A stretch of 63,219 nucleotides of DNA from an uncultured Spirochaetaceae bacterium (GTDB lineage Bacteria > Spirochaetota > Spirochaetia > SZUA-6 > RPPD01), in assembly GCA_964514135.1 (NCBI GenBank), contig CAZEPL010000001.1, forward strand, positions 6,930 through 70,148, written 5' to 3'. Positions 1 through 63,219 of this stretch are shown one piece after another. The position numbers and the translations under genes were made by a program. The notes beneath the pieces were generated by a model. That model made no database searches. It was given only the letters and a program-made list of their open reading frames with translations, and was not told where the DNA came from. Each line of letters starts with the position of its first letter. Within the stretch, counting starts at the first letter, position 1.

Positions 1-44
1 CCTTATTCTGTATGAAAAAAGAAAGTAAGAAATTTATATTCTAA

Positions 45-1388
45 CTATTCAATCTCAAAGGCCACCTGTTTTATCTGCGGTTCCAGTTCCAGGAACTTTT
101 CGACTAAAAAGGACTCGAAGTACTTGTCTTTTTCTTTGGTGATTATCTTAACGGCCTCCTCATGGGTATTGGTGTCGCGGTAGGGGCGATCACTCATGAT
201 GGCGTCGTAGGTAATACAGATGGCGGTGATGCGGGCGCTTAAGGCGATCATACGGCCCGACAGACCATAGGGGTAGCCCGTACCGTCCCATTTTTCATGG
301 TGCTGAAGGGCAATCTCCTTGCCGATCGGATTGGGATAAGCGCTTAAGATATAGGCGCCGTTGATGGTGTGCTCCTTTACCAGCTGCCACTCCCACTCTT
401 CCAGTTTGCTTTCTTTATTGAGGATATCGTCCGGTATGCCAATTTTCCCTATGTCGTGCATGGGTGCAAAAAAGATAAGGTCTTCGATATACTCCTCAGT
501 TATTTCCGGATATTGGGGAAGGTCGCTTAAGGTATGGCAGAGGATTTCAATGTATTTGCGGATGCGTTTTATTTTTGTGAGGGAATTTTTTTCCTTTAAC
601 ATGGAAATCTCAGCTAATTTTACAAAAATATTATCTATGGCATAGCTGTTGTCCTGATTGATATCCACAAATACACCTGCATAGCCCTGCGGCATCTCCA
701 GATCTTTGCGTGATTTATAGGATTTATATATGGGAATAAGTATGATATTACGCAGCGGGGCGGGAGCCTGTTGTGAGTCTGAGTTAAGAAGAACTCCCTG
801 ATCGGAATACTCAAGAATTAATCCCTGATCCTGGTCCGCAGCATCTTCTGTCTGTGGGGCAGGATCAGGGGCTTGAGAGGCAGCCTGTTCCGGCAGGGGA
901 GTGTCTTCATCAATATAATCGAGTGCGGGCAGCTGATCGGCGGCCGTTAACAGTTTTGAGCCGATAAGATTGGAGTCCTTGCCGAAAACTTTGATAAATT
1001 TATCATTCACCCAGGTAATATACAGGTTTTTATCCAGCATCAAGGCGGGAGTGGATTCCATATCCTGGGTTACATTAACATAGTTAAAGAGCGTTAAGGA
1101 TGACTCGATATTAATGAGCGTCTCATGATTTTGTTCTTTTAAGAAGTTAATGATATTTTGCAGGGCAGGATCGTGGCCCGCGGGCAGACCTTTGCCTGTT
1201 ACCAGGTAGTCTAACGAGGTGTTGAGCGTCTGGGCAACTTTCAGGGCATCGTCTATTTTAGGAAGAATATCTTTGGAAAACCAGGAGTTAATTGTACTTA
1301 AAGCAATAACCGTCTGTTTGGAAAGCCATGTTCGGCGTTTTTCCTTTTGCTTCAGGATCTGGTCGACATTTTGCAAAAAGATGTGCAT
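45..1388 (-). CDS. XRE-family HTH / PAS-like / HD-GYP domain protein (HD-GYP partly degenerate)
   Basis: N-terminal WFSKDILPKIDDALKVAQTLNTSLDYLVTG (XRE HTH C-terminal signature). PAS-like start PALMLDKNLYITWVNDKF and end GVFVDI. C-terminal MHDIGKIGIPDDILNK...HHEKWDGTGYP...YDAIMSDRPY. Confidence 0.85.
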   Translation of the reverse strand: MHIFLQNVDQILKQKEKRRTWLSKQTVIALSTINSWFSKDILPKIDDALKVAQTLNTSLDYLVTGKGLPAGHDPALQNIINFLKEQNHETLINIESSLTLFNYVNVTQDMESTPALMLDKNLYITWVNDKFIKVFGKDSNLIGSKLLTAADQLPALDYIDEDTPLPEQAASQAPDPAPQTEDAADQDQGLILEYSDQGVLLNSDSQQAPAPLRNIILIPIYKSYKSRKDLEMPQGYAGVFVDINQDNSYAIDNIFVKLAEISMLKEKNSLTKIKRIRKYIEILCHTLSDLPQYPEITEEYIEDLIFFAPMHDIGKIGIPDDILNKESKLEEWEWQLVKEHTINGAYILSAYPNPIGKEIALQHHEKWDGTGYPYGLSGRMIALSARITAICITYDAIMSDRPYRDTNTHEEAVKIITKEKDKYFESFLVEKFLELEPQIKQVAFEIE

Positions 1389-1628
1389 ATTTCCCTCCCA
1401 AGCAAGTGATTTTCACTTCTTACCACCACTACGTGTCTGCCGAATAATTGTTCGTACATTTTAAATTTAAGTTATTTTTTCATTTATTTCAACGAAAAAT
1501 GGAATTTAAATGTCGAAAAAACGATTATTTTATTAAAACGAGGCTGAAATCACTGTTGTTAAGAGCTTTACATAGGGAAGGTTTATTTGATTATGTAACC
1601 GATACTCACTCCCAGCTATGAAGGATAA

Positions 1629-2189
1629 TTAGTAGGATTCCACACCCGATGGCGTATTTTCATACATAGAGGGCATTAAGTTATAGGAAAGTAATAAATG
1701 GGGGGAAATAATAATGTTGTCCATTTGAAAGTCCAAACCCACTCCGACAAGGATATGTATATCGCTCAATCCCGATTTGTCGGGTGGATTGGGTCCAATA
1801 TCCGGTATTTCAAAGTCCACGCAGTATGTGTAGAGCATGCCCGCGCAAGGCCAGATGTTAAAATCTCCCAGTGAAAAGGGATATTTACCAACCAGATAGA
1901 AGTTGAGAAAATTAATTACCGCATCTCTAATATCTTCTGTACCGCCATTCTCTGTCCTTACTCCCCCGACAAAGAAGCTGTAGAATATGCCGAATCGTGC
2001 GTAGGTAAAATCAACATAGGGTCCGAAACCGCCGAAGTGAGTAAACGTGGTAGAATCACCCGTCGGCATAAAGTCCAGGAACAAGGCTGAAAAATAGTTC
2101 AAATGCGCTCCGGTTGAAATTGTTATCTCTTGGGCGCTTAATAAAGTGCATAAAACAAGCAAAATCAGAATAATGCAGTATTTGTTCAT
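1629..2189 (-). CDS. Outer-membrane beta-barrel protein, possibly truncated by a premature TAA
   Basis: Signal peptide ending LSA-QE; amphipathic strands YVDFTYARF, LVGKYPF, ILVGVGLDF; paralogous to 7405..8070. The frame continues after the stop as LSFIAGSEYRL. Confidence 0.7.
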   Translation of the reverse strand: MNKYCIILILLVLCTLLSAQEITISTGAHLNYFSALFLDFMPTGDSTTFTHFGGFGPYVDFTYARFGIFYSFFVGGVRTENGGTEDIRDAVINFLNFYLVGKYPFSLGDFNIWPCAGMLYTYCVDFEIPDIGPNPPDKSGLSDIHILVGVGLDFQMDNIIISPHLLLSYNLMPSMYENTPSGVESY

Positions 2190-2368
2190 AGCGCCTCCCC
2201 GTTGGGAAATAAATATATTGAACGGCTATAAGAGTTTCTTCATTATTAATTATATCCTGATTGCATCAAATAACAAGAAATTTAAAAATAGTGCTTGCAT
2301 ATAATGAAATAATTTATTTAATACAATGATACAGACTATGTATAAAGTATTATTTGAAGGAGTACTAC

Positions 2369-3496
2369 ATGATCCATTTAGGTAAAACCGATTGTGGCCC
2401 CGAGGAAGTTGGCTACAATCCGGAAGCGTTGGAGAGTTTAGACAAACACTTTCAGGCACTCATCGATAAAGGCATGATTAATGCCGCAGGTTATCTGTTA
2501 TCCAAAGACGGTAAGGTCTTTGCCCATAGATCCATGGGCAAACAGTCCGTTTATGAGGACAAAGGTGAGTTTTTACCCGACAGCATCCGGCCCATCGCTT
2601 CGATTAGCAAGGTATTTACCACTACGGGTCTGCTGCAGCTGATGGAGCAGGGAAAGTTCTTTTTGCACCAGTCGGTTTCCGACTTTATAAAAGAGTTTGA
2701 TACCGACATGCACCGCTATATTACTATTTTTCAGCTCTTAACCCATACTTCGGGCTTAAAAGCCGATCCGGGTAACTTTTTTGAGCCTTATCCCGAAGAT
2801 TGGGGAAGCAGCCGGTGGACCAAAAAGAACTGGATTAAAAAAACATTGGCCGGACCGCTGCAGTTTAAGCCGGGAACAGTGTGGAATTACTGCTCCAAGG
2901 GTTTCAATATTTTGGCGGAGCTTATTGCCCGCTTGTCGGGAATGGATTACGATAAATACATAGAAGAGCATATTTTTAAGCCGCTGGGTATGAACTCCTC
3001 ATTTTTCTTCGTACCGGACAAATTTAAAGATAAAGTGAGCATGGTATCTCCATGGAATAAAGAGAAGTTAAAACATACACGCGATAAAATACCTTCACCC
3101 TCGCTATTGGGAGGAGGCGATATTTTATCCACTCTTTCAGATCTGTGGAAATTCGGTCAGATGATGTTAAACGGCGGTACATTTAATGGCAATAGAATAC
3201 TCGGCAGAAAAACAATTGAAGCGGCCACCAAACCGCAGGAAAAGGAGATCAAAGCGTATAACTGGCAGCCGCATATCTTCGACGACAGCTTTAAATGGAC
3301 CTGCGGCCTGGGCTGGGAACTGAATAAACACAAATTTTTAAGCGACGGCACCTACGACCACGAAGGTGCTGAGGGAGCAGGCTTGTTTATCGATCCCAAA
3401 GAGAACTTTATTTTTGCCGGTTTTTACCCTGATCCGGATTGGCATGGTGAAGCCTGGGTAAGCCCGCTGGCCATTGCCTGGTCGGGGATTGGATAA
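2369..3496 (+). CDS. Serine hydrolase, beta-lactamase/AmpC-like family
   Basis: SxxK (SISK), LLTHTSG, PGTVWNYCS (Y motif) and HEG motifs. Start moved to ATG 2369 after RBS GAAGGAG. Confidence 0.9.
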   Translation: MIHLGKTDCGPEEVGYNPEALESLDKHFQALIDKGMINAAGYLLSKDGKVFAHRSMGKQSVYEDKGEFLPDSIRPIASISKVFTTTGLLQLMEQGKFFLHQSVSDFIKEFDTDMHRYITIFQLLTHTSGLKADPGNFFEPYPEDWGSSRWTKKNWIKKTLAGPLQFKPGTVWNYCSKGFNILAELIARLSGMDYDKYIEEHIFKPLGMNSSFFFVPDKFKDKVSMVSPWNKEKLKHTRDKIPSPSLLGGGDILSTLSDLWKFGQMMLNGGTFNGNRILGRKTIEAATKPQEKEIKAYNWQPHIFDDSFKWTCGLGWELNKHKFLSDGTYDHEGAEGAGLFIDPKENFIFAGFYPDPDWHGEAWVSPLAIAWSGIG

Positions 3497-3554
3497 AACA
3501 GACGGGATTAACAGTATGATTATGCGTGTGGTGGCGCACAATATTTAATTTACA

Positions 3555-4385
3555 TTGAAAAGATTATTTAATTACATATTAAAACAACTCCGTATCATAA
3601 AAGCCGTGGCGTTTGTTACCTATAAAGAATGGGCCGCCTACCGCTCGCATATGCTCATCTCTTTATTTGTGGGTCCGGTTCAGTTTATCGTGCAGGTGTT
3701 TATCTGGCGGGCTGTATATACGAACCAGACGGTACTCAACGGTCTTACTCTGGAACAGATTATAACTTACTACGCGGTGGTAACCATTATTCACTACCTG
3801 GTTATGGACTTTGCCTCCTGGAACCTGCACATGCTCATTCGCACCGGCCGCTTTGTCACCTATATGATACGACCCCTGTCTCATCGCTTTTTTGCGCTTT
3901 CGCAAAAGGTGGGGCATCGCGCGCTGGGTTTCGTATGGGAATTTATACCGGTTTACTGCATGTTCTTTTTTGTGTTTCAGATAACGTTAATCCCGGCTCA
4001 TGTGGGCTGGGCGCTCTGTTCCGTATTTCTGGGTTTTATGATGCACTTTTTTTTAAATTACTGCATCGGGATTATAGGTTTTTGGCTGATAAGAGCCGAA
4101 GGTGTACGGAGAATGATCCTGATCTTCAGCATGCTGTTCGAAGGAGTGTTTATTCCTCTGGTGTTTTTCCCACTCCCTATACAAAAGATCCTCTTCTTCC
4201 TGCCCTTCCAGTTTGCCACGTATGTGCCTATCCGCGTGTTTATAGGTTCGTATGAGCTGGCTGGTATAAGCTTTGAGCTGCCGCATATTATTGCTCTTCA
4301 GGCCGCGGCCGTGGTTGTTATGTATTTTATGTCCGAGTTGCTCTGGCGCATGGGGATAAAAAAGTTTACGGGAGTGGGCATATGA
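3555..4385 (+). CDS. ABC-2 family transporter permease (DUF990-like)
   Basis: About six hydrophobic segments; IRTGRFVTYMIRP and GVFIPLVFFP motifs; in an operon with a second permease and an ATPase. Confidence 0.85.
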   Translation: MKRLFNYILKQLRIIKAVAFVTYKEWAAYRSHMLISLFVGPVQFIVQVFIWRAVYTNQTVLNGLTLEQIITYYAVVTIIHYLVMDFASWNLHMLIRTGRFVTYMIRPLSHRFFALSQKVGHRALGFVWEFIPVYCMFFFVFQITLIPAHVGWALCSVFLGFMMHFFLNYCIGIIGFWLIRAEGVRRMILIFSMLFEGVFIPLVFFPLPIQKILFFLPFQFATYVPIRVFIGSYELAGISFELPHIIALQAAAVVVMYFMSELLWRMGIKKFTGVGI

Positions 4386-5164
4386 GAGCACAAGTTAAGA
4401 TATACCTTACCGCCTTTAAAAACGCCCTTGCCACGCGCATGGCTTACCGGATCGATCTGTTTGTAAGCGCCTTTATTATGCTGGTGTTCGAGCTGATTAT
4501 TCCTCTGGTAACCTTTCTCATTTACAGCTCCGGAGCCGGTTTTCCGGGCTGGAAGTTTCATGAGGTCTTTCTGATTCAGGCTGTGTTTTTATTATCCAAA
4601 GGCATTACCTTTCCCTTTTTCGCGGGTATTGTCTGGAACACGATCACCCAAATCAGAGAGGGCACCTATGACCTGCTGCTGATCAAACCGCGCAATATCC
4701 TGTTTATGACCCTGCTTACAGGGATCGATATCGAAGACCTGGGCAAGCTGCTGGGCGGAATCGCCATATTTATATTCGCTGTCTCACAGGTGCCGGATCC
4801 GGGTGTGTTGAACTGGCTGGCCTTTGTGCTGCTGTTTGTCTGTTCCATAATCGTGTTTATATCTTTTTCCTTTATTATGGCGGCCAGCGGCTTTAAGTGG
4901 GTGGGGAATTTCAGGGTGTATGAAATATTCGAGGCTTTAACCAGTTTTGCCATGTATCCCATGAGTATTTTCTCCGAAGGAGTACAGATTCTGATTACCG
5001 CCTGTATTCCACTGGCGCTGATGGGATTTTTTCCGGCTTCGCTTATTTTGGGGAAGCCTCTGGACTGGCTTTTCATGAGCTTGGCAAGCTGTGTGTTTTT
5101 TTTGGTATTCAGTATTTTTTTCTGGTACAGAATGTTACGATCTTATACAAGCGCGGGTGGTTAA
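4382..5164 (+). CDS. ABC-2 family transporter permease (DUF990-like)
   Basis: IREGTYDLLLIKP and FAMYPMSIF motifs; ATGA overlap with the upstream gene. Confidence 0.85.
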   Translation: MRAQVKIYLTAFKNALATRMAYRIDLFVSAFIMLVFELIIPLVTFLIYSSGAGFPGWKFHEVFLIQAVFLLSKGITFPFFAGIVWNTITQIREGTYDLLLIKPRNILFMTLLTGIDIEDLGKLLGGIAIFIFAVSQVPDPGVLNWLAFVLLFVCSIIVFISFSFIMAASGFKWVGNFRVYEIFEALTSFAMYPMSIFSEGVQILITACIPLALMGFFPASLILGKPLDWLFMSLASCVFFLVFSIFFWYRMLRSYTSAGG

Positions 5165-5166
5165 CA

Positions 5167-6135
5167 ATGATTATTAGAGTGGAAAATCTTACAAAAACCT
5201 ATGTTACCTATAAAAGGGGTCATACCTTTTGGGAGACACTCAAAAGCATATTTAAACGTAAAAAGGTGCTTGTAGAGGCTCTGAAAAGCATCAGCTTTTC
5301 CATTGAAAAGGGAGAGCTGCTGGGTCTGATAGGTCCCAATGGTGCGGGCAAGTCCACCACTATTAAGATTCTTACCGGTATTCTTTTCCCCACTTCGGGT
5401 AAGGTTGAATCGTACGGCTATGTGCCCTGGAAGGCGCGTAAAAAATATGTTGCTCACATCGGAGTCGTGTTCGGCCAAAAGTCGCAGCTGGTGTGGGACA
5501 TACCGCCGCTGGACTCCTTTTATATGAACAAGGCCATATATGACATTAAAAGCGAAGATTACCAAAAACGCCTCAACCGGATGGTAAGCATGCTCAATGC
5601 AGAGGAGATCATTAAAAAGCCCACACGCCAGCTCTCGTTGGGAGAGAGGATGAGGTGCGAGTTCATTATGGCCATGCTGCATAACCCCAAGATTGTGTTT
5701 CTGGATGAGCCCACCATTGGCCTGGATGTGATTGCCAAGGAACAGATCCGCATCTTCATTAAAGAGATGAATGATCAGGGGGTAACCTTTATTCTCACCA
5801 CTCACGACATGGATGATGTGGAGCACCTGGCCCGGCGGGTGATTGTGATCAACCACGGCGAGATTGTGTTCGACGGCCGGATGGAGGCGCTGAAAAACTA
5901 TCTGGGCACAAAAAAAATTGTGTATTTGGCTACCCACGAAAAACTGCCCGCGCTTAAAAAGCGCGGTGTGGAAAATATCCGTATGCTCAGCGACTACGAA
6001 GCAGAGCTGGAGCTGGATCTTGCCAAGATAGAGCTGAACCGCTTTATAAAGACCATCAATGAAAAAAACACCATCCGCGACATCTCCATCCACGAGCCTT
6101 CCATAGAGACGGTGATTAAGAAGCTGTATGAGTGA
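5167..6135 (+). CDS. ABC transporter ATP-binding protein
   Basis: Walker A GPNGAGKST, signature LSLGE, Walker B VFLDEPT, H-loop TTH. Confidence 0.95.
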   Translation: MIIRVENLTKTYVTYKRGHTFWETLKSIFKRKKVLVEALKSISFSIEKGELLGLIGPNGAGKSTTIKILTGILFPTSGKVESYGYVPWKARKKYVAHIGVVFGQKSQLVWDIPPLDSFYMNKAIYDIKSEDYQKRLNRMVSMLNAEEIIKKPTRQLSLGERMRCEFIMAMLHNPKIVFLDEPTIGLDVIAKEQIRIFIKEMNDQGVTFILTTHDMDDVEHLARRVIVINHGEIVFDGRMEALKNYLGTKKIVYLATHEKLPALKKRGVENIRMLSDYEAELELDLAKIELNRFIKTINEKNTIRDISIHEPSIETVIKKLYE

Positions 6136-6136
6136 A
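6046..6136 (+). repeat. 91-bp direct repeat copy 1 (3' end of the ABC ATPase gene)
   Basis: Manual alignment to 7165..7255: 84/91 identical. Confidence 0.95.
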
Positions 6137-6238
6137 GGTGCTATAGATGTTAACTATTATTTTTTCCATAGATTGCTACACTTGACGTTCTATTTTTATA
6201 AAGTATATAACGTATTTATATATAAAATTATGTAGCAC

Positions 6239-6637
6239 TTATTGCGCTAACAATAAACCATATTTTATATAATCATTAAATATTTGATCTCTGCTTAAAA
6301 GATGATATTTTTTATTAATAGCTTCCCAAATAATTAACCTATCAAAAGGATCTTGATGTATATCACTAGGAAGTTTATAAAATGACGCAAATGTATTATA
6401 ACTAATATCTTCAATCAAATATCCATTTGATATTAAAATATCTGGAATTCTATCCGGAGTAATATTTTCCAATTCTAACTTATTTATCGCATATTTCAAG
6501 CTTATTTCAAAGAATGAAATATTACTTACGATTATATCATTATTTTCATCATCAATCAGCTGTATTTCATTTTTCTTTAATTTTAAACCATCAAATAATA
6601 TCCATAGTACAATATTTGTATCTAATAATATTTTCAT
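6239..6637 (-). CDS. vapC: PIN-domain toxin (VapC family)
   Basis: ILLDTNIVLW N-terminus, SFFEI, HQDPFDRLI, LLSRD acidic PIN motifs. Confidence 0.9.
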   Translation of the reverse strand: MKILLDTNIVLWILFDGLKLKKNEIQLIDDENNDIIVSNISFFEISLKYAINKLELENITPDRIPDILISNGYLIEDISYNTFASFYKLPSDIHQDPFDRLIIWEAINKKYHLLSRDQIFNDYIKYGLLLAQ

Positions 6638-6870
6638 AATGATAATAATTCTTTATCTGTTATTTTAAAGTTATCTATTATTTTATAACTTGCTTTTCCT
6701 TTTAAAATGCCTATCTTTCTCTTAGTCGGCTTATATTTTTTGTATGGTATAATAACTGCCAACTTCTCATGCTTTTTACCATATTCAATAGTTATTTCTT
6801 CACCATCTGATATTTTTTTTAATATCTGAGAAAGATTTGCTTTTAATTTTCCAATTGTAAATGTTTTCAT
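6634..6870 (-). CDS. Phd/YefM-family antitoxin
   Basis: MKTFTIGKLKANLSQILKKISDGEEITI...AVIIP, then RKIGILKG; 4-bp overlap with the PIN gene. Confidence 0.85.
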   Translation of the reverse strand: MKTFTIGKLKANLSQILKKISDGEEITIEYGKKHEKLAVIIPYKKYKPTKRKIGILKGKASYKIIDNFKITDKELLSL

Positions 6871-6979
6871 ATAAAAAATATATAGCTTTCTTGACTAGTT
6901 GTCAAGTTGTAAAATATTGAATATATATACTGTAAATTAGTATGTCATTGTTATCTACCAGATCCTTTATTATTCTTTT

Positions 6980-7099
6980 TTATCCATAGACCACAGTTCA
7001 AATTATTTCTTTATACATTTCATATTCGCGACTGGTTTTAACAATGATATCAACCGGGATAACTAAATCTTTGAGATAGCTGCTTACAACACGGTTTCT
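6980..7099 (-). pseudogene. Remnant of a minimal nucleotidyltransferase (MNT) C-terminus
   Basis: Manual translation RNRVVSSYLKDLVIPVDIIVKTSREYEMYKEII*TVVYG*, resembling the MNT tail IPVDIIV.T..E...Y...IGT..Y. Confidence 0.55.
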
Positions 7100-7164
7100 T
7101 TTTATTTTCTGTAATCATACACTTATAATATAAAAACTAATAATTCTCTGCAAGCAGACAAGTA

Positions 7165-7255
7165 ATAAAAACCATCAATGAAAAAAACACTATCCGTGAC
7201 ATCTCCATCCACGAGCCGCCCATCGAGACGGTGATTAAGAAGTTGTATGAGTGAA
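7165..7255 (+). repeat. 91-bp direct repeat copy 2 (orphan 3' end of the ABC ATPase gene)
   Basis: Encodes IKTINEKNTIRDISIHEPPIETVIKKLYE*, versus ...HEPSIETVIKKLYE* in the intact gene. Confidence 0.95.
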
Positions 7256-7346
7256 AGATCGGGGCGCCGGTTATTTCCTTTCAATACATGAAGCGGACAT
7301 TTCTATTGTGCTTTGGAAAAGATTCTTTAAAATAGCTAAAAATTGT

Positions 7347-7374
7347 TTGATTTTTTTTTTAAATGTTATATAAT
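7347..7374 (+). promoter_or_regulatory. Sigma70-like promoter with a T10 tract in the spacer
   Basis: TTGATT (7347-7352), 16 nt, TATAAT (7369-7374); T x10 at 7351-7360; RBS AGGAGG before ATG 7405. Confidence 0.55.
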
Positions 7375-7404
7375 TGTGTATTACAAATGAAACAGGAGGT
7401 TTGT

Positions 7405-8070
7405 ATGAAAAAAATTTTAGTATTAGCATGTGTACTGTGTTTATTTAGCATGAGTGCATTTGCCCAGGATATCAGTATCAGCGCCGGAGCTGAGGTAATG
7501 TTTGCGATGCATACACTAGGATATCATATCGATGTGGACGAGGATAATTTAGCATACATTGACTACAATGATCAAGTTGCCGCAATCGGAGTGTGGTTAG
7601 ATTTTACCTATGTTCGACTATCAGCTGATTTTACTATGTTCGTAGATGGACAAGTACATCATAAATTAATATTTGGAGGTGCTACTCTTGATGACGATGA
7701 TTATGATTATGTAGATGGTGTCGGATATAATAGTATCCTGATTACCTTAGTAGGGAAATATCCGTTTGATGTGGGTGGTATGATAATATACCCAGAAATT
7801 GGTGTAGCCTATGATCTTATGATTCACTATGATGCAGATGGCGATGGAGAAAGCGATTTAGGAGATCCGGGCCTTGATGATCTCAGCGACTTCTATATAG
7901 TTGGTGGAGTGGGAATGAGTGTGCCATTAGATCCGGTTATTATTAATTTAGAAGTCCAGTTTGGATATAATCTCACAGGAAATTCTGACGCAGATTATGA
8001 TCCGGTTGACGAAGAAACCTACCCTGGCTGGTTTTTGGGTATTAAAGCCGGTGTAGGTATTGCGTTTTAA
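7405..8070 (+). CDS. Outer-membrane beta-barrel protein
   Basis: Signal peptide ending AFA-QD; alternating strands; C-terminal GIKAGVGIAF with terminal Phe. Confidence 0.8.
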   Translation: MKKILVLACVLCLFSMSAFAQDISISAGAEVMFAMHTLGYHIDVDEDNLAYIDYNDQVAAIGVWLDFTYVRLSADFTMFVDGQVHHKLIFGGATLDDDDYDYVDGVGYNSILITLVGKYPFDVGGMIIYPEIGVAYDLMIHYDADGDGESDLGDPGLDDLSDFYIVGGVGMSVPLDPVIINLEVQFGYNLTGNSDADYDPVDEETYPGWFLGIKAGVGIAF

Positions 8071-8088
8071 AGAAATATTCTTTTATAG

Positions 8089-8123
8089 AAAAAGAGGCTG
8101 TTATGTAACAGCCTCTTTTTTTT
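8089..8123. terminator. Intrinsic terminator, probably bidirectional
   Basis: AAAAAGAGGCTGTT-atgt-AACAGCCTCTTTTT followed by further T. Confidence 0.85.
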
Positions 8124-8274
8124 GATATTTCGGTAACAGGGCTTCATCAGGATCAATGTCTGATATGCTAATAACTGATAGTTGCATCTATAGAGATTAT
8201 TAATTATTTTCCAAAAATAACCTCCCTTGACTTCCCCAATTCAGAAAGTATATAAAGTATTCATATATAAGATT

Positions 8275-8793
8275 ATGTATTTGCCGCTAAAAAAGTTATA
8301 TTTTTGTTTTATTATCCTCATTTTATTAGTTGCTTCCCTCTCCGCTCAAGAAAATACAATTTTGAAAACACGTAAAATCTTACTTCTGCCCACTCAGGAC
8401 GCCACAAATAATGAAGCGTATAAGCACCTGCGTATGTATATATTCAACGTATTAAAAAGTAATTTACTAAAATATGAAAATTTAGAAGTTATTTTCTTTA
8501 ATGATAATTTTTCCGTATCGCTGTATGACAAAGATTTTGAATCCATAGTAAAAGGGCTGAGTGAACAATACACTGTGGAATCGTTTATCTTCGGAGAGTA
8601 TTTTGTGGACAACCGGGGTCTGCATGTATTCGTTAATGTCTGGGATGCGGCCAGTTTGCGGGTAAAAAACCTTTTTATGAAAAGCATGCCCGCGGACCTG
8701 GATATGCTGGAAAATATAGAAGGTATTACCTTAATGCGTATTATAGTTTTGGTCCTCAATGGGATGACGTTAAAAGCCGTCTCCATTTTGTAA
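8275..8793 (+). CDS. Exported protein with a TolB-N/CsgG/FlgO-like fold, probably truncated or internally deleted
   Basis: Signal peptide ending LSA-QE; KILLLP...D...GEYF...VFVNVWDA pattern; implausible C-terminus. Confidence 0.5.
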   Translation: MYLPLKKLYFCFIILILLVASLSAQENTILKTRKILLLPTQDATNNEAYKHLRMYIFNVLKSNLLKYENLEVIFFNDNFSVSLYDKDFESIVKGLSEQYTVESFIFGEYFVDNRGLHVFVNVWDAASLRVKNLFMKSMPADLDMLENIEGITLMRIIVLVLNGMTLKAVSIL

Positions 8794-8831
8794 TCGAGCC
8801 AATTGAATAAAAGATTAGTTTGAGAAATACT

Positions 8832-8864
8832 CACAGCCCCGGCCGCGTACCGGGGTTTTTTTAT
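8832..8864 (+). terminator. Intrinsic terminator, copy 1 of a 33-bp repeat
   Basis: CCCCGG-ccgcgta-CCGGGG then T7; 28/33 identical to 9685..9717. Confidence 0.8.
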
Positions 8865-8947
8865 CTACTTTTAAACGTTAATTATTCTTAAAGCTCTCAT
8901 TTTTTAATCCATTATGAAAGAGCTGGAATGGACGGAAAATCGTTACC

Positions 8948-8976
8948 TTGACAAACATAATTACGATATTTATAAT
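8948..8976 (+). promoter_or_regulatory. Consensus sigma70 promoter of the HEPN-MNT module
   Basis: TTGACA-N17-TATAAT. Confidence 0.8.
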
Positions 8977-8984
8977 TCACACTA

Positions 8985-9388
8985 TTGAAAGATGCTATCC
9001 AACAAAAAATATCTTACTGGATTGAATCAGCTGATTCCGATTTTGAAGCTGCCAAAATATTATTAATTAATGATAAATATTTACAATCACTTTTTTACTG
9101 AAATCTTGTAATTGAAAAAGCACTCAAAGCATATTATTGGTATATAAATGAAAAAGAACCTCCCTATACTCATAATCTAATTATTCTTTCATCTAAAAGT
9201 AAAATAGATAAAATAATGAGAGAAGAACACAAAAGGACAATCGACATTTTAATGCCTTTAAATATAAAAGACGATATCCCGATGAGGAAAAGGAACTATT
9301 AAAGGTATATACTAGTGATAAAATAAAAGAAATCTTTGATAAAACAGAGGAATTATATAAATGGATTCTGAAGCTATTGAAAAAATAA
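8985..9388 (+). pseudogene. HEPN-domain protein pseudogene
   Basis: Manual translation (M)KDAIQQKISYWIESADSDFEAAKILL...LFY*NLVIEKALKAYY...PPYTHNLIIL...LNIK, then a frameshift to RYPDEEKELL...WILKLLKK*. Confidence 0.8.
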
Positions 9389-9669
9389 AAAAATATGCTG
9401 ATATTATTACGGCAAAACATCCTGTAAAGATGATCATTCTTTACGGCTCATATGCAAAAGGAATTGAAAAAAAAGACAGTGACATAGATGTTGCTGTTGT
9501 AATAAATCAAATCGATAACAAGTATTTTGAATTAACTGCTGATTTATATAAAGCAGTAAGAGAGGTTGATGAAAGAATAGAACCCAATCTGATCTTTATT
9601 AAAAACAATCGAAGCGGTTTTTTAGAAAGTATTTTAAAATACGGAAAGGTAATTTATAAAAAGACATAA
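9361..9669 (+). CDS. Minimal nucleotidyltransferase (MNT) antitoxin-like protein
   Basis: ILYGSYAKG...DSDIDVAVV and GKVIY motifs. Confidence 0.9.
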   Translation: MDSEAIEKIKKYADIITAKHPVKMIILYGSYAKGIEKKDSDIDVAVVINQIDNKYFELTADLYKAVREVDERIEPNLIFIKNNRSGFLESILKYGKVIYKKT

Positions 9670-9684
9670 TTTCCTGAACAAACC

Positions 9685-9717
9685 CACGGCCCCGGCCACA
9701 CACCGGGGCTTTTTTAT
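9685..9717 (+). terminator. Intrinsic terminator, copy 2 of the 33-bp repeat
   Basis: GCCCCGG-ccacaca-CCGGGGC then T6. Confidence 0.8.
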
Positions 9718-9905
9718 TGCTTTTTAAATCAAAATAGCATAATAATTGGAATAGGACGATCAATAGTTCCGGTAGCTTTATGAGAGTAATGATAAAAACT
9801 ACATAAAGCTCGCGAGGATCACAGAACCCTCCGTGTCCTCCGTGAGCTTTGTGTGAGCCGAATTCGTAAACTTTGGCCACTGCTTATTATATAAAAGGAG
9901 TACCT

Positions 9906-10328
9906 ATGAAATCTGTTTTTGCACTTTTTTTGCTGTTTCTTCTGCTTGGCACCGCAGCGTGCCGGGATGAGAACAAGGAAACTGCGCCGCTGCTTGAGAA
10001 TGTCCAGTCGAATGAACCGTTTGCTTTTTTTAATGACATAGATTCGGTCCGCGGTAAGACAGCGGATGATCCGCCGGCTACTTTTATCGCCGAACTATCT
10101 CTGGGTTATAAAAAGGGAGATACACAAACACAATCGGAGTTAATAGAGAAAAAACCGCAGATTCAAAATACCATATTAAAGTATTTAAGCGGTAAAAAAG
10201 CCGACGAGCTGCATCCTAAGAATTTCGAGACCATGCAACAAGAACTGGTAACTGAAATAAACAGGCTGTTAACCAAAGGAAAACTGCGCGTTTTATTGTT
10301 TCAGGAACTCCAGGCCTTTGCACCCTGA
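9906..10328 (+). CDS. fliL: Flagellar basal body-associated FliL-family lipoprotein
   Basis: Lipobox-like LGTAAC; FIAELSLGY...ELIEKKPQIQNTILKYLSGK...EINRLLTKG FliL pattern. Start after AAGGAG. Confidence 0.75.
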   Translation: MKSVFALFLLFLLLGTAACRDENKETAPLLENVQSNEPFAFFNDIDSVRGKTADDPPATFIAELSLGYKKGDTQTQSELIEKKPQIQNTILKYLSGKKADELHPKNFETMQQELVTEINRLLTKGKLRVLLFQELQAFAP

Positions 10329-10418
10329 TGAGGATTTCTCCATACCAGTCGTGCGCACCACTCATACAATTTTAAAGTATCACTTGAAATTTGTATGAAT
10401 ATATTTTATCATATACTT

Positions 10419-11573
10419 ATGATTAAACGGCAGCAGCAGGTAGAGCTATTAAATCTATCCAAACAATATCCTGTGATTACAATTACCGGCCCTCGACAGG
10501 CCGGTAAAACAACCCTTGCACAAATGACATTTCCTGAATACCAGTACTGTAATCTTGAGTTGCCAGAGTTGAGGAGCCTCGCTAAAAAAGACCCAAAAGC
10601 GCTTTTTCACTCTTTTCCCGCTCCTGTTATTATTGATGAGATCCAGCGGGTGCCGGAGCTTCTCTCTTATATCCAGGTTTTCGCAGACAGGACTGAAAAA
10701 AAAGGTCAGTATATTTTGACAGGCAGTCATCAAATGCTTCTGCTTGATTCAATTACTCAGTCATTAGCCGGCAGGACGGCTTTGTTAAACCTTTTTCCTC
10801 TTTCCATTAAAGAACTTGCTGATGAAGGCATTATTTATTCATATGATGAATATATCTACAAAGGATTTCTTCCTCGTATATACAAAGATAACTTGGAACC
10901 TACCAGAGCCTACAGGAATTATTTTCAAACCTATGTGGAAAGAGATGTCAGGCAACTGGTAAATATCAAAAACATAACGTATTTTGAGAATTTCATCCGT
11001 ATGCTCGCGGGGCGCGCGGGGCAGTTGTTGAATTTATCTTCCCTTGCAAATGATATTGGAATATCCAGCACCACTCTTTCCCAGTGGCTCTCTGTGCTTG
11101 AGGCATCATTTATTATATTCCGCATAAAACCATTCTTTAAGAATTTCGGTAAAAGGATTGTTAAATCTCCCAAGCTGTATTTTACGGATATAGGGCTCGC
11201 ATCATATTTAATCGGTATAAATGATATTAGGCAGGTAAACAGAGACCCCCTGCTTGGCGGTTTGTTTGAAAATCTTGTAGTTATGGAGGCCGTGAAAGCA
11301 AGAATGAATCAAGGACTTGATCCTGATCTGTATTTTTTCAGAGATAATAATCAGCATGAAGTGGATCTTATATATAAACGAGGGAGGGAATTGATTCCGA
11401 TAGAAATCAAATCTGCCATGACCTATAATAATGACCTTATCAAAAATGTATTGTACTTTAATAAAATCAATAAATCACCGGGGGCATATCTTGTGTATAA
11501 TGGAGATTTGGTATTGAAGCAGGGAGATATTGATATAATAAATTTTAAGGATACTTATAAGATTTTTATCTAG
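10419..11573 (+). CDS. AAA_14 ATPase with DUF4143 domain
   Basis: ITGPRQAGKTT, IIDEIQR, ILTGS, KSPKLYFTDIG, HEVDLI and IEIKS (PD-(D/E)xK-like tail). Confidence 0.9.
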   Translation: MIKRQQQVELLNLSKQYPVITITGPRQAGKTTLAQMTFPEYQYCNLELPELRSLAKKDPKALFHSFPAPVIIDEIQRVPELLSYIQVFADRTEKKGQYILTGSHQMLLLDSITQSLAGRTALLNLFPLSIKELADEGIIYSYDEYIYKGFLPRIYKDNLEPTRAYRNYFQTYVERDVRQLVNIKNITYFENFIRMLAGRAGQLLNLSSLANDIGISSTTLSQWLSVLEASFIIFRIKPFFKNFGKRIVKSPKLYFTDIGLASYLIGINDIRQVNRDPLLGGLFENLVVMEAVKARMNQGLDPDLYFFRDNNQHEVDLIYKRGRELIPIEIKSAMTYNNDLIKNVLYFNKINKSPGAYLVYNGDLVLKQGDIDIINFKDTYKIFI

Positions 11574-11696
11574 GCCAATAATGTGAGCCCTGTAAAAATG
11601 CAGGATACGGAACAGGAGATGCTGCCTGTTATTAATAAGCTGCTGACCAAAGGCCGGGTGAGAGTTGTGCTTTTCAGGGAGTTCTATGTGTTTTAA
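11574..11696 (+). pseudogene. Orphan C-terminal fragment of a FliL homolog
   Basis: ANNVSPVKMQDTEQEMLPVINKLLTKGRVRVVLFREFYVF* aligns with FliL ADELHPKNFETMQQELVTEINRLLTKGKLRVLLFQELQAFAP*. Confidence 0.75.
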
Positions 11697-11814
11697 TTTT
11701 AGTTAGAAGGCGTTTATTTTTACTCTTATTATCTTTTAACTCTAAAAGTATAATACATTGTCGGATTACGGTTATTTATTCCCCTTTAATAATATAATTA
11801 TAATTTGCTTGATA

Positions 11815-11859
11815 ATATGAGTTAAAGTTCATATATTAAATATGAAATTTAGTTCATAT
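11815..11859. promoter_or_regulatory. Two palindromic operators ATATGA(A/G)-N6-TTCATAT
   Basis: ATATGAGttaaagTTCATAT (11815-11834) and ATATGAAatttagTTCATAT (11840-11859). Confidence 0.75.
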
Positions 11860-11880
11860 TTCTAAAAGGAGGAATTGACA

Positions 11881-12462
11881 ATGAGTAATGAACAGCAGAG
11901 TACCGCTGTAGATAACTCCATGAGGTTGGGAAAGTTTGAATTCATGGCTATGAATAATTTTTTTAGGCGCTGGCTACATAAGCATATAGAATTCAAAATA
12001 TTTTATAAGCTGCTCCTTAAACACCGGGTCGATCTTCGGGGAAAAATAATTATGGATGCCGGCTGCGGCTCCGGGTACAGCACACAGCTTTTAGTACAGA
12101 CATATGAGCCTGAAAAAATTATTGCGTTTGATTATATGCCGGAACAAATTGCTTTGGCAAAAAAACGCGGTTTAAATGCGGATTTTTCAGTAGGGGATAT
12201 GACAAATATAAAGCTTAAAGACGGCGTATGTGATGCCGTGTTTATTTTCGGAGTGCTTCATCATATTCCTGCTTGGGCAAAAGCCCTTTGTGAGGTAGCA
12301 CGCACCTTAAAACCGGGTGGGCATTTACTGCTGGAAGAACCTCATTTTGGATTTAGTTGGCAGGAGCTGGAAGCGGAACTAAGAATCGTCGGATTTCGGA
12401 TTGTGGATCAAAAGCATTTCTCGTTTGGTTATTTTCGCAGCTATTTATGCAGAAAAATCTAA
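11881..12462 (+). CDS. Class I SAM-dependent methyltransferase
   Basis: MDAGCGSG motif I, FDY, VGDM, LHHIP, LKPGG. Confidence 0.9.
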   Translation: MSNEQQSTAVDNSMRLGKFEFMAMNNFFRRWLHKHIEFKIFYKLLLKHRVDLRGKIIMDAGCGSGYSTQLLVQTYEPEKIIAFDYMPEQIALAKKRGLNADFSVGDMTNIKLKDGVCDAVFIFGVLHHIPAWAKALCEVARTLKPGGHLLLEEPHFGFSWQELEAELRIVGFRIVDQKHFSFGYFRSYLCRKI

Positions 12463-12607
12463 TGAATTGAATGCTATTATTGCTGAGCTTCTTGCAAAAA
12501 TGTTATTTTTGCAAGAAGCTCCTAAAATGGAAATTGCTAAATTATTATGGTATAAAGAATAAGTATTTTACTAACTTAATATATTTTGAGTTTTGCAATT
12601 TCCTCTG

Positions 12608-13234
12608 CTATACAAAGATATATCTGGCCAGCATATGTACCAGCTCATCTATCAAACTTTCTTGATTAATGTTTTCATATAATTTTTGGGAATGTTTCAC
12701 GATATGGACGATTTGATCAATGGTTGTCACAATCAGGACCGCGGCTGTTTCGTAATCGTTAATTTTCGTTAGTGCTCCGAACCGCTTCAAGATTTGTTCC
12801 GTACTCTTAAAACTCTTGGTTTCCCATATGCGGTGTGCGAGCGCTACATCGGGATCTGAATGCATTATTGAGCCGATCTCCTCATGCAGGTCGGGGAAGA
12901 TATCATGAGCTTTTAAAACCGGTTTGATAAAAGAGCGTACGAGCCGGTATTTGTCTTTCGGAATAAACTCAACAGTGTCCATAAGGGTGAAAAGATTTTT
13001 AAAAACCTGCTCAAAATGGATATTAACAACCTCTAAAAAAAGATCCTTTTTATCCTGAAAATAGGCATAAAACGTGCCAATAGAAACACCCGCCTGGTCG
13101 GCGAGTTCTTTGGAGTTTGTTTTATAGAATCCTTTTTCTGAAAACAGCTTAAATCCCGCGTCAATTATCTTCTGTTTCTTTTCGACGGAGCGTTCCTGTT
13201 GAGGCGTACGTTTTGTTTTATTCTCGGGGTTCAT
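12608..13234 (-). CDS. TetR/AcrR-family transcriptional regulator
   Basis: KIIDAGFKLFSEKGFYKTNSKELADQAGVSIGTFYAYFQDKKDL. Start placed at ATG 13234, because the longer ORF overlaps promoter DNA. Confidence 0.9.
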   Translation of the reverse strand: MNPENKTKRTPQQERSVEKKQKIIDAGFKLFSEKGFYKTNSKELADQAGVSIGTFYAYFQDKKDLFLEVVNIHFEQVFKNLFTLMDTVEFIPKDKYRLVRSFIKPVLKAHDIFPDLHEEIGSIMHSDPDVALAHRIWETKSFKSTEQILKRFGALTKINDYETAAVLIVTTIDQIVHIVKHSQKLYENINQESLIDELVHMLARYIFV

Positions 13235-13285
13235 AATTATTCTTAAGTAAAATTTATATAGTTGCCGCTTGTTTGTCAATGAAAA

Positions 13286-13368
13286 ATATGAATAAAAGTT
13301 CATTTTTTTGTTTGACAATGTGAATAAGAGTTTGTATACTATGTGACAATATGAATAAAAGTTCATAT
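13286..13368. promoter_or_regulatory. Sigma70 promoter of the MMPL operon flanked by two palindromic operators
   Basis: TTGACA (13312)-N17-TATACT (13335); ATATGAAtaaaagTTCATTT (13286-13305) and ATATGAAtaaaagTTCATAT (13349-13368). Confidence 0.8.
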
Positions 13369-13458
13369 TCATAATTGATAGGGGTTGGAATTTTTTAAAC
13401 GCAAATATGAACAAGACATTTTATTCGTATTTACGCATAATTCTTATGAGGAGTAACT

Positions 13459-15930
13459 ATGAAAAACAATAAAATCGGCCGCGGGGCATCAAGAATCGGT
13501 ATGAATGTTATCGTAAAGTACAAATGGATTTTTTTCCTTGGCATCGCTATGCTGGTTGTGTTGGGTTATCTGGGTTTGGATAAAATCGTAATGGATAATT
13601 CCAACGAATCTATGTTCGAAAAGAGCGATGAGGTTAATATTAAGCTCCAGCAGTTTCATGAGATCTTCGGTAATGAAGATTTTGTGTTTGTCATGGTAGA
13701 GGCGGATAATATATTTACCCCGGAGGCCCTCGCTTACATAAAGCGCCTGAGTGATGATCTGGAGCAGAATCTGCCCTTCGCCAAAAGAGTAACATCCGTG
13801 ACCCACATGGAATACCTTGATGTTGTAGACGGCGATCTTTATGTTGATGATTTAATTGCCGCTGACATACCGGAAGATCCTGCCGAGCTTAATCAAATCA
13901 AAAACAAGTTGCTGGCAAAACAAGTATATGTGGATCGTCTGCTGTCCAAGGATGGCAAAAAAACCGGCATCTTTATCGAGTTTGAAACCGTACCCGAAAC
14001 TGTATACGTTCCGCTGCTAAAAACAGGGGCAGGCCCGCAAGAAACCGCTATGCAGGGGGATATTTATTTTGAAGAGGAACTTGAGGATAAAAGCGCGTAT
14101 TCAAATATAGTGGAACCTAAAAAACTTATTGCGCCTGCTCTGGATTTGATTTTGCAGCGAAATCAGTATGATGGCTGCATAGTCACGGCAACGGGTATGC
14201 CCGTAACCGAATATAAAATCGATGAGACCATTATCTCGGAAACCGGCAGAACCTTTCTCATCACTTTACTCATCTGCATCATACTCCTGTTTGCTATTTT
14301 TCGCTTTCCTGCGGCTGTGATGGCCCCGGTTATTGTGATTATTGCCACTACCATTATTACTTTTGGACTTCTGGGCTGGCTGGGTATTCCGCTTTCATCT
14401 TTTATTGTCATCCTGGCCTGTTTACTGTTGATCATAGCGGTTAGTTATTCCATTCACATCATCAATCACTTTAAAAGGAATTATAAACTGACCGGTAAGC
14501 GTAAAGAATCTGTTCGCTATGCTTATGAGCATGCAAGCTGGCCCTGCTTACTTACTGCGCTTACCACCGCTGTGGGGTTTGCTTCCTTTATTTTTGTACC
14601 TATGGTTCCACTGCGCAACCTGGGTATGGCCAGCGCTCTGGGTGTGCTTATCAGTTATATCCTGGTTATGATCCTGATACCGATCTTTCTCTCTTTTGGT
14701 AAAGATAAAACAATAACAATCGGGGCCAAGGCTAAGAAAGATGCAGCCACTACCGATAACACACGCTCAAGCCGCTTTATGCAGAAGTGGGCGGATCGAG
14801 TGTTGAAGAGTGCTCTGCCCGTAGGTGTTATAAGTGCTGCTCTATTATTAATAATACCTTTTTTCATTTCACAAATCGAAGCGGATTCCGATTTCATACA
14901 CCTGTTCGGAGATCGCAATGAATTTGTACGTGATGCCAAGCATGTAACCAATAATCTGGGCGCACTTTACTCTTATGAGGTGTTAATTGAGCTGCCTGAA
15001 GCGGAGATGGCCCAGGAACCGGAAGTGTTGGGAGCGCTTGAAGATCTGGAACAGCTCATTGATGGTTATGATACAACCAAGCGCACAATGAGTATTAATG
15101 ATCTTCTGAAAGATATCAATATGACCATGAACAATAACGATAAAAGTTATTACGCGATCCCTGATAATAGAGAGCTTATTGCGCAGTATCTGCTTTTATA
15201 CGATATGTCGGGAGGAGGCGAACTGGCAAACTGGGTTGACTACAACAACCAGTATTTGCGCCTTTCCGTACAGGTAAAACGTTCTACTACAACTCTCCGT
15301 GAGGTCTTTAAAGAGATTGAGGCTTTTGCCCAAAAGAGATTCCCTTTTAATGCCAAGGTGACGATTACGGGCGATATGTCCATTTTCATAAAATCGGTGG
15401 GAGCCCTGGTTGACGGCCAGATTATTTCAATTTTTATAGCTTTTTTAGGGATCTCCTTGATGATGATGCTTGTGCTGCGCTCTATCCCTGTGGGCTTATT
15501 ATCCATGATACCTAATGTGCTGCCTGTGCTCATTGTTGCCGGATTGATGGGGCTTTTTAACATCACTTTGAACATGATGACCATAGTAGTGGCGCCACTT
15601 TTAATTGGTATCGCAGTTGATGATACCGTGCATTACTTTGTGCACTTTAAAGAAGAGTTTAAAACACGCAGGTCTTACCGTCGGGCCAACAGGGAGACCT
15701 TCAGGAAGATCGGCTGGGCGCTGGTATTTACTTCGCTAATCCTGATGATAGGTTTTTCCGCCTTTTTGTTCACAAGTATCGACAGTATTATCCAGCTGGC
15801 CGTTCTGCTTACCATAGGTATAGGCGTGGCACTGGCAGCGGATTTGTTGATTACTCCGGTGCTGTTTGTATTCTTAAAACCATTTGGTAAAGAAGAGGAT
15901 AAAAAAAACAACAAGCAGCTTGTCGCTTAA
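13459..15930 (+). CDS. MMPL-family (RND superfamily) transporter
   Basis: Two membrane repeats with AVSYSIHI and GIAVDDTVHY motifs and large periplasmic loops. Confidence 0.9.
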   Translation: MKNNKIGRGASRIGMNVIVKYKWIFFLGIAMLVVLGYLGLDKIVMDNSNESMFEKSDEVNIKLQQFHEIFGNEDFVFVMVEADNIFTPEALAYIKRLSDDLEQNLPFAKRVTSVTHMEYLDVVDGDLYVDDLIAADIPEDPAELNQIKNKLLAKQVYVDRLLSKDGKKTGIFIEFETVPETVYVPLLKTGAGPQETAMQGDIYFEEELEDKSAYSNIVEPKKLIAPALDLILQRNQYDGCIVTATGMPVTEYKIDETIISETGRTFLITLLICIILLFAIFRFPAAVMAPVIVIIATTIITFGLLGWLGIPLSSFIVILACLLLIIAVSYSIHIINHFKRNYKLTGKRKESVRYAYEHASWPCLLTALTTAVGFASFIFVPMVPLRNLGMASALGVLISYILVMILIPIFLSFGKDKTITIGAKAKKDAATTDNTRSSRFMQKWADRVLKSALPVGVISAALLLIIPFFISQIEADSDFIHLFGDRNEFVRDAKHVTNNLGALYSYEVLIELPEAEMAQEPEVLGALEDLEQLIDGYDTTKRTMSINDLLKDINMTMNNNDKSYYAIPDNRELIAQYLLLYDMSGGGELANWVDYNNQYLRLSVQVKRSTTTLREVFKEIEAFAQKRFPFNAKVTITGDMSIFIKSVGALVDGQIISIFIAFLGISLMMMLVLRSIPVGLLSMIPNVLPVLIVAGLMGLFNITLNMMTIVVAPLLIGIAVDDTVHYFVHFKEEFKTRRSYRRANRETFRKIGWALVFTSLILMIGFSAFLFTSIDSIIQLAVLLTIGIGVALAADLLITPVLFVFLKPFGKEEDKKNNKQLVA

Positions 15931-15954
15931 AATACTTACTTTAGGAGGATTGTT

Positions 15955-16725
15955 ATGAAGAAGAAAACATTATTTTTCATTGTGTTCATGTTATGTGTAA
16001 TTATGGCCGGTTTTCCTCAAGCAAACAGGGGGGCCGGTATCGCTAAAATGACATTTGAGCTTTTGGAATCCAACGATGATTATTCCCTTGTTACTATGGT
16101 GCTTATTGATAGCAGGGGTAATCAAAAAACGCGTAAGTTCAAGATGTATACAAAGCAGGGAAGCCAAGGACGAAACAGCTTTATTGAGTTTGTGGAACCT
16201 GCTGACGTAAAAGGCACAAGATTTTTAACTATTGCCCATAAAAATGCAGATGATGAGCAGAGACTTTATCTGCCTGCACTGGGTAAGGTGCGTAAAATAT
16301 CTTCCTCAAAAAAGGACGCTAAGTTTATGGGTTCGGATCTCTACTACTATGATATGGAAGACAGGGATTACGAGGAGTTTACCTATAATTATGTGGGCGA
16401 AGAGGTGTTCAGAGGTATGAACTGTTATGTGATTGAATCCTTGCCCAAAGACAGCGCTGCGCCCTACTCCAAAATGATGATGTGGGTGAATAAAGAGAAC
16501 TATTTCGTTTATAAAAGGGATTGTTACGACAGCAAGCAGCAAAGAAGACTGCTTAAAAGCATTATAATTCTGGAGGTTAAGAATAAAGGAGGAGTCCTTA
16601 CAGGAACAAAGATGGTGATAGAAAATCATATTGAGAACCATAAGACCCTGTTGGAAAGAGATAATCTCTACATAAACACCGGAATAGACGACAGTATTTT
16701 TTCGGTGCAGAACCTGACAAAATAA
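15955..16725 (+). CDS. Outer-membrane lipoprotein-sorting (LolA-like) protein
   Basis: PADVKGTRFL...DEQRLYLPALGKVRKI...FMGSDLYYYD motifs; typical MMPL partner. Confidence 0.85.
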   Translation: MKKKTLFFIVFMLCVIMAGFPQANRGAGIAKMTFELLESNDDYSLVTMVLIDSRGNQKTRKFKMYTKQGSQGRNSFIEFVEPADVKGTRFLTIAHKNADDEQRLYLPALGKVRKISSSKKDAKFMGSDLYYYDMEDRDYEEFTYNYVGEEVFRGMNCYVIESLPKDSAAPYSKMMMWVNKENYFVYKRDCYDSKQQRRLLKSIIILEVKNKGGVLTGTKMVIENHIENHKTLLERDNLYINTGIDDSIFSVQNLTK

Positions 16726-16812
16726 TTTTTATATTCGGGTAATTTGGAATGGAGCAGTTACGCTCCATTCGAACATATGAAAAAAATTTATTATTATAAG
16801 AGGGGTAATACA

Positions 16813-17433
16813 ATGATAAATGAAAGGGCATACTGGAATAATGATGCAAAAAATTATGAGGCCCGTGTAGATAAGTCGCATAAAGCATATGAAAAGATAA
16901 TTGATTATATTAAGAAGGAGATTAATAAGGATATGCTCCTTCTAGATATTGGAACAGGAACAGGTGAAATTCCTATTAATATTAGTAATAATGTAAAAAA
17001 CATTGAAGCAATTGATTACTCATTTGAAATGATTAAAATCGCCAAACAAAAAGCTAAAATAAAAGGAATAAAAAATATTTCCTTTTCTGTTCAAGATAGT
17101 AATAATTTAATCTATAAAGATAATACATTTGATGTCATTACTATAATAAATTTACTCCACATTATTCCAAAACCAGAAAAAGTCATAGAAGAAGCAAAAA
17201 GGTTAATTAAAAATTATGGTAAAATTATTATTGCATCATATTTGCATAATGAGAATATAAAAAGCAGATTGATATCTTGTATTATGAAAAGGAAAGGGCA
17301 TCCGATATTTACTAAATATAATAGTAATACAATTTTTAGTTTTATTGAAAACTGTTCTTTAAACATTACTTTTAAAGAAAAGCTTTCAAATATAATGCCA
17401 ATATTATATTTAATAGCTTTAAGACAATATTAA
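16813..17433 (+). CDS. Class I SAM-dependent methyltransferase (AT-rich insert)
   Basis: LLDIGTGTG, IDYS, FDVI, LLHII; much more AT-rich than its neighbours. Confidence 0.85.
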   Translation: MINERAYWNNDAKNYEARVDKSHKAYEKIIDYIKKEINKDMLLLDIGTGTGEIPINISNNVKNIEAIDYSFEMIKIAKQKAKIKGIKNISFSVQDSNNLIYKDNTFDVITIINLLHIIPKPEKVIEEAKRLIKNYGKIIIASYLHNENIKSRLISCIMKRKGHPIFTKYNSNTIFSFIENCSLNITFKEKLSNIMPILYLIALRQY

Positions 17434-17606
17434 TATGAGAAATTGACTTAAACATCGCTTGCAATGTTTTTATACTGTGCTTATAAACTCGATTAAGCAT
17501 CGACACATCCAACCACAAAATCGAAGATTTTATGGTAAAATACTTATGCAGCACGTATTCGAAAATCGTAAAGATTAAAGAATATTATAGCAAACAATGA
17601 GAGGAG

Positions 17607-19151
17607 ATGAGAGTGAAGTTTGTTAGTATTATTTTTATGGTGTTGTGTTTTCTTACTTTTAACATATACGCTTTTGCGGATGAGTATGACGATATGTTTG
17701 AGACTACAAGAGAAGACAAGGAGCCTTTACCGGAGCACGAAGAGGAGGATGCCCAAGATTGGAATGATATGCAGCAGAGCTTCTCCCTTACCCTAACAGG
17801 TGAACACATAAGCAGTCTACGTACGGGAATAATGGAAGATTATATGGATTTCGAGGGGTCGTTTAAATCCCCTCAGTTCATAAATACTTTGGGTATACAA
17901 GCTCGGCAGAACGATCTGGAAATTGTCTCACATTGGGAGTGCAAAATTATCATGAATGAGGAGGGAGAGTGGAGTGATATCCTCTCCCTCTCTCCTCTTG
18001 AGAATTATCTGATCTGGTCTCCGCAAAGCTTTACTTTACGTTTCGGCTTTCAATACTTTAACTGGGGTACGGCAGACGGTATCAATCCAACCGATACCTT
18101 AAATCCCCGGAATTACAGCCTCTCACCGCTGGCGGACAAGATACCTGTGTTCGCCTTTTCATTGGAGTATTTTCCCTCTGCAGCTGTTTCTCTCACTTTT
18201 GTGTATATTCCTTATAATCAGCAGGATATCATGCCTGTGGATTCGGTGGCCCTGCTTCAGGCCCAGTTTCCCGTAAGTACTATCGGAGCGGAGCAGACCG
18301 CCTATGATCTCTCGTCATTTGTAGTGGGAGCCAAATGCAGTTTCTATCTACAGTATCTGGATTTTTCCTTAAGTTATATTTATAATTTTGATTCCTTTTA
18401 TACACCGGATATCGAGCTTGTAGATATAGGCGCGCTGTATGGTGTTTCTGCAATTGACTTAAGTAAGAACCGCGTGCACCAGTTTGGCTGTGATTTCAGA
18501 ACCACTATCGAGAGTGTGGGTATCTGGGCAGAGGCGGGTTTTGAGATGCAGGACGGATACACACCCGGATCATACAGTACACGGCCGCCCAGCCTAAGCT
18601 GGGCCGCGGGTTTTGATGTGAGCTATGGTCCTGAAGACGAGCATTATCTAAATATCCAGTATATCGGGTGTTACATTTTTGATTTCGATGACAGCTATCT
18701 GCAGGATTACCCGAACGGGCAGCCCGCATTGGGTCAGACCGAAGAGTATTATAGCGAGTTTTACAACCGATCTCTGATTTACCAGCTTGCTTCTTTGCAG
18801 GAGGCACTGATACAGGGAGCGGCACTTAATCTGGATTGGAGTTTCGCGGATTCGCTTTTAAATCCCTCACTCTCGGTGGTATATTTGCTTCCTCTGCTCT
18901 ATGAAGATAAAACACTGGATAATGGTACAACAGTATCATACCAGAGGTTGGGAAGTCTGATATTCAACGCTGAGCTGGATATTATGCCTTTTGATTCGTT
19001 TCATTTTATATTGGGCTGTGATATTTATCTTTCATGGCATCAGGTAGGGGAAAACGGGATTACCCTCAACCGCACATCACAGGTGGGTTCATTTATAGAA
19101 AACAGCAGCCTTTACTTTAAAATGCAGTATAAATGGGATCTGGAGTTGTAA
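17607..19151 (+). CDS. Outer-membrane protein, DUF1302-like (MMPL-associated)
   Basis: Signal peptide; RFGFQYFNWGTADGINPTDTLNP motif; beta-strand-rich; position in the MMPL/LolA-like operon. Confidence 0.65.
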   Translation: MRVKFVSIIFMVLCFLTFNIYAFADEYDDMFETTREDKEPLPEHEEEDAQDWNDMQQSFSLTLTGEHISSLRTGIMEDYMDFEGSFKSPQFINTLGIQARQNDLEIVSHWECKIIMNEEGEWSDILSLSPLENYLIWSPQSFTLRFGFQYFNWGTADGINPTDTLNPRNYSLSPLADKIPVFAFSLEYFPSAAVSLTFVYIPYNQQDIMPVDSVALLQAQFPVSTIGAEQTAYDLSSFVVGAKCSFYLQYLDFSLSYIYNFDSFYTPDIELVDIGALYGVSAIDLSKNRVHQFGCDFRTTIESVGIWAEAGFEMQDGYTPGSYSTRPPSLSWAAGFDVSYGPEDEHYLNIQYIGCYIFDFDDSYLQDYPNGQPALGQTEEYYSEFYNRSLIYQLASLQEALIQGAALNLDWSFADSLLNPSLSVVYLLPLLYEDKTLDNGTTVSYQRLGSLIFNAELDIMPFDSFHFILGCDIYLSWHQVGENGITLNRTSQVGSFIENSSLYFKMQYKWDLEL

Positions 19152-19206
19152 AAGAGGCGGTATCAGGCAAAGAGAGGCCGCCTGTTCACAGCCAATTACA
19201 TATCGG

Positions 19207-19863
19207 CTAAAAATCAACAATCGCATAATAAGCAAGCTTGGGTTTATGGTTATTGTCAGAAAGCAGGGGATAGTTGTTCCTGATCGTAGGATGGGTATCC
19301 AATCAGGTGGCATCGTCCGACACTCCCCAAAAAGTGACGCTTGTTATTCGGCTGTTGTTGGCTTTGAACAGCCTGAATAACTCTTTGTAACGCAGTGCCT
19401 GCTGCTGTTCAAGCTGCACTGTAAATTCTTTTTGCGCTTCCCAGCTCTTTGTGGACCAGTTATCATTAGTATAAACGGAAATATCCAGCTCACTGATTTT
19501 TATTTCAAGGTCGGCGGCCGCGATTTTATTTATTGCGTTTCGGATATCGTTCATTTTTGGCCAGTTCAAATTCCAATGTCCCTGCAGGCCTATTCCGTCA
19601 ACACGAATGCCCTTGGAGCGCAGCCACTTTACCATGGCCAGAATTTTTGTCAGTTTTGACGGGACTGTTACGTTATAATCATTGTAATACAGCTTGGCAG
19701 CAGATCCTCTGGCCGCCAAAGCGTCCTGTGTGTATTTAAAAGCCCAGAAAATATACTCTTCATTCCGGAAGATGCTATACCAGTCGGAGCCTTCACTGCC
19801 GTCGCGGCATGTTTTGCTCTCTGTATCGGAGACCGCTTCGTTTACCACATCCCAGTTATCCAT
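19207..19863 (-). pseudogene. GH10 endo-1,4-beta-xylanase remnant
   Basis: WDVVNE, LYYNDYN, DGIGLQGH, ISELD, TFWG. N-terminal barrel missing; TGA at 19303 where W is expected, continuing LDTHPTIRNNYPLL..KPKLA, then a frameshift. Confidence 0.85.
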
Positions 19864-20178
19864 GACATCGGCTGTACCTGTTTTTCTTAGCAGGTGCAGT
19901 AGAACAGTATGAAAGTGAACATAAAACTATTACTACTATTAATAATGGATGTAAATACTGGCTCAAGTAAGGTTTTTTATACATAGAGGATCCTTTTAAA
20001 CAACTATTATATTAATAATAACTATACTACATTCTATTTTATTATTCTAAATTGCGAACTTTATTGTACACTAACTATATCTTTAATTGTATATCTCAAT
20101 AGATAAAATGAAAAAGTTGTTAATATAGAAAGAGCTTGATATTTTTAATAGAGCAATTTATTATGTTTAAGAAGAAAA

Positions 20179-20727
20179 ATGAAAATTGTATTACATGGTG
20201 GACCCCAGAATACAGAAGTATTAAAAGAACTGCTTTCATCCAGAGGGATCAATATTGTGGAGAAATCTCCCATTAGCTTTGTTCCCCGGGGCAAGCCTCT
20301 TCCAGATAAAGGTATTGTTGTGGTTTATGATACATCCCAGATGGATGAACTGATTAATTTCATTGATTCAATTAAAAATCTTTTTACACAATCTAATAAA
20401 GAAATTATTATTGGTAAGAAAAAGGAGGGTTATGCTGTTTTACAACTGCCAGATATAATATATTTTGTGGCTTTGGGGAATTATGTGTATAGCCAGACAA
20501 TGCAAGAGCGTTATGAAGTAAAGCAAAAATTATACGAGATTGAAAGCAATTTTACAGCACAATATTTTATCCGCATAAATAAATCATATGTCATTAACCT
20601 CCGCTGGATTCAGGAAATTATTCCCTGGTTCGGGGGACGGCTTTTATTAAAGATCAAAGAAATAGGGGAGGAGTTAGAGGTTTCACGAAACTATGTCAAA
20701 GCGTTTAAAAAATCCCTCGGCATTTAG
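20179..20727 (+). CDS. Stand-alone LytTR DNA-binding regulator
   Basis: DIIYF, KLYEIE, FIRINKSYVIN, WFGGRLLL, VSRNYVKAFK; no receiver-domain DD/D/K residues. Confidence 0.9.
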   Translation: MKIVLHGGPQNTEVLKELLSSRGINIVEKSPISFVPRGKPLPDKGIVVVYDTSQMDELINFIDSIKNLFTQSNKEIIIGKKKEGYAVLQLPDIIYFVALGNYVYSQTMQERYEVKQKLYEIESNFTAQYFIRINKSYVINLRWIQEIIPWFGGRLLLKIKEIGEELEVSRNYVKAFKKSLGI

Positions 20728-20734
20728 AGGGAGA

Positions 20735-21172
20735 GTGTATGAAGAACTCAAAGAATATCTGTTTACAATTATAATCTCAGGTCTGCTTGGCGCCCTTGTC
20801 GCTCTGCCTTTTATCTTTTTATTTGAGGATAACCTCGTTTTAGGACTGGTAAAGGGCTGTCTGGCCGGAGTGGTTATCGGACTGATTTCACGAACTGCTT
20901 TTGTTATTATACTGAGAACCGTTCATTCCTATCCCTTCTGGGCTTTTCTATGTATATTCTTTACGATCGGAAGCGGTACCTTGGCAAGCTCATACCTCTT
21001 CGGTCTGACTGAAGTTTTTTTCTTATTCCTCATCATAGGTCTGGCCGAAGTAGTCGGTCTTGGTGTAACCTTTCTTATTTATCGTTACAGCTTGTATTTA
21101 AACAGCAAGCTGCGTGTTATACAGAAAAAAATACAGGCAGAACTAAGTAAGAAGAGCAAAAAAAACAAGTAA
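20735..21172 (+). CDS. Four-TM membrane protein, putative LytTR inhibitor
   Basis: Four hydrophobic segments and a basic C-tail, directly after the LytTR gene. Confidence 0.6.
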   Translation: MYEELKEYLFTIIISGLLGALVALPFIFLFEDNLVLGLVKGCLAGVVIGLISRTAFVIILRTVHSYPFWAFLCIFFTIGSGTLASSYLFGLTEVFFLFLIIGLAEVVGLGVTFLIYRYSLYLNSKLRVIQKKIQAELSKKSKKNK

Positions 21173-21291
21173 CTTAAACCTAACATATACCTGTTACCAC
21201 CCATATATAGCCACTTATCACTTTTTTATTGGAGTATCCCCGGGCTCATGATAGTTTTACATTGAGAACTATTATATATCCGGAGGATTGT

Positions 21292-23016
21292 ATGAAAGCA
21301 AAATATTTTATTCCATTAATCTGTTTTTTAGCAGTCATTGTGTTTTGTTCACTCTTAATGATGCCGCCTTATCCTTTAATGATCGCTCAATTTGCCTTAT
21401 TTTTAACCGGTTTTAGTATGACCTATTTTTACGCCATTAAAGAGACAATCAAGAATAGAGATGCCGTGATAAAACTTAAGGCCAGATCGCCTTATTTTAT
21501 GCCTGTTTCCATTTTTATAAGTGTTACAGCCGTAACCACTTTTTTGTTTATTCCCCGTGATATGGATATAATCATTCAGTTTAGCAGCTATTGTGTTATG
21601 GCTCTTTTGTGTTATACCGTAGGCGTGATAATTCTTTTACGGGACATTAAAACAGAGAGCAAGCCGCCTCTTCAAACGAATAAGTTGTCTGTCAACAAAG
21701 AAAAGACACTACTGCTTATAAATCCCGTTAATCCTCATAAAACCGGATTGACTGTCAACTCGTCTTCGCGGTTTCCGCCGTTGGCTTTGGGAATAATCGC
21801 CACTTTAACTCCTGATAATTTTCATGTGGAATTAATAGATGAAAATATAGAGCAGTTTCATTATAAGCAGGCGGATCTGGTGGGTATTACCGCTTTCACT
21901 TCCGCAGTCGGCAGGGCGTATGAGATTGCCTCGCATTACAGAAAGAGGGGTGTCCCGGTTGTTATGGGGGGAATCCATGCCTCCATGCTGCCGGATGAGG
22001 CTTTGCACTATGTGGACACAGTTGTGATTGGTGAAGCAGAAAGCATATGGCCTGAGCTTATAAACGATTTTCTTAAGGGAAAACTAAAGAAAAGATACAC
22101 AGCCGAACCGGGGAAGCTAGACAATATGCCCATTGCGAGTAGGGATATATTCAGTTCACAGTACATGTTTGCAACAGTGCAGACATCGAGGGGATGCCCC
22201 ATGGACTGTGAGTTTTGTTCTGTCACGGCATTTAACGGCAGGAAGTATAGACAGCGTCCGGTAAAGGATGTGCTTGATGAGCTTGAGAAAATTCCGGAGC
22301 AATACATTTTTTTTGTTGATGATAATATCATAGGTTACAGTAAGGCCTCCGCGCAAAGAGCAGTCCGACTCTTTAAGGGAATGGTGGAAAGAAAGTTGAA
22401 CAAGGTATGGTTTTGTCAGGCCTCGCTTAATTTCAGTTTGGATGATGAGGTATTGGTTTGGGCGCGAAAAGCGGGCTGCAAACTGGTTTTTTTAGGTCTG
22501 GAATCCCCGGATCCTGAAGAGTTAAAGGTAATGAATAAAAAAGTGAACTTACGCATAGAATATAAAAAAGCACTGAAAAATATAAATAAACACAAGATCG
22601 CTATATTGGGAGCCTTTATTAATGGTACTCAAACAGAAACAGCTCAAAGCCTTGGGAATAAGGCCGATTATATTCTCCATCACCAGATAGATGTGATTCA
22701 AGCTACGATTCTTACTCCACTTCCGGGAACAAGGCTGTTTCGTAAACTGGAACAGGAAAAGCGTCTGTTATTCACCGAGTTCCCCCAGGATTGGGAGAGA
22801 TATGATATGGGTGAGTTGACATTTAAGCTGGATAATATGACGCGTAAGCAATTTATGGTGATACACAAAGAGTGTAACAGACGTTTTTATTCCAGATGGA
22901 ACTTAGTAAAGCAGTTTTTTAAAACTCTTATTAACACCAGGAGTATGGAAAGCGCGCTGTGGGCCTATAGCTCTAATAAAAATTATCGTAATGTGTTTTT
23001 AAGCTATAAAGCATAA
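21292..23016 (+). CDS. B12-binding radical SAM protein with N-terminal membrane domain
   Basis: About four N-terminal TM segments; PPLALG, GGIHAS, GEAE cobalamin-binding motifs; RGCPMDCEFC (CxxxCxxC); TPLPGT. Confidence 0.9.
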   Translation: MKAKYFIPLICFLAVIVFCSLLMMPPYPLMIAQFALFLTGFSMTYFYAIKETIKNRDAVIKLKARSPYFMPVSIFISVTAVTTFLFIPRDMDIIIQFSSYCVMALLCYTVGVIILLRDIKTESKPPLQTNKLSVNKEKTLLLINPVNPHKTGLTVNSSSRFPPLALGIIATLTPDNFHVELIDENIEQFHYKQADLVGITAFTSAVGRAYEIASHYRKRGVPVVMGGIHASMLPDEALHYVDTVVIGEAESIWPELINDFLKGKLKKRYTAEPGKLDNMPIASRDIFSSQYMFATVQTSRGCPMDCEFCSVTAFNGRKYRQRPVKDVLDELEKIPEQYIFFVDDNIIGYSKASAQRAVRLFKGMVERKLNKVWFCQASLNFSLDDEVLVWARKAGCKLVFLGLESPDPEELKVMNKKVNLRIEYKKALKNINKHKIAILGAFINGTQTETAQSLGNKADYILHHQIDVIQATILTPLPGTRLFRKLEQEKRLLFTEFPQDWERYDMGELTFKLDNMTRKQFMVIHKECNRRFYSRWNLVKQFFKTLINTRSMESALWAYSSNKNYRNVFLSYKA

Positions 23017-23045
23017 ATATACTTTTAAGATTAAGGAGTTAACAA

Positions 23046-23744
23046 ATGACAAAATTAAAACAAATGATTATCTTTTTTATTTTTCTTTTTTCTATTATTT
23101 CAAGCATTTTTTCAAATGAAAATAATTTACAGATAATTAATGGAGAAACATTTATTATGAAAATAATAGAGAAAAATGGAGAGACTTATTATGGAACCAA
23201 TAAATATTCTATTCAAAGTGTGGATGGTAAAACTACATACTATTACTCTTATGTAGACAAGTATGATAGTTGGTATGTCTGGACAGACAGTAATGGTATA
23301 CCATTTAAAATTATCTATGAAAATGAATATGGTAAAATAACGCTTTTATTTAACCATGAAGGCAAGGTTACAATGCAAGGAAGCTGGAAAAACGAGGTAA
23401 TTGAAAAAATAAAGTATTTTCTGCCCAATGTTACATTGGAAAATACCCTTGTTATAAGGAGTTTAAACCTGGAATCAAATGAAAAATACGAATTCGATCT
23501 ATTACAGTATGACAAACTCCCGGAGCTGGATGCCTACAGAATGTATTTTCAGGTTGTAGGAGAAGAGACGGTAACTGTTAAAGCGGGAACATTTTATTGT
23601 AAAAAGGTACTTTTCAGTCTGTCTGATTGGCGGGGTATATTCTGGCAGGCGTACTACTATGTTTCCAATGACAGTCACAGGTATATTGTGAAGACGCTGA
23701 ATGTACCTGATGGCGGAGCCATGGAATTAATTAGAATTGAATAG
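23046..23744 (+). CDS. Exported protein, DUF3108-like
   Basis: Signal peptide; GEETVTVKAGTFYC motif. Confidence 0.55.
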   Translation: MTKLKQMIIFFIFLFSIISSIFSNENNLQIINGETFIMKIIEKNGETYYGTNKYSIQSVDGKTTYYYSYVDKYDSWYVWTDSNGIPFKIIYENEYGKITLLFNHEGKVTMQGSWKNEVIEKIKYFLPNVTLENTLVIRSLNLESNEKYEFDLLQYDKLPELDAYRMYFQVVGEETVTVKAGTFYCKKVLFSLSDWRGIFWQAYYYVSNDSHRYIVKTLNVPDGGAMELIRIE

Positions 23745-23755
23745 GCTGGGTAGGA

Positions 23756-24910
23756 ATGATAAGAGAAATACCTATCACAAATAGAATCAAATCCCTTGAC
23801 TTCCTGCGTGGGATAATAATGACACTGATGGCACTGGATCACGCTGTTGTATTTGTGACCAAAAAGCATGCCTATGAATGCTGGGGCAGAGAACTGCCTG
23901 TGTATCAAAATGTTGTTAATTTTATCACTCGTTTTAGCTCCCATTTCTGCGCACCGGGCTTTTTCTTTCTTATTGGTGTGGCTATGGTACTGTTTGCCAT
24001 TTCCCGCCGCCATAAGGGTTGGTCCGATAGTAAGATTATAGGATATTTTTTTATCCGGGGACTATTGCTCATAGTCATTCAGCAGCTCATTGTAAATTCC
24101 GCCTGGTATCTCGGCACAATAGGTAGAGCGGATTTCCTGGGTACCGGTGGGCCTCCAGGTGGTTATGGCCAAGTATGGTTTTTCATGGATGTGCTCTATG
24201 GGCTGGGGATGACCATGATTGTTCTATCCTTTCTCCTGCGAATCCACCCGGTTGTTTTGGCGATCGGCAGCCTGGCAGCCATTTTAGCCACACAGCTACT
24301 CATTCCGGACCCATCTCAGGTTGATGTGCTCTATGCGCCGTGGCTGCGCCTGCTTCTCATTCCAGGCCAGACATATTGGCTCCTTGTTGATTACCCTCTA
24401 ATAGCCTGGATAGGTCTTGCCGGTTTAGGTATGGTTTTTGGGAAAATGCTGCAAAAAAATCGGCCTCAAGCGTTCAACTTTTCACTTGTAAGCGGAGTCG
24501 CTTTTCTGGCCGTCTTTGTTGTCTTGCGCCTATCAGGCCTTGGTGACTTTCATCCCCGGCAGGAGGGATGGATGGGTTTTCTAAACCTGACAAAGTATCC
24601 CCCAAGTTTTGATTTTATACTGCTCACTTTAGGAGTCATTTTTGTAGTCCTGTATTTTCTTGAGGCTGCCAGCAAACAGTTTAAATCGAACAAGAATCCC
24701 CTGTTAATTTTTGGACAGAGTGCTCTTTTTTTCTACATAGTTCACTTGTATATATATGCCATTATGGGTTTTGCCTTTTCTGAAGGCACACCCTTGGTGC
24801 TGGTCTATCCTGTATGGGGGACAGGACTCATCTTGCTTTATCCGCTCTGCAGATGGTATAGAAACTTCAAAAAGCAAAAACAACTGGATTCAGTATGGCT
24901 CTTTTTCTAA
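23756..24910 (+). CDS. DUF1624 / heparan-alpha-glucosaminide N-acetyltransferase-like membrane protein
   Basis: RIKSLDFLRGIIMTLMALDH, HFCAPGFFFL, KYPPS motifs. Confidence 0.85.
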   Translation: MIREIPITNRIKSLDFLRGIIMTLMALDHAVVFVTKKHAYECWGRELPVYQNVVNFITRFSSHFCAPGFFFLIGVAMVLFAISRRHKGWSDSKIIGYFFIRGLLLIVIQQLIVNSAWYLGTIGRADFLGTGGPPGGYGQVWFFMDVLYGLGMTMIVLSFLLRIHPVVLAIGSLAAILATQLLIPDPSQVDVLYAPWLRLLLIPGQTYWLLVDYPLIAWIGLAGLGMVFGKMLQKNRPQAFNFSLVSGVAFLAVFVVLRLSGLGDFHPRQEGWMGFLNLTKYPPSFDFILLTLGVIFVVLYFLEAASKQFKSNKNPLLIFGQSALFFYIVHLYIYAIMGFAFSEGTPLVLVYPVWGTGLILLYPLCRWYRNFKKQKQLDSVWLFF

Positions 24911-24944
24911 ACTGTCTGGTTTTAAAAGACAATTTTTATAACAT

Positions 24945-25494
24945 TTAACAACAAAGTAGCTTTATTACTTTCAATGCATCAAGGGTTAGCCATTTATTGG
25001 ATTGGCCCGCAGGGCCAAAATCCCAGGATGGTTGTGCTACAGCTTGATCCAAAGGCCAACTGCCATCGTGCAGTTGTCTGCTTAAGATATAATCCATAGC
25101 GGTTATTTTTAAAGCCACAGAGCCACATATTATCTTCTCTTTGAGTAGAAAGGAGCCAGCCCATGGCTTTATGGCCTCGTGAATCATCCTTATAACTAAA
25201 CTGGATAAGCAAGCGGATAATACTATCATGAGTATAGGTATCAGATTTTGTTTTCCAGACTAGGGCTATGTTTTGTATTCTGCGGCGGCGGCAGAAAGCA
25301 CCATTGTCACGTTGATGGTTTAAAATATATTCGCATGCCCTCTTAATATTTTGGTTTTCTTTAGTTAAGCCAAAATCAGCCAGCACACTTAACACCCAGA
25401 AAGTACCATAACTCTTGGGATTGTCGGTTTGCAGCAACCAGTCTGTAGGATTGGCTTTGAGGATAGTTTTCCAATTTTGTGTGTAAGGATTCAT
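24945..25494 (-). pseudogene. Prenyltransferase/squalene-cyclase-repeat (QW-motif) protein remnant
   Basis: EYILNHQRDNG, WLLSTQREDNMW and DYILSRQLHDGSW repeats in two frames; segments missing. Confidence 0.7.
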
Positions 25495-25972
25495 TTTTTT
25501 TATGATTATAGAAAATATTTTTACCAACGCCAAGGGTATTGTCTAGTTTTAAGTGTTCTTATTTGTGGATTAATGCATCAAGTTGTTCTTTGTGTCATAT
25601 ATTAAGACTGATATTATGAGCTCTACAATCTGTAAAAAATTCCCAATATTCCCTGCAAAATCTTTGGCTTCTTATTTCTGTACTATATAATCTGACTTTA
25701 ATACTCTATAAAAAACTCTCGATGATTAATACGTTTTGTTGAACATCTATCAGAGTTTTTAGAAAGATATTTTAAGGATAAACAGTTTTAAATTATAAAC
25801 GAAGTTTTAAAAAAGTCTAAAAATAAAAACCCCGCTTTTAAGTCGGGACTTTTTAATGTAAATATTGTGAGGTAATTCGCTATAATCTTATACTCTGTCT
25901 ATTTTATCTCAAGCACAGATATGGCTATGTCGGCGTATATGAGATAGAGTGATATTTATCCTTGAACTCTTC

Positions 25973-27551
25973 TTACTTTTCTGCAAGTACGTCATGCATT
26001 GCATAGTATGCCAGCTTGGGATTGAAATTCCTGTCAAAAGGCAGTGGTTCCGCGTTTGGTAGATTTAAACAGCCATCGCACACGTTATACCAAGAAAAAC
26101 AATCACTGATTCCGAATACGGAAAAACTCTTGCAGGCCGGGACTTCAAGGCAGGCCTGGAGCATGTCTCCGTAGACCTTTGCCTGAAATGCCCATTTTTC
26201 ACTCTGAGTGCCGGGGATATCTGTCAGATTAACATCAAATTCAGTAACATAAATGTCAATTCCCAGTTCAGCAAAACGCTTCATATTAGCTATCACTTTT
26301 TCTTTTTTCGGAGCACGCCTTTTTTCATAGGCGAATGGACCTAACAAGTGCATTTGCATTCCCACTGCGTCAATAGGAACACCCGAATTTTTAAGTTTCT
26401 TGACAAATTCATACATGGCATCCGTAATTTTGATGTTACCCTGAGTTTGTCTGCCTTCGTTGTGGTCGTCATTCAAGATGAGAATTGCGTTGGGATCGGC
26501 TTCTCTTGCCAGGCGGAATGCCGGTTCAACGTAATCCGGCCCGATCTTCTTATACCAGAAGTCCAAGTCGCTATTACCCCAGACCGTTCGGCTCGTTACT
26601 TGGTCTTATCATTGACCAGTGAAAATCCTCGGAAACCAGCCTGTTGAATTCTTTTGTGAAGATATTGGTAGTGCGAAGACTTTCTAAAAACATCATTGCC
26701 CCGATTTGGATTCCCCGCTTATGAGCCAATTCGCGTAATGGCGGTGATTGAGTTTGAGAGTCTGTTGGTGTAACAACGGAAAGCCGAAGAGGCTTTTGCT
26801 TTACGGCTTTACCGTCTGGCCCGATTACCGTTAATTCACTCCCCTTTTCTTTGAATCGCAAAGTTATTCGCTTTCCCTCGAGCGATTGTGGCAGATCAAA
26901 TGATTCTCCATACTCTTTTGTTCCGTCACGGAAAAGCAATGAGAGCCTTTCAGCATACACGCGCGCATCAAGCTGTCTGATGCCGTTCCACCATTCTCCT
27001 TGCTTATTCAATCTCCCGAATAATAAGATTCCATACTCCTGACCCTGCCCTGTGAATTGAATATCGACCTCAAACGAATCCGGGATATTTATGGGCTCGT
27101 AGTCATATACCAATGTTAAATAGTGATTATAAACCAATGCTGTGTTATCGTGCTTCAGTTTACCGTCTTCAATCCACGTAGACCAGGTATTCCAAACGGG
27201 CAGAGCGGCAACGTTTATCATTTCCGTCCACGGCACCTGGTCTTGATTTAATTGGGGTAAATTGGGAGGAATATTCTCAAGCAATGTACCAACTACGAAT
27301 CCTTCTTGTGCCTTGCCGCCGGTAGTAACCTTCACCTTTATAAAGTCACCGTACGAAGCAACCGGTATAACCGGTGTTCCTTTAGCAAGTTGTGAAAGCG
27401 TCGCGTAGCCCTCGTTTCCGGGTCCCGTATAAAGTGCTGTGGAATCTGTTGTCACGCGAGATTCATGAGTCTGGGAGGGTGTGTCAGTCGGAAAGGCAAT
27501 AACAAGCAAAGTAAAAAAAATCATCAAAAATAATCGTAACTTTTTCATCAT
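25973..27551 (-). pseudogene. SH3-domain GH10 xylanase with internal deletion and frameshift
   Basis: Signal peptide; SH3b-like ALYTGPG..Y; LRELA...IGA...HWSMIRPS joined directly to NEP; GGGG frameshift; then DAVGMQMH, VTEFD, WY...PLPFD. Confidence 0.85.
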
Positions 27552-27694
27552 ATTATGACCTACTATTGAATTATAGTTTATTCTCATAAATGCAACAAGG
27601 ATGTTATTTCTTTTAAAGATGATGCTTATAAAAAGTATTAAAAAGTATTTCTATTCGGGAATTAAGGCGTCGAGCAGTTCTTTGCGCCGGGCAC

Positions 27695-28840
27695 TCATCT
27701 TTTTATATTAACAGCATTTATGATTATCCCGGACAAAAGGATAACACTCATGCAGACAAAGATGGCATCGGTAGAAACCAGGTCGCCGCCTATCCCCATA
27801 ACAGTGGGGAAAAAAAGTAAGCCGGCAGTATAATAAGCAAGAAAAATGTTATTAAATACTACCTTCTCTTCCTCTTTGGCCCGGCTCACAAAACAGGCGC
27901 TGAGCGTGGGAAACAGAATTGAATGACCGACACCGTAAATTAATCCGATGATAAAAAGCAGAATAAAGGAATTTAAAAAGATTAATAAAAACATAGCACT
28001 CGTTAGAGCGGAAAAAGCAATAAAGAAAAGCAGTTTGGAAGGTATTTTATCAACCCGATTGAAAATAAACAGGCGGATAGTGATAGCAATTACCGAATAA
28101 GCAATAAAAAATAGAGATATATTAGGCTCCCCAAGTTTGGTACCGCTGGCTATGGGTATGAAAGACACAAATACCCCGTAAGCTCCTCCCAGGAGCATGG
28201 CAAAATAGCCGGCTCTTTTAATTCCGCTTTTTTTAAGAATAGTTATTATGTTATGACTTTTAGAAATTCCTTTAAAAGGTACATCGCTTTTAAGAAAGAA
28301 CATGAGCAGCAGTGCCAGAGTAAAAAAAACAGCAGACAGCAGGAATAAGTACTGAGGTCCGAACTGCTTAAATACATGCTCGCTTAAGAGTGAGCCTAAG
28401 GGAGAGGAGAGCAGACCGGATATGCCGTACACGGCCACACCGCCGCGTCTTTTTTCGGGCTGCAGGATGTCGTAAATGTAGCTGAATAATAAGGTAAAGC
28501 CCAATGCATAAGCTATCCCTGAAATAAAACGCAGGATGAGCAGCATAATTAAATTATTATAAAAGAAGTACATTGAAAGGACTGAAACCAATGACAGAAA
28601 AAATCCCGCAAGCAGGAGATGTTTGCGTTTTATTTTTTGCAGCAGCCGTTTCATGCTCACTACAAAAAGAATAAGCATAATACCTGTTGAGCTCATGAAG
28701 AAACCTATATAGGTAGCTGTTGCACCCATGTCCTTTAAGTGCTTGGGCAGAATGGCCAGGCTTGCAAAGCTTAAAAAAAAGCAGAGGTTAATTATAAAAA
28801 TGAAAAAAAATTTATATGAAAAAAATCCTTTACTCTTAAT
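27695..28840 (-). CDS. MFS transporter
   Basis: About 12 TM segments with MFS-like spacing. The frame is open 37 codons upstream of ATG 28729, covering TM1, up to an ATT behind RBS AAGAAGG. Confidence 0.8.
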   Translation of the reverse strand: MKSKGFFSYKFFFIFIINLCFFLSFASLAILPKHLKDMGATATYIGFFMSSTGIMLILFVVSMKRLLQKIKRKHLLLAGFFLSLVSVLSMYFFYNNLIMLLILRFISGIAYALGFTLLFSYIYDILQPEKRRGGVAVYGISGLLSSPLGSLLSEHVFKQFGPQYLFLLSAVFFTLALLLMFFLKSDVPFKGISKSHNIITILKKSGIKRAGYFAMLLGGAYGVFVSFIPIASGTKLGEPNISLFFIAYSVIAITIRLFIFNRVDKIPSKLLFFIAFSALTSAMFLLIFLNSFILLFIIGLIYGVGHSILFPTLSACFVSRAKEEEKVVFNNIFLAYYTAGLLFFPTVMGIGGDLVSTDAIFVCMSVILLSGIIINAVNIKR

Positions 28841-29037
28841 AACAGCCTTCTTTCTTTACGCAGACAATTTTGCCAATCATAAGCAGACATCGCACAAAGA
28901 GTCAAGGGAAGGGGTGGGATATATTCAGCCTAAGCGTTGATTTTTAATTTACAACAGGAATATCAATACACTATAATTGATTTAATTGGTTTGGTTGTTG
29001 CTTATTTCTTTGAATAAAAAGAAATGGAGGAATAATA

Positions 29038-29658
29038 ATGAAAGTCGGAATCGCTTATAGTAATGATGACAATTCTTTTGCCTCAGGACAAACTGTAGCG
29101 GAAAATGCCTTGATAAACGCGAATATTGAGAGACCGGATCTGGTATTGGCAATTTGCGGTGGGGAACTGGATTATGAAGAGTTTTTTTAACGGCATGCAG
29201 ACGGTTTTACAACATAAGGCTCCGATAATCGGCGGGTCTGCGGTCCGTGTGATTACCAATAACTACCTTTCATATAAAGGCTGCCCGGCAGCGGCGAACT
29301 GGTTCTGGTTGTAGATGATGTAGCAGAGCAGAGGTTAATAGCTTGCGAAATCTTGCAGAGACTCGGGTATACCGTATTAACCGCAGGCAGCGGAGAAGAA
29401 GCGGTCGAGTGCGTAAAAAACAAAGCACCGGATTTAATATTGCTGGATATGATTATGGAACCGGGAATTGACGGATTTGAAACATATAAGCGAATTCTTA
29501 AATACAATCACCGGCAAAAAGCCGTTTTAGTGGGCGGCTTCTCCGAAACAGAAAGAGTTAAACAAGCTCAGGATTTAGGGGCAGGAGAATACATTAAAAA
29601 ACCGTATCTTATTAAGAAAATCGCTCAGGCCGTTAAAAAGGAATTACAAAAAAAATAA
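29038..29658 (+). pseudogene. FIST-domain hybrid sensor kinase remnant (FIST start fused to receiver end)
   Basis: MKVGIAYS..DSFASG...PIIGGSAV (FIST-N; T7 frameshift at about 29182) joined to GSGELVLVVDD...ILLDMIM...IKKPY (receiver). Confidence 0.8.
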
Positions 29659-29854
29659 AATTATTATTCGCTAAAAATATTTCCGTTCCAGCTGTACTCG
29701 GCAGTCCCAATGACGTTTTCTTCTACTAATAAGCACTCTTCCTCTTTGGAGTAGATATAATAGTAATAGTATATTGCATGGATAATCCATTTTCAATTTA
29801 TATATGTAAAACAATAATTGAAAAACTGGATTTAATAGAGAATACTTAACATTG

Positions 29855-32800
29855 ATGAGTAAAGACACCCATACGAACTCACAGCTTGAACAGCCTCCTC
29901 ATACGAGTAAAGATGATCTAAAGGCATTTGCAGAGCGGTTTTGTGAAACAACTGCGCTTGATTATAAAAAAGATCTTTTAGCCGATTTTTTAACACGTAA
30001 TCCCTCAATGAAATCAACTAAAATTATTGATGCGGTTCCGGTTTTGAGTGATCGCAAGCGCTGTATCGAATATATTGCAGAGTACAAAGGGAAACTTTCT
30101 TTAATTGAAAATCTCACTCTCTCACGCAGGCTTGCCAATACCAATAGAGAGATTGATAAACGGGCAAAAGACATTTTTAGCAGAATGACAGCCAAAGACC
30201 GTAAAGGCAGAAAATTTGATGAAATTGTAATGGGGAATATCTCACCATTAATCAAGCATAATGAGAGTCAGGTATTGCAGAATGTATTGCATAGAATTAA
30301 TAAAATAAAGGACAGCTCCCCTATTACCGATATCTATGCTTCATTTATTTCGGACCTGATTACAGCAATTAACATTGTACAGAAGATTAAAAACAATGGC
30401 ATTACAGAAAAATCTCTAGAAGAGGTTTTTAAGCAATCACGATCTAAACTGTTGAAAGCCGGCATGCGTACCATGATGCAGAATGTCTTCTTTATGGATC
30501 CGCGGTTTGCTCTGTTCAAACAAAAAATCCAAGAACTGCTTCATGCATTTCGCAGTGAAGAATTGGAAAAAGAAGCGGAGAGCGGACGTATATTAAATAA
30601 AGAGGAAGCCTTAGAAGATCTCGCTCATGTGAAAGATTTGGAAACTTTTTTGGAGAAAGCCTCTGCTATTATTGAGAGCGGATCTGCATATATAAAACAT
30701 GTAGCAAAGCTCTTTGATCTTCGCTTAAATAATCCGCTCCTGAATATATATAAAATCCTCAAATTTCCCATTGACAGAGAATGCTTTTGGAAGTGGATGC
30801 AAAACGCACCGGTTCCCACCAAGCTTCTGCCTGAAATTAAAGCGGAAATAAGCAGTTTAAAAGACGAGTTTGAAGCTGATTCCAAAGCCAGAAAAGCGCC
30901 GGATTCCTATGAAGATTTGTTAAAACTCATATACGACTATAAAATTTGTTTTACAGATAAATATAAACTTATTACGGAGGCTGTAAAAAAAATACCTGAA
31001 AAGCAAGCACTGGAATTCTGCCTGGATCAGATAAAAAATGTGCATTATAAGATAGAAAAAAAATTTCTCACTGTGGTTATAAATCAATTGCAGCACTGCT
31101 TTTCGCATTCGGAAGTAGAGAAGATTCTGCTTGAAGACAAAAAAAAGATAAGTCAGCGTATTGAGGGTTACAAGCTCAAGTTAAAAAAGAATATCGATAA
31201 TCTTATGCAGAACAGTCAACAGCAGAACTATGAAGTAATGCCTTCGGTGCTGAAATATGCCGTAGAAGAAAAGATGATGGGCGAAGAGGCATTTTTACAA
31301 ATAGACCGGCAGGTAAATCCGGAGCGCAAGTTGGGATTTATAGTGCGTTTGGCCAATTCGCTTATCGGTTTCTATTTTTTACTTAATTGTCAGTTCATCC
31401 TCGATTTATGGAGACAATACTTTGCCTCACTCAAAGTAAGTGATGGTGTGTTCTTAAGGCATAAACTCAGCTCCCTTACCAAAGAAGAGATTTATAAGTT
31501 ATGCACGCATTATGTTCAAGAAAAACCTGTAGTCATAGAAAATTTAGAGAAATATCTGGATTGGGGAAAAGCGGAAAAACAAGTACGCAAGCACATGCTG
31601 GAGCGATTAGGAGAATCTGAGAGTTTTGCCCCAGAGATTACAGCAGGTAAATATCGTCTTACCGGCAATAAATACGGCACAACAATGTTTTTAAAGATTT
31701 TGGATAGTGATAAAAAAGTACGCTTTTATAATAAATCTCCGGGAGTCAATACCTATTTGGATTTCTTCAATATAATTAGGCAAAACAAGATTAATAATCT
31801 TATTAATGTTTCCGACGAACAGCTTAAGGTATTGTATCAGAATATTCATCTGCACACAATTAGTCTGCTTTCTGAGTATATAGAGGAAAGACTCAAACTG
31901 CTTACGTTTAAAAATTCTTTGCTTCGACTTTCCGCAAAAGAAATAGAGGTAGCATATAAAAAAAATGAAAATCCTGCTCTACATGTTAAGGAGCTTTTGG
32001 AGAGCGGGGAATCAGAGCGAGCCCTGCGCAATACACTGCTGGGCAAGCTTGATCAGGAGCTGAAAACCACACCGGGGCAAGAGACAAAGATCATAGAGCG
32101 TATAGGGCTTGAAATACAAAATCAAAATACTGCTCTTGAACATATTGCTGCCATGATGCGTTTTGTGAACACGCTGGAAACAAAACAGGATTGCCTGGAC
32201 CAGATCACAAGCGTATCGATAGAGGAGATCGATAAGTATCTGAGAATGCATAGGATTGCAGAGAACGAGGCTTATTTGGAAACGGTCTCGAACAAACTAG
32301 ATGCACAGGAAGCTGAACAAGGAACAACACCCGATATCAGCAAAACAAAAGAATATGTGCAGGAGCTTTCCAAGCCTGAAATATTTGTAGCGGATGGTTC
32401 CGTGTATGAAGAGAAATATGAATCTTTGGACCAGGCAAAAACCGCTTTAAAAGATACTATATTATTAAATTCAATTGAAGATAATCTCAACTTTTTAAAT
32501 GAGTTATTAAAAATTGGAAATAATGAGCTGGCTGCCAGAAGCGGGTATATAAAAAAACACAGTGCATATAAAAAGGGTTCAGCTCGGTACTTTCTTTATG
32601 TAAGAGAGCTCGATGAACAGCGTGCACTCATTAAAAAAACACAAAGGTTCCTGGAATTTGTTTCTCAGGAATTGGCTAAATTGCAGGAGGTTAAAAAACT
32701 TAACGATGCCGCTTCACAGCGGTTTAAGGTAATTGCTGAAAAAATTCAGGATAAGCAGCCTGCTCTACAAGCAGAACTATTGGCGGCAGACCTGCAGCAG

Positions 32801-35230
32801 CTTGTCAATCCGGAGCAGAAGTTGGGAGTCGCGGCAAAATTTTTATTGAACTCTTCCGCTGAGGATATAATCGAAAAAACAAAAGAGATAATTAAAAAAG
32901 GTTCGGTGAACAAGTATATAATATTAATTGCCCTGTATAACATAATAGATCAACAGCAGGATCATGATGCTAAGGTAAAGATTTTGGATGAGTTCTGCCG
33001 CTATCTGGAAGAAAACCACTATGAACTCTATTTGCAGTTAAAAGATCTGCTTGATACTCAACGCAATAATCTGCTTAACCAGTACAGAATAAAGCGGGCA
33101 AAGATATCAGATTTGTGGAGGGTCCTGGAGACACAACAGAAGAGGGAGGATAAGATCAAGTATCTTAATGAGCTATTAGCAGATAGTGAATGGAGTATGT
33201 TTTATTCGTATGTTGAAAACATTAGGCAAGGGCTTTTAGCGGAAAATGTTGATGATATGCTGACATGCAATAAGCATTTGGCTTTGGAAGATCAGCAGGA
33301 TCTGCTGCAGAAAATCAAACTGTTTCGCTCGCAAGAGTACGATACACCGGAAATAAGTGAAAGGCTTTCACTCAAACTGCTGGAACTCAGCGCAAGGCAA
33401 AGTGTGCTTAAAGACACAAAAACCAAAGTGTTCTCTCCTCAAGGCTTTTCGTTCATTATGCGTATTCCGGCCGATGAAGAGAAGATTATGAAATCAATAA
33501 ACTCCACCCTGTTTAAAGCAGAACGGGAAGCTGTAGAGAAGGAGTTTAAAGCACAGGGTATCTCCCAACACGAGATTACGCAGTATATAACGACAAACTT
33601 ACGCTCCGAGAGTGATATTTCGACTTTTATTTTTCAAAAGCCAAAAGAAAAAATTCAAAGCAGACAAACAGCTCCGCTTGCGCAAGATAAGCATGAGATT
33701 GAGAAAACGCAAAAACCGACCCCGGCAGCGCAGGAAAAGGATACCCATGAAAAAGAAAAAGTACCTGCTTCTAGAGTACCGGCTCAAGGATTTGTAGAAA
33801 ATGAGAGACAGGAAGCCGGACCGGATGAGAAACAGGGAACAAATACGGATAAAATAGAGGATGTTGCGGCTGCTTTAAATATATTTGGGCCTGTACAGGA
33901 AGGCGCGGAGCAGGAACTGATTTCAGAAATACAAAAGCTTGTATACAACAAGAAGATAACAGAGGCAGTTTCCAAAATACAGAACGATGTGGTTTGGGAA
34001 AGCGGCAAAAGCGGAGAGATCGACAGAATGTCCAGATTGCTTTATTCCCTAAAAGAATTACCTGTAATACATGAGCATGAGCAGGTAAATGATTTTTTGG
34101 AAAAGCAATTGCAGACATTAAGCTCGGTTATTATAAACGAAGCTCATAAAAAAACAAAAGAACCTTCCAAACAACCGACTCTGCTCCGAGAACAGAACGG
34201 GGAGGCGCCTGTACCAGAGAAACAAGCACCCGATAGCAAGGAGGTAGAATCGGTAGCACAAGTGGAAGAAAAGGCAAAGCAAGGTTTAAGAACTCTGATT
34301 ATGTCTTTGGAAGGATTAAAGGAGTTTACCAATCTGCATACCTTTGCTGAACAAAGGGATTTTGAAGAGGAAGAAGAACAAAGACTGGCACGGATTATGA
34401 ATGAGCTTATTGCAAAAGGTAATTTTATTTATTTGGAAAAAGAGCAGCTCCTGCTAGGGGGGGGAATGCTGAAACTCCTCATTGAAAGAGCATTTGATCA
34501 GCAAAGCATAGGCAAACCGGTAACCATAGATCCTAACTTATTAAAGAAGGCGTGGGATCTTATAAGAACGAGAGGAAACATTAAAGAGCAGCTGCGATTG
34601 ATTGGAGTAAGCAGCCAGGAAGAGCGAAGCGATCTATTTAAAGAGCTTGAGAAAATGTTGAGGCCGCATGGTGTGCCTGTTCATCAATTAACTAAAAAGA
34701 AGATGTATGCAAAAGCGGAGAGTGAATTACAAGACAAGGAAGCTCCTGAGCAACAGCAGGCAGAAGAGAAAGATCTGAAGCATGAGCACGTGCCTCATAC
34801 TAAAAGAGCAGTGCAGGAAAAGCGGCGGGGGCTATTTGCTGCTCGAGCTAAGCCTAAAAAAAAGCCCAAAGCAGCACGTCCTGTTAAAAAAATTGATTAT
34901 TCTCAGACCTTAAGAAAATATATCAATCAATCCTATGCGCCTGTGTTAACAGACTACATGAAGCGTATGTATAGAAAGAAGAAAGACTTTTTTATTCCCA
35001 TTAGCGGTAGAAAGCAATATTACGATATTGAGATATTAAGGCGCTCGGTTGAGGGGATATTACGAAAAGATGCCCGCGGTAAGCATCATACAGATCTATT
35101 GCATTCACTGAAACATGATGAAAGGCTTTTTTCCAGAATCGTCTCCGAGCTTTTTATTGAACATAAAACTGAAAATGGAAAAAGGTATTACTTTCCGAAG
35201 TTCTTAAAGGGCGAGATCGAATTATCGTAA
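29855..35230 (+). CDS. Very large hypothetical protein (about 1,790 aa), alpha-helical, no recognised domain
   Basis: Uninterrupted 5.4-kb ORF; rich in K/E/L/Q; no signal peptide, TM segment or catalytic motif recognised. Confidence 0.9.
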   Translation: MSKDTHTNSQLEQPPHTSKDDLKAFAERFCETTALDYKKDLLADFLTRNPSMKSTKIIDAVPVLSDRKRCIEYIAEYKGKLSLIENLTLSRRLANTNREIDKRAKDIFSRMTAKDRKGRKFDEIVMGNISPLIKHNESQVLQNVLHRINKIKDSSPITDIYASFISDLITAINIVQKIKNNGITEKSLEEVFKQSRSKLLKAGMRTMMQNVFFMDPRFALFKQKIQELLHAFRSEELEKEAESGRILNKEEALEDLAHVKDLETFLEKASAIIESGSAYIKHVAKLFDLRLNNPLLNIYKILKFPIDRECFWKWMQNAPVPTKLLPEIKAEISSLKDEFEADSKARKAPDSYEDLLKLIYDYKICFTDKYKLITEAVKKIPEKQALEFCLDQIKNVHYKIEKKFLTVVINQLQHCFSHSEVEKILLEDKKKISQRIEGYKLKLKKNIDNLMQNSQQQNYEVMPSVLKYAVEEKMMGEEAFLQIDRQVNPERKLGFIVRLANSLIGFYFLLNCQFILDLWRQYFASLKVSDGVFLRHKLSSLTKEEIYKLCTHYVQEKPVVIENLEKYLDWGKAEKQVRKHMLERLGESESFAPEITAGKYRLTGNKYGTTMFLKILDSDKKVRFYNKSPGVNTYLDFFNIIRQNKINNLINVSDEQLKVLYQNIHLHTISLLSEYIEERLKLLTFKNSLLRLSAKEIEVAYKKNENPALHVKELLESGESERALRNTLLGKLDQELKTTPGQETKIIERIGLEIQNQNTALEHIAAMMRFVNTLETKQDCLDQITSVSIEEIDKYLRMHRIAENEAYLETVSNKLDAQEAEQGTTPDISKTKEYVQELSKPEIFVADGSVYEEKYESLDQAKTALKDTILLNSIEDNLNFLNELLKIGNNELAARSGYIKKHSAYKKGSARYFLYVRELDEQRALIKKTQRFLEFVSQELAKLQEVKKLNDAASQRFKVIAEKIQDKQPALQAELLAADLQQLVNPEQKLGVAAKFLLNSSAEDIIEKTKEIIKKGSVNKYIILIALYNIIDQQQDHDAKVKILDEFCRYLEENHYELYLQLKDLLDTQRNNLLNQYRIKRAKISDLWRVLETQQKREDKIKYLNELLADSEWSMFYSYVENIRQGLLAENVDDMLTCNKHLALEDQQDLLQKIKLFRSQEYDTPEISERLSLKLLELSARQSVLKDTKTKVFSPQGFSFIMRIPADEEKIMKSINSTLFKAEREAVEKEFKAQGISQHEITQYITTNLRSESDISTFIFQKPKEKIQSRQTAPLAQDKHEIEKTQKPTPAAQEKDTHEKEKVPASRVPAQGFVENERQEAGPDEKQGTNTDKIEDVAAALNIFGPVQEGAEQELISEIQKLVYNKKITEAVSKIQNDVVWESGKSGEIDRMSRLLYSLKELPVIHEHEQVNDFLEKQLQTLSSVIINEAHKKTKEPSKQPTLLREQNGEAPVPEKQAPDSKEVESVAQVEEKAKQGLRTLIMSLEGLKEFTNLHTFAEQRDFEEEEEQRLARIMNELIAKGNFIYLEKEQLLLGGGMLKLLIERAFDQQSIGKPVTIDPNLLKKAWDLIRTRGNIKEQLRLIGVSSQEERSDLFKELEKMLRPHGVPVHQLTKKKMYAKAESELQDKEAPEQQQAEEKDLKHEHVPHTKRAVQEKRRGLFAARAKPKKKPKAARPVKKIDYSQTLRKYINQSYAPVLTDYMKRMYRKKKDFFIPISGRKQYYDIEILRRSVEGILRKDARGKHHTDLLHSLKHDERLFSRIVSELFIEHKTENGKRYYFPKFLKGEIELS

Positions 35231-35241
35231 TATGCATATGG

Positions 35242-35817
35242 TTAAATGCCTTTGCGAAAATCTTGTATTGATTCATTTTTAAATTTAAAGTCTTTAAAAA
35301 TAACACGGCAGCCTTCTCCGATTGGACTCTGTGCCGTGATGCCCAAAAGCTCGCTGTTATAAGATTTATGTGTGAACGGAAATAAACGTACCATTTTCCA
35401 ATCCGAGGAGTTCGGGGAATAATATAAACCGATGACACTTGCCTTGCGACTGATTTTTAATGTGAGCGAGTTAAATTCAATCTTTTCTCCATTACAATCG
35501 TCACTTTTCCCGTTGGTGACGACACTTACAAGCGAAGGATAACCTAAATCCGTTTTTTCAAACGCGAATTTAATCCACTGTTTTTTAGCCGCATAAAATA
35601 GAATGGCACCTGCATCGTATGTATTTTTAAAATCCGGGGATATGCTGCATGAAAAAGTGAAATCACCGGATATTTCTTTAAAAAAGAACGGTGCATTTTT
35701 CATTGAATAATCCGACAAGGGATCTTCAAAAAAATCTGTTTTTTCAGGGGCGTATATTATTATGTTATTATTGTCGATTGAGTATGTGTCCGGTTTGTTC
35801 AGCCATTTTAAAAACAT
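35242..35817 (-). CDS. DUF1349 domain protein
   Basis: APEKTDFF, NAPFF, YDAG, WIKFAFE, SVVTNGKSDDCN, AQSPIGEG motifs. Confidence 0.85.
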   Translation of the reverse strand: MFLKWLNKPDTYSIDNNNIIIYAPEKTDFFEDPLSDYSMKNAPFFFKEISGDFTFSCSISPDFKNTYDAGAILFYAAKKQWIKFAFEKTDLGYPSLVSVVTNGKSDDCNGEKIEFNSLTLKISRKASVIGLYYSPNSSDWKMVRLFPFTHKSYNSELLGITAQSPIGEGCRVIFKDFKFKNESIQDFRKGI

Positions 35818-35928
35818 TGCTCTTCTCCTGTCATTTATACCTCCAATTCAATAGTAAATCAATTTAATAAATTTAATCAAGACCAATGGCTATTAGAGGT
35901 TTAGCTTAACTGGAAAAGAACAGTGAGC

Positions 35929-36342
35929 TTACTCGATTACTTTCCTGCGCAGAAGTTTGAGCTGTCCCCGTTTAATTTTACGATTAAGACGTTTTAAGCG
36001 GGAGGTTTTTGTGGGTAGCGACGGCCTACGTTTTTTGGGTACAGATAAGACGCTTCGAATAAGTGCCTGAAGACGCTTGAGCGCCGCTTGCTTATTTTTT
36101 ATTTGGCTTCTGTGCTGCTGCGACTTAATAACAATAATGCCGTCTTTAGTAATACGCTGATCTTTTAAGTTTAAGAGCCGTTTCTGATATTGCGAGGGTA
36201 AGGACGAATCATTTATATTAAAGCGTAAATGCACAGAGGAGGAGACCTTGTTTATGTTCTGGCCCCCCGGACCCTGAGAGCGGATGAATTTAAGTTCGAT
36301 TTCTGTGAGGGGAATGCTTATGTGCTTTGATATATATAACAT
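35929..36342 (-). CDS. arfB: Alternative ribosome rescue peptidyl-tRNA hydrolase ArfB
   Basis: RSQGPGGQNINK (GGQ), SQIKNKQAA, basic C-terminal tail. Confidence 0.95.
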   Translation of the reverse strand: MLYISKHISIPLTEIELKFIRSQGPGGQNINKVSSSVHLRFNINDSSLPSQYQKRLLNLKDQRITKDGIIVIKSQQHRSQIKNKQAALKRLQALIRSVLSVPKKRRPSLPTKTSRLKRLNRKIKRGQLKLLRRKVIE

Positions 36343-36354
36343 TCTTCACCTTCG

Positions 36355-38040
36355 TTAATTAATATTATTTTCGGAAATACCTGTATTTTCCTGTTCACTA
36401 TGTACAGATTTATAGAGGGTATAGCTTCCCGCCAGGTTGGCAGCTCTGGTAAATCCATGCTGAAGGAGGATGCGCAGAGCAAAATAGGCTTCTTTACCCT
36501 GATAACAATATATCACCACTGTCCGGTCTTTGGGGATTTCTAAAAGTCGCTTTCGCAGCTCTGAGAAAGGTATGTTCACGGCACCGGGTATGTGACCCGC
36601 CTTAAACTCTTGTTTTGTACGTATATCTAAAAATAGAGCATTTTCTTTTTTAAGCTCAGGTATCCGCTCCCATGGAACAACTATATTCTTACCCTGCATC
36701 TGATTTATAGCGACCATACCGGCCAGGTTTACCGGATCTTTGGCCGAAGAATAGGGTGGGGCATAAGCCAGCTCCAGTTCGGCAAGATCGAAAACCGTTT
36801 TTCGGTTTTGAAGCATTGCGGCGATTACGTCTATTCTCTTATCCACACCTTGTTTACCAATTATCTGTGAACCCAAAACACGGCCTGTTTTATCTTCATA
36901 AAGTAGTTTGATGTGTAAGGGAAAAGCATCGGGATAGTATTCCGCATGGTGAGAAGGAATTAAATATACTTTATTGACATGACGTTTTTGTGGCTTAAGC
37001 TGTTTTTCGCTGTTGCCGGTCATGGCCACAGCAAGATCAAATACTTTGGCGATTATGGTTCCGGTGGTGCCTTTATAAATTGCTTTTGCGCCGTAGATAT
37101 TGTCGGCTATGATGCGTCCCTGTTTATTGGCCGAATTGGCCAGGGGGATAAGCATATTATCTCCAGAAACTATATCTGTAATTTCGGCGGCATCTCCGAG
37201 TGCATATATTGCGGGATCATTGGTCCGCATAAACTTGTCTACTTTAATACCACCACGAGCTCCTATTGAGAGCTCCGCTTGTTTTGATAGGCTTACTTCA
37301 GGTTTGATACCCAGTGCTAATATTACAATATCGCTTTTTATACTCCGCCCGCTCTGCAACACAACGTGCAAAGAATCATGCGAACGCTCAAACTTCTCTA
37401 CTCCGTCATTTAAATAGAGTTCTACATGTTGTGAGCGCAGGTGCTGATGTATAAAAGTAGCCAATTCATAGTCCAAGACATTCATTACCTGATTGGATAG
37501 TTCTACAATCGAGACTGATAGATTAAGCTTATGCAAGTTTTCAGCGACCTCCAGTCCGATAAAACCTGCTCCGACCACCACTGCTTTTTGGGGATTATAC
37601 GACTGAATAAAGTTTTTAATTGCATCCATATCGGTGAGGGTGCGTAAAGTAAAAACATGTGGATCATCAATCCCGGGCAGAGGAGGGCGAATTGGAGAAG
37701 CGCCGGGAGAAAGTACAAGGTGGGTGTAACTTTCTTCATAAACATCATTGGTTGATAGATTTTTTACAGTTACGGTTTTCTTTTTTCTGTCGACAGCTAT
37801 CACTTCGGATTTTACACGTACGTCTATATTGAGTTGTTGATTAAAATATTTTTTACTTACAAGTACCAGCTGTCTGCGTTTGGGGATTACATTGCCTATA
37901 TAATAGGGAATACCGCAGTTGGCATAAGAAATATCCTTTCCCCTTTCAAACATAATAATTTGTGCGGTTTCATTATTGCGCCGCAGCCGGGCTGCGGTGC
38001 TTGCTCCTCCTGCTACTCCGCCCACTATTAAAACTTTCAT
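36355..38040 (-). CDS. cdr: CoA-disulfide reductase / NADH oxidase family with C-terminal rhodanese domain
   Basis: GGVAGG, SYANCGIPY, GAGFIG, YAPPYS; rhodanese DIRTKQEF..GHIPGA..YC. Confidence 0.9.
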   Translation of the reverse strand: MKVLIVGGVAGGASTAARLRRNNETAQIIMFERGKDISYANCGIPYYIGNVIPKRRQLVLVSKKYFNQQLNIDVRVKSEVIAVDRKKKTVTVKNLSTNDVYEESYTHLVLSPGASPIRPPLPGIDDPHVFTLRTLTDMDAIKNFIQSYNPQKAVVVGAGFIGLEVAENLHKLNLSVSIVELSNQVMNVLDYELATFIHQHLRSQHVELYLNDGVEKFERSHDSLHVVLQSGRSIKSDIVILALGIKPEVSLSKQAELSIGARGGIKVDKFMRTNDPAIYALGDAAEITDIVSGDNMLIPLANSANKQGRIIADNIYGAKAIYKGTTGTIIAKVFDLAVAMTGNSEKQLKPQKRHVNKVYLIPSHHAEYYPDAFPLHIKLLYEDKTGRVLGSQIIGKQGVDKRIDVIAAMLQNRKTVFDLAELELAYAPPYSSAKDPVNLAGMVAINQMQGKNIVVPWERIPELKKENALFLDIRTKQEFKAGHIPGAVNIPFSELRKRLLEIPKDRTVVIYCYQGKEAYFALRILLQHGFTRAANLAGSYTLYKSVHSEQENTGISENNIN

Positions 38041-38100
38041 AAACCCGTCCTTTTATTGTATTATAATATAACGATATTGTTCTTTTAAAAGAAGTGAAAA

Positions 38101-39774
38101 TTATTTGTGGAATTCTTTTAACAAAGTAACACTGTTCCCGGTTTTATTATAACTTACTTTATCAAAAACACTCAAAGCCATCATCATCCCCCTGCCGTGT
38201 GCTTTAATATCTTCGGATATCTGCTTTGACTTTCTGTAAGCATTTTTGAAATCAAATCCCTTACCATGATCGGTAATGCGGTAAACAACCTTTGTGGGTG
38301 AAAGAGAATATTCGATAATTATTCTTTTATGCTGATATTCCGGTTGGTTTTGTCTGTTGCGAATAAAAAGAAAATAATTATCCTCCTGCAGGGCTTTTGA
38401 TTTTTCTTCGTAATTTATATTCAAGTTACCATGTTCAACGGCATTTATAAGCATTTCCCGTAAACCCATCCGGATCTCTCTGGTACCTTCTGCGGGCATA
38501 AATTTTGACAAATAGCTTACCAACCTATTGCTTATCTCTTCGATAGTGAGTAAATAATTATCGATTACAAAGCGGCTGCTTTCGGTTTGAAGATATTTTA
38601 GAAAAATATCTTCTTGAATAAGAATAGCCTTGCCTATTATTTCATCACCCTCTTCCTTTACCAGATAGTTAAAGTACAGGTCGTATGTTTTTGGCTCGGT
38701 TGCTAAAAAGGTCTTTAGTTTGGCTTTAAACGCCACAGGTTTTTTGATCTCCTTTAATGTTATGAATTTATCTTTAATAAAGCTCTTAAGAAAATCTTTA
38801 TTATCATTTTCCAAATATACAATGTCAAAGAAGTTTGTTTTTTGTAATAATTCGTTATTTAGATCCAGTTTACGTAAGGCCTGATTATTGGCATGGATGA
38901 AATAATAATTCTCATCAAGCGAAAAGATGCAGTCACGGGTACCCTCGGCTAAGATCTTATATTTTTTCTCGGAAAGTACGATTTTTTCATTGGCCTTTTC
39001 GATTTCTTTGGAAAACTGAATGAATTTTCTCGTTATTCCCGACATGAGAATAAGCACCATAACAGTGAGTCCAAAAGAAAAGCGGGAAAAGCTGATACCG
39101 GAGAGAAAATCATAATGAACATGAAAATGAATAAAGAGGATATCGATTGCCGCACCGTATATGGCGAAAAATAAACCGATGGCTATGGGAATCAGATCTC
39201 TCCTTCTGTGTTTAATAAGATCTGCTGCTACACAGATGGCACCATAAAGAATAAGCGCACCGACAAGCATATCACGTACATAATATAACATCCCTTCCTG
39301 ACCTCTGGGGTAATCGACCTGATCTTTCATTTTCAAATAAGTATCACTGTGCTTGGTTATAGAGATAAATAAGTCAGGATTTATAAAAGCTATTGCGGTA
39401 ATAGTAACGGCAATACCAAGTCCACTAAGAGCAATTATGTAATTAATTCTTTTCCATGTATTATTTAATTTGAGTAAATATGCAATTAGAAATGGAAAGG
39501 TAAATAAAAAATAGAGTCCGGCCAGTTGTTCTATGCGGTGGAACTGCAGACCTACCGGTCTATCCAAAAGCCAAGCTCCCCATACATTTATTATCATCTC
39601 ACTGGCTACAAAAAGCAGTGAGGTAAAACCGAATAATGAAATGGCCGTATAAAGGCTGGATTTATACTGTATGGCCAGGTACAGGAAGAGCAGCAGCCCT
39701 CCGAACAGCAATCCTGAACAGACAGCGGGTAGTAATAATTGCAGTACACTTATCGGCTGATTAAATTCAGGCAT
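38101..39774 (-). CDS. Multi-TM sensor / PAS / RsbW-like (HATPase_c_2) protein
   Basis: About seven TM segments; PAS-like DCIFSLD..FIHAN; EMLINAVEHGN, DHGKGFD, HGRG motifs. No HisKA H-box. Confidence 0.8.
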   Translation of the reverse strand: MPEFNQPISVLQLLLPAVCSGLLFGGLLLFLYLAIQYKSSLYTAISLFGFTSLLFVASEMIINVWGAWLLDRPVGLQFHRIEQLAGLYFLFTFPFLIAYLLKLNNTWKRINYIIALSGLGIAVTITAIAFINPDLFISITKHSDTYLKMKDQVDYPRGQEGMLYYVRDMLVGALILYGAICVAADLIKHRRRDLIPIAIGLFFAIYGAAIDILFIHFHVHYDFLSGISFSRFSFGLTVMVLILMSGITRKFIQFSKEIEKANEKIVLSEKKYKILAEGTRDCIFSLDENYYFIHANNQALRKLDLNNELLQKTNFFDIVYLENDNKDFLKSFIKDKFITLKEIKKPVAFKAKLKTFLATEPKTYDLYFNYLVKEEGDEIIGKAILIQEDIFLKYLQTESSRFVIDNYLLTIEEISNRLVSYLSKFMPAEGTREIRMGLREMLINAVEHGNLNINYEEKSKALQEDNYFLFIRNRQNQPEYQHKRIIIEYSLSPTKVVYRITDHGKGFDFKNAYRKSKQISEDIKAHGRGMMMALSVFDKVSYNKTGNSVTLLKEFHK

Positions 39775-39838
39775 AGTCTTACAATTGATTATTATAAGAA
39801 ATTAGTTTAGATTGTACACAACTTTTTTATACTATTAT

Positions 39839-40129
39839 TTAATATTTTCGATAATTCTGATGGGGACCTCTGTCTCTGTTTCGATTTTCTCTTGCTTCAT
39901 CTACTTTTATCACCTTGCCGTTCAATTCACGTCCGTTTAAGGTTGAAATTGCACTTTTAGCTTCTTCTGATGTCTCCATCTCAATGAAGGCAAAACCTCT
40001 TGATTTGCCGGTATAAGCATCAGTAATAATTCTAATAGAAGCAACATTACCGCATTCTTTAAATAACTCTCTCAATTCATCATCTGTGGTTTCATAACTG
40101 AGGTTTCCTACATAGACTTTGTTAGCCAT
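39839..40129 (-). CDS. RRM-domain RNA-binding protein
   Basis: RNP2 VYVGNL and RNP1 RGFAFIEM; start after AAGGAG. Confidence 0.95.
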   Translation of the reverse strand: MANKVYVGNLSYETTDDELRELFKECGNVASIRIITDAYTGKSRGFAFIEMETSEEAKSAISTLNGRELNGKVIKVDEARENRNRDRGPHQNYRKY

Positions 40130-40425
40130 TTCTAAAACTCCTTTTTGTATAATTATTTGCATCCAAATAATAACTGCAAATTACATTATTTTACTGATTT
40201 GATCTAAAATATCGGGGGATAACATAGGCAAGCAATTATGAAACGGTATAATACTATTTTTAATCTACCTGCTACATTATGAGCACGCTTCATATTTTTA
40301 AACCAAAGCAATATTATATGATATTATATAATATTGCTTTATACAAGCTAAATCTTTTTTAAACTTTAAGGACTATTTTCATTAGTATAATAGCGAGTTA
40401 TACTATGAGCAAAATAAGGAGGTTA

Positions 40426-40563
40426 TCTGTTTTTACCGGTGATATACTCCAGTCCGGTTCAAGCAGTTGGGGGGATGGTGGTTTGACTAAAAACAACCTC
40501 ATATAGTGGTACACCTCCAATACTTGTGGTAATTTTGACGGCAACAGAAGAGCCGGCTCTTTT
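40426..40563 (+). ncRNA. Candidate structured small RNA (6S-like rod is one possibility)
   Basis: GC-richer island in a 500-nt AT-rich intergenic region. Upstream TATAAT/TATACT; end pairing TCTGTT/AACAGA; inner GTTGGGGG/CCTCCAAT; ends with palindrome AAGAGCCGGCTCTT plus T. Confidence 0.25.
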
Positions 40564-40657
40564 AATGGGCCCTTATAATTGCATTGACATTTCTCTTTAT
40601 TATCATAAACTTTATAGTGTAACTAGACCTTCAAAAAAGAGGCAATGTAAATAGCAT

Positions 40658-42600
40658 ATGCTTCATTCGAAGGAGTATGTTGTGTCAGAATTTAAAAAAG
40701 ATGATAAATCCATATCAAAACTTCAAAACCAGGAACTTCTGCTTCAGATCATCGAAACAAGTCCCGTATCCATCACTGTTTTAGACAAAAGCGGCCGCAT
40801 TATTTTTGCCAATTCTCGGGCAGAGAAGGTGCTCGGACTTAAAAAGAACGATATCACGCAGAGAACATATAATGATCCTTTATGGAAGATTACGGATTAT
40901 GGGGGTAAGCCTTTTCCCAATAAAGAGCTGCCCTTTTCCTTGGTAAAGCGAACGGGTAAACCGGTATTTAACGTCAGACACACCATTGAGTGGCCGGAAG
41001 GTAAAAAGATATTTCTTTCTATAAATGCTTCCCCGCTCTTTAATGAAAAAAAAGAGTTTACCGCTATGGTCACTTCGCTTGAGGATGTTACGGAAAAGGT
41101 AACTTCCAAGAGGGAGTTGGAAGAAAGTGAAGCTCGCTACCGCCATCTTTTTAACCGTATCTCAAGCGGTGTGGCTATTTATGAAGCTGTGGATAACGGA
41201 GAGGATTTCATTTTCAAGGATTTTAACCGGGCCGCTGAAAAGATCGAGTCAATAAAAAAACAAACGGTAATAGGAAAGCGGGTCAGCCATGTGTTTCCCG
41301 GCGTGAAGAAGTTCGGCTTGTTTAATGTTTTTAAACGAGTATATAAGACAGGCAAAGCGTAGGATCACCCTGTTTCACTCTATAAAGACAAACGCATTAC
41401 CGGCTGGCGGGAAAACTATGTGTACAAAATACCTTCCGGCGAAATTGTATCCGTGTACGACGACCGCACCAAGCAAAAGCAGGATGAGATGGCACTTCGA
41501 GAAAGTGAGGCCATGCTCAAGAGCATTTTTCGGGCGGCGCCAATAGGAATCGGTCTGGTAAAAAACCGCATTTTGTGTTGGACTAACGATATGATTCATA
41601 AAATAACCGGTTATTCGGAACAAGAGCTCAAAGGGAAAAATGCCCGGATTGTCTACCCCACGCAGGAGGAATATGAGTTTGTAGGTAAGATAAAATATGA
41701 TCAGATCCGTGAGAAGGGTAAAGGCACTGTGGAAACACTCTGACAGCGCAAGGACGGGAAAATTATTGATGTGCTCTTAAGCTCCACTCCCTTTGACCTC
41801 AACGATTTGAGCCAAGGAGTAATTTTTACTGCTCTGGATATAACCAAAAGAAAGCAGATGGAAAAGTAGCTGCGCCATGTGGAAAAAATGCTGGCCATCG
41901 GTCAGCTTGCAGGCGGTATTGCTCATGACTTTAATAATCAGCTGCTGGGTATGATTTGTTATGTTGATTTGCTGCGGGAAGAAGTGGATAATAATCCACT
42001 CATGCATGAGTATATAGATCATATTTATAATATTACGGAAAGGGCAAGCGATCTTGTGAAGCAGCTCCTCTCCTTTTCACGCAAAGAAAAAGACCTTTGC
42101 GTACCATGGACCTTCATAAAATACTCAAAGAAGTATTCTCGCTTTTGGAACACACTATTAGTAAGTGTATTGCTATTAAGCAGCAGCCGAATGCAAAGGA
42201 ATCCGTATTAATCGGCGATCCTTCACAACTTCAGAATGTGTTCCTCAATTTAGCGCTTAATGCCCGTGATGCCATGCCCGAAGGAGGAGAATTATCTTTT
42301 AGTACGGATTTTATTAAACTGAACAAGCAAGCCTGTCGGAAATATGGCATTGATTTCGCTCCCGGTACTTATATGAAGATTAGTATTTCCGATACCGGAA
42401 TCGGTATGGATGCGGAAGTGCAGCGCCAGATTTTTGAGCCCTTTTTTACTACAAAAGAAAAAGGCAAGGGCATGGGAATGGGGCTTGCCGCTGTACAGGG
42501 GACTGTAAAGAAGCATAAGGGAGAGATAACGGTAGCTTCCCAACCAGGCCGGGGAGCCAGATTCACCATTTTCCTTCCTTTATCAAAAAAAGCTTCCTGA
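40658..42600 (+). pseudogene. Multi-PAS histidine kinase pseudogene
   Basis: Three PAS domains, HisKA GGIAHDFNN, HATPase NARDAMPEGG, DTGIG, GMGLAAV. In-frame TAG 41360, TGA 41741, TAG 41867 and a frameshift near 42097. Confidence 0.9.
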
Positions 42601-42713
42601 TAGATCTCAAAGCAATTTTTTTTATTGTATAATTTTCAATTCACAATTATTCTTATTATTAACCTAAGTTAGAGAAATAGTCGAAATGAGTAAGAATATA
42701 AGGAGATAAAGAG

Positions 42714-43754
42714 ATGAGCTTTCCGACTCATATTTCATTTACCATTACCAATCGCTGTAATCTGCGCTGCAAGATGTGCGGCCAATGGAGTAATGAAGGT
42801 TATCTGCATGGCAATTCTGACGGTTTAAAACAGGAGATGAAACTGATGGAATGGAAAAGGCTTGTAGATGAACTTAAAATCCATAATATAAAGGCCATGC
42901 TCTTACGGGGAGGAGAGCCCTTCCTGTTCCCGGGGATTATTGAGCTCTTGGAATATATTAATAGTAAAGGAATTTTTATTTCGATTGATACCAATGGAAC
43001 AAGCTTAGAGAAATATGCAGAAGATATTATACGGATTGGCAAGATACATCTTACGATATCTGTAGACGGACCGGAAGCCATTCACGACGGAGTAAGGTGT
43101 GTAAGAGGTTGTTTTGCTAAAATTAAGCGTGGAGTGCAGCTCTTAAATGAGCTTAAGAAAGAGAATGAGCAAAAGATCAGTATATCGATTAATTTTACCA
43201 TAAGCCCTTATTCTGTAAACGGACTTGGCGATATGCCTGATGTGGCTCGAAGCTTGGCTATAAAAACAATAACCATTGTCCCTTATTACTATGTTCCGGA
43301 AGATACCGGTAAAAAATATGAAAGCGAGCTTAATGAGGATTTGGGCTGTCAGGCTTTCTCCTGGATTGGATTTCATCATGAAGATTCGGGAGTTGATTAC
43401 ACTGTTTTTAAACGCGAGTATGAAAAATATATCAGTAATCTTAACGGACTGTATAATTACCCCTATATGGCTTTTTCTCTGCAGGATTACCGGGTGTGGT
43501 TCGGTGATACCATCACACCTGTGGGTAAGCTGCACTGTGCCAATGTTGAAAGGTTAATTGATATTCAGCCCAATGGTGATGCTAATTTTTGTGTTGATTT
43601 CCCGGACTATGTCTTCGGTAATGTACGTGAACATACAATAGATGAGGTGTGGAACAGCCGGCAAGCTGAACGATTTAGAGAATATAGACGAAAAAAACCG
43701 CTTGCCGTGTGTTACAGGTGCGGTGCAAAATATATGTCGAAGCTGGAAAGTTAG
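42714..43754 (+). CDS. Radical SAM protein with SPASM/twitch domain
   Basis: CNLRCKMC, GGEP, DTNG; C-terminal C..IDIQPNGD..FC..FGNV..VWN..CYRC. Confidence 0.9.
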   Translation: MSFPTHISFTITNRCNLRCKMCGQWSNEGYLHGNSDGLKQEMKLMEWKRLVDELKIHNIKAMLLRGGEPFLFPGIIELLEYINSKGIFISIDTNGTSLEKYAEDIIRIGKIHLTISVDGPEAIHDGVRCVRGCFAKIKRGVQLLNELKKENEQKISISINFTISPYSVNGLGDMPDVARSLAIKTITIVPYYYVPEDTGKKYESELNEDLGCQAFSWIGFHHEDSGVDYTVFKREYEKYISNLNGLYNYPYMAFSLQDYRVWFGDTITPVGKLHCANVERLIDIQPNGDANFCVDFPDYVFGNVREHTIDEVWNSRQAERFREYRRKKPLAVCYRCGAKYMSKLES

Positions 43755-43802
43755 TACGTATGTGCGCATCTAAAAGAGTGTAGCATTTTAGACGGGGGCT
43801 AA

Positions 43803-44195
43803 ATGAAAAGATTGAAAACATGGACAAAAAAAGCGGTTGGTTATTTTGAGGGGCTGATTTCGATATTCGTTAATCTTCTCCTGTTCGGCGCCAAACTATG
43901 GGTGGGAGTACTTTTTAACTCCATAGCCATGATAGCCGATGCCTGGCATAGTCTTTCCGATAGTTTAACCTCTATTGATGAAATAAAGAATTTGGTACTG
44001 GAAGCATCGGACAAAATATCGGACAGTCATCATTTTCATTTCCACAAATACGGGGATCATTCGGAATTAACCTTTCATATCAGGGTGGTGTCGAATATGC
44101 ATGTAAAAAAAGCTCATGAAATTGCCAATACTATAGAGCAGAAGATAAAAGCCGTATACGGTTTTGAAACCACAATCCATATAGAACCGGATTAA
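43803..44195 (+). pseudogene. Cation diffusion facilitator with most of the TM domain deleted
   Basis: NLLLFGAKL..SIAMIADAWHSLSDSLTS joined directly to the C-terminal domain IDEIK...HFHKYG...AHEIAN...TIHIEP. Confidence 0.85.
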
Positions 44196-44241
44196 AAAGA
44201 AAGGTAACTTTTTTACATAAAATTTTTACATAGGTTAGTTG

Positions 44242-44847
44242 TTAAAAAGATACTCCCGCAAAAAGCACGCTCTCCAGTTTATAAAGAGGGTAGACTTCGT
44301 ACGCAGTTACAGGTACTGGTTCATTCATTATTCTATAAAGAACCTTTAAACCGGCATGGAAGCGATCAAGACGGACAGCAATTCCTCCGCCTGCCTGAAA
44401 GAAGATAGAGATCATAAGCAGTTCTCCATCATAGTAGTTGGAAGCATGTTCATTGCTGCAGCAGGGCAGCTTAACTCTGCCTGCGCAACCGATTCCGAAT
44501 TCCACGAAAGGATCGAGAAAAGAATCTTCCGTAAAATGATAGCGAAGATCCATACTGCCTATCCAGTCGAATTCCCATTCAATTTCAGAGTTATCTTCTA
44601 TTCTGTTGAATTTACCCAAATAGGTCATACCGAAACCCAAATGATTGAGTATCACTTCCCAGTATACACCAAGAAAAACTTCAGGGCTGTCCAACATATT
44701 TTCAAAGAAATTTTTACAGCGCACTTCGCCTGCCAGTTCAGCAGCAACTGCGATTCCGATACGGAATCTTTCAGTGTTAGGACTTTCAGCACCAAGACTG
44801 CCGGCAAAAAACAGCAGCAAGGTGAATAGTAATAGAACACGTGGCAT
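44242..44847 (-). CDS. Small outer-membrane beta-barrel protein
   Basis: Signal peptide ending LGA-ES; DLRYHF..FLDPFVEFGIG; terminal FAGVSF. Confidence 0.75.
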   Translation of the reverse strand: MPRVLLLFTLLLFFAGSLGAESPNTERFRIGIAVAAELAGEVRCKNFFENMLDSPEVFLGVYWEVILNHLGFGMTYLGKFNRIEDNSEIEWEFDWIGSMDLRYHFTEDSFLDPFVEFGIGCAGRVKLPCCSNEHASNYYDGELLMISIFFQAGGGIAVRLDRFHAGLKVLYRIMNEPVPVTAYEVYPLYKLESVLFAGVSF

Positions 44848-44893
44848 CTTTATACCTCCTTGTTATAAAGATAAAAATATATCTTTTCCAATG

Positions 44894-44922
44894 TAACACC
44901 GGAGGTGTTATAAACTGTCACC
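44894..44922 (-). promoter_or_regulatory. Putative ECF promoter, copy upstream of the OMP gene
   Basis: Minus strand GGTGAC-N16-GGTGTTA, about 47 nt before ATG 44847. Confidence 0.6.
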
Positions 44923-44941
44923 TCAAAGTTGCTGTACCGTA

Positions 44942-47080
44942 TTATTTTAGAAGTTGGACACCAAAGAAAAATTTGGGTACGATTGCGGCTTCATCATTTG
45001 AGTGGGGGACAGGAAATGAAAACAGAGAGTAATCGATATAGGATTCGTCATAATAGAGGTCCGGGTGGTAGAGCTGGAGATTAACACCTGCAAATATTCC
45101 GAAGGAATCGAAAAATGTATAACCGACTTTAAGCCTCATTTGGGGAAGCAGTGTTTCGTGAAAGACACGGTTTCCGCTATCTTCACTGGAGTGAATTGAG
45201 GTGGCTAGTACGTCGATATCTATAAAAGCAGCTTGGATGGGAATGTGTAAGCCCCAGCCGATTCCTAAAGACCATCTGTTGGAGTCGGCAATTAGATCGT
45301 AACCGGCTAAAAGTATGGTGTAAAAAAGCCTGGTACCGAATTTAAATCCCACATAGGAAAGAGAGTTGATTTCGGTCCATAGTTCAAAATTACATATGCC
45401 GTCTTTTGCATAATTAAACAGGCCGATGGCAACTCCGGAATTTTCTTCCGCAATATTAATCAGTCCGACCTGAACACCTTCGACTTTTTGGGCGATGTTA
45501 AGTAAGCCTATCTGGGCTCCGCTGATATTTCTGGCCAGGTTCAGACCTCCGCTGAGTTGTGCTCCGGAAATATCTTCACCAATATTACACAGTCCGGCAG
45601 CCTGTACTCCCGAAACTCCCATGCCCGCATAATTATAAATACCACTTACTTGTACTCCTTCCAGTTTGCCTAGGGTGTAGTTAAAAATACCGGCAGCTTG
45701 AACATAACTTGTGTTTCCATATGCCACATTGAATATGCCGCTGGCAGACGCACCGAGCGTGTCGCCCCAGACAATATTGTAAAGTCCCGATCCCTGAAAA
45801 CCGTACATGTCATAGAGCACTGTGCTCCCCAGTACGCTTAAGCTGCAACCCTGGATCATATCGTTGACACTTACACTCAGGTTTAAAGAAATTGATGTCT
45901 GAACTATGGTGTTTTCTTTTTTGCTTTGCGGAAAACCGGGAAACAGAGAAAAAGTGAAGGGTGTGTATTCATAATCATATTTGCCGTCCAAATCCAGCAT
46001 AGGATCTTTATCTCCGCGAGCATACGTAGATTCGGAATATATGAGCTTCAGGTTTTTTGCATAAAGGTTTGTTTTTTCCCCTTTAGTCAGGGTTACGTTC
46101 GTCTGATAATAAGTAGAGTTGTCATCTATTGTAATAAGGTAGCTGCCCGGCGAAAGGCCGATTTCCATCTTGTTTTGTGCAACCTTATTGAGCTCTACAA
46201 TTAAATCTCCTTTTGGATTCCTGATATAGATTCTGCCTAATATATTTTCTTCAATTATCAGACTCGCGGTTACTTCACGCAGGTCCGTGAGCACAAGGTC
46301 TCCCGTACCCGAAAGTTGTATATCATAAGAAGGGTGCTGCGGGCCGTGCTGGGTTTTTTCGGTCCGTGCCAATGTTTCTTTAAATGTGTAGTGGTAGGCT
46401 TCGTTGAGGGTTACCACCCCATCCTGCGTTACATCAGCGGCACCGCGCAAACCGGAAATTAAATAGTGGGTAAAAAAAGAGGCCTTTATCTTATCCGATT
46501 CCTGAGCAGCTTCTGTTTCTGAGCTTGAGGTTAAAAAGGCATACCCTTTCATTTCAGTTGAGGAGTCTACCATAAACGGTGCCTTTTTTACTCCGCCTTT
46601 TGCTCTTATAAATACTCCGGATGCGCAGGAATCGATAACCGCAATACGCACATCACTCGGCATTGTGGCAATAAGTGAACGCAGGCGTTTATAGGATAAT
46701 TTTTGCTCACCGAGTAACAGTCCTTCTTCATCCGAGTGACCGGAGTAATAAAAAATGAATTCTTGCCGCATGGTACTTTTTTGCTGATTTACAATTAAGC
46801 GTTTAATGGCGGTAAACGAGTGCTCAATACGGGTTACATCCGGATTAAGTAATAATATATTGTTTCCGGGCGACAGCCCGCCCATTTCCTGCATGACTCT
46901 GTTAAAAGACTCCGCATCTTTTGTGGCATACTGCAGCTTTGTTCTGTCCGGTCCGCCTTCGTTGGCACCAATAATCAGTCCATAGCGGATAATGGCGGTA
47001 TTTTTGCTGCCGGCAAAAGCACAGAAAGCTAAAATAAGGAAAATGAAGCTGAAAGCCGTCGTCTTCTTGCATAGTGCCAT
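44942..47080 (-). CDS. Exported caspase-family (peptidase C14) protease with Ig/PEGA-like domain, glycine-rich surface repeats and beta-rich C-terminus
   Basis: Signal peptide MALCKKTTAFSFIFLILAFCAFA. Catalytic FYYSGH (His 46736-46738) and IDSC (Cys 46625-46627); SFFTHYLISGLRGAAD. Repeats GxQxxGxxN (LA_2272-like). Start ATG 47080 after GGAGA. Confidence 0.9.
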   Translation of the reverse strand: MALCKKTTAFSFIFLILAFCAFAGSKNTAIIRYGLIIGANEGGPDRTKLQYATKDAESFNRVMQEMGGLSPGNNILLLNPDVTRIEHSFTAIKRLIVNQQKSTMRQEFIFYYSGHSDEEGLLLGEQKLSYKRLRSLIATMPSDVRIAVIDSCASGVFIRAKGGVKKAPFMVDSSTEMKGYAFLTSSSETEAAQESDKIKASFFTHYLISGLRGAADVTQDGVVTLNEAYHYTFKETLARTEKTQHGPQHPSYDIQLSGTGDLVLTDLREVTASLIIEENILGRIYIRNPKGDLIVELNKVAQNKMEIGLSPGSYLITIDDNSTYYQTNVTLTKGEKTNLYAKNLKLIYSESTYARGDKDPMLDLDGKYDYEYTPFTFSLFPGFPQSKKENTIVQTSISLNLSVSVNDMIQGCSLSVLGSTVLYDMYGFQGSGLYNIVWGDTLGASASGIFNVAYGNTSYVQAAGIFNYTLGKLEGVQVSGIYNYAGMGVSGVQAAGLCNIGEDISGAQLSGGLNLARNISGAQIGLLNIAQKVEGVQVGLINIAEENSGVAIGLFNYAKDGICNFELWTEINSLSYVGFKFGTRLFYTILLAGYDLIADSNRWSLGIGWGLHIPIQAAFIDIDVLATSIHSSEDSGNRVFHETLLPQMRLKVGYTFFDSFGIFAGVNLQLYHPDLYYDESYIDYSLFSFPVPHSNDEAAIVPKFFFGVQLLK

Positions 47081-47081
47081 A

Positions 47082-47909
47082 CTAGTATTCTCCTTTAATA
47101 AGAGTAAATGTGGTTTGATTAAACTTTTGAGGAAGATCAAGATATTCTTTCCTGGCCAAATCGCTGTCTTTTGCAATCTGCCCGGCTTTGGCCAGTATTT
47201 CCGTAGTATTTAGGGGAGAGTCGGATGAGATAAAAAAGAAACGCTCAAAATCGGGGGCATCGTCAAGTTCAAAAGAATCAGCCAAAAATATTTTTTTATG
47301 TTGGGTTAACATTGTATTTGCGCTTTTTTGATAAGGGAAATGGAGAGATATTTTTCCTCTTCCATCAATTGAGAATATTACTCCGTATTTGTTCTGGGCT
47401 GCGAAATACTGCACTTGGATTGTATCATGCGCAGATACGGTTGAGCCGTCTTTGAGCTTCTCTCCTTGAGCCCCGTTTTTAAGGAATATGGCAATGAGAG
47501 GTTTATCGTATTTCATATCAGTTCCCTTGATCCGGGTAGTGTCATCCGTATGATTGATAACTCCCGGCTGGGATGTTAAAAACAGCGGAATAATAAAAAC
47601 CGCAGCCAGCAGCACAACACAGGCACTGGCAAATCCGACTAAGGGAACAGGGCGTAGAAAAAAACTGCTTGTCTTCTTTTGTTTTTCAGGAATTTGCTGT
47701 GCGAGTTTGGTTTTTATTTGTTGAGCCATCTGTTTGGCAGGGTACTTAATGAGTATCTTCTTATTGGATGATTGAATCTCTTTAATGCGCTTTTGAATTA
47801 TCTTATTTTCTGCAGTAAGTGCTTGTATATATTGAGTTTCTTGTTCATCAACCTCACCCAGAAGATAACGCTCCAGTATAATGTCGGGTATAGTGTGTTG
47901 TTTACTCAT
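47082..47909 (-). CDS. Single-pass anti-sigma factor (ActD-like) with periplasmic DUF4384-like domain
   Basis: PDIILERYLLGE N-terminus; TM VGFASACVVLLAAVFIIPLF; TRIKG; YGVIFSIDGRGKISLHFP. Overlaps the sigma gene stop. Confidence 0.8.
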   Translation of the reverse strand: MSKQHTIPDIILERYLLGEVDEQETQYIQALTAENKIIQKRIKEIQSSNKKILIKYPAKQMAQQIKTKLAQQIPEKQKKTSSFFLRPVPLVGFASACVVLLAAVFIIPLFLTSQPGVINHTDDTTRIKGTDMKYDKPLIAIFLKNGAQGEKLKDGSTVSAHDTIQVQYFAAQNKYGVIFSIDGRGKISLHFPYQKSANTMLTQHKKIFLADSFELDDAPDFERFFFISSDSPLNTTEILAKAGQIAKDSDLARKEYLDLPQKFNQTTFTLIKGEY

Positions 47910-48391
47910 AGGTAGACCTCCCTTTTTTCCTTCAACTTACTTTTTAACAGCTTCAAGCGTTTTCGAACTCCGGATACGGAAAGTTTTACTTCTCTACTCA
48001 CTTGCTCCAAGGTTAAACCGTCGACGTAGTGCAATACAGCCATTACTTTGGTGGACGCTTTTTCCGATTGAAAAATGGCATTAATAAGATCTCTGTGAAA
48101 AAATCTCTGTTCCTGATCGTCGCTGGAAGCTATATGATAAAGGATATCGTCCTGCAGTATATTTGGTCTTCTGGTTTCCGATCTTATTATATTAAGGCAT
48201 GTGTTAGTCGCAATCCGGTAGAGCAGGCTGGACAATGCTTTGGAGTTCAGTTTATTCTGGTATCTTAGGACTTTTACAAAAGTATCCTGCATGGCATCTA
48301 ATGCTTTCTGTTCATTCTTAAGTAAATAGTTGCAGCGACGTAATACCATGGGCCCGTACTTTCTGTATATTGCTTCGACATCAATATCCAA
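47906..48391 (-). CDS. ECF RNA polymerase sigma factor
   Basis: Sigma2 YRKYGPMV..ALDAMQDTF..LLYRIATNTCLN; sigma4 DGLTLEQVS..SVSGVRKRL. Confidence 0.92.
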   Translation of the reverse strand: MDIDVEAIYRKYGPMVLRRCNYLLKNEQKALDAMQDTFVKVLRYQNKLNSKALSSLLYRIATNTCLNIIRSETRRPNILQDDILYHIASSDDQEQRFFHRDLINAIFQSEKASTKVMAVLHYVDGLTLEQVSREVKLSVSGVRKRLKLLKSKLKEKREVYL

Positions 48392-48419
48392 GTCATAATC
48401 CTTTCTCTCTTTAATTATA

Positions 48420-48448
48420 TAACACCTGTGCTATATAAAGATGTTACC
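48420..48448 (-). promoter_or_regulatory. Putative autoregulatory ECF promoter
   Basis: Minus strand GGTAAC-N16-GGTGTTA, about 29 nt before the sigma start, preceded by an A10 tract (48454-48463). Confidence 0.65.
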
Positions 48449-48516
48449 TGAAATTTTTTTTTTAAGATTATTCTAATATCATATCACAGCCGCTTTTCAC
48501 GTATTTCTATAAAATA

Positions 48517-49455
48517 TTATGAAGAAGAGTGGTTATAAATCACCACTCTGTTTTTGCCTCTTTTTTTAGCCTCATAGAGAGCCTTGTCCGACTTGGTGAT
48601 GAGTTGTTCCGGTTTTTCCCCCGGGGAGTAAAACCCGACTCCGATACTTACGGTAACCGGGAGCCCCACACACTTCGGCATACCCGACTCGATCATGCCC
48701 CTGATTTTCTCGGCGATCCTGATGCTCATGTCCGATTTCATTTCGGGTACTACCACCGCGATCTCCTCGCCACCATAGCGGGCGACCAGATCATTTACAC
48801 GGGTATTTTCCCGGATGACAGATGCGACGGCCGCGAGCACCTGGTCCCCTTTCTGATGGCCATGTATGTCATTGACCTGCTTGAAATTGTCAATATCAAT
48901 CAGAAAAAATGAGAGTATGTAATTGTAGCGTTTAGCACGTTCGAGCTCCTTGGCAAGTTCCTCGTCCAGGTACCTCCTGTTATAAAGCCGGGTAAGCCGG
49001 TCACGGTTGGCGAGTGCGTGGAGTTTTGTTTTGGCCCTGTTGATGCTTCGTTTCAGGTTCAAGAGCTGTTTATGAGTTTTCTTGTCGCTTATGCTCTGCA
49101 GAAGCTCGGCCATCTGGTGTTCGATGAGCAGGGTGTCGGTAAGCTCACGGTCGAACTCCTCTTCGAAGACGGCCTTTCCGAATTCCTTATACACGAGATA
49201 ACATGTCCCGATGTTGATGTGATCACCATCAAAAAGAACATGCATAAGGGTTTTCTTTCCGTTAACGAAAATCCCGTTCGTGCTGTTGGTATCTTCTATT
49301 AAAAAACGGCCGTTACGAAAGATAATCCTGGCATGCTTTCGTGAAGTGGTCTGGCCGGGAATGCGGATCACAACCTGTGGATCTCTGCCGATGATATACT
49401 CGATGTCCTGCTTGAGATTGATTTTCGTATCCAGATAGTACAGGCAGTACCTCAA
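48517..49455 (-). CDS. FHA-domain diguanylate cyclase (GGDEF)
   Basis: FHA IGR..SRKHA..STNG; DRLTRLYNRR, DIDNFKQVND..GH..GD, RVND (RxxD I-site), RYGGEEI. Confidence 0.92.
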   Translation of the reverse strand: MRYCLYYLDTKINLKQDIEYIIGRDPQVVIRIPGQTTSRKHARIIFRNGRFLIEDTNSTNGIFVNGKKTLMHVLFDGDHINIGTCYLVYKEFGKAVFEEEFDRELTDTLLIEHQMAELLQSISDKKTHKQLLNLKRSINRAKTKLHALANRDRLTRLYNRRYLDEELAKELERAKRYNYILSFFLIDIDNFKQVNDIHGHQKGDQVLAAVASVIRENTRVNDLVARYGGEEIAVVVPEMKSDMSIRIAEKIRGMIESGMPKCVGLPVTVSIGVGFYSPGEKPEQLITKSDKALYEAKKRGKNRVVIYNHSSS

Positions 49456-49688
49456 AGCATTCCTTTCTGTTACGGCTTCAATTATTTGTTATTATTGCCT
49501 TCTCGTCAACTCACAATGTTTATATAAGCTATTTTAATCTGACCAATTATGATTTTTAATATGCCAAATCCCTATACCGTGGGCTCACCTGACAGCAAAA
49601 AAAGAATAGCCTTCTGCTTATTAATCTTGATGTCTTTATACATAAACCTTACACTATACAAAACAGTTTATGGAGAAGGAGTATAGCT

Positions 49689-50744
49689 ATGTTAGAATTT
49701 ATAAATAATTGGCTAAATTATTTTATTTTTGCCGCCATGTTTATAGGTGCTTTTATTATAGGCATCTTGCTGCAAGCTTTGATTGTATTAATTATTAAGT
49801 TTATTGCCAAGAATACAACTACAAATATTGACAATATAATTATCAAACATATAAAAGGCCCTCTTAAAATCTTTTTTCCTGTTATAATTTTTTACCTTAT
49901 TTTACCGCTTGCCAAAATTAATCAACAGGTTATTGCAGTGCTGCAACAGGTATTTGGCATTCTGTTTATTGTCTGCTTTGCCTGGGTTCTAATTAAAGGT
50001 ACCTCTATTCTGGAAGATATCATAAAAGATAAATACAAAGTAGATGTGAAAGATAATCTGAACGCCCGCAAAATACATACGCAGATGCAGGTACTAAAAA
50101 AAATAGTGGCGGTGATAGTGTTTATTATTGCCCTGGCCGTGGTTCTCATGCGCTTTGAAGAAATCCGTCAGTTGGGTACAACACTCCTGGCATCGGCCGG
50201 TATTATCGGATTGATTATAGGTTTTGCCGCCCAAAAAACTCTTGCCACCCTGGTTGCAGGATTTCAGCTGGCGTTTACCCAGCCTATCAGGCTTGATGAT
50301 GTTGTAATAGTGGAAAATGAGTGGGGGAGAATAGAAGAAATAACTTTAACCTATGTGGTGGTAAAGATTTGGGATCAAAGGAGACTTGTGGTTCCCATAA
50401 GTTACTTTATCGAGCGCCCTTTTCAGAATTGGACCAGGGTTACGGCGGAGCTTTTAGGCACGGTCTTTTTCTATTGCGATTACACTATACCATTGGAGGC
50501 AGTACGAAAAAAGTTAAAGGAGATTTGCCGGGCTTCTTCACTTTGGGATAAAAGGGTCTGCCTGCTGCAGGTAACGGATGCTAAAGAACAAACCCTTGAG
50601 CTGCGGGCACTGGTAAGTGCGGCTGATGCGGGCACAGCCTGGGATTTACGCTGTGAAGTACGGGAGAAGCTGGTTAGCTTTATCCAGAAAAAATTTGAAA
50701 AGCATCTGCCCAAGGTGAGGGCGTATCTTAATAAACAGGTTTAA
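49689..50744 (+). CDS. mscS: MscS-family mechanosensitive channel
   Basis: SAGIIGLIIGFAAQ, QPIRLDD, GRIEEITLTY, PFQNWT. Confidence 0.9.
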   Translation: MLEFINNWLNYFIFAAMFIGAFIIGILLQALIVLIIKFIAKNTTTNIDNIIIKHIKGPLKIFFPVIIFYLILPLAKINQQVIAVLQQVFGILFIVCFAWVLIKGTSILEDIIKDKYKVDVKDNLNARKIHTQMQVLKKIVAVIVFIIALAVVLMRFEEIRQLGTTLLASAGIIGLIIGFAAQKTLATLVAGFQLAFTQPIRLDDVVIVENEWGRIEEITLTYVVVKIWDQRRLVVPISYFIERPFQNWTRVTAELLGTVFFYCDYTIPLEAVRKKLKEICRASSLWDKRVCLLQVTDAKEQTLELRALVSAADAGTAWDLRCEVREKLVSFIQKKFEKHLPKVRAYLNKQV

Positions 50745-50873
50745 ATAATCCAGATATATTTTAAAAATGATATGAACAACTTGTTAAGAAAAGATCTGCT
50801 TTATCTACAATATTTCTCGCGCTTTTTCGTTTTTTATTAATATATAAAATCTAAAAAAGGGCGGTATGAGATA

Positions 50874-51404
50874 ATGAAATCAAAAAATATGAATCTTCGC
50901 GGCTACGGGCGACAAGATCATAGATCCAGAAATGATCTTGCACAGGAGCATCCATTCGGAGACATGGGACAATTGATTCTGGCGGCTACATTTTTAATTA
51001 TTTGGACTGTTGATTCTTTTATAGGACGCTGGACAGTATTTTTACAATTATATGTACCTCTCTATATTTCGATCCCGCTTGGAGTTCTTATTGCGGCAGC
51101 GGCTTGTTATCTGGGCGGTGAGGCTCACCATATTGTATTTAAGCAGGTTCGTGAAACACCGGTTGTTATAGAGAAAAGTGTCTATAAACTGGTAAGGCAT
51201 CCCCTATATTTGGGATCGCTTTTATTGTATCTTGCCTTTATTGCGGCAACTCTCTCTTTGGCTTCCCTGGCTTTTTGGATCATCGTATTATTTTTCTATA
51301 ATTTTATTGCCGCTTATGAAGAGAAAATGCTGGAGAAAAAGTATAGTGATGAATATCAGGCATATAAAGGCAGAGTAGCCAGATGGATTCCGGGTATATG
51401 GTAG
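50874..51404 (+). CDS. Isoprenylcysteine carboxylmethyltransferase-family membrane protein
   Basis: YKLVRHPLYLG, EEKMLEKKY, Y..RVARWIP. Confidence 0.85.
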   Translation: MKSKNMNLRGYGRQDHRSRNDLAQEHPFGDMGQLILAATFLIIWTVDSFIGRWTVFLQLYVPLYISIPLGVLIAAAACYLGGEAHHIVFKQVRETPVVIEKSVYKLVRHPLYLGSLLLYLAFIAATLSLASLAFWIIVLFFYNFIAAYEEKMLEKKYSDEYQAYKGRVARWIPGIW

Positions 51405-51436
51405 CTGCACGCATCAATTAAGCCTCATAATTCCCC

Positions 51437-51492
51437 TTGACTTCAAAAATATATACTCTTATACTATACTTAAAGTATAATATAAGAGTATA
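51437..51492 (+). promoter_or_regulatory. Sigma70 promoter overlapped by a 41-bp inverted-repeat operator
   Basis: TTGACT-N17-TATACT (51437-51465); TATACTCTTATA-ctatacttaaagtataa-TATAAGAGTATA (51452-51492). Confidence 0.8.
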
Positions 51493-51505
51493 GTCCGAGG
51501 TAATA

Positions 51506-52123
51506 ATGAGTAAAATGAGCAGTTCGGAACAGACTAAAGAAAACATACTGAAAGCCGCTCAAGAGGAATTTATCGGCAAAGGCTATGATAAGGCCCGCAT
51601 GGAAGATATAGCGGCCAAAGCCGGAGTTAGCAAAATGATGCTCTACTATTATTTTAAAAGCAAAGAAAATATTCTCCAGGCCCTTTCACAGAATGTCTTA
51701 AAAAAGGCAGGGGAAATTATGAAAAATGAATTTACTGCGTTGATGGATTTTACAAAAATGAATCCGGAGCTTATCAAAAACAAGATAAAAGAGCTTATTG
51801 AGCCGAATATAAATATCGTAAGCTTTATTATTAAAGAGTTTGTGAAAGGCTCACTTGATTACCAATTAACCTTCAATACCCTTAAAACCTTTTATAACCA
51901 GATGTTTGAGACCTTTACGGAGCGGGGAATTAAAATAAAGAGCAGGGAGCAGTACTATATCCGTATGTTTTTCTTTCAGAGCGTACCACTCCTCATGTAT
52001 TTCATGTTCAAAGATATCTTTTTGGAGGTGTTCAGTTATGATCCGGAAATGACCGACAGGGTGTTTTTTACTAAATTTGCAGATGTGATTTTGGATACAC
52101 TTACCAAACCGCCCGTGGAATAG
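51506..52123 (+). CDS. TetR/AcrR-family regulator
   Basis: ILKAAQEEFIGKGYDKARMEDIAAKAGVSKMMLYYYFKSKE. Confidence 0.92.
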   Translation: MSKMSSSEQTKENILKAAQEEFIGKGYDKARMEDIAAKAGVSKMMLYYYFKSKENILQALSQNVLKKAGEIMKNEFTALMDFTKMNPELIKNKIKELIEPNINIVSFIIKEFVKGSLDYQLTFNTLKTFYNQMFETFTERGIKIKSREQYYIRMFFFQSVPLLMYFMFKDIFLEVFSYDPEMTDRVFFTKFADVILDTLTKPPVE

Positions 52124-52139
52124 GAAAGGAGCAGCGCCG

Positions 52140-52937
52140 GTGCGTATAAAAACCGTTATACCAGTAATTGTTATCGTCCTTATTTTAATCGCCGCTACGG
52201 TATACTTTGAGTTTTTTAAAGACAAAGTGAGGGATCCGAACCTGATCCAGGCTTCGGGAACAATAGAGGCTACAGAAATACAAGTGAGCGCAAAGATCGC
52301 GGGCCGGATTATTACATTGCCTGCCCAAGAAGGAAGCCGGGTGAAAAAAGAGGATCTGCTTGTGGAGCTTGATCATGACACGCTTCAGGCCCAGCTTGAA
52401 GCTGCCCAGGCAAATTTGGAAAATGCGCGGCAGTTGTATGCGCGGATGAAAACCCTTTATAATGCGGGCTCAAAATCAACACAGGATTATGAGAACGCCC
52501 TCTCGAACTACAAAGTGGCAAAGGCCAATTACAAGCTTATTGCCGTTTCCATTGAGGATGCAATTCTTTATGCTCCGATCGACGCTACCGTATTACAGAA
52601 GAATCTGGAACTGGGTGAAATGGCCTTCCCCGGATCAAGTATTCTTACCCTCGGAGATTTGGCACATCCCTGGATGAAAATATATGTAAGCGAAAAACAG
52701 CTGGGCTTGGTAAAATTAGGACAGAGGGCGGAGGTTAAAGTTGACTCTTTTCCCGACAAGACATTCAGTGGACAGGTGATTGCCATTTCCAGTAAAGCGG
52801 AGTTTACTCCCAAAACAATTCAGACAAAAGAAGAACGGATCAAATTAATGTATGCCGTAAAGATCGGCATCTCAAATCCCGAACTGGAATTAAAACCGGG
52901 TATGCCCGCCGACGCTGAAATAAGAATAAAACAATAA
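52140..52937 (+). CDS. HlyD-family periplasmic adaptor (YbhG-like)
   Basis: ASGTIEATE, EGSRVKKED, APIDA, AEFTPKTIQT, LKPGMPAD. Confidence 0.9.
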   Translation: MRIKTVIPVIVIVLILIAATVYFEFFKDKVRDPNLIQASGTIEATEIQVSAKIAGRIITLPAQEGSRVKKEDLLVELDHDTLQAQLEAAQANLENARQLYARMKTLYNAGSKSTQDYENALSNYKVAKANYKLIAVSIEDAILYAPIDATVLQKNLELGEMAFPGSSILTLGDLAHPWMKIYVSEKQLGLVKLGQRAEVKVDSFPDKTFSGQVIAISSKAEFTPKTIQTKEERIKLMYAVKIGISNPELELKPGMPADAEIRIKQ

Positions 52938-52962
52938 AGACAGAATTAAAAGGATTACGATC

Positions 52963-53889
52963 TTGATAACAGCAGAGAGTATTTCCAAATCGTATGCTTC
53001 GGTAGAGGCTGTTAAGGATTTATCCTTTACAGTCGCTAAAAGTGAGATTTTCGGCGTTGTCGGACCGGACGCTGCCGGGAAAAGCACTCTCAACAGAATG
53101 CTGGCAGGTATTTTAAAGCCGGATAAGGGCAGGATTTTGTTCGAAGGCGAGGATGTATTTAAGAATCCGTATTCGATTAAGGAAAGAATCGCCTACATGC
53201 CTCAGCGTTTTGGACTCTATGAGGATCTCACGGTAGAAGAGAACCTGTTTTTTTTCGGGAGGCTTTTTGGAGTTTCCGGAAGACAAATTAAAAACAGGCT
53301 TCCGGAACTCTATAATTTCAGCCGCCTTGATCCTTTTAAAAACAGGCTGGCCGGCCGGCTTTCAGGGGGCATGAAGCAGAAATTGGGCCTGGCCTGCTGT
53401 CTTGTTCACAGGCCCGAAGTGATTATCCTGGATGAGCCCACCAACGGGGTGGATCCGGTTTCACGGCGTGAATTTTGGAAGATCCTTTATGATCTTCTGA
53501 CCGGCGGTGTGACAATTATTGTGAGCACGGCCTATTTGGATGAAGCCGAGCGCTGTAATACCCTGGCACTTATTTATCGGGGACGTTTTATTGCCAGCGG
53601 CGATCCGCTCCATATAAAACAGGAAATCGGAAGAACTATGCTCCAAATATATGTAGCGGAAGCCCCTGCGGCAGCTAAGCTTTTAAAAAGATATTATCCC
53701 GGAATCTTACTGAAAGGAGAGATGATTAAAATATTTGTAAAAGAGCCCTTAATGGAAATAGAGAAGATTACATCCATATTAAAAAAGGGCGGAGTTGCCA
53801 TTAAAAGCTGGAAGCCTTCCCGCCCGACACTCGAAGACTGTTTTGTTGATATAATCTCCCGCAGGAGTAGTTCAACTAAAAAGACTTAA
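52963..53889 (+). CDS. ABC transporter ATP-binding protein
   Basis: GPDAAGKST, LSGGMKQ, ILDEPT. Confidence 0.95.
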   Translation: MITAESISKSYASVEAVKDLSFTVAKSEIFGVVGPDAAGKSTLNRMLAGILKPDKGRILFEGEDVFKNPYSIKERIAYMPQRFGLYEDLTVEENLFFFGRLFGVSGRQIKNRLPELYNFSRLDPFKNRLAGRLSGGMKQKLGLACCLVHRPEVIILDEPTNGVDPVSRREFWKILYDLLTGGVTIIVSTAYLDEAERCNTLALIYRGRFIASGDPLHIKQEIGRTMLQIYVAEAPAAAKLLKRYYPGILLKGEMIKIFVKEPLMEIEKITSILKKGGVAIKSWKPSRPTLEDCFVDIISRRSSSTKKT

Positions 53890-53939
53890 GGCCATGGAGT
53901 GTGTACTATGAAATTTGGTAAAAGGAACAACTAATTTTT

Positions 53940-55094
53940 ATGAAGACAGCCTTAAAATCACTCATCCGCCTGCTGGCTATCGCGGAAAAAGAATGGATTC
54001 AGATCAGGCGCGATTGGCGCAGTCTTGTACTTTCACTCATCCTGCCGGTGATTCTCCTCCTGTTATTCGGCTATGCCCTGAATATGGATGTAAAGAACGT
54101 CGGTGTAGCTGTATTTGATCAGGATAAATCTGTTCTTTCCCGCCGTTTGATTGACAGCCTGTTCCATAATGAGTATTTGGTCTTGTACTCTTATCTTAAT
54201 GATTATGAGGAAATAGATATTTTAATCGATCAGGATGTTATTAAAATGGCTTTGGTTTTTCCTCCCCGTTTTTCGGAATACTATTATGCCGGTAAACAGA
54301 GCGAGCTGCAATTAATTGTGGACGGCAGCGATTCAACAATCGCTACCATTGCGGCGAGTTATGTGCGCTCAATCCTATTCGATTTTAATAAACAGGAGAA
54401 GGAACGGGAGTTTAAGCGATATGGTTACGGGCAGACCGATTTTCCCATAACCATAGCAAACCGTGTGTGGTATAATCCCGAGCTCGAGAGTAAAAATTTT
54501 ATTATCCCCGGCCTTATTGTGCTCATTATGGCCATCATCTCAGCGCTTATAACTTCTTTGACCATTTCACGCGAGTGGGAGCGCGGTACCATGGAAACAT
54601 TGATTTCCACCCCTTTAAGAAAATACGAGCTCTATTTCGGCAAGCTCATACCCTATATCTTTATTGCCCTGTTTGATGTGATATGCACATTCACCCTGGC
54701 TTATTTTGTGTTCAATGTTCCCTTTAAAGGCAGCTTTGTGGAATTTTATTTAATAGCCCTTTTATTTTTAATCGGCACATCCAGTCTGGGCATGATGCTT
54801 TCGTCGGCAACACGCTCCCAGGTACTTTCGGTGCAGTTCGCCATCCTTATAACATACCTTCCCAGCTTTATTCTCTCCGGGTATGTGTTCCCCATCCTTA
54901 ATATGCCCAATCTCGTACAAACCGTCACGTACCTGATTCCCGCGAGATATCTTATGGTCTATGTAAAGAGTTTAGCTTTAAGGGGTATAGGATATACCCT
55001 GCTCTGGGGACAAATTCTCTTTTTATTGGTGTTTGCCCTTGCCGTAGGTACGGTCTGTCTTATCACACTCAGGCTGACATTGCCTGAAAAATAG
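53940..55094 (+). CDS. ABC-2 transporter permease (YbhS-like)
   Basis: KEWIQIRRD, WYNPEL, REWERGTME motifs. Confidence 0.9.
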   Translation: MKTALKSLIRLLAIAEKEWIQIRRDWRSLVLSLILPVILLLLFGYALNMDVKNVGVAVFDQDKSVLSRRLIDSLFHNEYLVLYSYLNDYEEIDILIDQDVIKMALVFPPRFSEYYYAGKQSELQLIVDGSDSTIATIAASYVRSILFDFNKQEKEREFKRYGYGQTDFPITIANRVWYNPELESKNFIIPGLIVLIMAIISALITSLTISREWERGTMETLISTPLRKYELYFGKLIPYIFIALFDVICTFTLAYFVFNVPFKGSFVEFYLIALLFLIGTSSLGMMLSSATRSQVLSVQFAILITYLPSFILSGYVFPILNMPNLVQTVTYLIPARYLMVYVKSLALRGIGYTLLWGQILFLLVFALAVGTVCLITLRLTLPEK

Positions 55095-55114
55095 CAACAA
55101 AGGGTTGGTTTAAT

Positions 55115-56272
55115 ATGAAGGTGATACGGAAGAATATTTTATTGGGTTTTATGCGTAAAGAGTTTAAACAGATGCTGCGTGATGTGCGTATGCGTATGAT
55201 CTTGTTTGCAGCTCCTGTTTTTATGCTTTTACTATTCGGGTACGCGGTGAACACGGATGTTAAAAATATCCGCTTTGCCGTTTACGATGAAGATAAAACC
55301 TTGATGAGCAGGGAATTTACCGGGGAGTTTTCAGCTTCAGGCTATTTCCAGTATTATGCGTCTGTCTCTTCAGCGCGGGAGATTGATACGCTTTTGGATA
55401 CAATGCAGGTTGAGATGATCTTTCATATCCCCACTGGTTTTGAAGAAGAATTAAGGAGCGGGGGAGATGTAAGTATACAGCTGCTTATTGACGGAGCGGA
55501 TGCCAGCAGGGCAAATGTGATTATCGCCTACGTGAATGCAGTTACAAACAGTTATGCCCTGGAGTTGTTTGAAAAAAAGCTTGCGCTGAAAATTATTTCC
55601 CGCAGGGGCCTTCCGGTTACTCTTAAAAAGACAATTGAGCTTAAGGAGCGCTTTTGGTTTAATCCGGAGCTCTCCAGCCGTAATTTCTTTTTACCGGCGA
55701 TTTTGGGCCTGATAATTACCATGATCACCATAACTCTGACAAGCATGTCGATTGTAAAAGAGAGGGAGATGGGGACTATGGAGCAGCTCATCGTTACTCC
55801 CATCCATGCCCTGGAACTGATTGCCGGCAAGACCATTCCGTTTATGGCGGTCAGCCTCATCGATACCGTTGTTGTTACCACCATTATGCTTCTCTGGTTT
55901 AATGTCCCTTTTTTAGGAAGCTTTATATTTATGCTTATATGCTCGCTGGGGTTCATTTTATTTACTTCCGCGGTAGGCGTATATATCTCCACTATTTCCA
56001 GAACACAGCAGCAGGCGCTGCTCTCCGTGTTTTTATTTTTTATGCCCGCCATGCTTCTTTCAGGATTCGTTTTTCCCATTTCCTCCATGCCGCAGGTTAT
56101 CAGATGGCTTACCCTATTAAATCCCCTTCGCTATTATATCAGAATTGTCAGAGGCATATTTTTAAAGGGAGTTGGAATCAATATTCTTTGGCCCGATTTA
56201 TTAGCCCTCTTTTGTATGGGGTTTGTGCTTATAATTTTTAGCACCAGACGTTTTAGAAAACACTTGGAGTAA
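55115..56272 (+). CDS. ABC-2 transporter permease (YbhR-like)
   Basis: KEFKQMLRD, WFNPEL, KEREMGTMEQL motifs. Confidence 0.9.
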   Translation: MKVIRKNILLGFMRKEFKQMLRDVRMRMILFAAPVFMLLLFGYAVNTDVKNIRFAVYDEDKTLMSREFTGEFSASGYFQYYASVSSAREIDTLLDTMQVEMIFHIPTGFEEELRSGGDVSIQLLIDGADASRANVIIAYVNAVTNSYALELFEKKLALKIISRRGLPVTLKKTIELKERFWFNPELSSRNFFLPAILGLIITMITITLTSMSIVKEREMGTMEQLIVTPIHALELIAGKTIPFMAVSLIDTVVVTTIMLLWFNVPFLGSFIFMLICSLGFILFTSAVGVYISTISRTQQQALLSVFLFFMPAMLLSGFVFPISSMPQVIRWLTLLNPLRYYIRIVRGIFLKGVGINILWPDLLALFCMGFVLIIFSTRRFRKHLE

Positions 56273-56284
56273 GAGGAGATCTCT

Positions 56285-57208
56285 ATGCAAAATGTGGTAG
56301 AAGTGGAACATCTCACTAAAAAATTCGGCCGTTTTACCGCCGTAGACAATATAAATTTTAGTGTGGCCAAAAGTGAGATATTCGGTTTTTTGGGACCAAA
56401 CGGAGCGGGAAAAAGTACGACCATTAAAATGCTCTGCGGAATCCTGCTGCCCACTTCAGGGCGGGGACATGTGCTGGGCAGGGATATCTACGAAGAGCAG
56501 TATAAAATCAAACAGAGTATCGGGTATATGTCTCAAAAATTTTCTCTCTACGATGATCTTACCGTTATTGAGAACCTGGAGTTTTTTGGGAGCATCTATG
56601 AGCTTACCCGCTCTTTTCTGGTAAAAAGAACAAAGGCAGTGCTGAAGCTTGCGGGTATAACAAAAGAGAAGCACTGGCTGGTAAAACGATTACCCATCGG
56701 CTTAAAACAGAGGTTAGCCTTGGGCGCGGCGATTATCCACGATCCTCCTCTGCTTTTTTTAGACGAGCCCACTTCGGGGGTAGACCCGCTCATGCGCCGT
56801 AATTTTTGGGAGCTTGTTTATGATTTTGCCGGGCAGGGAAAAACTATTTTTGTTACCACCCACTATATGGATGAAGCCGATCACTGCGACCGCATCTCAC
56901 TTATTATTAACGGCAGACTGATTGCGGTTGATTCTCCCGACAGGCTTAAACACGACTTGCCTTATACCGTATATGTCGTGAGGGCCTCTTGCTATATTGA
57001 CCTGTTTGACAGAATGAGGGCGCTCTCTTTTGTGAGTGAGGTTTCGATGTTCGGCCGTGATATTCATTTGCTCTGCACAAAGAAACGGGATGCGGGAAAA
57101 GAATTAAGGGCATACCTGCGTAAATGGAAGATAAATGCTGAAATAGAACAGATAGTGCCCACACTTGAGGATGTCTTCGTTATGAGCGCCAGGGAGCATG
57201 GCTATTAA
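56285..57208 (+). CDS. ABC transporter ATP-binding protein
   Basis: GPNGAGKST, degenerate signature LPIGLKQ, FLDEPT. Confidence 0.95.
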   Translation: MQNVVEVEHLTKKFGRFTAVDNINFSVAKSEIFGFLGPNGAGKSTTIKMLCGILLPTSGRGHVLGRDIYEEQYKIKQSIGYMSQKFSLYDDLTVIENLEFFGSIYELTRSFLVKRTKAVLKLAGITKEKHWLVKRLPIGLKQRLALGAAIIHDPPLLFLDEPTSGVDPLMRRNFWELVYDFAGQGKTIFVTTHYMDEADHCDRISLIINGRLIAVDSPDRLKHDLPYTVYVVRASCYIDLFDRMRALSFVSEVSMFGRDIHLLCTKKRDAGKELRAYLRKWKINAEIEQIVPTLEDVFVMSAREHGY

Positions 57209-57262
57209 AATAACTAAAAGGTATTTAATAACAGAAGTATATTTGGTTATAATAACACATAC

Positions 57263-58267
57263 ATGAGTACCATTGTTTTCCTTATATTTCCGGCACACGG
57301 CCATATCAATCCTACGCTTCCCGTGGTAAGGGAGCTTATATTAAATGGGCACAGAGTCATTTATTACGGTAGTGATGAGCTGAAGGCAAAAATAGTACAC
57401 AGCGGAGCTGAATATAAAAAGTACAATCTGGCGGGGATAGCATTTGACAAATACGGTATCCTGCAAAATCTGTTTGAATTCAGCGCTTTCCTGTTTAAGG
57501 TGGCTTTGAGAATTTGCACGTGCCATCTGACTGAAATAGCCGCGCTTAAAGCGGACTGTATTGTCTATGATTCACTTTGGGCTGCCGGAAAAATAATCGC
57601 ACAAAAGCTGAACATTAACCATGTAAGCTCTGTTCCCATTCTTGTGTGTGACGAGAAAGAGGTTTTATCCGCTTTTACACCATTGTTTATTGTTAGATTT
57701 TTTACCAGGAACATCCGGCATATCTGCACGATGCTCTTATATCGGATGCTTATCTGGTTGCGAACTCACATTTTGCTAAATCTTTTTGACGTTTTCTTAA
57801 ATAAAGCGCCTTTGAACATCGTGTATACTTCCGCTTATTTTCAACCGGATGCGGAATCTTTTGATGAATCATTTTGTTTTGTGGGCCCGAGTATCTCGGA
57901 AAGAAGTGAGATCCATGATTTTCCTCTGGAAAAACTGGCGGGGAAAAAGCTTGTCTATGTATCTTTCGGTACCATTATCAATGATAAGCCGGAGTTTTAC
58001 AAAAACTGTATTGATTTATTTAAAGACAGTGATTTTACAGTCGTTGTCTCTATCGGTAGAAGGATAAAAGCGCAAGATCTGCCTTGTATTCCTGCGAATG
58101 TTATAATAAGTAATCATGTGCCGCAGCTCAAAGTTCTTGAAAAAATCCAACAAGACAAATCGTTTGCGGAGAACGCCTGCACTATCAGTAAAACATTGCG
58201 GAGAGCGGGCGGGTATAAAAAAGCGGCTGTCGAGATTTTAAAGTTTATAGAGAACAGGGGATTATAG
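57263..58267 (+). pseudogene. MGT/UGT-family glycosyltransferase lacking most of the UDP-sugar-binding motif
   Basis: PAHGHINP, YVSFGT, HVPQLKVLEK joined directly to IQQDK...AGGYKKAA; no HGGxNS/PxxxEQ segment. Confidence 0.7.
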
Positions 58268-58268
58268 T

Positions 58269-59552
58269 GTGAGTAAAAAACAAATCGGATTCCGGGAGTT
58301 TATCCGCCAGGTAAAAATAAAACCTGTTTATTGGAAGGACGAGAAGGAGATGCAGCGCACTATGCATAAGCTTCCCGACTTCATAGAAGCCGTACTGCTT
58401 GAGCTCACAAAGGGCCCGCTCACAGTTCAAGAAATAAAAAGTTTCGTAAAGCGGATGAATATTTTAGGTGCCGGTCAGCATAAAAAAGATACTAAAGAGA
58501 GTGAAATTGAGAACGGGCTGGATAAAGCATTAAAGGCGAACCTATTCTTAAATAAGAGCGGCAAAATATCTCTTACACAGCGCGGCCGGAATATGGCAGT
58601 ATATCTTGAAAAAGTTATTTCGCTTTTTATACGCTATGCCCTGTCCGAACGTACGTCCACTTTCTTCACTTTGATTTTGCATATTGTTTTAAGTGTGGTA
58701 AAGGGTCTTTTTGGTCTTTTATCCCTTTCCGCAGGGCTTATTGCCGACGCCATTGATAACACTATGGATACTCTTGCTTCAATTGGTATCTGGGCAGGGT
58801 TAAGATTGAAAAAAGAAAGAGCGGCAGCCCTGCTGATCATCATCATAATGTTTTTCTCTTTAGGTGGCATATTATGTATCGGTATGCAAAAGATCTTTAA
58901 TCCGGGCCCGGTAGAGAATGGCTGGAACGCTTTTATTGTTTCGGCTGTCTGTGGTCTGGTTATGCTCATGTTATCATCTTATCAATATCTTGTGGGTAAA
59001 AGGACAGCCAACTTTGCCATCCTCTGCCAGGCTGTTGACTCAAGGAACCATGTACTTACATCTCTGCTGGTTTGTGTCGGTATCCTTATAACTTTTTTCG
59101 CGCAAAGTCTCGGCGCAGAGTGGCTTTATTATGCTGATGCCGGAGTTTCTTTTATTATAGGATTTTTAATATTAAAAAGTGCAATCGGCTTAATTCAGGA
59201 ATTTACAAAAAAAGCAGAAGAGAAAACGCATATTATCCACTTTATGGGTAAGGGTATTAAGCATACTCAGCAGAGAGCATTGCTATTATGGCTGAAGTCC
59301 AAACCCGCGGATAGGGATTATTCAAAAAAAGAGCTCATGCAATTATTTAAAGGGGATTTCATAGAAAGAATTCCCAGGCTGCTGCAAATCATAAACATCG
59401 ACTTTCATAATATCACTGTAGCTGATTTTAAGGAGCACTTAAAGGAGTTTGTTGAATTGAAGGTGATAAAACATGTGGGCAACAAATATTCCTTAACCGC
59501 CGATTTTAATAAGATTAAATGCAGGAGAATAAGAAGGTTTTTAAAAACTTAA
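58269..59552 (+). CDS. Cation-efflux (CDF) TM domain flanked by soluble winged-helix-like domains
   Basis: LSVVKG..SAGLIADAIDNTMD, DSRNHVLTS, ADAGVSFIIG. Termini end in KISLTQRG and KYSLTAD wing-like motifs. Confidence 0.75.
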   Translation: MSKKQIGFREFIRQVKIKPVYWKDEKEMQRTMHKLPDFIEAVLLELTKGPLTVQEIKSFVKRMNILGAGQHKKDTKESEIENGLDKALKANLFLNKSGKISLTQRGRNMAVYLEKVISLFIRYALSERTSTFFTLILHIVLSVVKGLFGLLSLSAGLIADAIDNTMDTLASIGIWAGLRLKKERAAALLIIIIMFFSLGGILCIGMQKIFNPGPVENGWNAFIVSAVCGLVMLMLSSYQYLVGKRTANFAILCQAVDSRNHVLTSLLVCVGILITFFAQSLGAEWLYYADAGVSFIIGFLILKSAIGLIQEFTKKAEEKTHIIHFMGKGIKHTQQRALLLWLKSKPADRDYSKKELMQLFKGDFIERIPRLLQIINIDFHNITVADFKEHLKEFVELKVIKHVGNKYSLTADFNKIKCRRIRRFLKT

Positions 59553-59674
59553 GTAAAGCTGTCAAATTATTTTATCATAAGCTTACGGGAGCCAGAGTTA
59601 TTTCTATTGAGGGAGTTGCATAAATGTGTATTGTGTGAGACTTTCGATAGAGGAAAAATGTAAAGGGGATACAT

Positions 59675-60217
59675 ATGAAATGGATAATTAAACTAAGTAA
59701 AGCGCGTTTCATAATAATGTTTTTTATTATATTTATCGCCTGTCAGGCACTGTTTATGCTTATCCAGCCTGAATTTCTTAAACAAGCAGGAGTGCCGAGC
59801 TCTCTGGATTTACAACCCGGTTTTTCATATAAAACCGCCTATACTCAAATTGCTCAATACGGAGAGGAGGGAATACGTTTTTACAATTATTTTCAGATTG
59901 TTGATATAATATTCCCATTGTGCTACGGATTGCTTTTTTCTTCTATTATAACTCTCATTCAGCGGAAAGCATTCGAGAAATACAACCGGCTTTTATTGCT
60001 TAATATACTCCCCTTGGCCGGGGCTTTGTTTGACCTGTTGGAGAATTTCGGTATATTTGGCATGATACGCATATATCCGGCGGATTTTGAGACACTTGCC
60101 TGTTTGACGAGTGTCTCAGGGATTATTAAATTCGCTTTAATCGCTATCAGTTTGCTGCTCATAGTAAGCGGTATAATATATTTCATCATAGCCTGTGCAG
60201 GAAAAAACAAAGCATAA
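59675..60217 (+). CDS. Hypothetical four-TM membrane protein
   Basis: Hydrophobic segments; DIIFPLCYG and FDLLEN motifs. Confidence 0.7.
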   Translation: MKWIIKLSKARFIIMFFIIFIACQALFMLIQPEFLKQAGVPSSLDLQPGFSYKTAYTQIAQYGEEGIRFYNYFQIVDIIFPLCYGLLFSSIITLIQRKAFEKYNRLLLLNILPLAGALFDLLENFGIFGMIRIYPADFETLACLTSVSGIIKFALIAISLLLIVSGIIYFIIACAGKNKA

Positions 60218-60221
60218 TCGG

Positions 60222-61643
60222 TTATTCTTGCTTGATATCCTTTTCCAGAATTATCTGTTTGTTTTCATTTATAAGGGTATCGGTAAATCGCAGCCACTCA
60301 ATATAGCTTTTTATTAATTCAATAATAGCCGTTAGTCGAGACTGGTTTATGGTATCGAGGGTTTTGTAGGCATTAAGCACATCGTCTAAACCGGATCTTC
60401 CCTGGTTGTATTGTATCTCTTCTTCTCTGACTATTAAACGCGCCGTATTGAGCTTCTGCTCCGCCAGGTTAAGCTGTTTTTTAAAAAAGGCAATGCTATC
60501 ATGCAGAACGTTTAACTGCAGGTTTAATTCCTGCTTTTGGTTGGTTTGCGACAATAATGATTTTTCAAGCACATTTTTCTGTATCTTTACCTTTGCCTTT
60601 GCCTCGGTGTTTAAAAGAGGCATGCTGAAGGAGAAACCCAACTCAATATCATTGGCTTGGTTTTCCAAAGGAAGATACTCGTCTCCGCTTAAGGTATATG
60701 CCGCGTATACCGTTGCAGTGGGCAGGAGGTCGTCAAGGGCCAGATCAAGCTCATGTTTGCTGATTGTTGTTAAGAGTTCCAGCATTCTTACGGTTCTGCT
60801 ATTGCTTAAAAAATGATTATTCTTTTCTTCCATATTTATCTCGTCCAGAGATAAAGTAATGTCACCCGGAATATAACTAAATTCTTCAGGCGCCATACCG
60901 CTGAGCATGGCCGCTCTTTTACGTAATGACTCATATATTCTCCGGGCTTTAAGCAGTTGCTCCTCGTTACTTAAAACCTGTAACGTGCTTTTGTTCACAT
61001 CTATGGGCAGGGCGATATTATACTGCCGTTTACGTTTGGTGAGGTTAAGCAGTGTGGTGCTGTCCTGTAATGATTTTTGCGCATACTTTACATTTTCATA
61101 AGCTGCATACCAGTCAATATAAATATTTAAAAGTTGGGCCAGATATTCTTCGTATGCCTCTAATATTTGATATGTTGCCAGTGTTGTTTCATAGCCTGCC
61201 ATTATCGCTAATAAACGGTTTGTGCTCCCAAAAGCGTTATTAAGAACGGACTGCTCCACCTTTAGAGAAATACTGGAATTAGGCGAGCTCCCGGTCATGG
61301 AAGGGGATCTTCCCGTATCGTATTCTGCCGAGAGCGTTGTTCCGGAAGCGGGAAACAGACCTGAGAGTGCAATGCTTGCCGCAGGGTAGCTGTCCCGGTT
61401 GGGGTCCAGGGCCAATGTATAATGTGCGTCGGTATTTAATAAAACACGTATTTGAGGGGTGCTTAAGATGTTATTATATTTTAAAGACAGCTCTTCAATT
61501 AATATTTCTTCAAATGTACTGTGTCTGCAAACAAGTTGAATAAAAGCAGTAAGCTCCAATACCGTATCTTGCTGTGCTTCTTGTGCAGAACCAACAGCAC
61601 ATATGAGGGAAATCATAATGCAGATAAAAAAAAGCTGTTTCAT
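60222..61643 (-). CDS. TolC-family outer-membrane efflux protein
   Basis: Signal peptide; two alternating helix/strand repeats; YNQGRSGLDDVL; adjacent to the RND permease. Confidence 0.8.
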   Translation of the reverse strand: MKQLFFICIMISLICAVGSAQEAQQDTVLELTAFIQLVCRHSTFEEILIEELSLKYNNILSTPQIRVLLNTDAHYTLALDPNRDSYPAASIALSGLFPASGTTLSAEYDTGRSPSMTGSSPNSSISLKVEQSVLNNAFGSTNRLLAIMAGYETTLATYQILEAYEEYLAQLLNIYIDWYAAYENVKYAQKSLQDSTTLLNLTKRKRQYNIALPIDVNKSTLQVLSNEEQLLKARRIYESLRKRAAMLSGMAPEEFSYIPGDITLSLDEINMEEKNNHFLSNSRTVRMLELLTTISKHELDLALDDLLPTATVYAAYTLSGDEYLPLENQANDIELGFSFSMPLLNTEAKAKVKIQKNVLEKSLLSQTNQKQELNLQLNVLHDSIAFFKKQLNLAEQKLNTARLIVREEEIQYNQGRSGLDDVLNAYKTLDTINQSRLTAIIELIKSYIEWLRFTDTLINENKQIILEKDIKQE

Positions 61644-61644
61644 A

Positions 61645-63219
61645 TTATTTTCCTTCCTTTTTTTTAGTACGGAGTCCGAATTCTTTTATACTGCAGTAAA
61701 TTGCCGGTACCAGGACAAGCGTAATTACCGTGCCGAAGATAAGTCCCCAGGCCATTGTAAGCATCATTTCCGATAACATGGAATCGTATCCGAAAACACC
61801 GTACGCGGTGGGCAGTAATCCCGCCACAGTGGTGATAGTGGTAAGCAGTACGGCTCTTAGTCTTGTTTTTGTTATATTGGCTACTTTTATAATCGGTGTG
61901 GAACCGTGATCCGGATTATGGTATTCTTTTTCAAGTTTATCCAAGAGAACTATGGAATCATTTACAACCACACCTGCCAAACCCAGTGCCCCGACTGCGG
62001 AAAAGAATCCGTATATGAATATACCGTGGATCTGTAAGGCAAAAATAATTCCTACACAACCGAAAGGTATGGCGAAGAGTATTATGAATGGCTTATAAAC
62101 CGAGTTTAAGCTCAGGGCCAGAATAACATAAATTAAAAGCACGGCGATAATAATGGCGTATTCAAAATCGCTTCCCGCTTCTCTTGAGTCGGCTATTTCC
62201 CCTCCGAAAGAAACCTCTGTAGTGGGATATTTTTGCATGAGCCCCCCAAAAAGATTTTTCTCGAGATAATCTGCAATCTCCAGCGGAGTCATGGTTTCCG
62301 GTAATTCCAGCATTTCAAGCGCAGCTGCCGCAGTATGAGCTTCGGAAGCTCTATTTTCTGCTTCCGATGTGGATTGATCAGCAGGCCGTGTAGTACCTTC
62401 TGAAGCGGACCCCGTTGTCTGAGCAACCGGCTGCACAGGCGGTCTATCCTCTGTATCTGCGGCAGCCAGGTCCGCATATACATGGAGCACGCGTTTACTG
62501 TCCAGTTTGGGGATGGTATTGGGAGTTGTGTTTTTTGTTAGCGTTACCAGTTTATATAATGGAATAAGATAGTTCTGTTTATTTTGAACAGGTATTGCCA
62601 GAACGGAGTCGATATTTTTCTTTAAGCCGTCGTCAATCGTAAGCATGACCTGAATTTCTTTATCATTCATGATTATATCATATACGTTGTTACCGGATAA
62701 TATGGTTCGCAGGCTTGAGGCTAAGGTGCTGATGCTGACACCCAGCCTTTCGGCCAGGTTTCTATCTATAGAGATAACGTTTTGCGGAAATACCAATTCC
62801 GCTTCTATCTCCTGATTTTTAAGCGACGGCATTCTTTGCAGGAAGCTTAAGATTTCTTGCGCTACATTATTTCGTATACTGTCATTCGATTCCTGAATAA
62901 TAATATCTATGGCACTGCCGCTGGCCTGACCGAAGCGTGGCGCGGCAAAACTCAAATTCATAAATCCCGAAAGCTCGCCAAGCTTTTGTTCCCATTCCTT
63001 AATAAGCTCGGAATTGGACTGCTTGCGTTTGTCTCTGCTCACAAGGTCGATCGACATGTTAAACTCATTTTCTTTAACCGCACCGCCGCGCCGGCTGCGG
63101 GCGATACTTGAGCTGAAAGCCACAATCTCTTTATCCAGATATGGTATAAAAATATCTTCCACCTGGCGCATCAATTTTTCCGTTTCAAACTTTAAGGTGC
63201 CGGGAGGAGCCGCCCCGAT
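61645..63219 (-). CDS. AcrB-family RND efflux permease (5' part lies outside the window)
   Basis: GVVVNDSI, TRLRAVLLTTITTVAGLLP, TLVLVPAIY. The frame is open to the window edge. Confidence 0.92.
   Translation of the reverse strand: MGAAPPGTLKFETEKLMRQVEDIFIPYLDKEIVAFSSSIARSRRGGAVKENEFNMSIDLVSRDKRKQSNSELIKEWEQKLGELSGFMNLSFAAPRFGQASGSAIDIIIQESNDSIRNNVAQEILSFLQRMPSLKNQEIEAELVFPQNVISIDRNLAERLGVSISTLASSLRTILSGNNVYDIIMNDKEIQVMLTIDDGLKKNIDSVLAIPVQNKQNYLIPLYKLVTLTKNTTPNTIPKLDSKRVLHVYADLAAADTEDRPPVQPVAQTTGSASEGTTRPADQSTSEAENRASEAHTAAAALEMLELPETMTPLEIADYLEKNLFGGLMQKYPTTEVSFGGEIADSREAGSDFEYAIIIAVLLIYVILALSLNSVYKPFIILFAIPFGCVGIIFALQIHGIFIYGFFSAVGALGLAGVVVNDSIVLLDKLEKEYHNPDHGSTPIIKVANITKTRLRAVLLTTITTVAGLLPTAYGVFGYDSMLSEMMLTMAWGLIFGTVITLVLVPAIYCSIKEFGLRTKKKEGK

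Follow-up and report, generated by a model that had tools for sequence, protein, structure and literature searches.

Gene content and layout of the islet

The DNA analysed here, a stretch of 63,219 nucleotides referred to as the window, comes from an uncultured salt-marsh spirochaete population (Spirochaetales). Between an ABC-transporter operon on the left and a TetR/MMPL pair on the right it carries a variable islet of 6.5 kb, extending from the stop codon of the ABC ATPase (6135) to that of TetR (12608). The data consist throughout of short-read assemblies from uncultured populations. The islet structure was reproduced to 100% by contigs from four independent runs and by several JGI assemblies, and every junction was spanned by exact contigs from the four runs; assembler confusion was excluded, since the longest exact run common to both copies of the ABC gene end is only 20 nt. 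The following features were assigned (L numbers denote relatives and strain variants):

5167–6135, plus strand: ABC transporter ATPase, intact parent gene and left core flank (Pfam ABC_tran, E = 3.5e-26)
5836–6136, plus: divergent 'X-type' ABC 3' tract, linked to the vapBC cassette (21 mismatches to L126/L077)
6046–6136, plus: A1, in-gene ABC 3' end (91 nt, 92% identical to 7165–7255)
6141–6234, plus: B1, relic promoter and ATG of the gene-8275 family (94 nt, 73–75% identical to 8188–8279)
6239–6637, minus: vapC, PIN toxin (Pfam PIN, E = 1.9e-8)
6634–6870, minus: vapB, Phd/YefM antitoxin (Pfam PhdYeFM, E = 7.6e-8)
6877–6905, minus: vapBC promoter TTGACA-17-TATATT (11/12), beside the palindrome CTTGACTAGTTGTCAAG
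6930–7164: cargo tail, entirely unlike the tail of strain variant L122
7165–7255, plus: A2, displaced ABC 3' end, the resident ancestral end (pairs with A1)
7256–7404, plus: ancestral ABC–OMP spacer, with the vestigial old OMP start TTGGAAAAGATTCTTTAA and then a new AT-rich promoter
7405–8070, plus: TDE1717-like outer-membrane beta-barrel gene, OMP (NCBIfam outer_TDE1717, E = 1.7e-14, below the curated cutoff)
8188–8279, plus: B2, promoter and start of gene 8275 (pairs with B1)
8275–8793, plus: gene 8275, mosaic copy, truncated at the 3' end, of a 245-aa gene located elsewhere (L125)
8829–8875, plus: T1, upstream terminator copy (47 nt, 79–81% identical to 9682–9728)
8948–8976: HEPN promoter (12/12)
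8985–9388, plus: HEPN toxin pseudogene, broken by one frameshift and one stop codon; L077 has an intact version (Pfam HEPN, E = 2.9e-22)
9361–9669, plus: MNT nucleotidyltransferase, MntA-like antitoxin (Pfam Polbeta, E = 2e-15)
9682–9728, plus: T2, downstream terminator copy (pairs with T1)
9906–10328, plus: FliL-like lipoprotein gene (Pfam FliL, E = 7e-10; missing in L001)
10200–10319, plus: F1, last 40 FliL codons
10384–10412: promoter of the DUF4143 ATPase
10419–11573, plus: AAA_14/DUF4143 ATPase, candidate defence gene PDC-S01 (Pfam DUF4143, E = 1e-49)
11574–11696, plus: F2, orphan FliL C-terminal fragment (pairs with F1)
11881–12462, plus: class I methyltransferase module (Pfam Methyltransf_11, E = 1e-22)
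12608–13282, minus: TetR regulator, right core flank (Pfam TetR_N, E = 1.4e-16; syntenic in L001)
13459–15930: MMPL/RND gene, beyond TetR

The initial annotation had described three consecutive recombinase-free cassettes, in each of which AT-rich cargo with its own promoter is trailed by a displaced copy of the host 3' end. The three repeat pairs are real, lie exactly at the positions listed and go beyond chance, but they are not contiguous, because OMP, gene 8275 and FliL stand in between. A1 and A2 were matched by window-wide blastn with E = 4e-31 (29 aa at 97% at the protein level), the hairpin CCCCGG-N7-CCGGGG occurred in the 63 kb only in T1 and T2 (expected 0), and the resemblance between F1 and F2 (11574–11693) was detected at the protein level only, with ~42% identity over 40 aa (E = 3e-8). 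One paralogue pair aside, window-wide blastn returned no other significant direct repeats. A search for orphan 3' ends, proposed earlier for the whole genome and run here on the C-termini of all window ORFs, gave such ends for the ABC ATPase and FliL only. All three of the orphan-end pairs in the 63 kb are gathered in a span of 5.6 kb, where each encloses a self-promoted module; there are none elsewhere.

Other parts of that description fared differently. No recombinase, transposase or competence domain was found in the ~58 window ORFs scanned, and all three modules have promoters of their own. The cargo is AT-rich in the case of vapBC (22–23% G+C; 22–25% in the whole ABC-bracketed stretch vs 45–50% in the ABC operon) and of HEPN-MNT (~27%), but not notably so for the DUF4143 ATPase (38–40%). 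The view that toxin-antitoxin islets are built gene by gene proved too narrow, since the cargo at the ABC-end site also includes a lipoprotein, an allele of the OMP and a gene from elsewhere in truncated copy. Fragment types other than the three repeat pairs are present in the islet as well.

The displaced ABC end and its relatives

Orthologues of the ABC ATPase are 91% identical in L001 and 97% in L077 at the amino acid level. The displaced end A2 matched the functional end of L077 at 86/90 positions vs 83/90 for the window's own gene end, and it continues into the ABC–OMP spacer common to L001 and L077 (assigned by comparison with L001, 11028 onward, and L077), with collinear sequence downstream. 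A1 has derived changes of its own, including Pro to Ser. Judged from these alignments, A2 together with the OMP gene represents the ancestral synteny, and the in-gene ABC end would have arrived with the cargo.

Empty sites for the vapBC cassette were observed in L077, L126 and L001, all of which run directly from ABC to OMP. L126 differed from the window by 2 mismatches over 3590–5835 and was 100% identical to L077 from 5719 on. A recent homologous crossover within the ABC gene, in the interval 5719–5835 and hence 300–417 nt ahead of the stop, has swapped the occupied and empty states; vapBC is linked to X-type ends, which are also found in L122, another vapBC carrier, and the empty site to L-type ends. 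Across the ABC operon, the window and L077 diverge in patches, with values between 0 and 14 per 100 nt, which we read as frequent homologous recombination.

The insert with vapBC measures 1,119 bp, and vapC is frameshifted in strain variant L120. The vapBC module is 97.8% identical between the window and L122, yet its tail and right joint differ, with the alignment diverging at 6929/6930. On its minus strand, the tail in the window contains a short remnant that resembles coding sequence, with no Pfam confirmation. Repeated capture from one donor predicts nested tails; those of the window and L122 are unrelated from 6930 on, so that one has to invoke either different donors or a second event of remodelling. 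Displaced ABC ends have four starts, at ~6046 (window), ~6005 (L122) and ~5925 and ~5890 (both L002). Taken together, L002 and L100 give the order ABC, lipoprotein, ABC-end, OMP and neighbours, ABC-end, lipoprotein, ABC-end. Compared with the gene end, the gene-proximal copy of L002 was identical at 189/191 positions and the distal copy at 233/240, so the newest copy adjoins the intact gene.

OMP and gene 8275

The mature part of the OMP is highly allelic between strains (the L077 allele could not be aligned by blastn past 7463), and both alleles were found together in the same samples. Gene 8275 matches L125 only over 8346–8717 (91%), homology ending at 8717/8718. Its promoter plus ATG forms a second repeat pair, B1/B2 (6141–6234 vs 8188–8279), which had been missed; in L125, the full-length gene is preceded by a promoter of the B1 type. 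Illegitimate scars are seen where gene 8275 is cut at 8717 and where the B1 relic is cut after ATGTA by the vapBC module, and the vestige of the old OMP start and, in L077, a deletion of 937 bp are further ones.

The terminator and FliL pairs

T1 and T2 enclose the HEPN pseudogene with its promoter and MNT, the latter matching NCBIfam MntA (E = 5e-15, below cutoff) and PADLOC PDC-S09. The terminator had been taken for the native end of a host gene, which does not hold, as gene 8275 is a mosaic and truncated itself. This hairpin type is confined to the islet (window, L077 with three copies, and L002), and terminator-type hairpins trail four different modules, inside the islet only. The terminator family could itself be a small mobile or recombination element.

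The DUF4143 ATPase (PADLOC PDC-S01, E = 5e-96) has the 937-bp deletion internally in L077 and is degraded in L002. The FliL pair had been regarded as the trace of its capture. However, an orthologous FliL relic adjoins TetR in L001, which has neither FliL nor DUF4143. By its distribution the relic predates the split from L001 and is older than the initial annotation implied; the third pair therefore cannot be tied to the DUF4143 insertion, and the cassette may be an old deletion scar instead. The methyltransferase module is also missing in L001 and has no flanking duplicate.

Additive one-ended recombination as the probable mechanism

On balance, the islet is probably a recombination hotspot, where additive one-ended events resembling homology-facilitated illegitimate recombination (HFIR), each with a homologous anchor and an illegitimate joint, were followed by reshuffling through ordinary homologous recombination. 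Self-promoted modules (vapBC, the OMP allele, the truncated lipoprotein-type gene, HEPN-MNT, FliL, the DUF4143/PDC-S01 ATPase and the methyltransferase) would have been added in succession by host recombination, without an element-encoded recombinase. In the clearest event, the vapBC insert, DNA of a related strain would have paired by homology within the ABC gene, carrying the donor's ABC 3' end and, downstream of it, the relic promoter, vapBC and the tail. Because its far end would have been joined illegitimately, the resident ABC 3' end (7165–7255) would have been kept and pushed downstream, still attached to the OMP gene. In the mirror case, which is also conceivable, a right-anchored OMP-bearing fragment would have brought a stub of the donor's ABC gene. 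Islet states, once formed, would then pass between strains via ordinary homologous crossovers in the ABC gene.

One homologous anchor and one illegitimate joint are supported because homology on the ABC-gene side is seamless, whereas the right side is variable in its 5' starts and tails. The capture route suggested by the initial annotation is thereby strengthened, as it is by the empty sites of the vapBC cassette and the L126 crossover; the FliL case speaks against it. The illegitimate nature of the right joint and the mode of DNA uptake we infer from the natural variants, as we do the mechanism as a whole, no donor sequence and no joint with both parent sequences having been found. The terminator and FliL pairs would presumably have arisen in the same way as the ABC pair.

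Alternative explanations

A reading that we consider unlikely, although it is the strongest competitor, assumes no common mechanism but unrelated scars of deletion, tandem duplication and paralogy in an intergenic region rich in junk: an old second FliL gene would be the source of the FliL fragment, local tandem duplication that of the terminators, and insertion would apply to the ABC pair only. The presence of the L001 FliL relic without any cargo fits, as do the widely different divergences of the pairs (92%, ~80% and ~62% nt), the many other fragment types, the unflanked methyltransferase module and the L002 copy c3, for which simple tandem duplication suffices. Against it stand the concentration of the three orphan-end pairs around self-promoted modules and the occurrence of the same event type in a second lineage, again at the ABC end; the terminator-type hairpins also trail their four modules only within the islet.

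A Campbell-type insertion-duplication is decidedly improbable. Here a small circle with an ABC 3' piece and cargo would be integrated by a single RecA crossover in that piece; the circle could pop out of another array by inter-repeat recombination, direct repeats would flank the cargo, and arrays would be shuffled by excision and re-integration at any copy, like an integron without integrase. The final repeat-cargo-repeat structure would be the same, and the identity of the proximal repeat in L002 would permit RecA recombination. The lipoprotein unit of L002/L100 trails both the full ABC gene and a truncated copy, but one tandem duplication explains this order equally well. A1-specific variants are located at both ends of the 91-nt repeat, and a circle with homology from 6046 cannot bring the X-type tract because the tract reaches ~210 nt upstream of the repeat start (5836–6045). 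The contigs contained no back-joints or circles. One apparent back-joint was rejected as a spurious 18–21-nt match.

Least probable of all are decayed integrative elements, that is, successive tyrosine/serine-integrase elements at the ABC 3' end, each with a replacement end, which would have lost their integrases by later deletions and left CIME-like remnants mobilisable in trans by an intact element: intact end, cargo and displaced end do form the classical attL/attR signature, the ABC gene end was targeted at least three times in two lineages, and homology between the copies ends at the stop codon in both, but the four 5' limits of the displaced copies and a right border varying among strains with the same cargo make a site-specific integrase unlikely, no common core or border motif exists, cargo units of 0.7–1.1 kb leave no space for integrase remnants, no integrase was found in the 63-kb window or in the L001, L002 and L077 islets, and the terminator and FliL ends would each require an element of their own. 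An unknown integrase acting in trans, previously offered as a second route, is disfavoured by the lack of a fixed core, of a common border motif and of a window integrase, and by the tiny cargo.

Comparison with known systems

The islet has features in common with several systems. Phage 21 and e14 target the 3' end of icd and ICESt1 that of fda, each bringing a replacement end, and the CIMEs at fda in Streptococcus thermophilus are integrase-less derivatives without recombinases. As there, intact and displaced gene ends flank the cargo as direct repeats; the islet differs in having no fixed crossover core and no integrase remnants, variable repeat limits, a cargo of ~1 kb and several different 'att' sequences side by side. 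Integron arrays consist of small cassettes, often toxin-antitoxin, with the newest nearest the anchor, and CALINs are recombinase-free. The islet is likewise a recombinase-free array of small modules with toxin-antitoxin genes, newest nearest the anchor, but no attC-like sites were found in it, its hairpin is an intrinsic terminator with an 8-bp stem and without R'/R'' boxes, IntI is absent, and its cassettes have their own promoters and include gene fragments.

In Rhs, CdiA and T6SS effector-immunity loci, C-terminal displacement yields orphan arrays (Jackson 2009; Poole 2011, PMC3150448; PMC5361080). The islet resembles them in that an intact gene receives, at its end, a new 3' end together with the genes that follow it, and old 3' ends accumulate downstream, the newest beside the gene. 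Its replacement end, however, is near-identical housekeeping sequence with no new toxin domain, the cargo (toxin-antitoxin, defence, surface proteins) is unrelated to the parent gene, and the displaced ends have no conceivable function. The same recombination model was proposed for T6SS and Rhs arrays (Kirchberger 2017, PMC5361080). As outlined in PMC2884548 and PMC5361080, HFIR joins foreign DNA through one homologous anchor (de Vries & Wackernagel 2002; Prudhomme et al. 2002; Meier & Wackernagel 2003), with microhomology at the joints as a hallmark. Set beside those accounts, the islet shares the anchor (the ABC gene), the seamless left side, the arbitrary, variable right joint, the lack of a recombinase and related donors; it differs in that the process is deduced from natural variants, not measured, and that resident sequence is duplicated, not deleted.

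In hotspots free of mobile genetic elements, recombination takes place at the core genes on their flanks (Oliveira et al. 2017, PMC5635113), and core defence hotspots have been described (Johnson et al. 2023, PMC10250203). The islet is similarly a variable stretch between conserved core genes, rich in defence and toxin-antitoxin genes and devoid of integrase or transposase, and L126 demonstrates directly that the core gene beside it undergoes homologous recombination. For those hotspots, scar-free double homologous replacement was inferred, whereas the islet keeps scars that indicate additive one-ended events.

Setting and content of the islet

The source population consists of uncultured Spirochaetales of salt-marsh sediments, and the metagenome runs containing the sequence are likewise from salt marshes. 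Among genome records, a Spirochaetales MAG (L001) is closest, with an ABC ATPase of 91% amino acid identity. The locus is arranged as follows:

5167-6135, ATPase gene, the last of an ABC-2 transporter operon (left flank of the islet)
islet, first half, in order: vapC/vapB, a copy of the ABC 3' end, an outer-membrane protein (OMP) gene, gene 8275, a HEPN pseudogene with MNT
islet, second half, in order: a FliL-like lipoprotein gene, an AAA_14/DUF4143 ATPase gene, a FliL C-terminal fragment, a methyltransferase gene
12608-13282, minus strand, TetR gene (right flank)
from 13459, MMPL/RND gene, beyond TetR

The ABC-to-TetR interval is 6.5 kb in the window and only ~900 bp in L001, where the syntenic flanks enclose one outer-membrane beta-barrel gene and a short FliL-like relic. 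Content between the ABC and TetR/MMPL flanks varies among the window and the compared contigs L001, L002, L003 and L077. The AAA_14/DUF4143 ATPase corresponds to the PADLOC candidate defence gene PDC-S01 (E = 5e-96).

A near-consensus promoter stands in front of each module, as the initial annotation had stated for the cargo. Its description of the cargo as AT-rich holds for the vapBC and HEPN-MNT modules (22-27% G+C, compared with 45-50% in the ABC operon) but not for DUF4143, which at 38-40% G+C is not notably AT-rich. Pfam scans of the ~58 window ORFs revealed no recombinase, transposase or competence domains, in keeping with cassettes said to be recombinase-free, and no tRNA or known RNA was found as an integration target. 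No flanking duplicate accompanies the methyltransferase module. A 37-nt palindrome (12485-12521), single-copy in the window and absent from the other loci compared, lies between the methyltransferase and TetR stops (12484-12606). Its word depth is ~250-fold above the surroundings and it occurs with many different AT-rich flanks in four metagenomes; it is a high-copy dispersed repeat in the community.

Repeat pairs of the islet

The three repeat pairs claimed previously were all real. The in-gene ABC ATPase 3' end (A1, 6046-6136) and its displaced copy (A2, 7165-7255) share 92% identity over 91 nt (window-wide E = 4e-31). The two terminator copies (T1, 8829-8875; T2, 9682-9728) are ~80% identical over 47 nt, and their hairpin CCCCGG-N7-CCGGGG has these two sites only in 63 kb, where none is expected. 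The FliL C-terminus in the gene (F1) and the orphan fragment (F2) resemble each other at protein level only (42% over 40 aa, E = 3e-8). A further pair had been overlooked, namely B1 (6141-6234) and B2 (8188-8279), comprising the promoter and ATG of gene 8275. Beside these, the window contains no significant direct repeats except one paralogue pair, and when every ORF C-terminus was scanned against the window, orphan ends were found for the ABC ATPase and FliL only.

An assembly artefact was ruled out: exact contigs from four independent runs and several JGI assemblies span every junction between 5000 and 12512, and no exact match between the ABC copies exceeds 20 nt.

The vapBC cassette is an insertion relative to near-isogenic alleles

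In L077 (ABC ATPase 97% identical at amino acid level) and in L126 the ABC gene is directly followed by the OMP gene, without vapBC, so that the window carries an insert of 1,119 bp. Collinearity with L001 and L077 extends over A2 and the spacer that follows, and A2 resembles the functional L077 gene end (86/90) more than the gene end in the window itself (83/90). The combination of A2 and the OMP gene is thus ancestral, whereas A1 arrived with the cargo. The cargo begins 4 nt past the ABC stop codon with B1, a relic promoter and ATG of a gene-8275-family gene, which the vapC stop region cuts after ATGTA; the boundary of the vapBC module lies ~24 nt upstream of its -35 box.

The vapBC of strain variant L122 is 97.8% identical to that of the window, yet its tail is unrelated to window 6930-7164, and its displaced ABC end starts ~41 nt further upstream. 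In L120, vapC is frameshifted. Collection scans yielded no donor contig continuing past the cargo tail, and no precise A1-A2 excision joint was found in eight runs. A nucleotidyltransferase-like remnant suspected in the cargo tail failed confirmation.

Origin of A1 and B1 by tandem duplication of A-OMP-B was rejected, since the pairs are too unequal (92% vs 75%) and extra events would be needed. Comparison also ruled out that the L077 ABC end is a single-crossover chimera of A1 and A2.

Homologous exchange within the ABC gene

Between L126 and the window there are 2 SNPs in 3590-5835 and 21 in 5836-6100; over its last 688 nt, starting at 5719 and with the empty site included, L126 is 100% identical to L077. 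This switch from window-like to L077-identical sequence indicates a recent crossover within 5719-5835, 300-417 nt ahead of the ABC stop, where occupied and empty alleles part on the same backbone. The divergent ABC 3' tract linked to vapBC is present in L122 too, the second carrier of the module. Along the operon, the window and L077 diverge unevenly (0 to 14 per 100 nt); together with the L126 crossover, this mosaic places recombination in the flanking core gene.

Both OMP alleles occur together in the same samples. Between the window and L077, the OMP signal peptide and flanks are 87-97% identical, and the mature part and ~100 nt behind it are unalignable (OMP gene, 7464-8213); a variant with a 79-nt indel (7612-7692) was seen in two runs. 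The OMP is a strongly allelic surface protein.

Displaced ABC ends in a second lineage

In the L002 lineage (ABC ATPase 83% identical at amino acid level) the end of the ABC gene was affected once more. Here the ABC gene is followed in turn by a lipoprotein gene, a displaced end, OMP, a DUF4143 remnant, an AbiEii-like nucleotidyltransferase and another displaced end. The proximal displaced end, 191 nt long, is nearly identical to the gene end (189/191), and the second is older (233/240) and starts differently again. The 5' limits of the four displaced copies are all different (window-equivalent ~6046, ~6005, ~5925 and ~5890), and the four have no border motif in common.

L002 9148-13510 and L100 1-3333 together read in cyclic order (ABC end, lipoprotein, ABC end, OMP, DUF4143 remnant, nucleotidyltransferase, ABC end, lipoprotein), which suggests either a ~3.3-kb tandem duplication or a lipoprotein unit at two positions in different strains. 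Directly after the lipoprotein stop and ahead of a terminator hairpin, L002 11154-11207 weakly matches the OMP C-terminus (61% over 18 aa, E = 5e-4) and may be an OMP 3' relic brought by the lipoprotein cassette. L001 contains a 65-nt direct repeat (230-293 and 3140-3204, 85%) matching the C-terminal region of ORF 2947-3252, which may be another orphan gene end.

Other scars of the islet

Gene 8275 matches a 245-aa gene of another context (L125) over 8346-8717 only (91%); as homology ends at 8717/8718, the gene is a truncated mosaic. A vestigial old OMP start lies upstream of the present OMP promoter. HEPN is broken in the window and intact in L077; DUF4143 has lost 937 bp by deletion in L077 and is a degraded gene in L002. 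No empty site for the HEPN-MNT cassette was found, and homologue searches with FliL and gene 8275 returned almost only the queries themselves.

Terminator-type hairpins stand behind four modules (the L077 OMP allele, gene 8275, MNT and the L002 lipoprotein) and only within the islet, so they may be a displaced OMP-type terminator copied by the same process as the gene ends; possibly the hairpin is an element of its own. A genome-wide REP-like element was rejected, as there are 2 copies in 63 kb, none in 21 kb of L001, and no copy outside the islet.

The initial annotation had interpreted all three cassettes as captured by 3'-end replacement, each with a displaced host end behind it. The one-ended, additive pattern bears this out in part, but the FliL pair cannot be attributed to the DUF4143 insertion: an orthologue of F2 adjoins TetR in L001, a genome with neither FliL nor DUF4143, so the relic is older than the split. 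That the FliL pair represents unrelated scars is plausible. Overall, the earlier observation was essentially right and its interpretation is partly supported.

DUF4143 homologues and gene decay

We also rejected DUF4143 as a self-mobile, target-duplicating gene, since the flanking repeats at two homologue loci (L113, L114) are two copies of an IS200-like or MITE element. At L113, from a soda-lake genome, element copies with ends AATTTCGGGACACAATGA (2925-3900 and 5315-5632) flank a homologue of 66% amino acid identity, and the upstream copy contains an IS200-like transposase remnant. No flanking repeats were found in L111 and only a weak 47-nt match in L109. The motif ACTTGAAAT(T/A)TG precedes DUF4143 genes in the window (10380-10395), L002 (12120-12135) and L113 (3955-3970); as these three genomes are distant, the promoter apparently moves together with the gene.

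Elsewhere in the window, GH10 xylanase fragments lie at 19303-19863 and 25973-26566 (minus strand). An intact 378-aa gene in L001 is the orthologue of the first, which lacks the 5' part; the second is a paralogue, and the 389-aa L001 gene adjoining the orthologue is missing from the window; the region looks like a deletion scar, not a cassette. A histidine kinase is apparently split into PAS, PAS and HATPase ORFs (40658-42600), and a cation-efflux gene is reduced to 130 aa comprising the N-terminal 40 residues and the dimerisation domain (43803-44195). The genome contains many decaying genes.

Proposed one-ended recombination and alternative origins

The asymmetry of the islet (a seamless left border with a donor-type tract, an arbitrary and strain-variable right border, no recombinase) fits additive one-ended recombination, akin to homology-facilitated illegitimate recombination. 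In such an event, the ABC gene or, in the mirror case, the right flank would serve as homologous anchor for DNA of a relative; the other end of that DNA would be joined illegitimately, and the resident sequence would stay as a stub instead of being deleted. Selection would retain only events that keep the ABC gene intact, which would explain why homology between the copies ends at the stop codon. Later, ordinary homologous recombination would reassort whole islet states, as in L126. On one side, the ABC gene is continuous into A1 with a donor-type tract at 5836-6136, bounded by the crossover interval 5719-5835; on the other, the four 5' limits differ, as do tail and joint between the window and L122, whose unrelated tails require an extra event in the model. 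The model, put forward for these cassettes by the initial annotation and earlier for T6SS and Rhs arrays (PMC5361080), is the preferred though tentative explanation of the locus.

Campbell-type insertion of circles would likewise produce a flanking repeat, but is disfavoured because the donor tract reaches ~210 nt past the repeat and the contigs showed neither circles nor back-joints. The single candidate for a circular or tandem form, a joint of 11852 to 6631 with loose ends around vapB, consisted of 18-21-nt chance matches to unrelated contigs.

The variable limits, the tiny cargo and the absence of any integrase speak against decayed integrative elements and against the integrase acting in trans that the initial annotation had offered as an alternative. 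Site-specific elements and their integrase-less derivatives share an identical crossover position, whereas the repeat starts here vary from ~6046 to ~5890, and neither window Pfam scans nor the islet ORF lists of L001, L002 and L077 contain an integrase or a remnant of one. Among the structures inspected, the only recurrent one is the terminator hairpin with its T-run. It lacks the GTTRRRY core of attC sites and is absent from the vapBC and DUF4143 modules, and there is no IntI; this would separate the islet from integrons and recombinase-free cassette arrays (CALINs). Nor do terminal inverted repeats bound any module as in transposons, IS elements or MITEs: the islet duplicates vary from 47 to 245 nt, with no fixed-length target-site duplication, and the repeats flanking DUF4143 homologues elsewhere are unrelated MITE copies and not target duplications. 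The locus works like an Rhs/CDI C-terminal displacement array without being a member, as the parent is an ABC ATPase, its replaced end and the old one share 92-99% identity, and there is no polymorphic toxic tip.

It is quite improbable, in our estimation, that the duplicated ends and terminators are portable recombination sites of an integrase-free cassette array, driven by RecA only or by a trans recombinase recognising the islet-specific hairpin. In the RecA variant, units between near-identical copies would be excised as circles, inserted anew at any other copy and passed between strains. If true, the islet would be a functional integron analogue gathering defence and toxin-antitoxin cassettes beside a housekeeping gene.

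Implications for hotspot assembly

The locus is a hotspot free of mobile genetic elements (MGEs), with unusually legible scars. For such hotspots a double-crossover model has been put forward (PMC5635113), to which the one-ended additive route adds; how MGE-free core hotspots arise is explicitly an open question (PMC10250203). The locus bears on the movement of small toxin-antitoxin and defence modules without a recombinase of their own. Because double homologous replacement is traceless, natural evidence on the route is scarce. The traces kept here comprise occupied and empty alleles that are near-isogenic, a crossover mapped to the flanking gene, age-ordered displaced ends and a strain-variable right border. 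As natural evidence on the assembly of toxin-antitoxin and defence islets the locus is moderately interesting; it provides a usable natural case for one-ended, anchor-mediated gene addition to hotspots and suggests a genome-wide signature of the process, orphan 3' ends downstream of their parent gene.

Follow-up and report, generated by a model that had tools for sequence, protein, structure and literature searches.

Organization of the Locus

The window, i.e., the whole 63,219-nucleotide stretch of DNA analyzed here (uncultured Spirochaetaceae bacterium; GCA_964514135.1 CAZEPL010000001.1:6930-70148), carries genes for an ECF sigma factor, an anti-sigma factor, an exported caspase homolog with several fused modules, and a small OMP-like protein, and the window ORFs place all four on the minus strand at the coordinates given in Table 1. 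The first three genes are as tightly coupled as an earlier note on this DNA had described, with the anti-sigma start codon overlapping the sigma stop codon by 4 bp and a gap of 1 bp between the anti-sigma and protease genes, where the junction of the anti-sigma stop codon and the protease ATG at 47080 reads TAG t ATG. A longer protease ORF with a TTG start at 47176 was rejected; the homologs (712 aa) do not use this start. The protease and OMP-like genes are separated by 94 bp, and the latter has its own AAGGAGG ribosome-binding site. The sequence is present in DNA sequencing runs only, from salt-marsh and sediment.

The neighboring ORFs are free of cas domains in a profile search of the window, and no defense genes lie nearby. 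In addition, an array search of the window found no CRISPR array at the locus, an Rfam search matched no family, and a defense search gave no meaningful PADLOC match, which together argue against a CRISPR or defense setting and agree with the earlier proposal of a CRISPR-independent circuit.

Table 1. Genes, protein regions, and candidate regulatory sites of the locus, in window coordinates or protein residues
Feature	Position	Strand	Details
Putative autoregulated ECF promoter, GGTAACA-N15-GGTGTT	48421..48448	-	Exact match; 29 nt 5' of sigma start codon
ECF (group IV) sigma factor	47906..48391	-	161 aa, TTG start
Single-pass anti-sigma factor	47082..47909	-	275 aa
Anti-sigma N-domain, predicted cytoplasmic 4-helix	residues 9-72	-	AF2, high confidence
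Anti-sigma predicted TM helix	residues 92-110	-	AF2, high confidence
Anti-sigma predicted disordered linker	residues 111-131	-	AF2
Anti-sigma T125-R126-I127-K128-G129, candidate site-1 cleavage motif, juxtamembrane linker	47523..47537	-	pLDDT <50
Anti-sigma predicted periplasmic DUF4384-type beta-sandwich	residues 138-272	-	AF2
Exported C14 protease fusion	44942..47080	-	712 aa; >6000 homologs
Caspase-fold domain with H115 and C152	46301..46993	-	Residues 30-260
Protease I158-R159-A160-K161-G162, candidate autoprocessing site, post-Cys loop	46595..46609	-	Loop 154-177, pLDDT <50
Ig-like beta-sandwich	46040..46294	-	Residues 263-347, AF2 strands
Disordered linker with T352-x-x-R355-G356	45986..46030	-	Residues 351-365, pLDDT <50
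Beta-solenoid, LA_2272-type repeats	45398..45976	-	About ten units of 14-16 aa, consensus GxQxxGxxN
C-terminal beta region, eight long strands	44945..45397	-	Residues 562-712, about 150 residues, AF2
Second promoter-motif copy, GGTGACA-N15-GGTGTT	44895..44922	-	Exact match; 47 nt 5' of OMP-like gene
Small exported OMP-like protein	44242..44847	-	201 aa

Conservation of the Cassette

Among 80 related loci surveyed from several phyla (Spirochaetota, Myxococcota, Fermentibacteria, Aminicenantia, Eiseniibacteriota, and Bdellovibrionales), the anti-sigma gene lies directly upstream of the protease gene on the same strand in 76, and the sigma gene is also found upstream of this pair in 66. Five loci have the anti-sigma factor and protease without an adjacent sigma factor and two have the protease alone; half of the loci with missing linkage are contig ends. 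The triad was likewise recovered, with overlapping stop and start codons, when the search was started in reverse from three anti-sigma homologs. Conservation of the neighborhood, which had been proposed as a check on the circuit, is therefore borne out, and sigma factor, anti-sigma factor, and protease form a conserved CRISPR-independent cassette. This gene order and its conservation, like the domains, motifs, and promoter sites given below, were established by computation. The cassette is spread over thousands of bacteria, and its anti-sigma factors make up at least 2000 clusters at the 50% identity level (2158 in the family at E ≤ 1e-30) in Spirochaetota, Myxococcota, and other phyla; the Myxococcota members of the survey belong to Corallococcus, Myxococcus, Archangium, and Haliangium.

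Metacaspase operons with sigma-70 genes have been reported in M. xanthus, Anaeromyxobacter, Haliangium, Sorangium, Ralstonia, and Fibrobacter (Asplund-Samuelsson et al., 2012; PMC3501461). Myxococcota loci in our survey carry the cassette. The two gene associations are very likely one and the same, reported there as co-occurrence only, with no anti-sigma factor, mechanism, motif, promoter, or topology described. A literature search of incomplete coverage returned this 2012 gene-order note, DdvA, craspase, and ECF54/CHAT, and no study of the present cassette; the main text of the ECF classification of Casas-Pastor (2021; PMC7826278) makes no mention of caspase, C14, or DUF4384. Within this search, the earlier view of the architecture as uncharacterized stands as far as experiments are concerned, whereas the association of sigma factor and metacaspase genes was already on record.

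The Sigma Factor and Its Candidate Promoters

The sigma factor matches the ECF family TIGR02937 (66.8 bits, cut-off 42.9) and Sigma70_r2 (46.5 bits, cut-off 24; E = 3e-12), with Sigma70_r4_2 scoring under its gathering cut-off (21 bits against 25.7; E = 2.7e-4), and on these profile matches it is an ECF (group IV) sigma-70 factor. A candidate GTRAC-N17-KTGTT promoter upstream of the sigma gene is new in the present analysis. Most of the 66 related loci, across phyla, have it at the equivalent site 5' of their sigma gene; the strict pattern GT[AG]AC-N17-[GT]TGTT gives 82 matches, compared with a mean of 2.45 in shuffles, and nearly all of the matches in related loci lie directly upstream of cassette genes. 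The motif is a putative target of the cassette sigma factor. Positions 55006-55033 of the window hold a third promoter-like sequence with one mismatch, which alters a T shared by all the other sites; this sequence was taken as chance.

Seven loci have the motif ahead of the anti-sigma/protease pair, or ahead of a lone protease, with no sigma gene nearby. Other genes behind the motif in related loci encode envelope proteins (TonB-receptor-like, ExbB, and repeat-barrel proteins), and supposed short caspase paralogs behind it in three loci proved to be repeat-plus-barrel proteins without a caspase domain. In the window, the second copy precedes the OMP-like gene, an arrangement kept in six loci of the survey, and because it carries the same promoter motif, this gene is better read as a sigma target. 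Its inclusion in the circuit by the earlier note was not sustained: the gene occurs in just 7 of the 80 loci and is no core component. The family comprises 32 proteins, with Spirochaetia as the only named group and few members annotated. The label "OMP" was the one weak item of that description. The protein does have a signal peptide, and FxGxSF is conserved at its C-terminus, whereas its match to OMP_b-brl reaches an E-value of only about 0.1; a sequence comparison with the PDB gave nothing at E ≤ 10, and BLASTP showed no homology to the C-terminal barrel of the protease (E = 0.56). The OMP-like gene is a lineage-specific accessory and probably a member of the sigma regulon.

The Anti-sigma Factor

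The AF2 model of the anti-sigma factor (pLDDT 85) predicts a cytoplasmic helical domain, one transmembrane helix, a disordered linker, and a periplasmic beta-sandwich (Table 1); the single transmembrane helix and a periplasmic DUF4384-like domain had been described in the earlier reading. The window protein scores below the gathering cut-off for DUF4384 (PF14326; 18 bits against 27). In its family, DUF4384 was found in 24 of 56 members at E ≤ 0.01 (best E = 1.3e-6), and several homologs have a precomputed PF14326 match. The ASD/zf-HC2 profiles match only 1 of the 56 homologs, and NF052375 gives 14 bits with the window protein against a cut-off of 100. Foldseek found no specific structural relative, the matches being generic Ig-like sandwiches such as RhoGDI (E ≥ 4e-3).

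A Caspase Homolog With a Predicted Outer-Membrane Anchor

The protease scores 32.9 bits with Peptidase_C14 (PF00656; gathering cut-off 21.4), and Foldseek with its AF2 model (pLDDT 86) retrieves MALT1, caspases 1, 3, 4, 6, and 7, and Yca1 at E-values of 1e-4 to 1e-3; by profile and predicted structure, it belongs to Peptidase C14 and has the clan CD caspase fold. The signal peptide, the intact His/Cys dyad, and the EF-hand-like stretch attributed to it earlier are all present. Catalytic competence is supported because the YYSGHS and DSCxSG motifs occur in 79 of the 80 loci and H115 and C152 are invariant in 113 protease homologs. The EF-hand-like stretch, ADxTxDGxVTLNE, is conserved in the family with D216 and E227 invariant, and sits in a helix-loop-helix of the model. 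Two further invariant residues, D55 and D150, are paired by profile alignment with the aspartates of "CVND" and "DSC" in AtMC4 (6w8s); we take the equivalent aspartates to form the S1 pocket of Arg/Lys-specific metacaspases, as in the TbMCA2 structure. The S1 residues of the protease would accordingly be of the metacaspase (Arg/Lys) type.

The caspase domain is followed by the Ig-like sandwich that had been claimed, visible in the AF2 model at the residues given in Table 1; the Foldseek match to the caspase and Ig domains of MALT1 extends over 402 alignment columns. An hhalign comparison of this domain with the DUF4384 sandwich of the anti-sigma factor found no homology (probability 0.5%, E = 0.12), and the idea of homologous domains as a pairing interface was dropped on this result. 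In the adjoining disordered linker, R355 is conserved in 112, G356 in 113, and T352 in 96 of the 113 proteases. The claim of about ten GxQxxGxxN repeats agrees with ten units of 14-16 residues listed at residues 411-561, five of which fit a relaxed form of the consensus, within a region of short regular strands that spans residues 391 to 558 in the model. This region is a member of LA_2272_repeat (NF047436; 34 bits in two stretches, cut-off 25), and the protease also has an NCBIfam match to VC2662_fam.

The C-terminus is beta-rich, as expected from the earlier description, with long strands in the AF2 model, and its best Foldseek matches are NspA (1p4t), the OprF N-terminal barrel (4rlc; TMt 0.62), and PcoB, at modest E-values of about 1e-2. 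It is probably an 8-stranded outer-membrane barrel that serves as an anchor. The termini of such barrels point to the periplasm. Because the C-terminus resembles an 8-stranded barrel, the repeats and the caspase domain are more likely to be periplasmic, hung from the outer membrane, than surface-exposed, and the suggestion that the repeat domain senses a surface cue found no support. The modeled order of protease, beta-helix, and barrel also recalls autotransporters and counts against the periplasmic placement: in serine-protease autotransporters, an N-terminal protease is followed by a beta-solenoid and a C-terminal barrel. Type Va autotransporters differ, however, in having a C-terminal barrel of 12 strands and about 250-300 residues, the pore of which is traversed by a helix, whereas the C-terminal region of the window protein is predicted to have about 150 residues and eight long strands without a linker helix.

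Sequence similarity to metacaspases is weak (E = 8e-4 with the family profile). AtMC4, Yca1, and other metacaspases and orthocaspases have in common with the window protease the caspase fold, the SGHS/DSCxSG context of the dyad, the aspartates at the S1 position, and a basic residue in the loop that follows the catalytic Cys, their place of autoprocessing. The window protease differs in its signal peptide and its fused Ig-like, solenoid, and barrel modules; it also carries the conserved EF-hand-like loop.

An R-x-K-G Motif Common to Protease and Anti-sigma Factor

Caspases and metacaspases autoprocess in the loop that follows the catalytic Cys. Nine residues past this Cys, the protease carries a motif conserved as T158 in 101 (Ile in the window protein), R159 in 111, and K161 and G162 in all of the 113 homologs. 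A copy of the motif is found in the juxtamembrane linker of the anti-sigma factor, between a segment of variable length and the folded domain, where R126 is conserved in 69 and K128 and G129 in all of 77 sequences. The occurrence of R-x-K-G in both the post-Cys loop of the protease and the linker of the anti-sigma factor is new here and makes the relationship between the two proteins more concrete. A structural role is possible because the motif is short and lies just 3-4 residues ahead of the first beta strand in most anti-sigma homologs; in the clade of the window, an insertion of 6-7 residues parts it from this strand, which argues against a purely structural role. Covariation of the Arg residues of the two motifs was looked for and rejected, as all eight anti-sigma factors without R126 pair with proteases that retain R159.

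Proposed Mechanism and Alternatives

We would give about an even chance to the reading in which the cassette is a self-contained envelope signaling system, with an outer-membrane-tethered, Arg/Lys-specific caspase homolog acting as the site-1 protease for the anti-sigma factor. The anti-sigma factor would keep the ECF sigma factor at the inner membrane through its cytoplasmic helical domain, and the metacaspase-like C14 protease would be exported by its Sec signal peptide and tethered by its 8-stranded barrel to the periplasmic side of the outer membrane, from which the beta-solenoid stalk and the Ig-like domain would extend the catalytic domain into the periplasm. Upon activation, the protease would process itself at T-R-x-K|G in the post-Cys loop, and a further cut at the T-x-x-R|G linker might free it from its anchor. 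It would then cleave T-R-x-K|G in the juxtamembrane linker of the anti-sigma factor, removing the DUF4384 sandwich, and the stub that is left, about 18 residues long, would become the substrate of intramembrane (site-2) proteolysis. The released sigma factor would read GTRAC-N17-KTGTT promoters, driving its own operon in positive feedback together with a small, lineage-variable set of envelope genes, which in the window would be the OMP-like gene and elsewhere those for TonB-dependent-receptor-like, ExbB, and stand-alone repeat-barrel proteins. In this sequence of events, we infer the topology, the specificity, the cleavage, its direction, and its trigger. Besides the shortness of the motif, the missing Arg covariation, the modest barrel matches, and the loci that have the protease without an adjacent sigma gene, two points count against this reading: the gene behind a sigma/anti-sigma pair is often simply a sigma target, and genomes with multiple paralogous cassettes would need a specificity determinant beyond the common cleavage motif.

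In an unlikely competitor to this reading, the protease is a mere output of the sigma factor, i.e., an outer-membrane-anchored periplasmic enzyme that processes or degrades envelope proteins as part of the regulon. On this account, the anti-sigma factor would be inactivated otherwise, by a different site-1 protease (DegS-like, Prc-like, or another) or by ligand binding to DUF4384. Co-transcription of the protease behind an autoregulated promoter, the seven loci in which the motif precedes protease genes with no sigma gene nearby, the envelope proteins (OMP-like, TonB-receptor-like, ExbB, and repeat-barrel) encoded by the other motif-driven genes, and the lack of Arg covariation would all fit such an output. 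It leaves unexplained, however, why the protease is coupled to the anti-sigma factor in 76 of the 80 loci, overlapping or abutting it, beyond the coupling to the sigma factor alone, why R-x-K-G is common to flexible segments of both proteins, and why the sensor domain of the anti-sigma factor is of a type elsewhere fused to proteases.

Improbable, to a greater degree, is an RseB-like or inhibitory arrangement, in which the protease fusion binds and protects DUF4384, or DUF4384 with its R-x-K-G linker acts as a pseudosubstrate and holds the protease latent, and release of the complex constitutes the signal. The order of sigma factor, anti-sigma factor, and periplasmic partner parallels that of rpoE-rseA-rseB, a substrate-like motif could act as an inhibitor, and DUF4384 is known fused to proteases; strict conservation of the dyad and of the S1 residues would nevertheless be needless for pure binding, and a flexible linker, where the motif is found, is the expected setting of a cleavage site. 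The version of the earlier note, in which protease and repeats sit on the cell surface like an autotransporter and sense an external cue that is relayed inward, is very improbable, since its resemblance to serine-protease autotransporters and the NCBIfam name of the LA_2272 repeat ("surface repeat-containing") are set against a C-terminal region whose length and best matches are those of 8-stranded rather than 12-stranded barrels and against the position of the motif, which lies only 18 residues away from the inner membrane, out of reach of a surface-exposed protease.

Two extensions of the site-1 reading are put forward with less assurance. It is tentatively suggested, at somewhat worse than an even chance, that C14 caspase homologs are the dedicated site-1 proteases of a large and previously unrecognized class of ECF sigma/anti-sigma systems. 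As a long shot, the cassette could act as a molecular ruler, in which the solenoid stalk of variable length would let the protease hung from the outer membrane span the periplasm to the site by the inner membrane, and access to T-R-x-K|G would report outer-membrane integrity or envelope geometry.

Relationship to Known Systems

The cassette resembles RpoE-RseA-DegS/RseP in its co-transcribed ECF sigma factor and single-pass anti-sigma factor with an autoregulated promoter, in a third operon gene for a periplasmic partner, and in the proposed periplasmic site-1 cut near the membrane followed by a site-2 cut. It differs in that the proposed site-1 enzyme is a clan CD (C14) cysteine protease rather than a PDZ serine protease and would be operon-encoded and anchored in the outer membrane, with DUF4384 as the anti-sigma sensor.

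DdvA and Csx29/Csx30 are precedents for the proposed mechanism. In Myxococcus xanthus, the periplasmic TPR-CHAT domain of DdvA is proposed to autoproteolyse ahead of RseP (PMC11506125). Similarly to the present proposal, DdvS-DdvA couples a periplasmic clan CD His-Cys module to a transmembrane anti-sigma factor and an ECF sigma factor, with a proposed cut in a flexible linker beside the transmembrane helix before RseP acts. In DdvA, however, the TPR-CHAT module is fused to the anti-sigma factor (about 900 residues), acts in cis or in trans within a dimer, and controls a CBASS/CRISPR island; the anti-sigma factor of the cassette has 275 aa and a DUF4384-type sandwich only, and its protease is a separate C14 polypeptide with a probable outer-membrane anchor, which places the cassette outside the DdvA type.

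Cas7-11/Csx29 cleaves Csx30 and thereby releases RpoE (PMC10028731; bioRxiv 10.1101/2022.08.17.504292), and DUF4384 is one of the Csx30 C-terminal-domain groups. Craspase and the cassette are alike in pairing a clan CD protease with an anti-sigma-like protein bound to an ECF-type sigma factor, the cut being proposed in the case of the cassette. Craspase is cytoplasmic, RNA-guided, CHAT-based, and encoded in a CRISPR locus, whereas the protease of the cassette is predicted to be periplasmic, CRISPR-independent, and C14 metacaspase-like. With no CRISPR, and with a protease that has a signal peptide and belongs to C14 rather than CHAT, the cassette likewise falls outside the type III-E and III-B circuits (Csx29/Csx30/RpoE; SAVED-CHAT/PCaspase).

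Significance

To our knowledge, the function of bacterial caspase homologs is largely unknown and usually framed as cell death. The cassette offers a concrete regulatory role for them, in which a possible substrate and the site where it may be cut are named and a promoter is at hand for reporter assays, and its presence in genetically tractable relatives of Myxococcus makes it readily testable. If the proposal is true, a cysteine-protease branch would be added to the known routes of ECF sigma release, and a function would be assigned to DUF4384. Periplasmic DdvA and cytoplasmic craspase/Csx30 would then be joined in one theme, in which clan CD proteases serve as sigma switches.

Conservation and Surroundings of the Cassette

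Four minus-strand genes occupy 48448-44242 of the window (table). The tight coupling of the first three, and the domain calls made for them in an earlier note from sequence alone, were confirmed by the gene boundaries and by profile searches respectively, in which the sigma factor was above threshold for Sigma70_r2 and the TIGR02937 ECF model, and the protease was above threshold for Peptidase_C14 and also matched the NCBIfam LA_2272 repeat and VC2662 models. Assignment of the anti-sigma factor to DUF4384, for which the window protein gave a sub-threshold 18 bits, is credible at the family level because 24 of 56 homologues match. The fourth, OMP-like protein had no significant family in the profile search, with OMP_b-brl found only at E ~0.1.

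The protease fusion has >6000 homologues, and full-length relatives of ~40% identity occur in Spirochaetota, Myxococcota (e.g., Stigmatella), and other groups. Scanning a single genome from each species returned at least 559 loci, and the stop-to-stop ORFs of the best 80 were searched with the window proteins. The neighborhood is conserved: in 76 of these 80 loci the protease gene is directly preceded on its own strand by an anti-sigma homologue, and in 66 a sigma homologue lies upstream of the anti-sigma gene. The 14 loci lacking sigma are contig ends (7), anti-sigma/protease pairs without an adjacent sigma gene (5), and proteases alone (2); the seven not at contig ends belong to Myxococcota (6) or are labeled Pseudomonadota (1). 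Reverse searches from three anti-sigma homologues again recovered the triad, in which stop and start codons overlap; this is a limited test since these loci are mutually related. At E<=1e-30 the anti-sigma family comprises 2158 clusters (50% identity), of which almost all are 250-300 aa long. The OMP-like gene, which the earlier note had included in the system, is outside the cassette core: it was found in 7/80 loci, and its family has 32 proteins, with Spirochaetia the only group named among the few annotated.

The cassette is surrounded by ordinary chromosomal genes (FHA-GGDEF cyclase, MscS-like channel, TetR/ABC system, and radical-SAM enzymes); the sequence is found in salt-marsh metagenomes, and its nearest relatives are Spirochaetales MAGs. 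No CRISPR array, defence-system match, or Rfam family was detected in the window, in keeping with the CRISPR-independent circuit proposed earlier. The FHA-GGDEF diguanylate cyclase gene (48517-49455, minus strand) adjoins the upstream side of the sigma promoter, from which a hairpin (48526-48549) separates it, and is kept only in the closest relative (locus L001), which places it outside the cassette.

Elsewhere in the window, a PAS/PAS/HisKA/HATPase sensor kinase (40658-42600, plus strand) is broken into four ORFs by three in-frame stops and a frameshift near 42097, which reflects either pseudogenization or an error of assembly. A 130-aa cation-diffusion-facilitator remnant (43803-44195, plus strand) joins Cation_efflux positions 2-42 of 198 directly to a ZT_dimer domain, so that little of the membrane domain is left. 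The stretch 6001-10000, with a G+C of 0.31-0.34 vs ~0.40-0.43 over most of the window, may be foreign DNA. A 31-bp tandem repeat (13285-13366; 2.6 copies, 70% matches) lies within ORF 12608..13414 (minus strand), just upstream of an MMPL/RND-type transporter gene at 13459. A 1792-codon ORF (29852-35230, plus strand) had no Pfam match at E<=1e-5, and a 107-codon ORF (39839-40162, minus strand) was identified by eye as a small RRM-type RNA-binding protein, its RRM-like sequence starting MANKVYVGNLSYETTDDELRELF... at in-frame Met 12.

Features of the cassette in window coordinates (genes and promoters) or protein residues (predicted models)
Feature	Position	Strand	Remarks
Promoter motif, first copy	48448..48421	-	GGTRACA-N15-GGTGTT; intergenic, before sigma gene
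ECF sigma gene	48391..47906	-	TTG start, 8 nt after GGA-rich ribosome-binding site
Anti-sigma gene	47909..47082	-	4-bp overlap with sigma stop
Protease gene	47080..44942	-	ATG one base past anti-sigma stop
Promoter motif, second copy	44922..44895	-	GGTRACA-N15-GGTGTT; intergenic, before OMP-like gene
OMP-like gene	44847..44242	-	201 codons; 94-bp spacer before it, with own AAGGAGG site
Anti-sigma cytoplasmic helices (four)	9-72		predicted model
Anti-sigma TM helix	92-110		predicted model
Anti-sigma linker	111-131		predicted model, low confidence
Anti-sigma beta-sandwich	138-272		predicted model
Protease caspase fold	30-260		predicted model
Protease loop directly past C152	154-177		predicted model, low confidence
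Protease Ig-like sandwich	263-347		predicted model
Protease linker	351-365		predicted model, low confidence
Protease solenoid	~369-560		predicted model; regular, two strands per repeat
Protease repeat units	411-561		ten, of 14-16 residues
Protease C-terminal long strands (eight)	562-711		predicted model

Predicted Architecture and Topology

The anti-sigma model (pLDDT 85) has the single TM helix expected from the sequence, and the structural relatives of its beta-sandwich are all generic Ig-like folds. The protease model (pLDDT 86) begins with a signal-peptide helix and contains the Ig-like domain, about ten repeats, and beta-rich C-terminus previously noted. In Foldseek searches, the N-terminal half matched MALT1 paracaspase (caspase + Ig), caspases, and the yeast metacaspase Yca1, while the C-terminal part matched the 8-stranded outer-membrane barrels NspA, OprF-N (TMt 0.62), and PcoB at modest E-values. 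Outer-membrane barrels with an even number of strands have both termini in the periplasm, and the parts N-terminal of the predicted barrel would therefore, most simply, be periplasmic and tethered beneath the outer membrane. The EF-hand-like stretch of the protease is real and conserved, with D216 and E227 invariant, D220 in at least 90% of sequences, and helix-loop-helix geometry in the model; its Thr at position 3 presumably puts it outside the strict PROSITE EF-hand pattern.

A Shared Motif and Candidate Cleavage Sites

An R-x-K-G motif is common to the anti-sigma linker (R126-x-K128-G129) and the protease loop (R159-x-K161-G162), both within segments of predicted disorder. In 113 protease homologues, T158 is found in 101, R159 in 111, and K161 and G162 in all, at a T-R-x-K-G position in the loop past the catalytic Cys which we take to be the autoprocessing site of caspases and metacaspases. 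In 77 anti-sigma sequences (the window and 76 loci), K128 and G129 are the only invariant residues outside folded domains; R126 is found in 69, and T, V, or I occupies position 125. A third conserved basic-Gly pair, T352-x-x-R355-G356 (R355 in 112/113, G356 in 113/113), lies in the disordered stretch that joins the Ig-like domain of the protease to its solenoid. In an alignment with Arabidopsis metacaspase-4, invariant D55 and D150 of the protease fall on the aspartates of 'CVND' and 'DSC', which in metacaspases we take to make up the acidic S1 pocket that accepts Arg or Lys (TbMCA2 and AtMC4 structures). Combined, the shared motif, the third pair, and these aspartates suggest a T-x-x-[K/R]/G specificity (second slash, scissile bond) with three candidate uses: K161 (self), R355 (release), and K128 (anti-sigma). 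The motif is short, and in most anti-sigma homologues K-G is a few residues ahead of the first sandwich strand; a 6-7-residue insertion between the two in the window's clade makes a fixed structural role of K-G less favored. No covariation between the anti-sigma and protease motifs was found.

Promoter Motif and Putative Regulon

The pattern GGTRACA-N15-GGTGTT was built from the window's two sites, so its statistic in the window is post hoc, and the related loci served as the independent test. The strict form GT[AG]AC-N17-[GT]TGTT gave 82 matches vs a mean of 2.45 in Markov shuffles (0.97 Mb, both strands), and across phyla the majority of loci have the motif ~30 nt 5' of the sigma start. At least 47 matches are immediately 5' of the sigma gene, six are 5' of anti-sigma genes in loci without an adjacent sigma gene or with extra copies, and seven are 5' of the OMP-like gene (window, L001-3, L006, L013, and L076). 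The operon is thus likely to be autoregulated, and the OMP-like gene is a putative member of the sigma regulon.

The motif also precedes TonB-dependent-receptor-like genes with a Plug domain (L019, 1890-4289; L029, 2134-4488; L059, 1879-4257; L053, 366-2618) and an ExbB gene (L016, 3350-4018), all beside the cassette, as well as an adenylate-cyclase-like gene in L044. Receptor-like genes of this type occur in 7/80 loci and ExbB in 4/80. Three further motif-bearing genes (L017, 3341-4534; L037, 213-1406; L067, 8452-9552) encode a signal peptide, LA_2272 repeats, and a C-terminal barrel without a caspase domain, and the anchor module therefore appears to exist alone under the same sigma factor. 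A third window site with one mismatch (GGGGAC...GGTGTT, 55006-55033, plus strand), inside ORF 53940-55094 and upstream of ORF 55115-56272, was rejected as probably due to chance because the mismatch alters a T invariant in the other sites.

Proposed Mechanism and Alternatives

Conservation and the shared motif give good support to both the cassette and the predicted link between protease and anti-sigma factor. We give an even chance to the protease being an operon-encoded site-1 protease of the anti-sigma factor, with positive feedback via the autoregulated promoter. The protease would activate itself by processing at K161, might be released from its anchor by a cut at R355, and would cut the anti-sigma factor at K128, which is 18 residues beyond the membrane; the stub left behind would be of suitable size for a site-2 protease. 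The trigger is a matter of speculation; with an outer-membrane tether, a variable-length stalk, and a regulon of envelope proteins, a cue from the envelope or the outer membrane would fit.

Rather unlikely, the protease could be a mere output of the regulon acting on other envelope substrates. It is improbable that protease and anti-sigma factor stand in an RseB-like protector or a pseudosubstrate-inhibitor relation. Least probable is the earlier proposal of surface display with sensing by the protease repeats, which found no support and is at odds with both the barrel size and the position of the candidate cleavage site.

Relation to Known Systems

The site-1 protease model shares the logic of regulated proteolysis with RseA-type anti-sigma factors but departs from it in the kind of protease and in how that protease is anchored. 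For the action of clan-CD proteases on sigma regulators, the nearest precedents are DdvA, an anti-sigma factor fused to a periplasmic TPR-CHAT domain, for which autoproteolysis ahead of RseP has been proposed (PMC11506125), the craspase systems, where Csx30 is cut by Csx29 (PMC10028731), and ECF54, whose gene context includes CHAT and other protease genes (PMC8999054). The sigma/metacaspase gene association has been known since 2012, with four of five M. xanthus metacaspases in operons with sigma-70-family factors, as well as some of those in Anaeromyxobacter, Haliangium, Sorangium, Ralstonia, and Fibrobacter (PMC3501461). No experimental study of the cassette was found in the literature searched, coverage of which was incomplete. 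The cassette is a widespread ECF/anti-sigma system whose candidate site-1 protease is of the caspase type and would act in trans, and specific residues and a promoter motif now make it open to experiment.

Follow-up and report, generated by a model that had tools for sequence, protein, structure and literature searches.

The window analysed here, a stretch of 63,219 bp from a salt-marsh spirochaete, carries on its minus strand a sigma factor gene followed by genes for a putative anti-sigma factor, a caspase-domain protein and a small outer-membrane barrel protein, together with two copies of a bipartite promoter-like motif. In the order of transcription the features are:

48442..48448, minus strand: -35 element GGTAACA of the putative operon (autoregulatory) promoter; read from the sequence, GT[AG]ACA being kept upstream of sigma orthologues
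48420..48426, minus strand: -10 element GGTGTT(A) of the putative operon promoter; read from the sequence, GGTGTT being near-invariant
47906..48391, minus strand: ECF sigma factor gene, 161 aa, TTG start; Pfam Sigma70_r2 (3e-12), TIGR02937 sigma70-ECF
47082..47909, minus strand: putative membrane-spanning anti-sigma factor, 275 aa; from gene order, overlap and conservation
44942..47080, minus strand: secreted Peptidase_C14 caspase-domain protein; LA_2272-type repeats and, at the C-terminus, an outer-membrane barrel-like domain of 8 strands
44916..44922, minus strand: -35 element GGTGACA of the putative internal promoter of the small barrel gene; kept in the close loci L081-L084 and before homologues elsewhere
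44894..44900, minus strand: -10 element GGTGTT(A) of the putative internal promoter; forms a block of invariant columns where the intergenic regions are aligned
44894..44910, minus strand: inverted repeat TAACACC-tcc-GGTGTTA, its right arm coinciding with the -10 element; considered incidental, the left arm being variable
44242..44847, minus strand: small outer-membrane beta-barrel protein, 201 aa, with signal peptide and C-terminal Phe; from AlphaFold and Foldseek

The sigma protein scores 66.8 bits with TIGR02937 sigma70-ECF (cut-off 42.9), and its Pfam match to region 4 stays below the cut-off. ECF (group 4) members of the sigma-70 family possess only the regions sigma2 and sigma4 and comprise about 160-200 aa; with both regions and 161 aa the protein has the size and domain content of this group. 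The closest solved structures are those of the ECFs SigE, SigH, RpoE and SigW (best PDB match E = 6e-7), and the relation to characterised ECFs is only a distant one.

The start of the anti-sigma gene overlaps the sigma stop (ATGA), the encoded protein has one hydrophobic span at about residues 88-110 (by inspection), and the gene is found directly 3' of sigma in about 75 loci. Judged by this arrangement, the protein is the putative co-transcribed cognate partner of the sigma factor. Its periplasmic domain gave a weak match to DUF4384 below the threshold, and DUF4384 turned up in only one of eight other scanned homologues, so that we speak of a DUF4384-like ectodomain only. Cell-surface signalling of the FecI/FecR type combines a FecR-type anti-sigma factor with a TonB-dependent transducer bearing an N-terminal signalling domain. 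The domain search gave no FecR match in the anti-sigma factor, and TonB-dependent receptors with the motif were found only in some distant loci, which sets the system apart from this type.

The caspase gene starts 1 nt past the anti-sigma stop and hence belongs to the same operon. The protein has matches in Pfam and NCBIfam, with PF00656 scoring 32.9 bits (cut-off 21.4) for the caspase domain, and among 29 homologues neither His115 nor Cys152 varies. For the AlphaFold model of the protein, Foldseek finds MALT1 and caspases, and NspA, OprF and OmpA for the barrel part. The protein thus shows the Peptidase C14 fold in its model as well as the His-Cys dyad and is predicted to be a protease. Sigma, anti-sigma and caspase-barrel genes form a translationally coupled trio which is kept in about 75 loci. 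No cas genes occur in the neighbourhood and PADLOC gave no match above noise; on these grounds a defence system was rejected, as was a type III-E Craspase module, which consists of Cas7-11/gRAMP with TPR-CHAT Csx29, Csx30 and RpoE. The main text of the ECF re-classification paper has no mention of caspase or DUF4384, and a text search of the literature for the motif or for a connection of ECF sigma factors with caspases brought up no relevant paper.

The small protein had been called an OMP in the initial annotation, and structure prediction agrees. The AlphaFold model (pLDDT 85.5) has 8 long strands, and the top 17 Foldseek matches are all small barrels, with OmpA-TM, Ail, NspA, OprF-N, OmpW and OmpX leading. 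Small 8-stranded outer-membrane barrels are known for a signal peptide, eight antiparallel amphipathic strands and a C-terminal aromatic residue; the C-terminus here reads ...GVSF. The protein is therefore predicted to be an 8-stranded outer-membrane barrel similar to OmpA-TM, Ail and OmpX. It matches no Pfam or NCBIfam family and thus no curated OMP family, and homology to the C-terminal barrel of the caspase protein was dismissed (hhalign probability 2.5%, no detectable relation). The family comprises about 32 clusters, the few with a source name being Spirochaetia, and is restricted to one spirochaete subclade.

Read directly from the minus strand, the first site consists of GGTAAC (48448-48443), N16 and GGTGTTA (48426-48420), the second of GGTGAC (44922-44917), N16 and GGTGTTA (44900-44894). 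The initial annotation had placed both sites on the minus strand (48448-48420 and 44922-44894) with 12 of 13 specified bases in common and equal spacing, and all of this holds on the sequence. It had also proposed a motif scan; run over both strands of the window, GGTRAC-N16-GGTGTTA matches exactly these two sites, and it is found 0 times in 100 dinucleotide-preserving shuffles of the window. Tolerating two mismatches adds just two further matches, both poor, of which the one at 55006-55034 (2 mismatches, inside the ORF 53940-55094) was set aside as chance. The operon site ends 29 nt 5' of the sigma TTG start (48391), and transcription from it is predicted to start a few nt past the -10 element, leaving a 5'UTR of ~20 nt. 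The internal site, which scores 27.3 bits with the position weight matrix (PWM) described below, lies within the 94 nt that separate the stop of the caspase gene (44942) from the ATG of the small barrel gene (44847).

Promoters of the ECF type have an AAC core in the -35 element, a (C)GT core in the -10 element and a spacer of ~16-17 nt, and they lie 5' of the sigma's own operon. Core elements, spacing and position of GGTAAC-N16-GGTGTT agree with this. The housekeeping sigma-70 promoter is TTGACA-N16-18-TATAAT; a scan of the two intergenic regions detected none, and the spacing read directly is also against it, which led us to discard this reading. GTGACA is similar to TTGACA, yet within the sigma promoter 22 nt separate it from the closest TATAAT. 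The scan for terminators likewise found none in either intergenic region.

The second site also contains an inverted repeat, for which a role as second control site had been suggested. The repeat is indeed present (arms TAACACC 44910-44904 and GGTGTTA 44900-44894), but the loop given as gga is the plus-strand reading, the minus strand having tcc. The left arm is not kept in L081, L083 and L084, even at 82-83% identity, and the RNA fold is unremarkable (z-score -1.8). We therefore reject the palindrome as a control site.

Comparison of the orthologous loci yields the oriented consensus gGTrACA-N15-gGTGTT-nnA. With a strict regular expression the motif is found upstream of sigma in 52/75 loci, and with a PWM at >=17 bits, i.e. 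at least 17 bits, upstream of the orthologous ECF sigma genes in 58/74 loci, drawn from Spirochaetota, Myxococcota and other phyla; a canonical match is absent from 15-16 of the 74. Because the PWM was trained on sigma-upstream sites, this sigma count is partly circular, while the barrel-upstream sites are independent of it. The A after GTRAC (frequency 0.92) and the last T of GGTGTT (0.97) are conserved although the search did not demand these positions, and the -10 element lies at a median of 29 nt from the start codon of sigma. At >=17 bits the PWM gives 93 matches across 843 kb and 25 across 251 kb, and 0 in reversed-sequence controls. Its matches lie nearly always on the coding strand and directly 5' of a gene. 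The check on orthologous upstream regions put forward in the initial annotation thus recovers a genuine strand-oriented motif, and its ECF-promoter architecture (AAC/GAC in the -35, GT in the -10, 16-nt spacing) is kept across phyla. Among RNA runs none covers the window region, and RNA-derived Logan contigs of the Corallococcus orthologue L053 cover the promoter without 5' ends.

The -35 (GTAACAC) and -10 (GTGTTAC) parts are partial reverse complements of each other, and the site of L030 scores on the opposite strand as well (14 bits). Both would fit a dimeric regulator that uses the inverted repeat GTAACAC...GTGTTAC as its operator, the motif then being no promoter at all. Conservation is asymmetric, however: GGT before RAC occurs solely on the left side, and to the right of GGTGTT conservation is missing at positions 30-31. 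GTGACAG, the form of many sites in Myxococcota, breaks the symmetry. Moreover, the orientation to the downstream gene is near-constant and the start-codon distance tight, and the sigma/anti-sigma pair is the sole conserved adjoining regulator. We consider such an operator very improbable. Autoregulation is expected to leave just such a trace, a promoter motif retained 5' of orthologous sigma genes in different phyla, and autoregulation of the sigma operon through this motif, as the initial annotation had proposed, is well supported computationally.

The small barrel gene is preceded by the motif in 5/5 close orthologous loci. In L081-L084 (69-83% identical) both motif copies are kept with N16 spacing although the spacers have diverged. 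Among the caspase-anchored loci, 10/10 barrel homologues carry the motif, among them some in convergent (L003), divergent (L033, L057) or operon-first (L071) arrangement; it thus travels with the barrel gene upon relocation or inversion. In independently collected loci of barrel homologues it is present in 23/43, and some homologues show a variant or a sigma-54-like promoter instead. From these comparisons the small barrel gene as a target of the sigma factor via the motif is also well supported computationally.

One or both sites could instead be read by a paralogous ECF sigma factor, which would place the small barrel in another regulon. ECF groups with a similar GTAAC-type -35 element exist, our view is limited to 63 kb of the genome and the regulon is incomplete accordingly, and many motif-bearing barrel loci lack the sigma cluster on the recovered contig stretch. 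Against this, the motif follows the ECF family of 48391-47906 across phyla, directly 5' of its gene, and whenever sigma cluster and barrel gene are found on one contig, the motif is common to both. Even the sequence variants of single lineages are shared by both promoters of one genome, e.g. GTGACG in L057 and L133. A paralogous sigma is therefore improbable, if somewhat less so than the operator. Expression of the small barrel mainly by read-through from the operon, with a functional upstream copy and a weak or redundant intergenic one, would agree with the continuity between caspase and small gene, where no terminator lies, and with the gap of merely 54-61 nt in L083 and L084. Yet these short gaps keep almost only the motif and the ribosome-binding site, and the motif remains with barrel genes detached from the operon, which argues for selection on the internal promoter itself and leaves a redundant copy with very little probability.

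We thus consider it likely, with a probability of roughly 0.8, that the ECF sigma of 48391-47906 recognises both sites as promoters, one driving the operon and the other the small barrel gene. The upstream site would drive the translationally coupled operon that encodes sigma, anti-sigma and the caspase-barrel protein, so that sigma would activate its own synthesis and be restrained by the membrane anti-sigma factor. As no terminator lies in the gap, the operon transcript probably continues into the small barrel gene, for which the internal site would provide its own sigma-dependent start; sigma freed from the anti-sigma factor would then raise barrel expression above the operon level. We infer that the motif is bound by this sigma rather than by another, and the start sites and the inducing signal have the same standing.

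The initial annotation had seen the small barrel as the output of the system. That it is a target is well supported; that it is the only one is not, because the trio is kept in about 75 loci, the barrel occurs in one subclade, and in other lineages the motif lies 5' of further envelope genes (TonB, ExbB, TonB-dependent receptors or barrel paralogues). What is conserved throughout is the partnership with the caspase-domain protein, which is encoded in the same operon and ends in an outer-membrane barrel. This periplasmic caspase-like protease may act on the signalling side, e.g. by cutting the periplasmic domain of the anti-sigma factor, and not be a mere product. It is conceivable, though rather doubtful, that the trio represents an uncharacterised cross-phylum envelope module in which an outer-membrane-anchored caspase-like sensor cleaves the DUF4384-like domain of the anti-sigma factor, with small barrels, barrel paralogues and TonB-system genes as lineage-specific outputs.

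Taken alone, the finding is standard ECF autoregulation plus one adjacent target: the two sites appear to be an ordinary and well-supported case in which a sigma factor activates its own gene and one next to it. What is gained is the promoter consensus gGTrACA-N15-gGTGTT, along with an initial outline of the regulon of an ECF family that is widespread and apparently has not been studied. Across Spirochaetota, Myxococcota and other phyla its members invariably occur together with a caspase-domain outer-membrane protein located outside the cytoplasm. With the consensus the system can be tested directly in carriers that grow in culture, among them Myxococcus, Corallococcus, Breznakiella and Salinispira, and the sigma/promoter pair may be of use as an orthogonal one.

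Autoregulated ECF sigma/anti-sigma operons with group-specific promoters are known, e.g. SigW/SigX of B. subtilis and RpoE-RseA of E. coli. Like the system of the window, these have a two-domain sigma co-transcribed with a single-pass anti-sigma factor, an own promoter with an AAC-type -35, a GT-type -10 and a ~16-nt spacer, and further motif copies marking envelope-protein members of the regulon. The window differs in its -10 element, which is GGTGTT and not CGTxx, and in the caspase-domain outer-membrane protein as third gene of the operon. In Pseudomonas aeruginosa the ECF sigma SigX is involved in oprF transcription (PMC3832394), so that there, too, the gene of an OmpA-type outer-membrane barrel is a direct member of an ECF regulon. 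However, OprF is a major porin with a peptidoglycan-binding domain, and SigX has neither an adjacent classical anti-sigma factor nor a caspase-domain protein.

The DdvS promoters of Myxococcus xanthus (GTAA-N16-CGT) were found by motif search and then confirmed by 5'-RACE (PMC6061681), and the window sites match their architecture with AAC/GAC in the -35, GT in the -10 and 16 nt between them. DdvS-DdvA is an autoregulated ECF/anti-sigma pair with a CHAT domain fused to the anti-sigma factor and with CRISPR-Cas/CBASS genes as targets (PMC6061681). Both systems link an ECF/anti-sigma pair to a caspase-fold protease module outside the cytoplasm, but the window has its protease in a protein of its own, a Peptidase_C14 member with an outer-membrane barrel, and its predicted targets belong to the envelope. 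In type III-E Craspase, which involves the protease Csx29, Csx30 and RpoE, cleavage of the inhibitor is the switch, and the sigma-binding inhibitor Csx30 has a C-terminal DUF4384 domain in some variants (bioRxiv 10.1101/2022.08.17.504292). Here as in the window a caspase-like protease, a sigma inhibitor and an ECF sigma are encoded together. Craspase is cytoplasmic and RNA-guided, whereas the window system lacks cas genes and its protease and DUF4384-like domain (a sub-threshold match) are extracytoplasmic. If the sensor reading were true, the trio would be a periplasmic counterpart of Craspase-Csx30-RpoE.

The locus comprises four genes, all on the minus strand, and two copies of a bipartite motif:

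48448-48420, minus: upstream motif, GGTAAC (48448-48443), N16, GGTGTTA (48426-48420), ending 29 nt before the sigma TTG start
48391-47906, minus: ECF sigma factor, 161 aa, TTG start, matching Sigma70_r2 and TIGR02937
47909-47082, minus: single-pass anti-sigma factor, its start overlapping the sigma stop in ATGA
47080-44942, minus: secreted Peptidase_C14 protein (caspase protein), 712 aa, beginning 1 nt past the anti-sigma stop
44922-44894, minus: intergenic motif, GGTGAC (44922-44917), N16, GGTGTTA (44900-44894), in the 94-nt gap between the caspase gene and the 201-aa gene
44847-44242, minus: small protein, 201 aa, a predicted outer-membrane barrel

The DNA runs containing the region are metagenomes of salt marsh and marine sediment, and those relatives nearest to the caspase protein that have a name are labelled Spirochaetales in NCBI. 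Judged by its model, the caspase protein (44942-47080, minus strand) looks like an envelope protein built of four modules, in which a caspase domain is followed by a beta-sandwich, a solenoid of LA_2272 repeats and a C-terminal 8-strand barrel-like domain matching NspA, OprF and OmpA in Foldseek. His115 and Cys152 are invariant; the loops near the active site (154-178 and 242-259) are modelled with low confidence. The small protein carries a signal peptide, and its last residues are ...GVSF. Its AlphaFold model (pLDDT 85.5) contains eight long strands, and the top Foldseek matches are OmpA-TM, Ail, NspA, OprF-N, OmpW and OmpX. No curated family membership was found for it in Pfam and NCBIfam, nor was a sequence relation detected between it and the barrel-like domain of the caspase protein.

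Both motif sites described in the initial annotation were found on the minus strand with N16 spacing. The degenerate motif pattern has exactly two matches in the 63-kb window versus none in 100 dinucleotide shuffles, and allowing two mismatches adds just two, both poor; one of these (55006-55034) sits within an ORF and was rejected. Neither a sigma-70-like promoter nor an intrinsic terminator was found in the intergenic regions upstream of the sigma gene and of the small gene.

In four closely related loci (L081-L084, caspase proteins 69-83% identical) the four-gene cluster is intact and both motif copies are retained with N16 spacing, while spacers and flanks diverge. In the small-gene gap alignment, invariant columns occur at the stop codon and the ATG, in both motif halves (GT.ACA and GGTGTT) and in the ribosome-binding site, and in L083 and L084 this gap is reduced to barely more than promoter and ribosome-binding site. 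The palindrome noted earlier in the small-gene copy is present, with the loop tcc on the minus strand and not gga; its proposed role as a second control site is not borne out, as the left arm is not retained in the gap alignment of L081-L084. An out-of-frame ATG (48394-48396, minus strand), 5 nt before the sigma TTG start, is kept at the same position in all four relatives (AGGATTATGnnTTGGAT); in the window it would be the start of a short overlapping frame, about 33 codons long. Directly upstream of the sigma promoter lies an FHA-GGDEF diguanylate cyclase gene (48517-49455, minus strand); L081 has it too, but L082-L084 have other genes in its place, so it is probably not part of the sigma system.

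The caspase-anchored set of 80 genome loci (Spirochaetota, Myxococcota, Bdellovibrionota-like genomes, Fermentibacteria, Aminicenantia and others) keeps the gene order sigma, anti-sigma, caspase in nearly all cases. With a strict regular expression, GT[AG]AC-N16-NGT[GC]T was found ahead of the sigma gene in 52/75 loci, and positions not required by it are also conserved (A after GTRAC, frequency 0.92; T after GTGT, 0.97), the consensus being gGTrACA-N15-gGTGTT-nnA. A weight matrix (PWM) built from sigma-upstream sites places a site of at least 17 bits within 160 nt upstream of 58/74 sigma genes. Sigma autoregulation, as first proposed, is thus strongly supported by sequence conservation. The -35 (GTAACAC) and -10 (GTGTTAC) elements of both window copies (48420-48448 and 44894-44922, minus strand) show partial reverse complementarity, so that a symmetric operator would be another, unlikely reading of the motif; in L030 this complementarity lets the site score weakly (14 bits) on the opposite strand too. 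However, every other PWM match scores on a single strand, the median distance from the last T of the -10 to the start codon is 29 nt, and 93 matches of at least 17 bits in 843 kb stand against none in reversed sequences. Motif conservation, start-codon distance and one-strand scoring therefore argue for a promoter. The Myxococcus sigma orthologue (L139:4935-6882) keeps the upstream motif and the anti-sigma; the third operon gene there encodes a 202-aa signal-peptide protein in which caspase and repeat parts are absent, and which, from its signal peptide and C-terminal end, looks barrel-only, like the C-terminal barrel.

The small-protein-anchored set comprises 53 metagenome loci; scoring was confined to the 43 homologues preceded by 140 nt or more of sequence. 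The canonical motif lies 40-100 nt before the start in 23 of these, and for many of the 23 the sigma cluster is absent from the recovered contig stretch. In L086 both copies are identical in sequence to those of the window. Since the PWM was derived from sigma promoters, the predicted sites upstream of barrel genes are an independent confirmation. Seven further loci (L097, L098, L100, L103, L105, L107, L123) carry a co-varying variant, GGTGCCAC-N14-GGGGTTGCA, some 40 nt before the barrel gene, with both -35 and -10 changed, possibly reflecting a sister sigma with shifted specificity. The variant ends just about 9 nt before the barrel ATG, pointing to an mRNA with a very short leader or none. 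In about nine distant barrel homologues (34-38% identity, L117-L125) the ECF motif is absent and a sigma-54-like TGGCA-N-TGC element, reading TTGGCACGAATAATGCT or TTGGCATGATTTCTGCAT at -24/-12 (e.g. L120:1120-1160), is found instead, suggesting promoter rewiring within the barrel family.

Besides the sigma promoter, extra motif copies occur directly upstream of genes neighbouring the sigma cluster:

L003 (convergent), L033 and L057 (divergent), L071 (first gene of the operon): small-protein homologues
L012, L030, L056, L068: paralogues, about 390 aa long, of the caspase protein's repeat-plus-barrel part
L011, L051: ExbB
L069: TonB
L014, L023, L052: TonB-dependent receptors, about 790 aa
L074, L077: other small signal-peptide proteins
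L046: copper-monooxygenase-like protein

In the caspase-anchored loci all small-protein homologues (10/10) are preceded by the motif; together with the 23/43 this strongly supports the small barrel as a putative target. To call it the output of the system, as was done initially, is overstated, because the conserved operon partner is the caspase-barrel protein and the regulon varies by lineage. As the same motif precedes ExbB, TonB, receptors and the paralogues of about 390 aa in other lineages, the predicted regulon of this sigma family is envelope- and outer-membrane-centred and lineage-variable.

In the proposed mechanism the anti-sigma would keep the sigma factor at the inner membrane until an envelope signal freed it; the freed sigma would transcribe its own operon, including the caspase-barrel protein, from 48448-48420 and, separately, the small barrel gene from 44922-44894. 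By analogy with the DdvA CHAT domain (PMC6061681) and with Craspase-Csx30-RpoE, the caspase-like protease may belong to the signalling side. Some Csx30 proteins have a DUF4384 C-terminal domain (bioRxiv 10.1101/2022.08.17.504292), whereas the anti-sigma ectodomain in the window is only weakly DUF4384-like, with a match below threshold. As a type, an autoregulated ECF sigma with a regulon gene next to it is already known.
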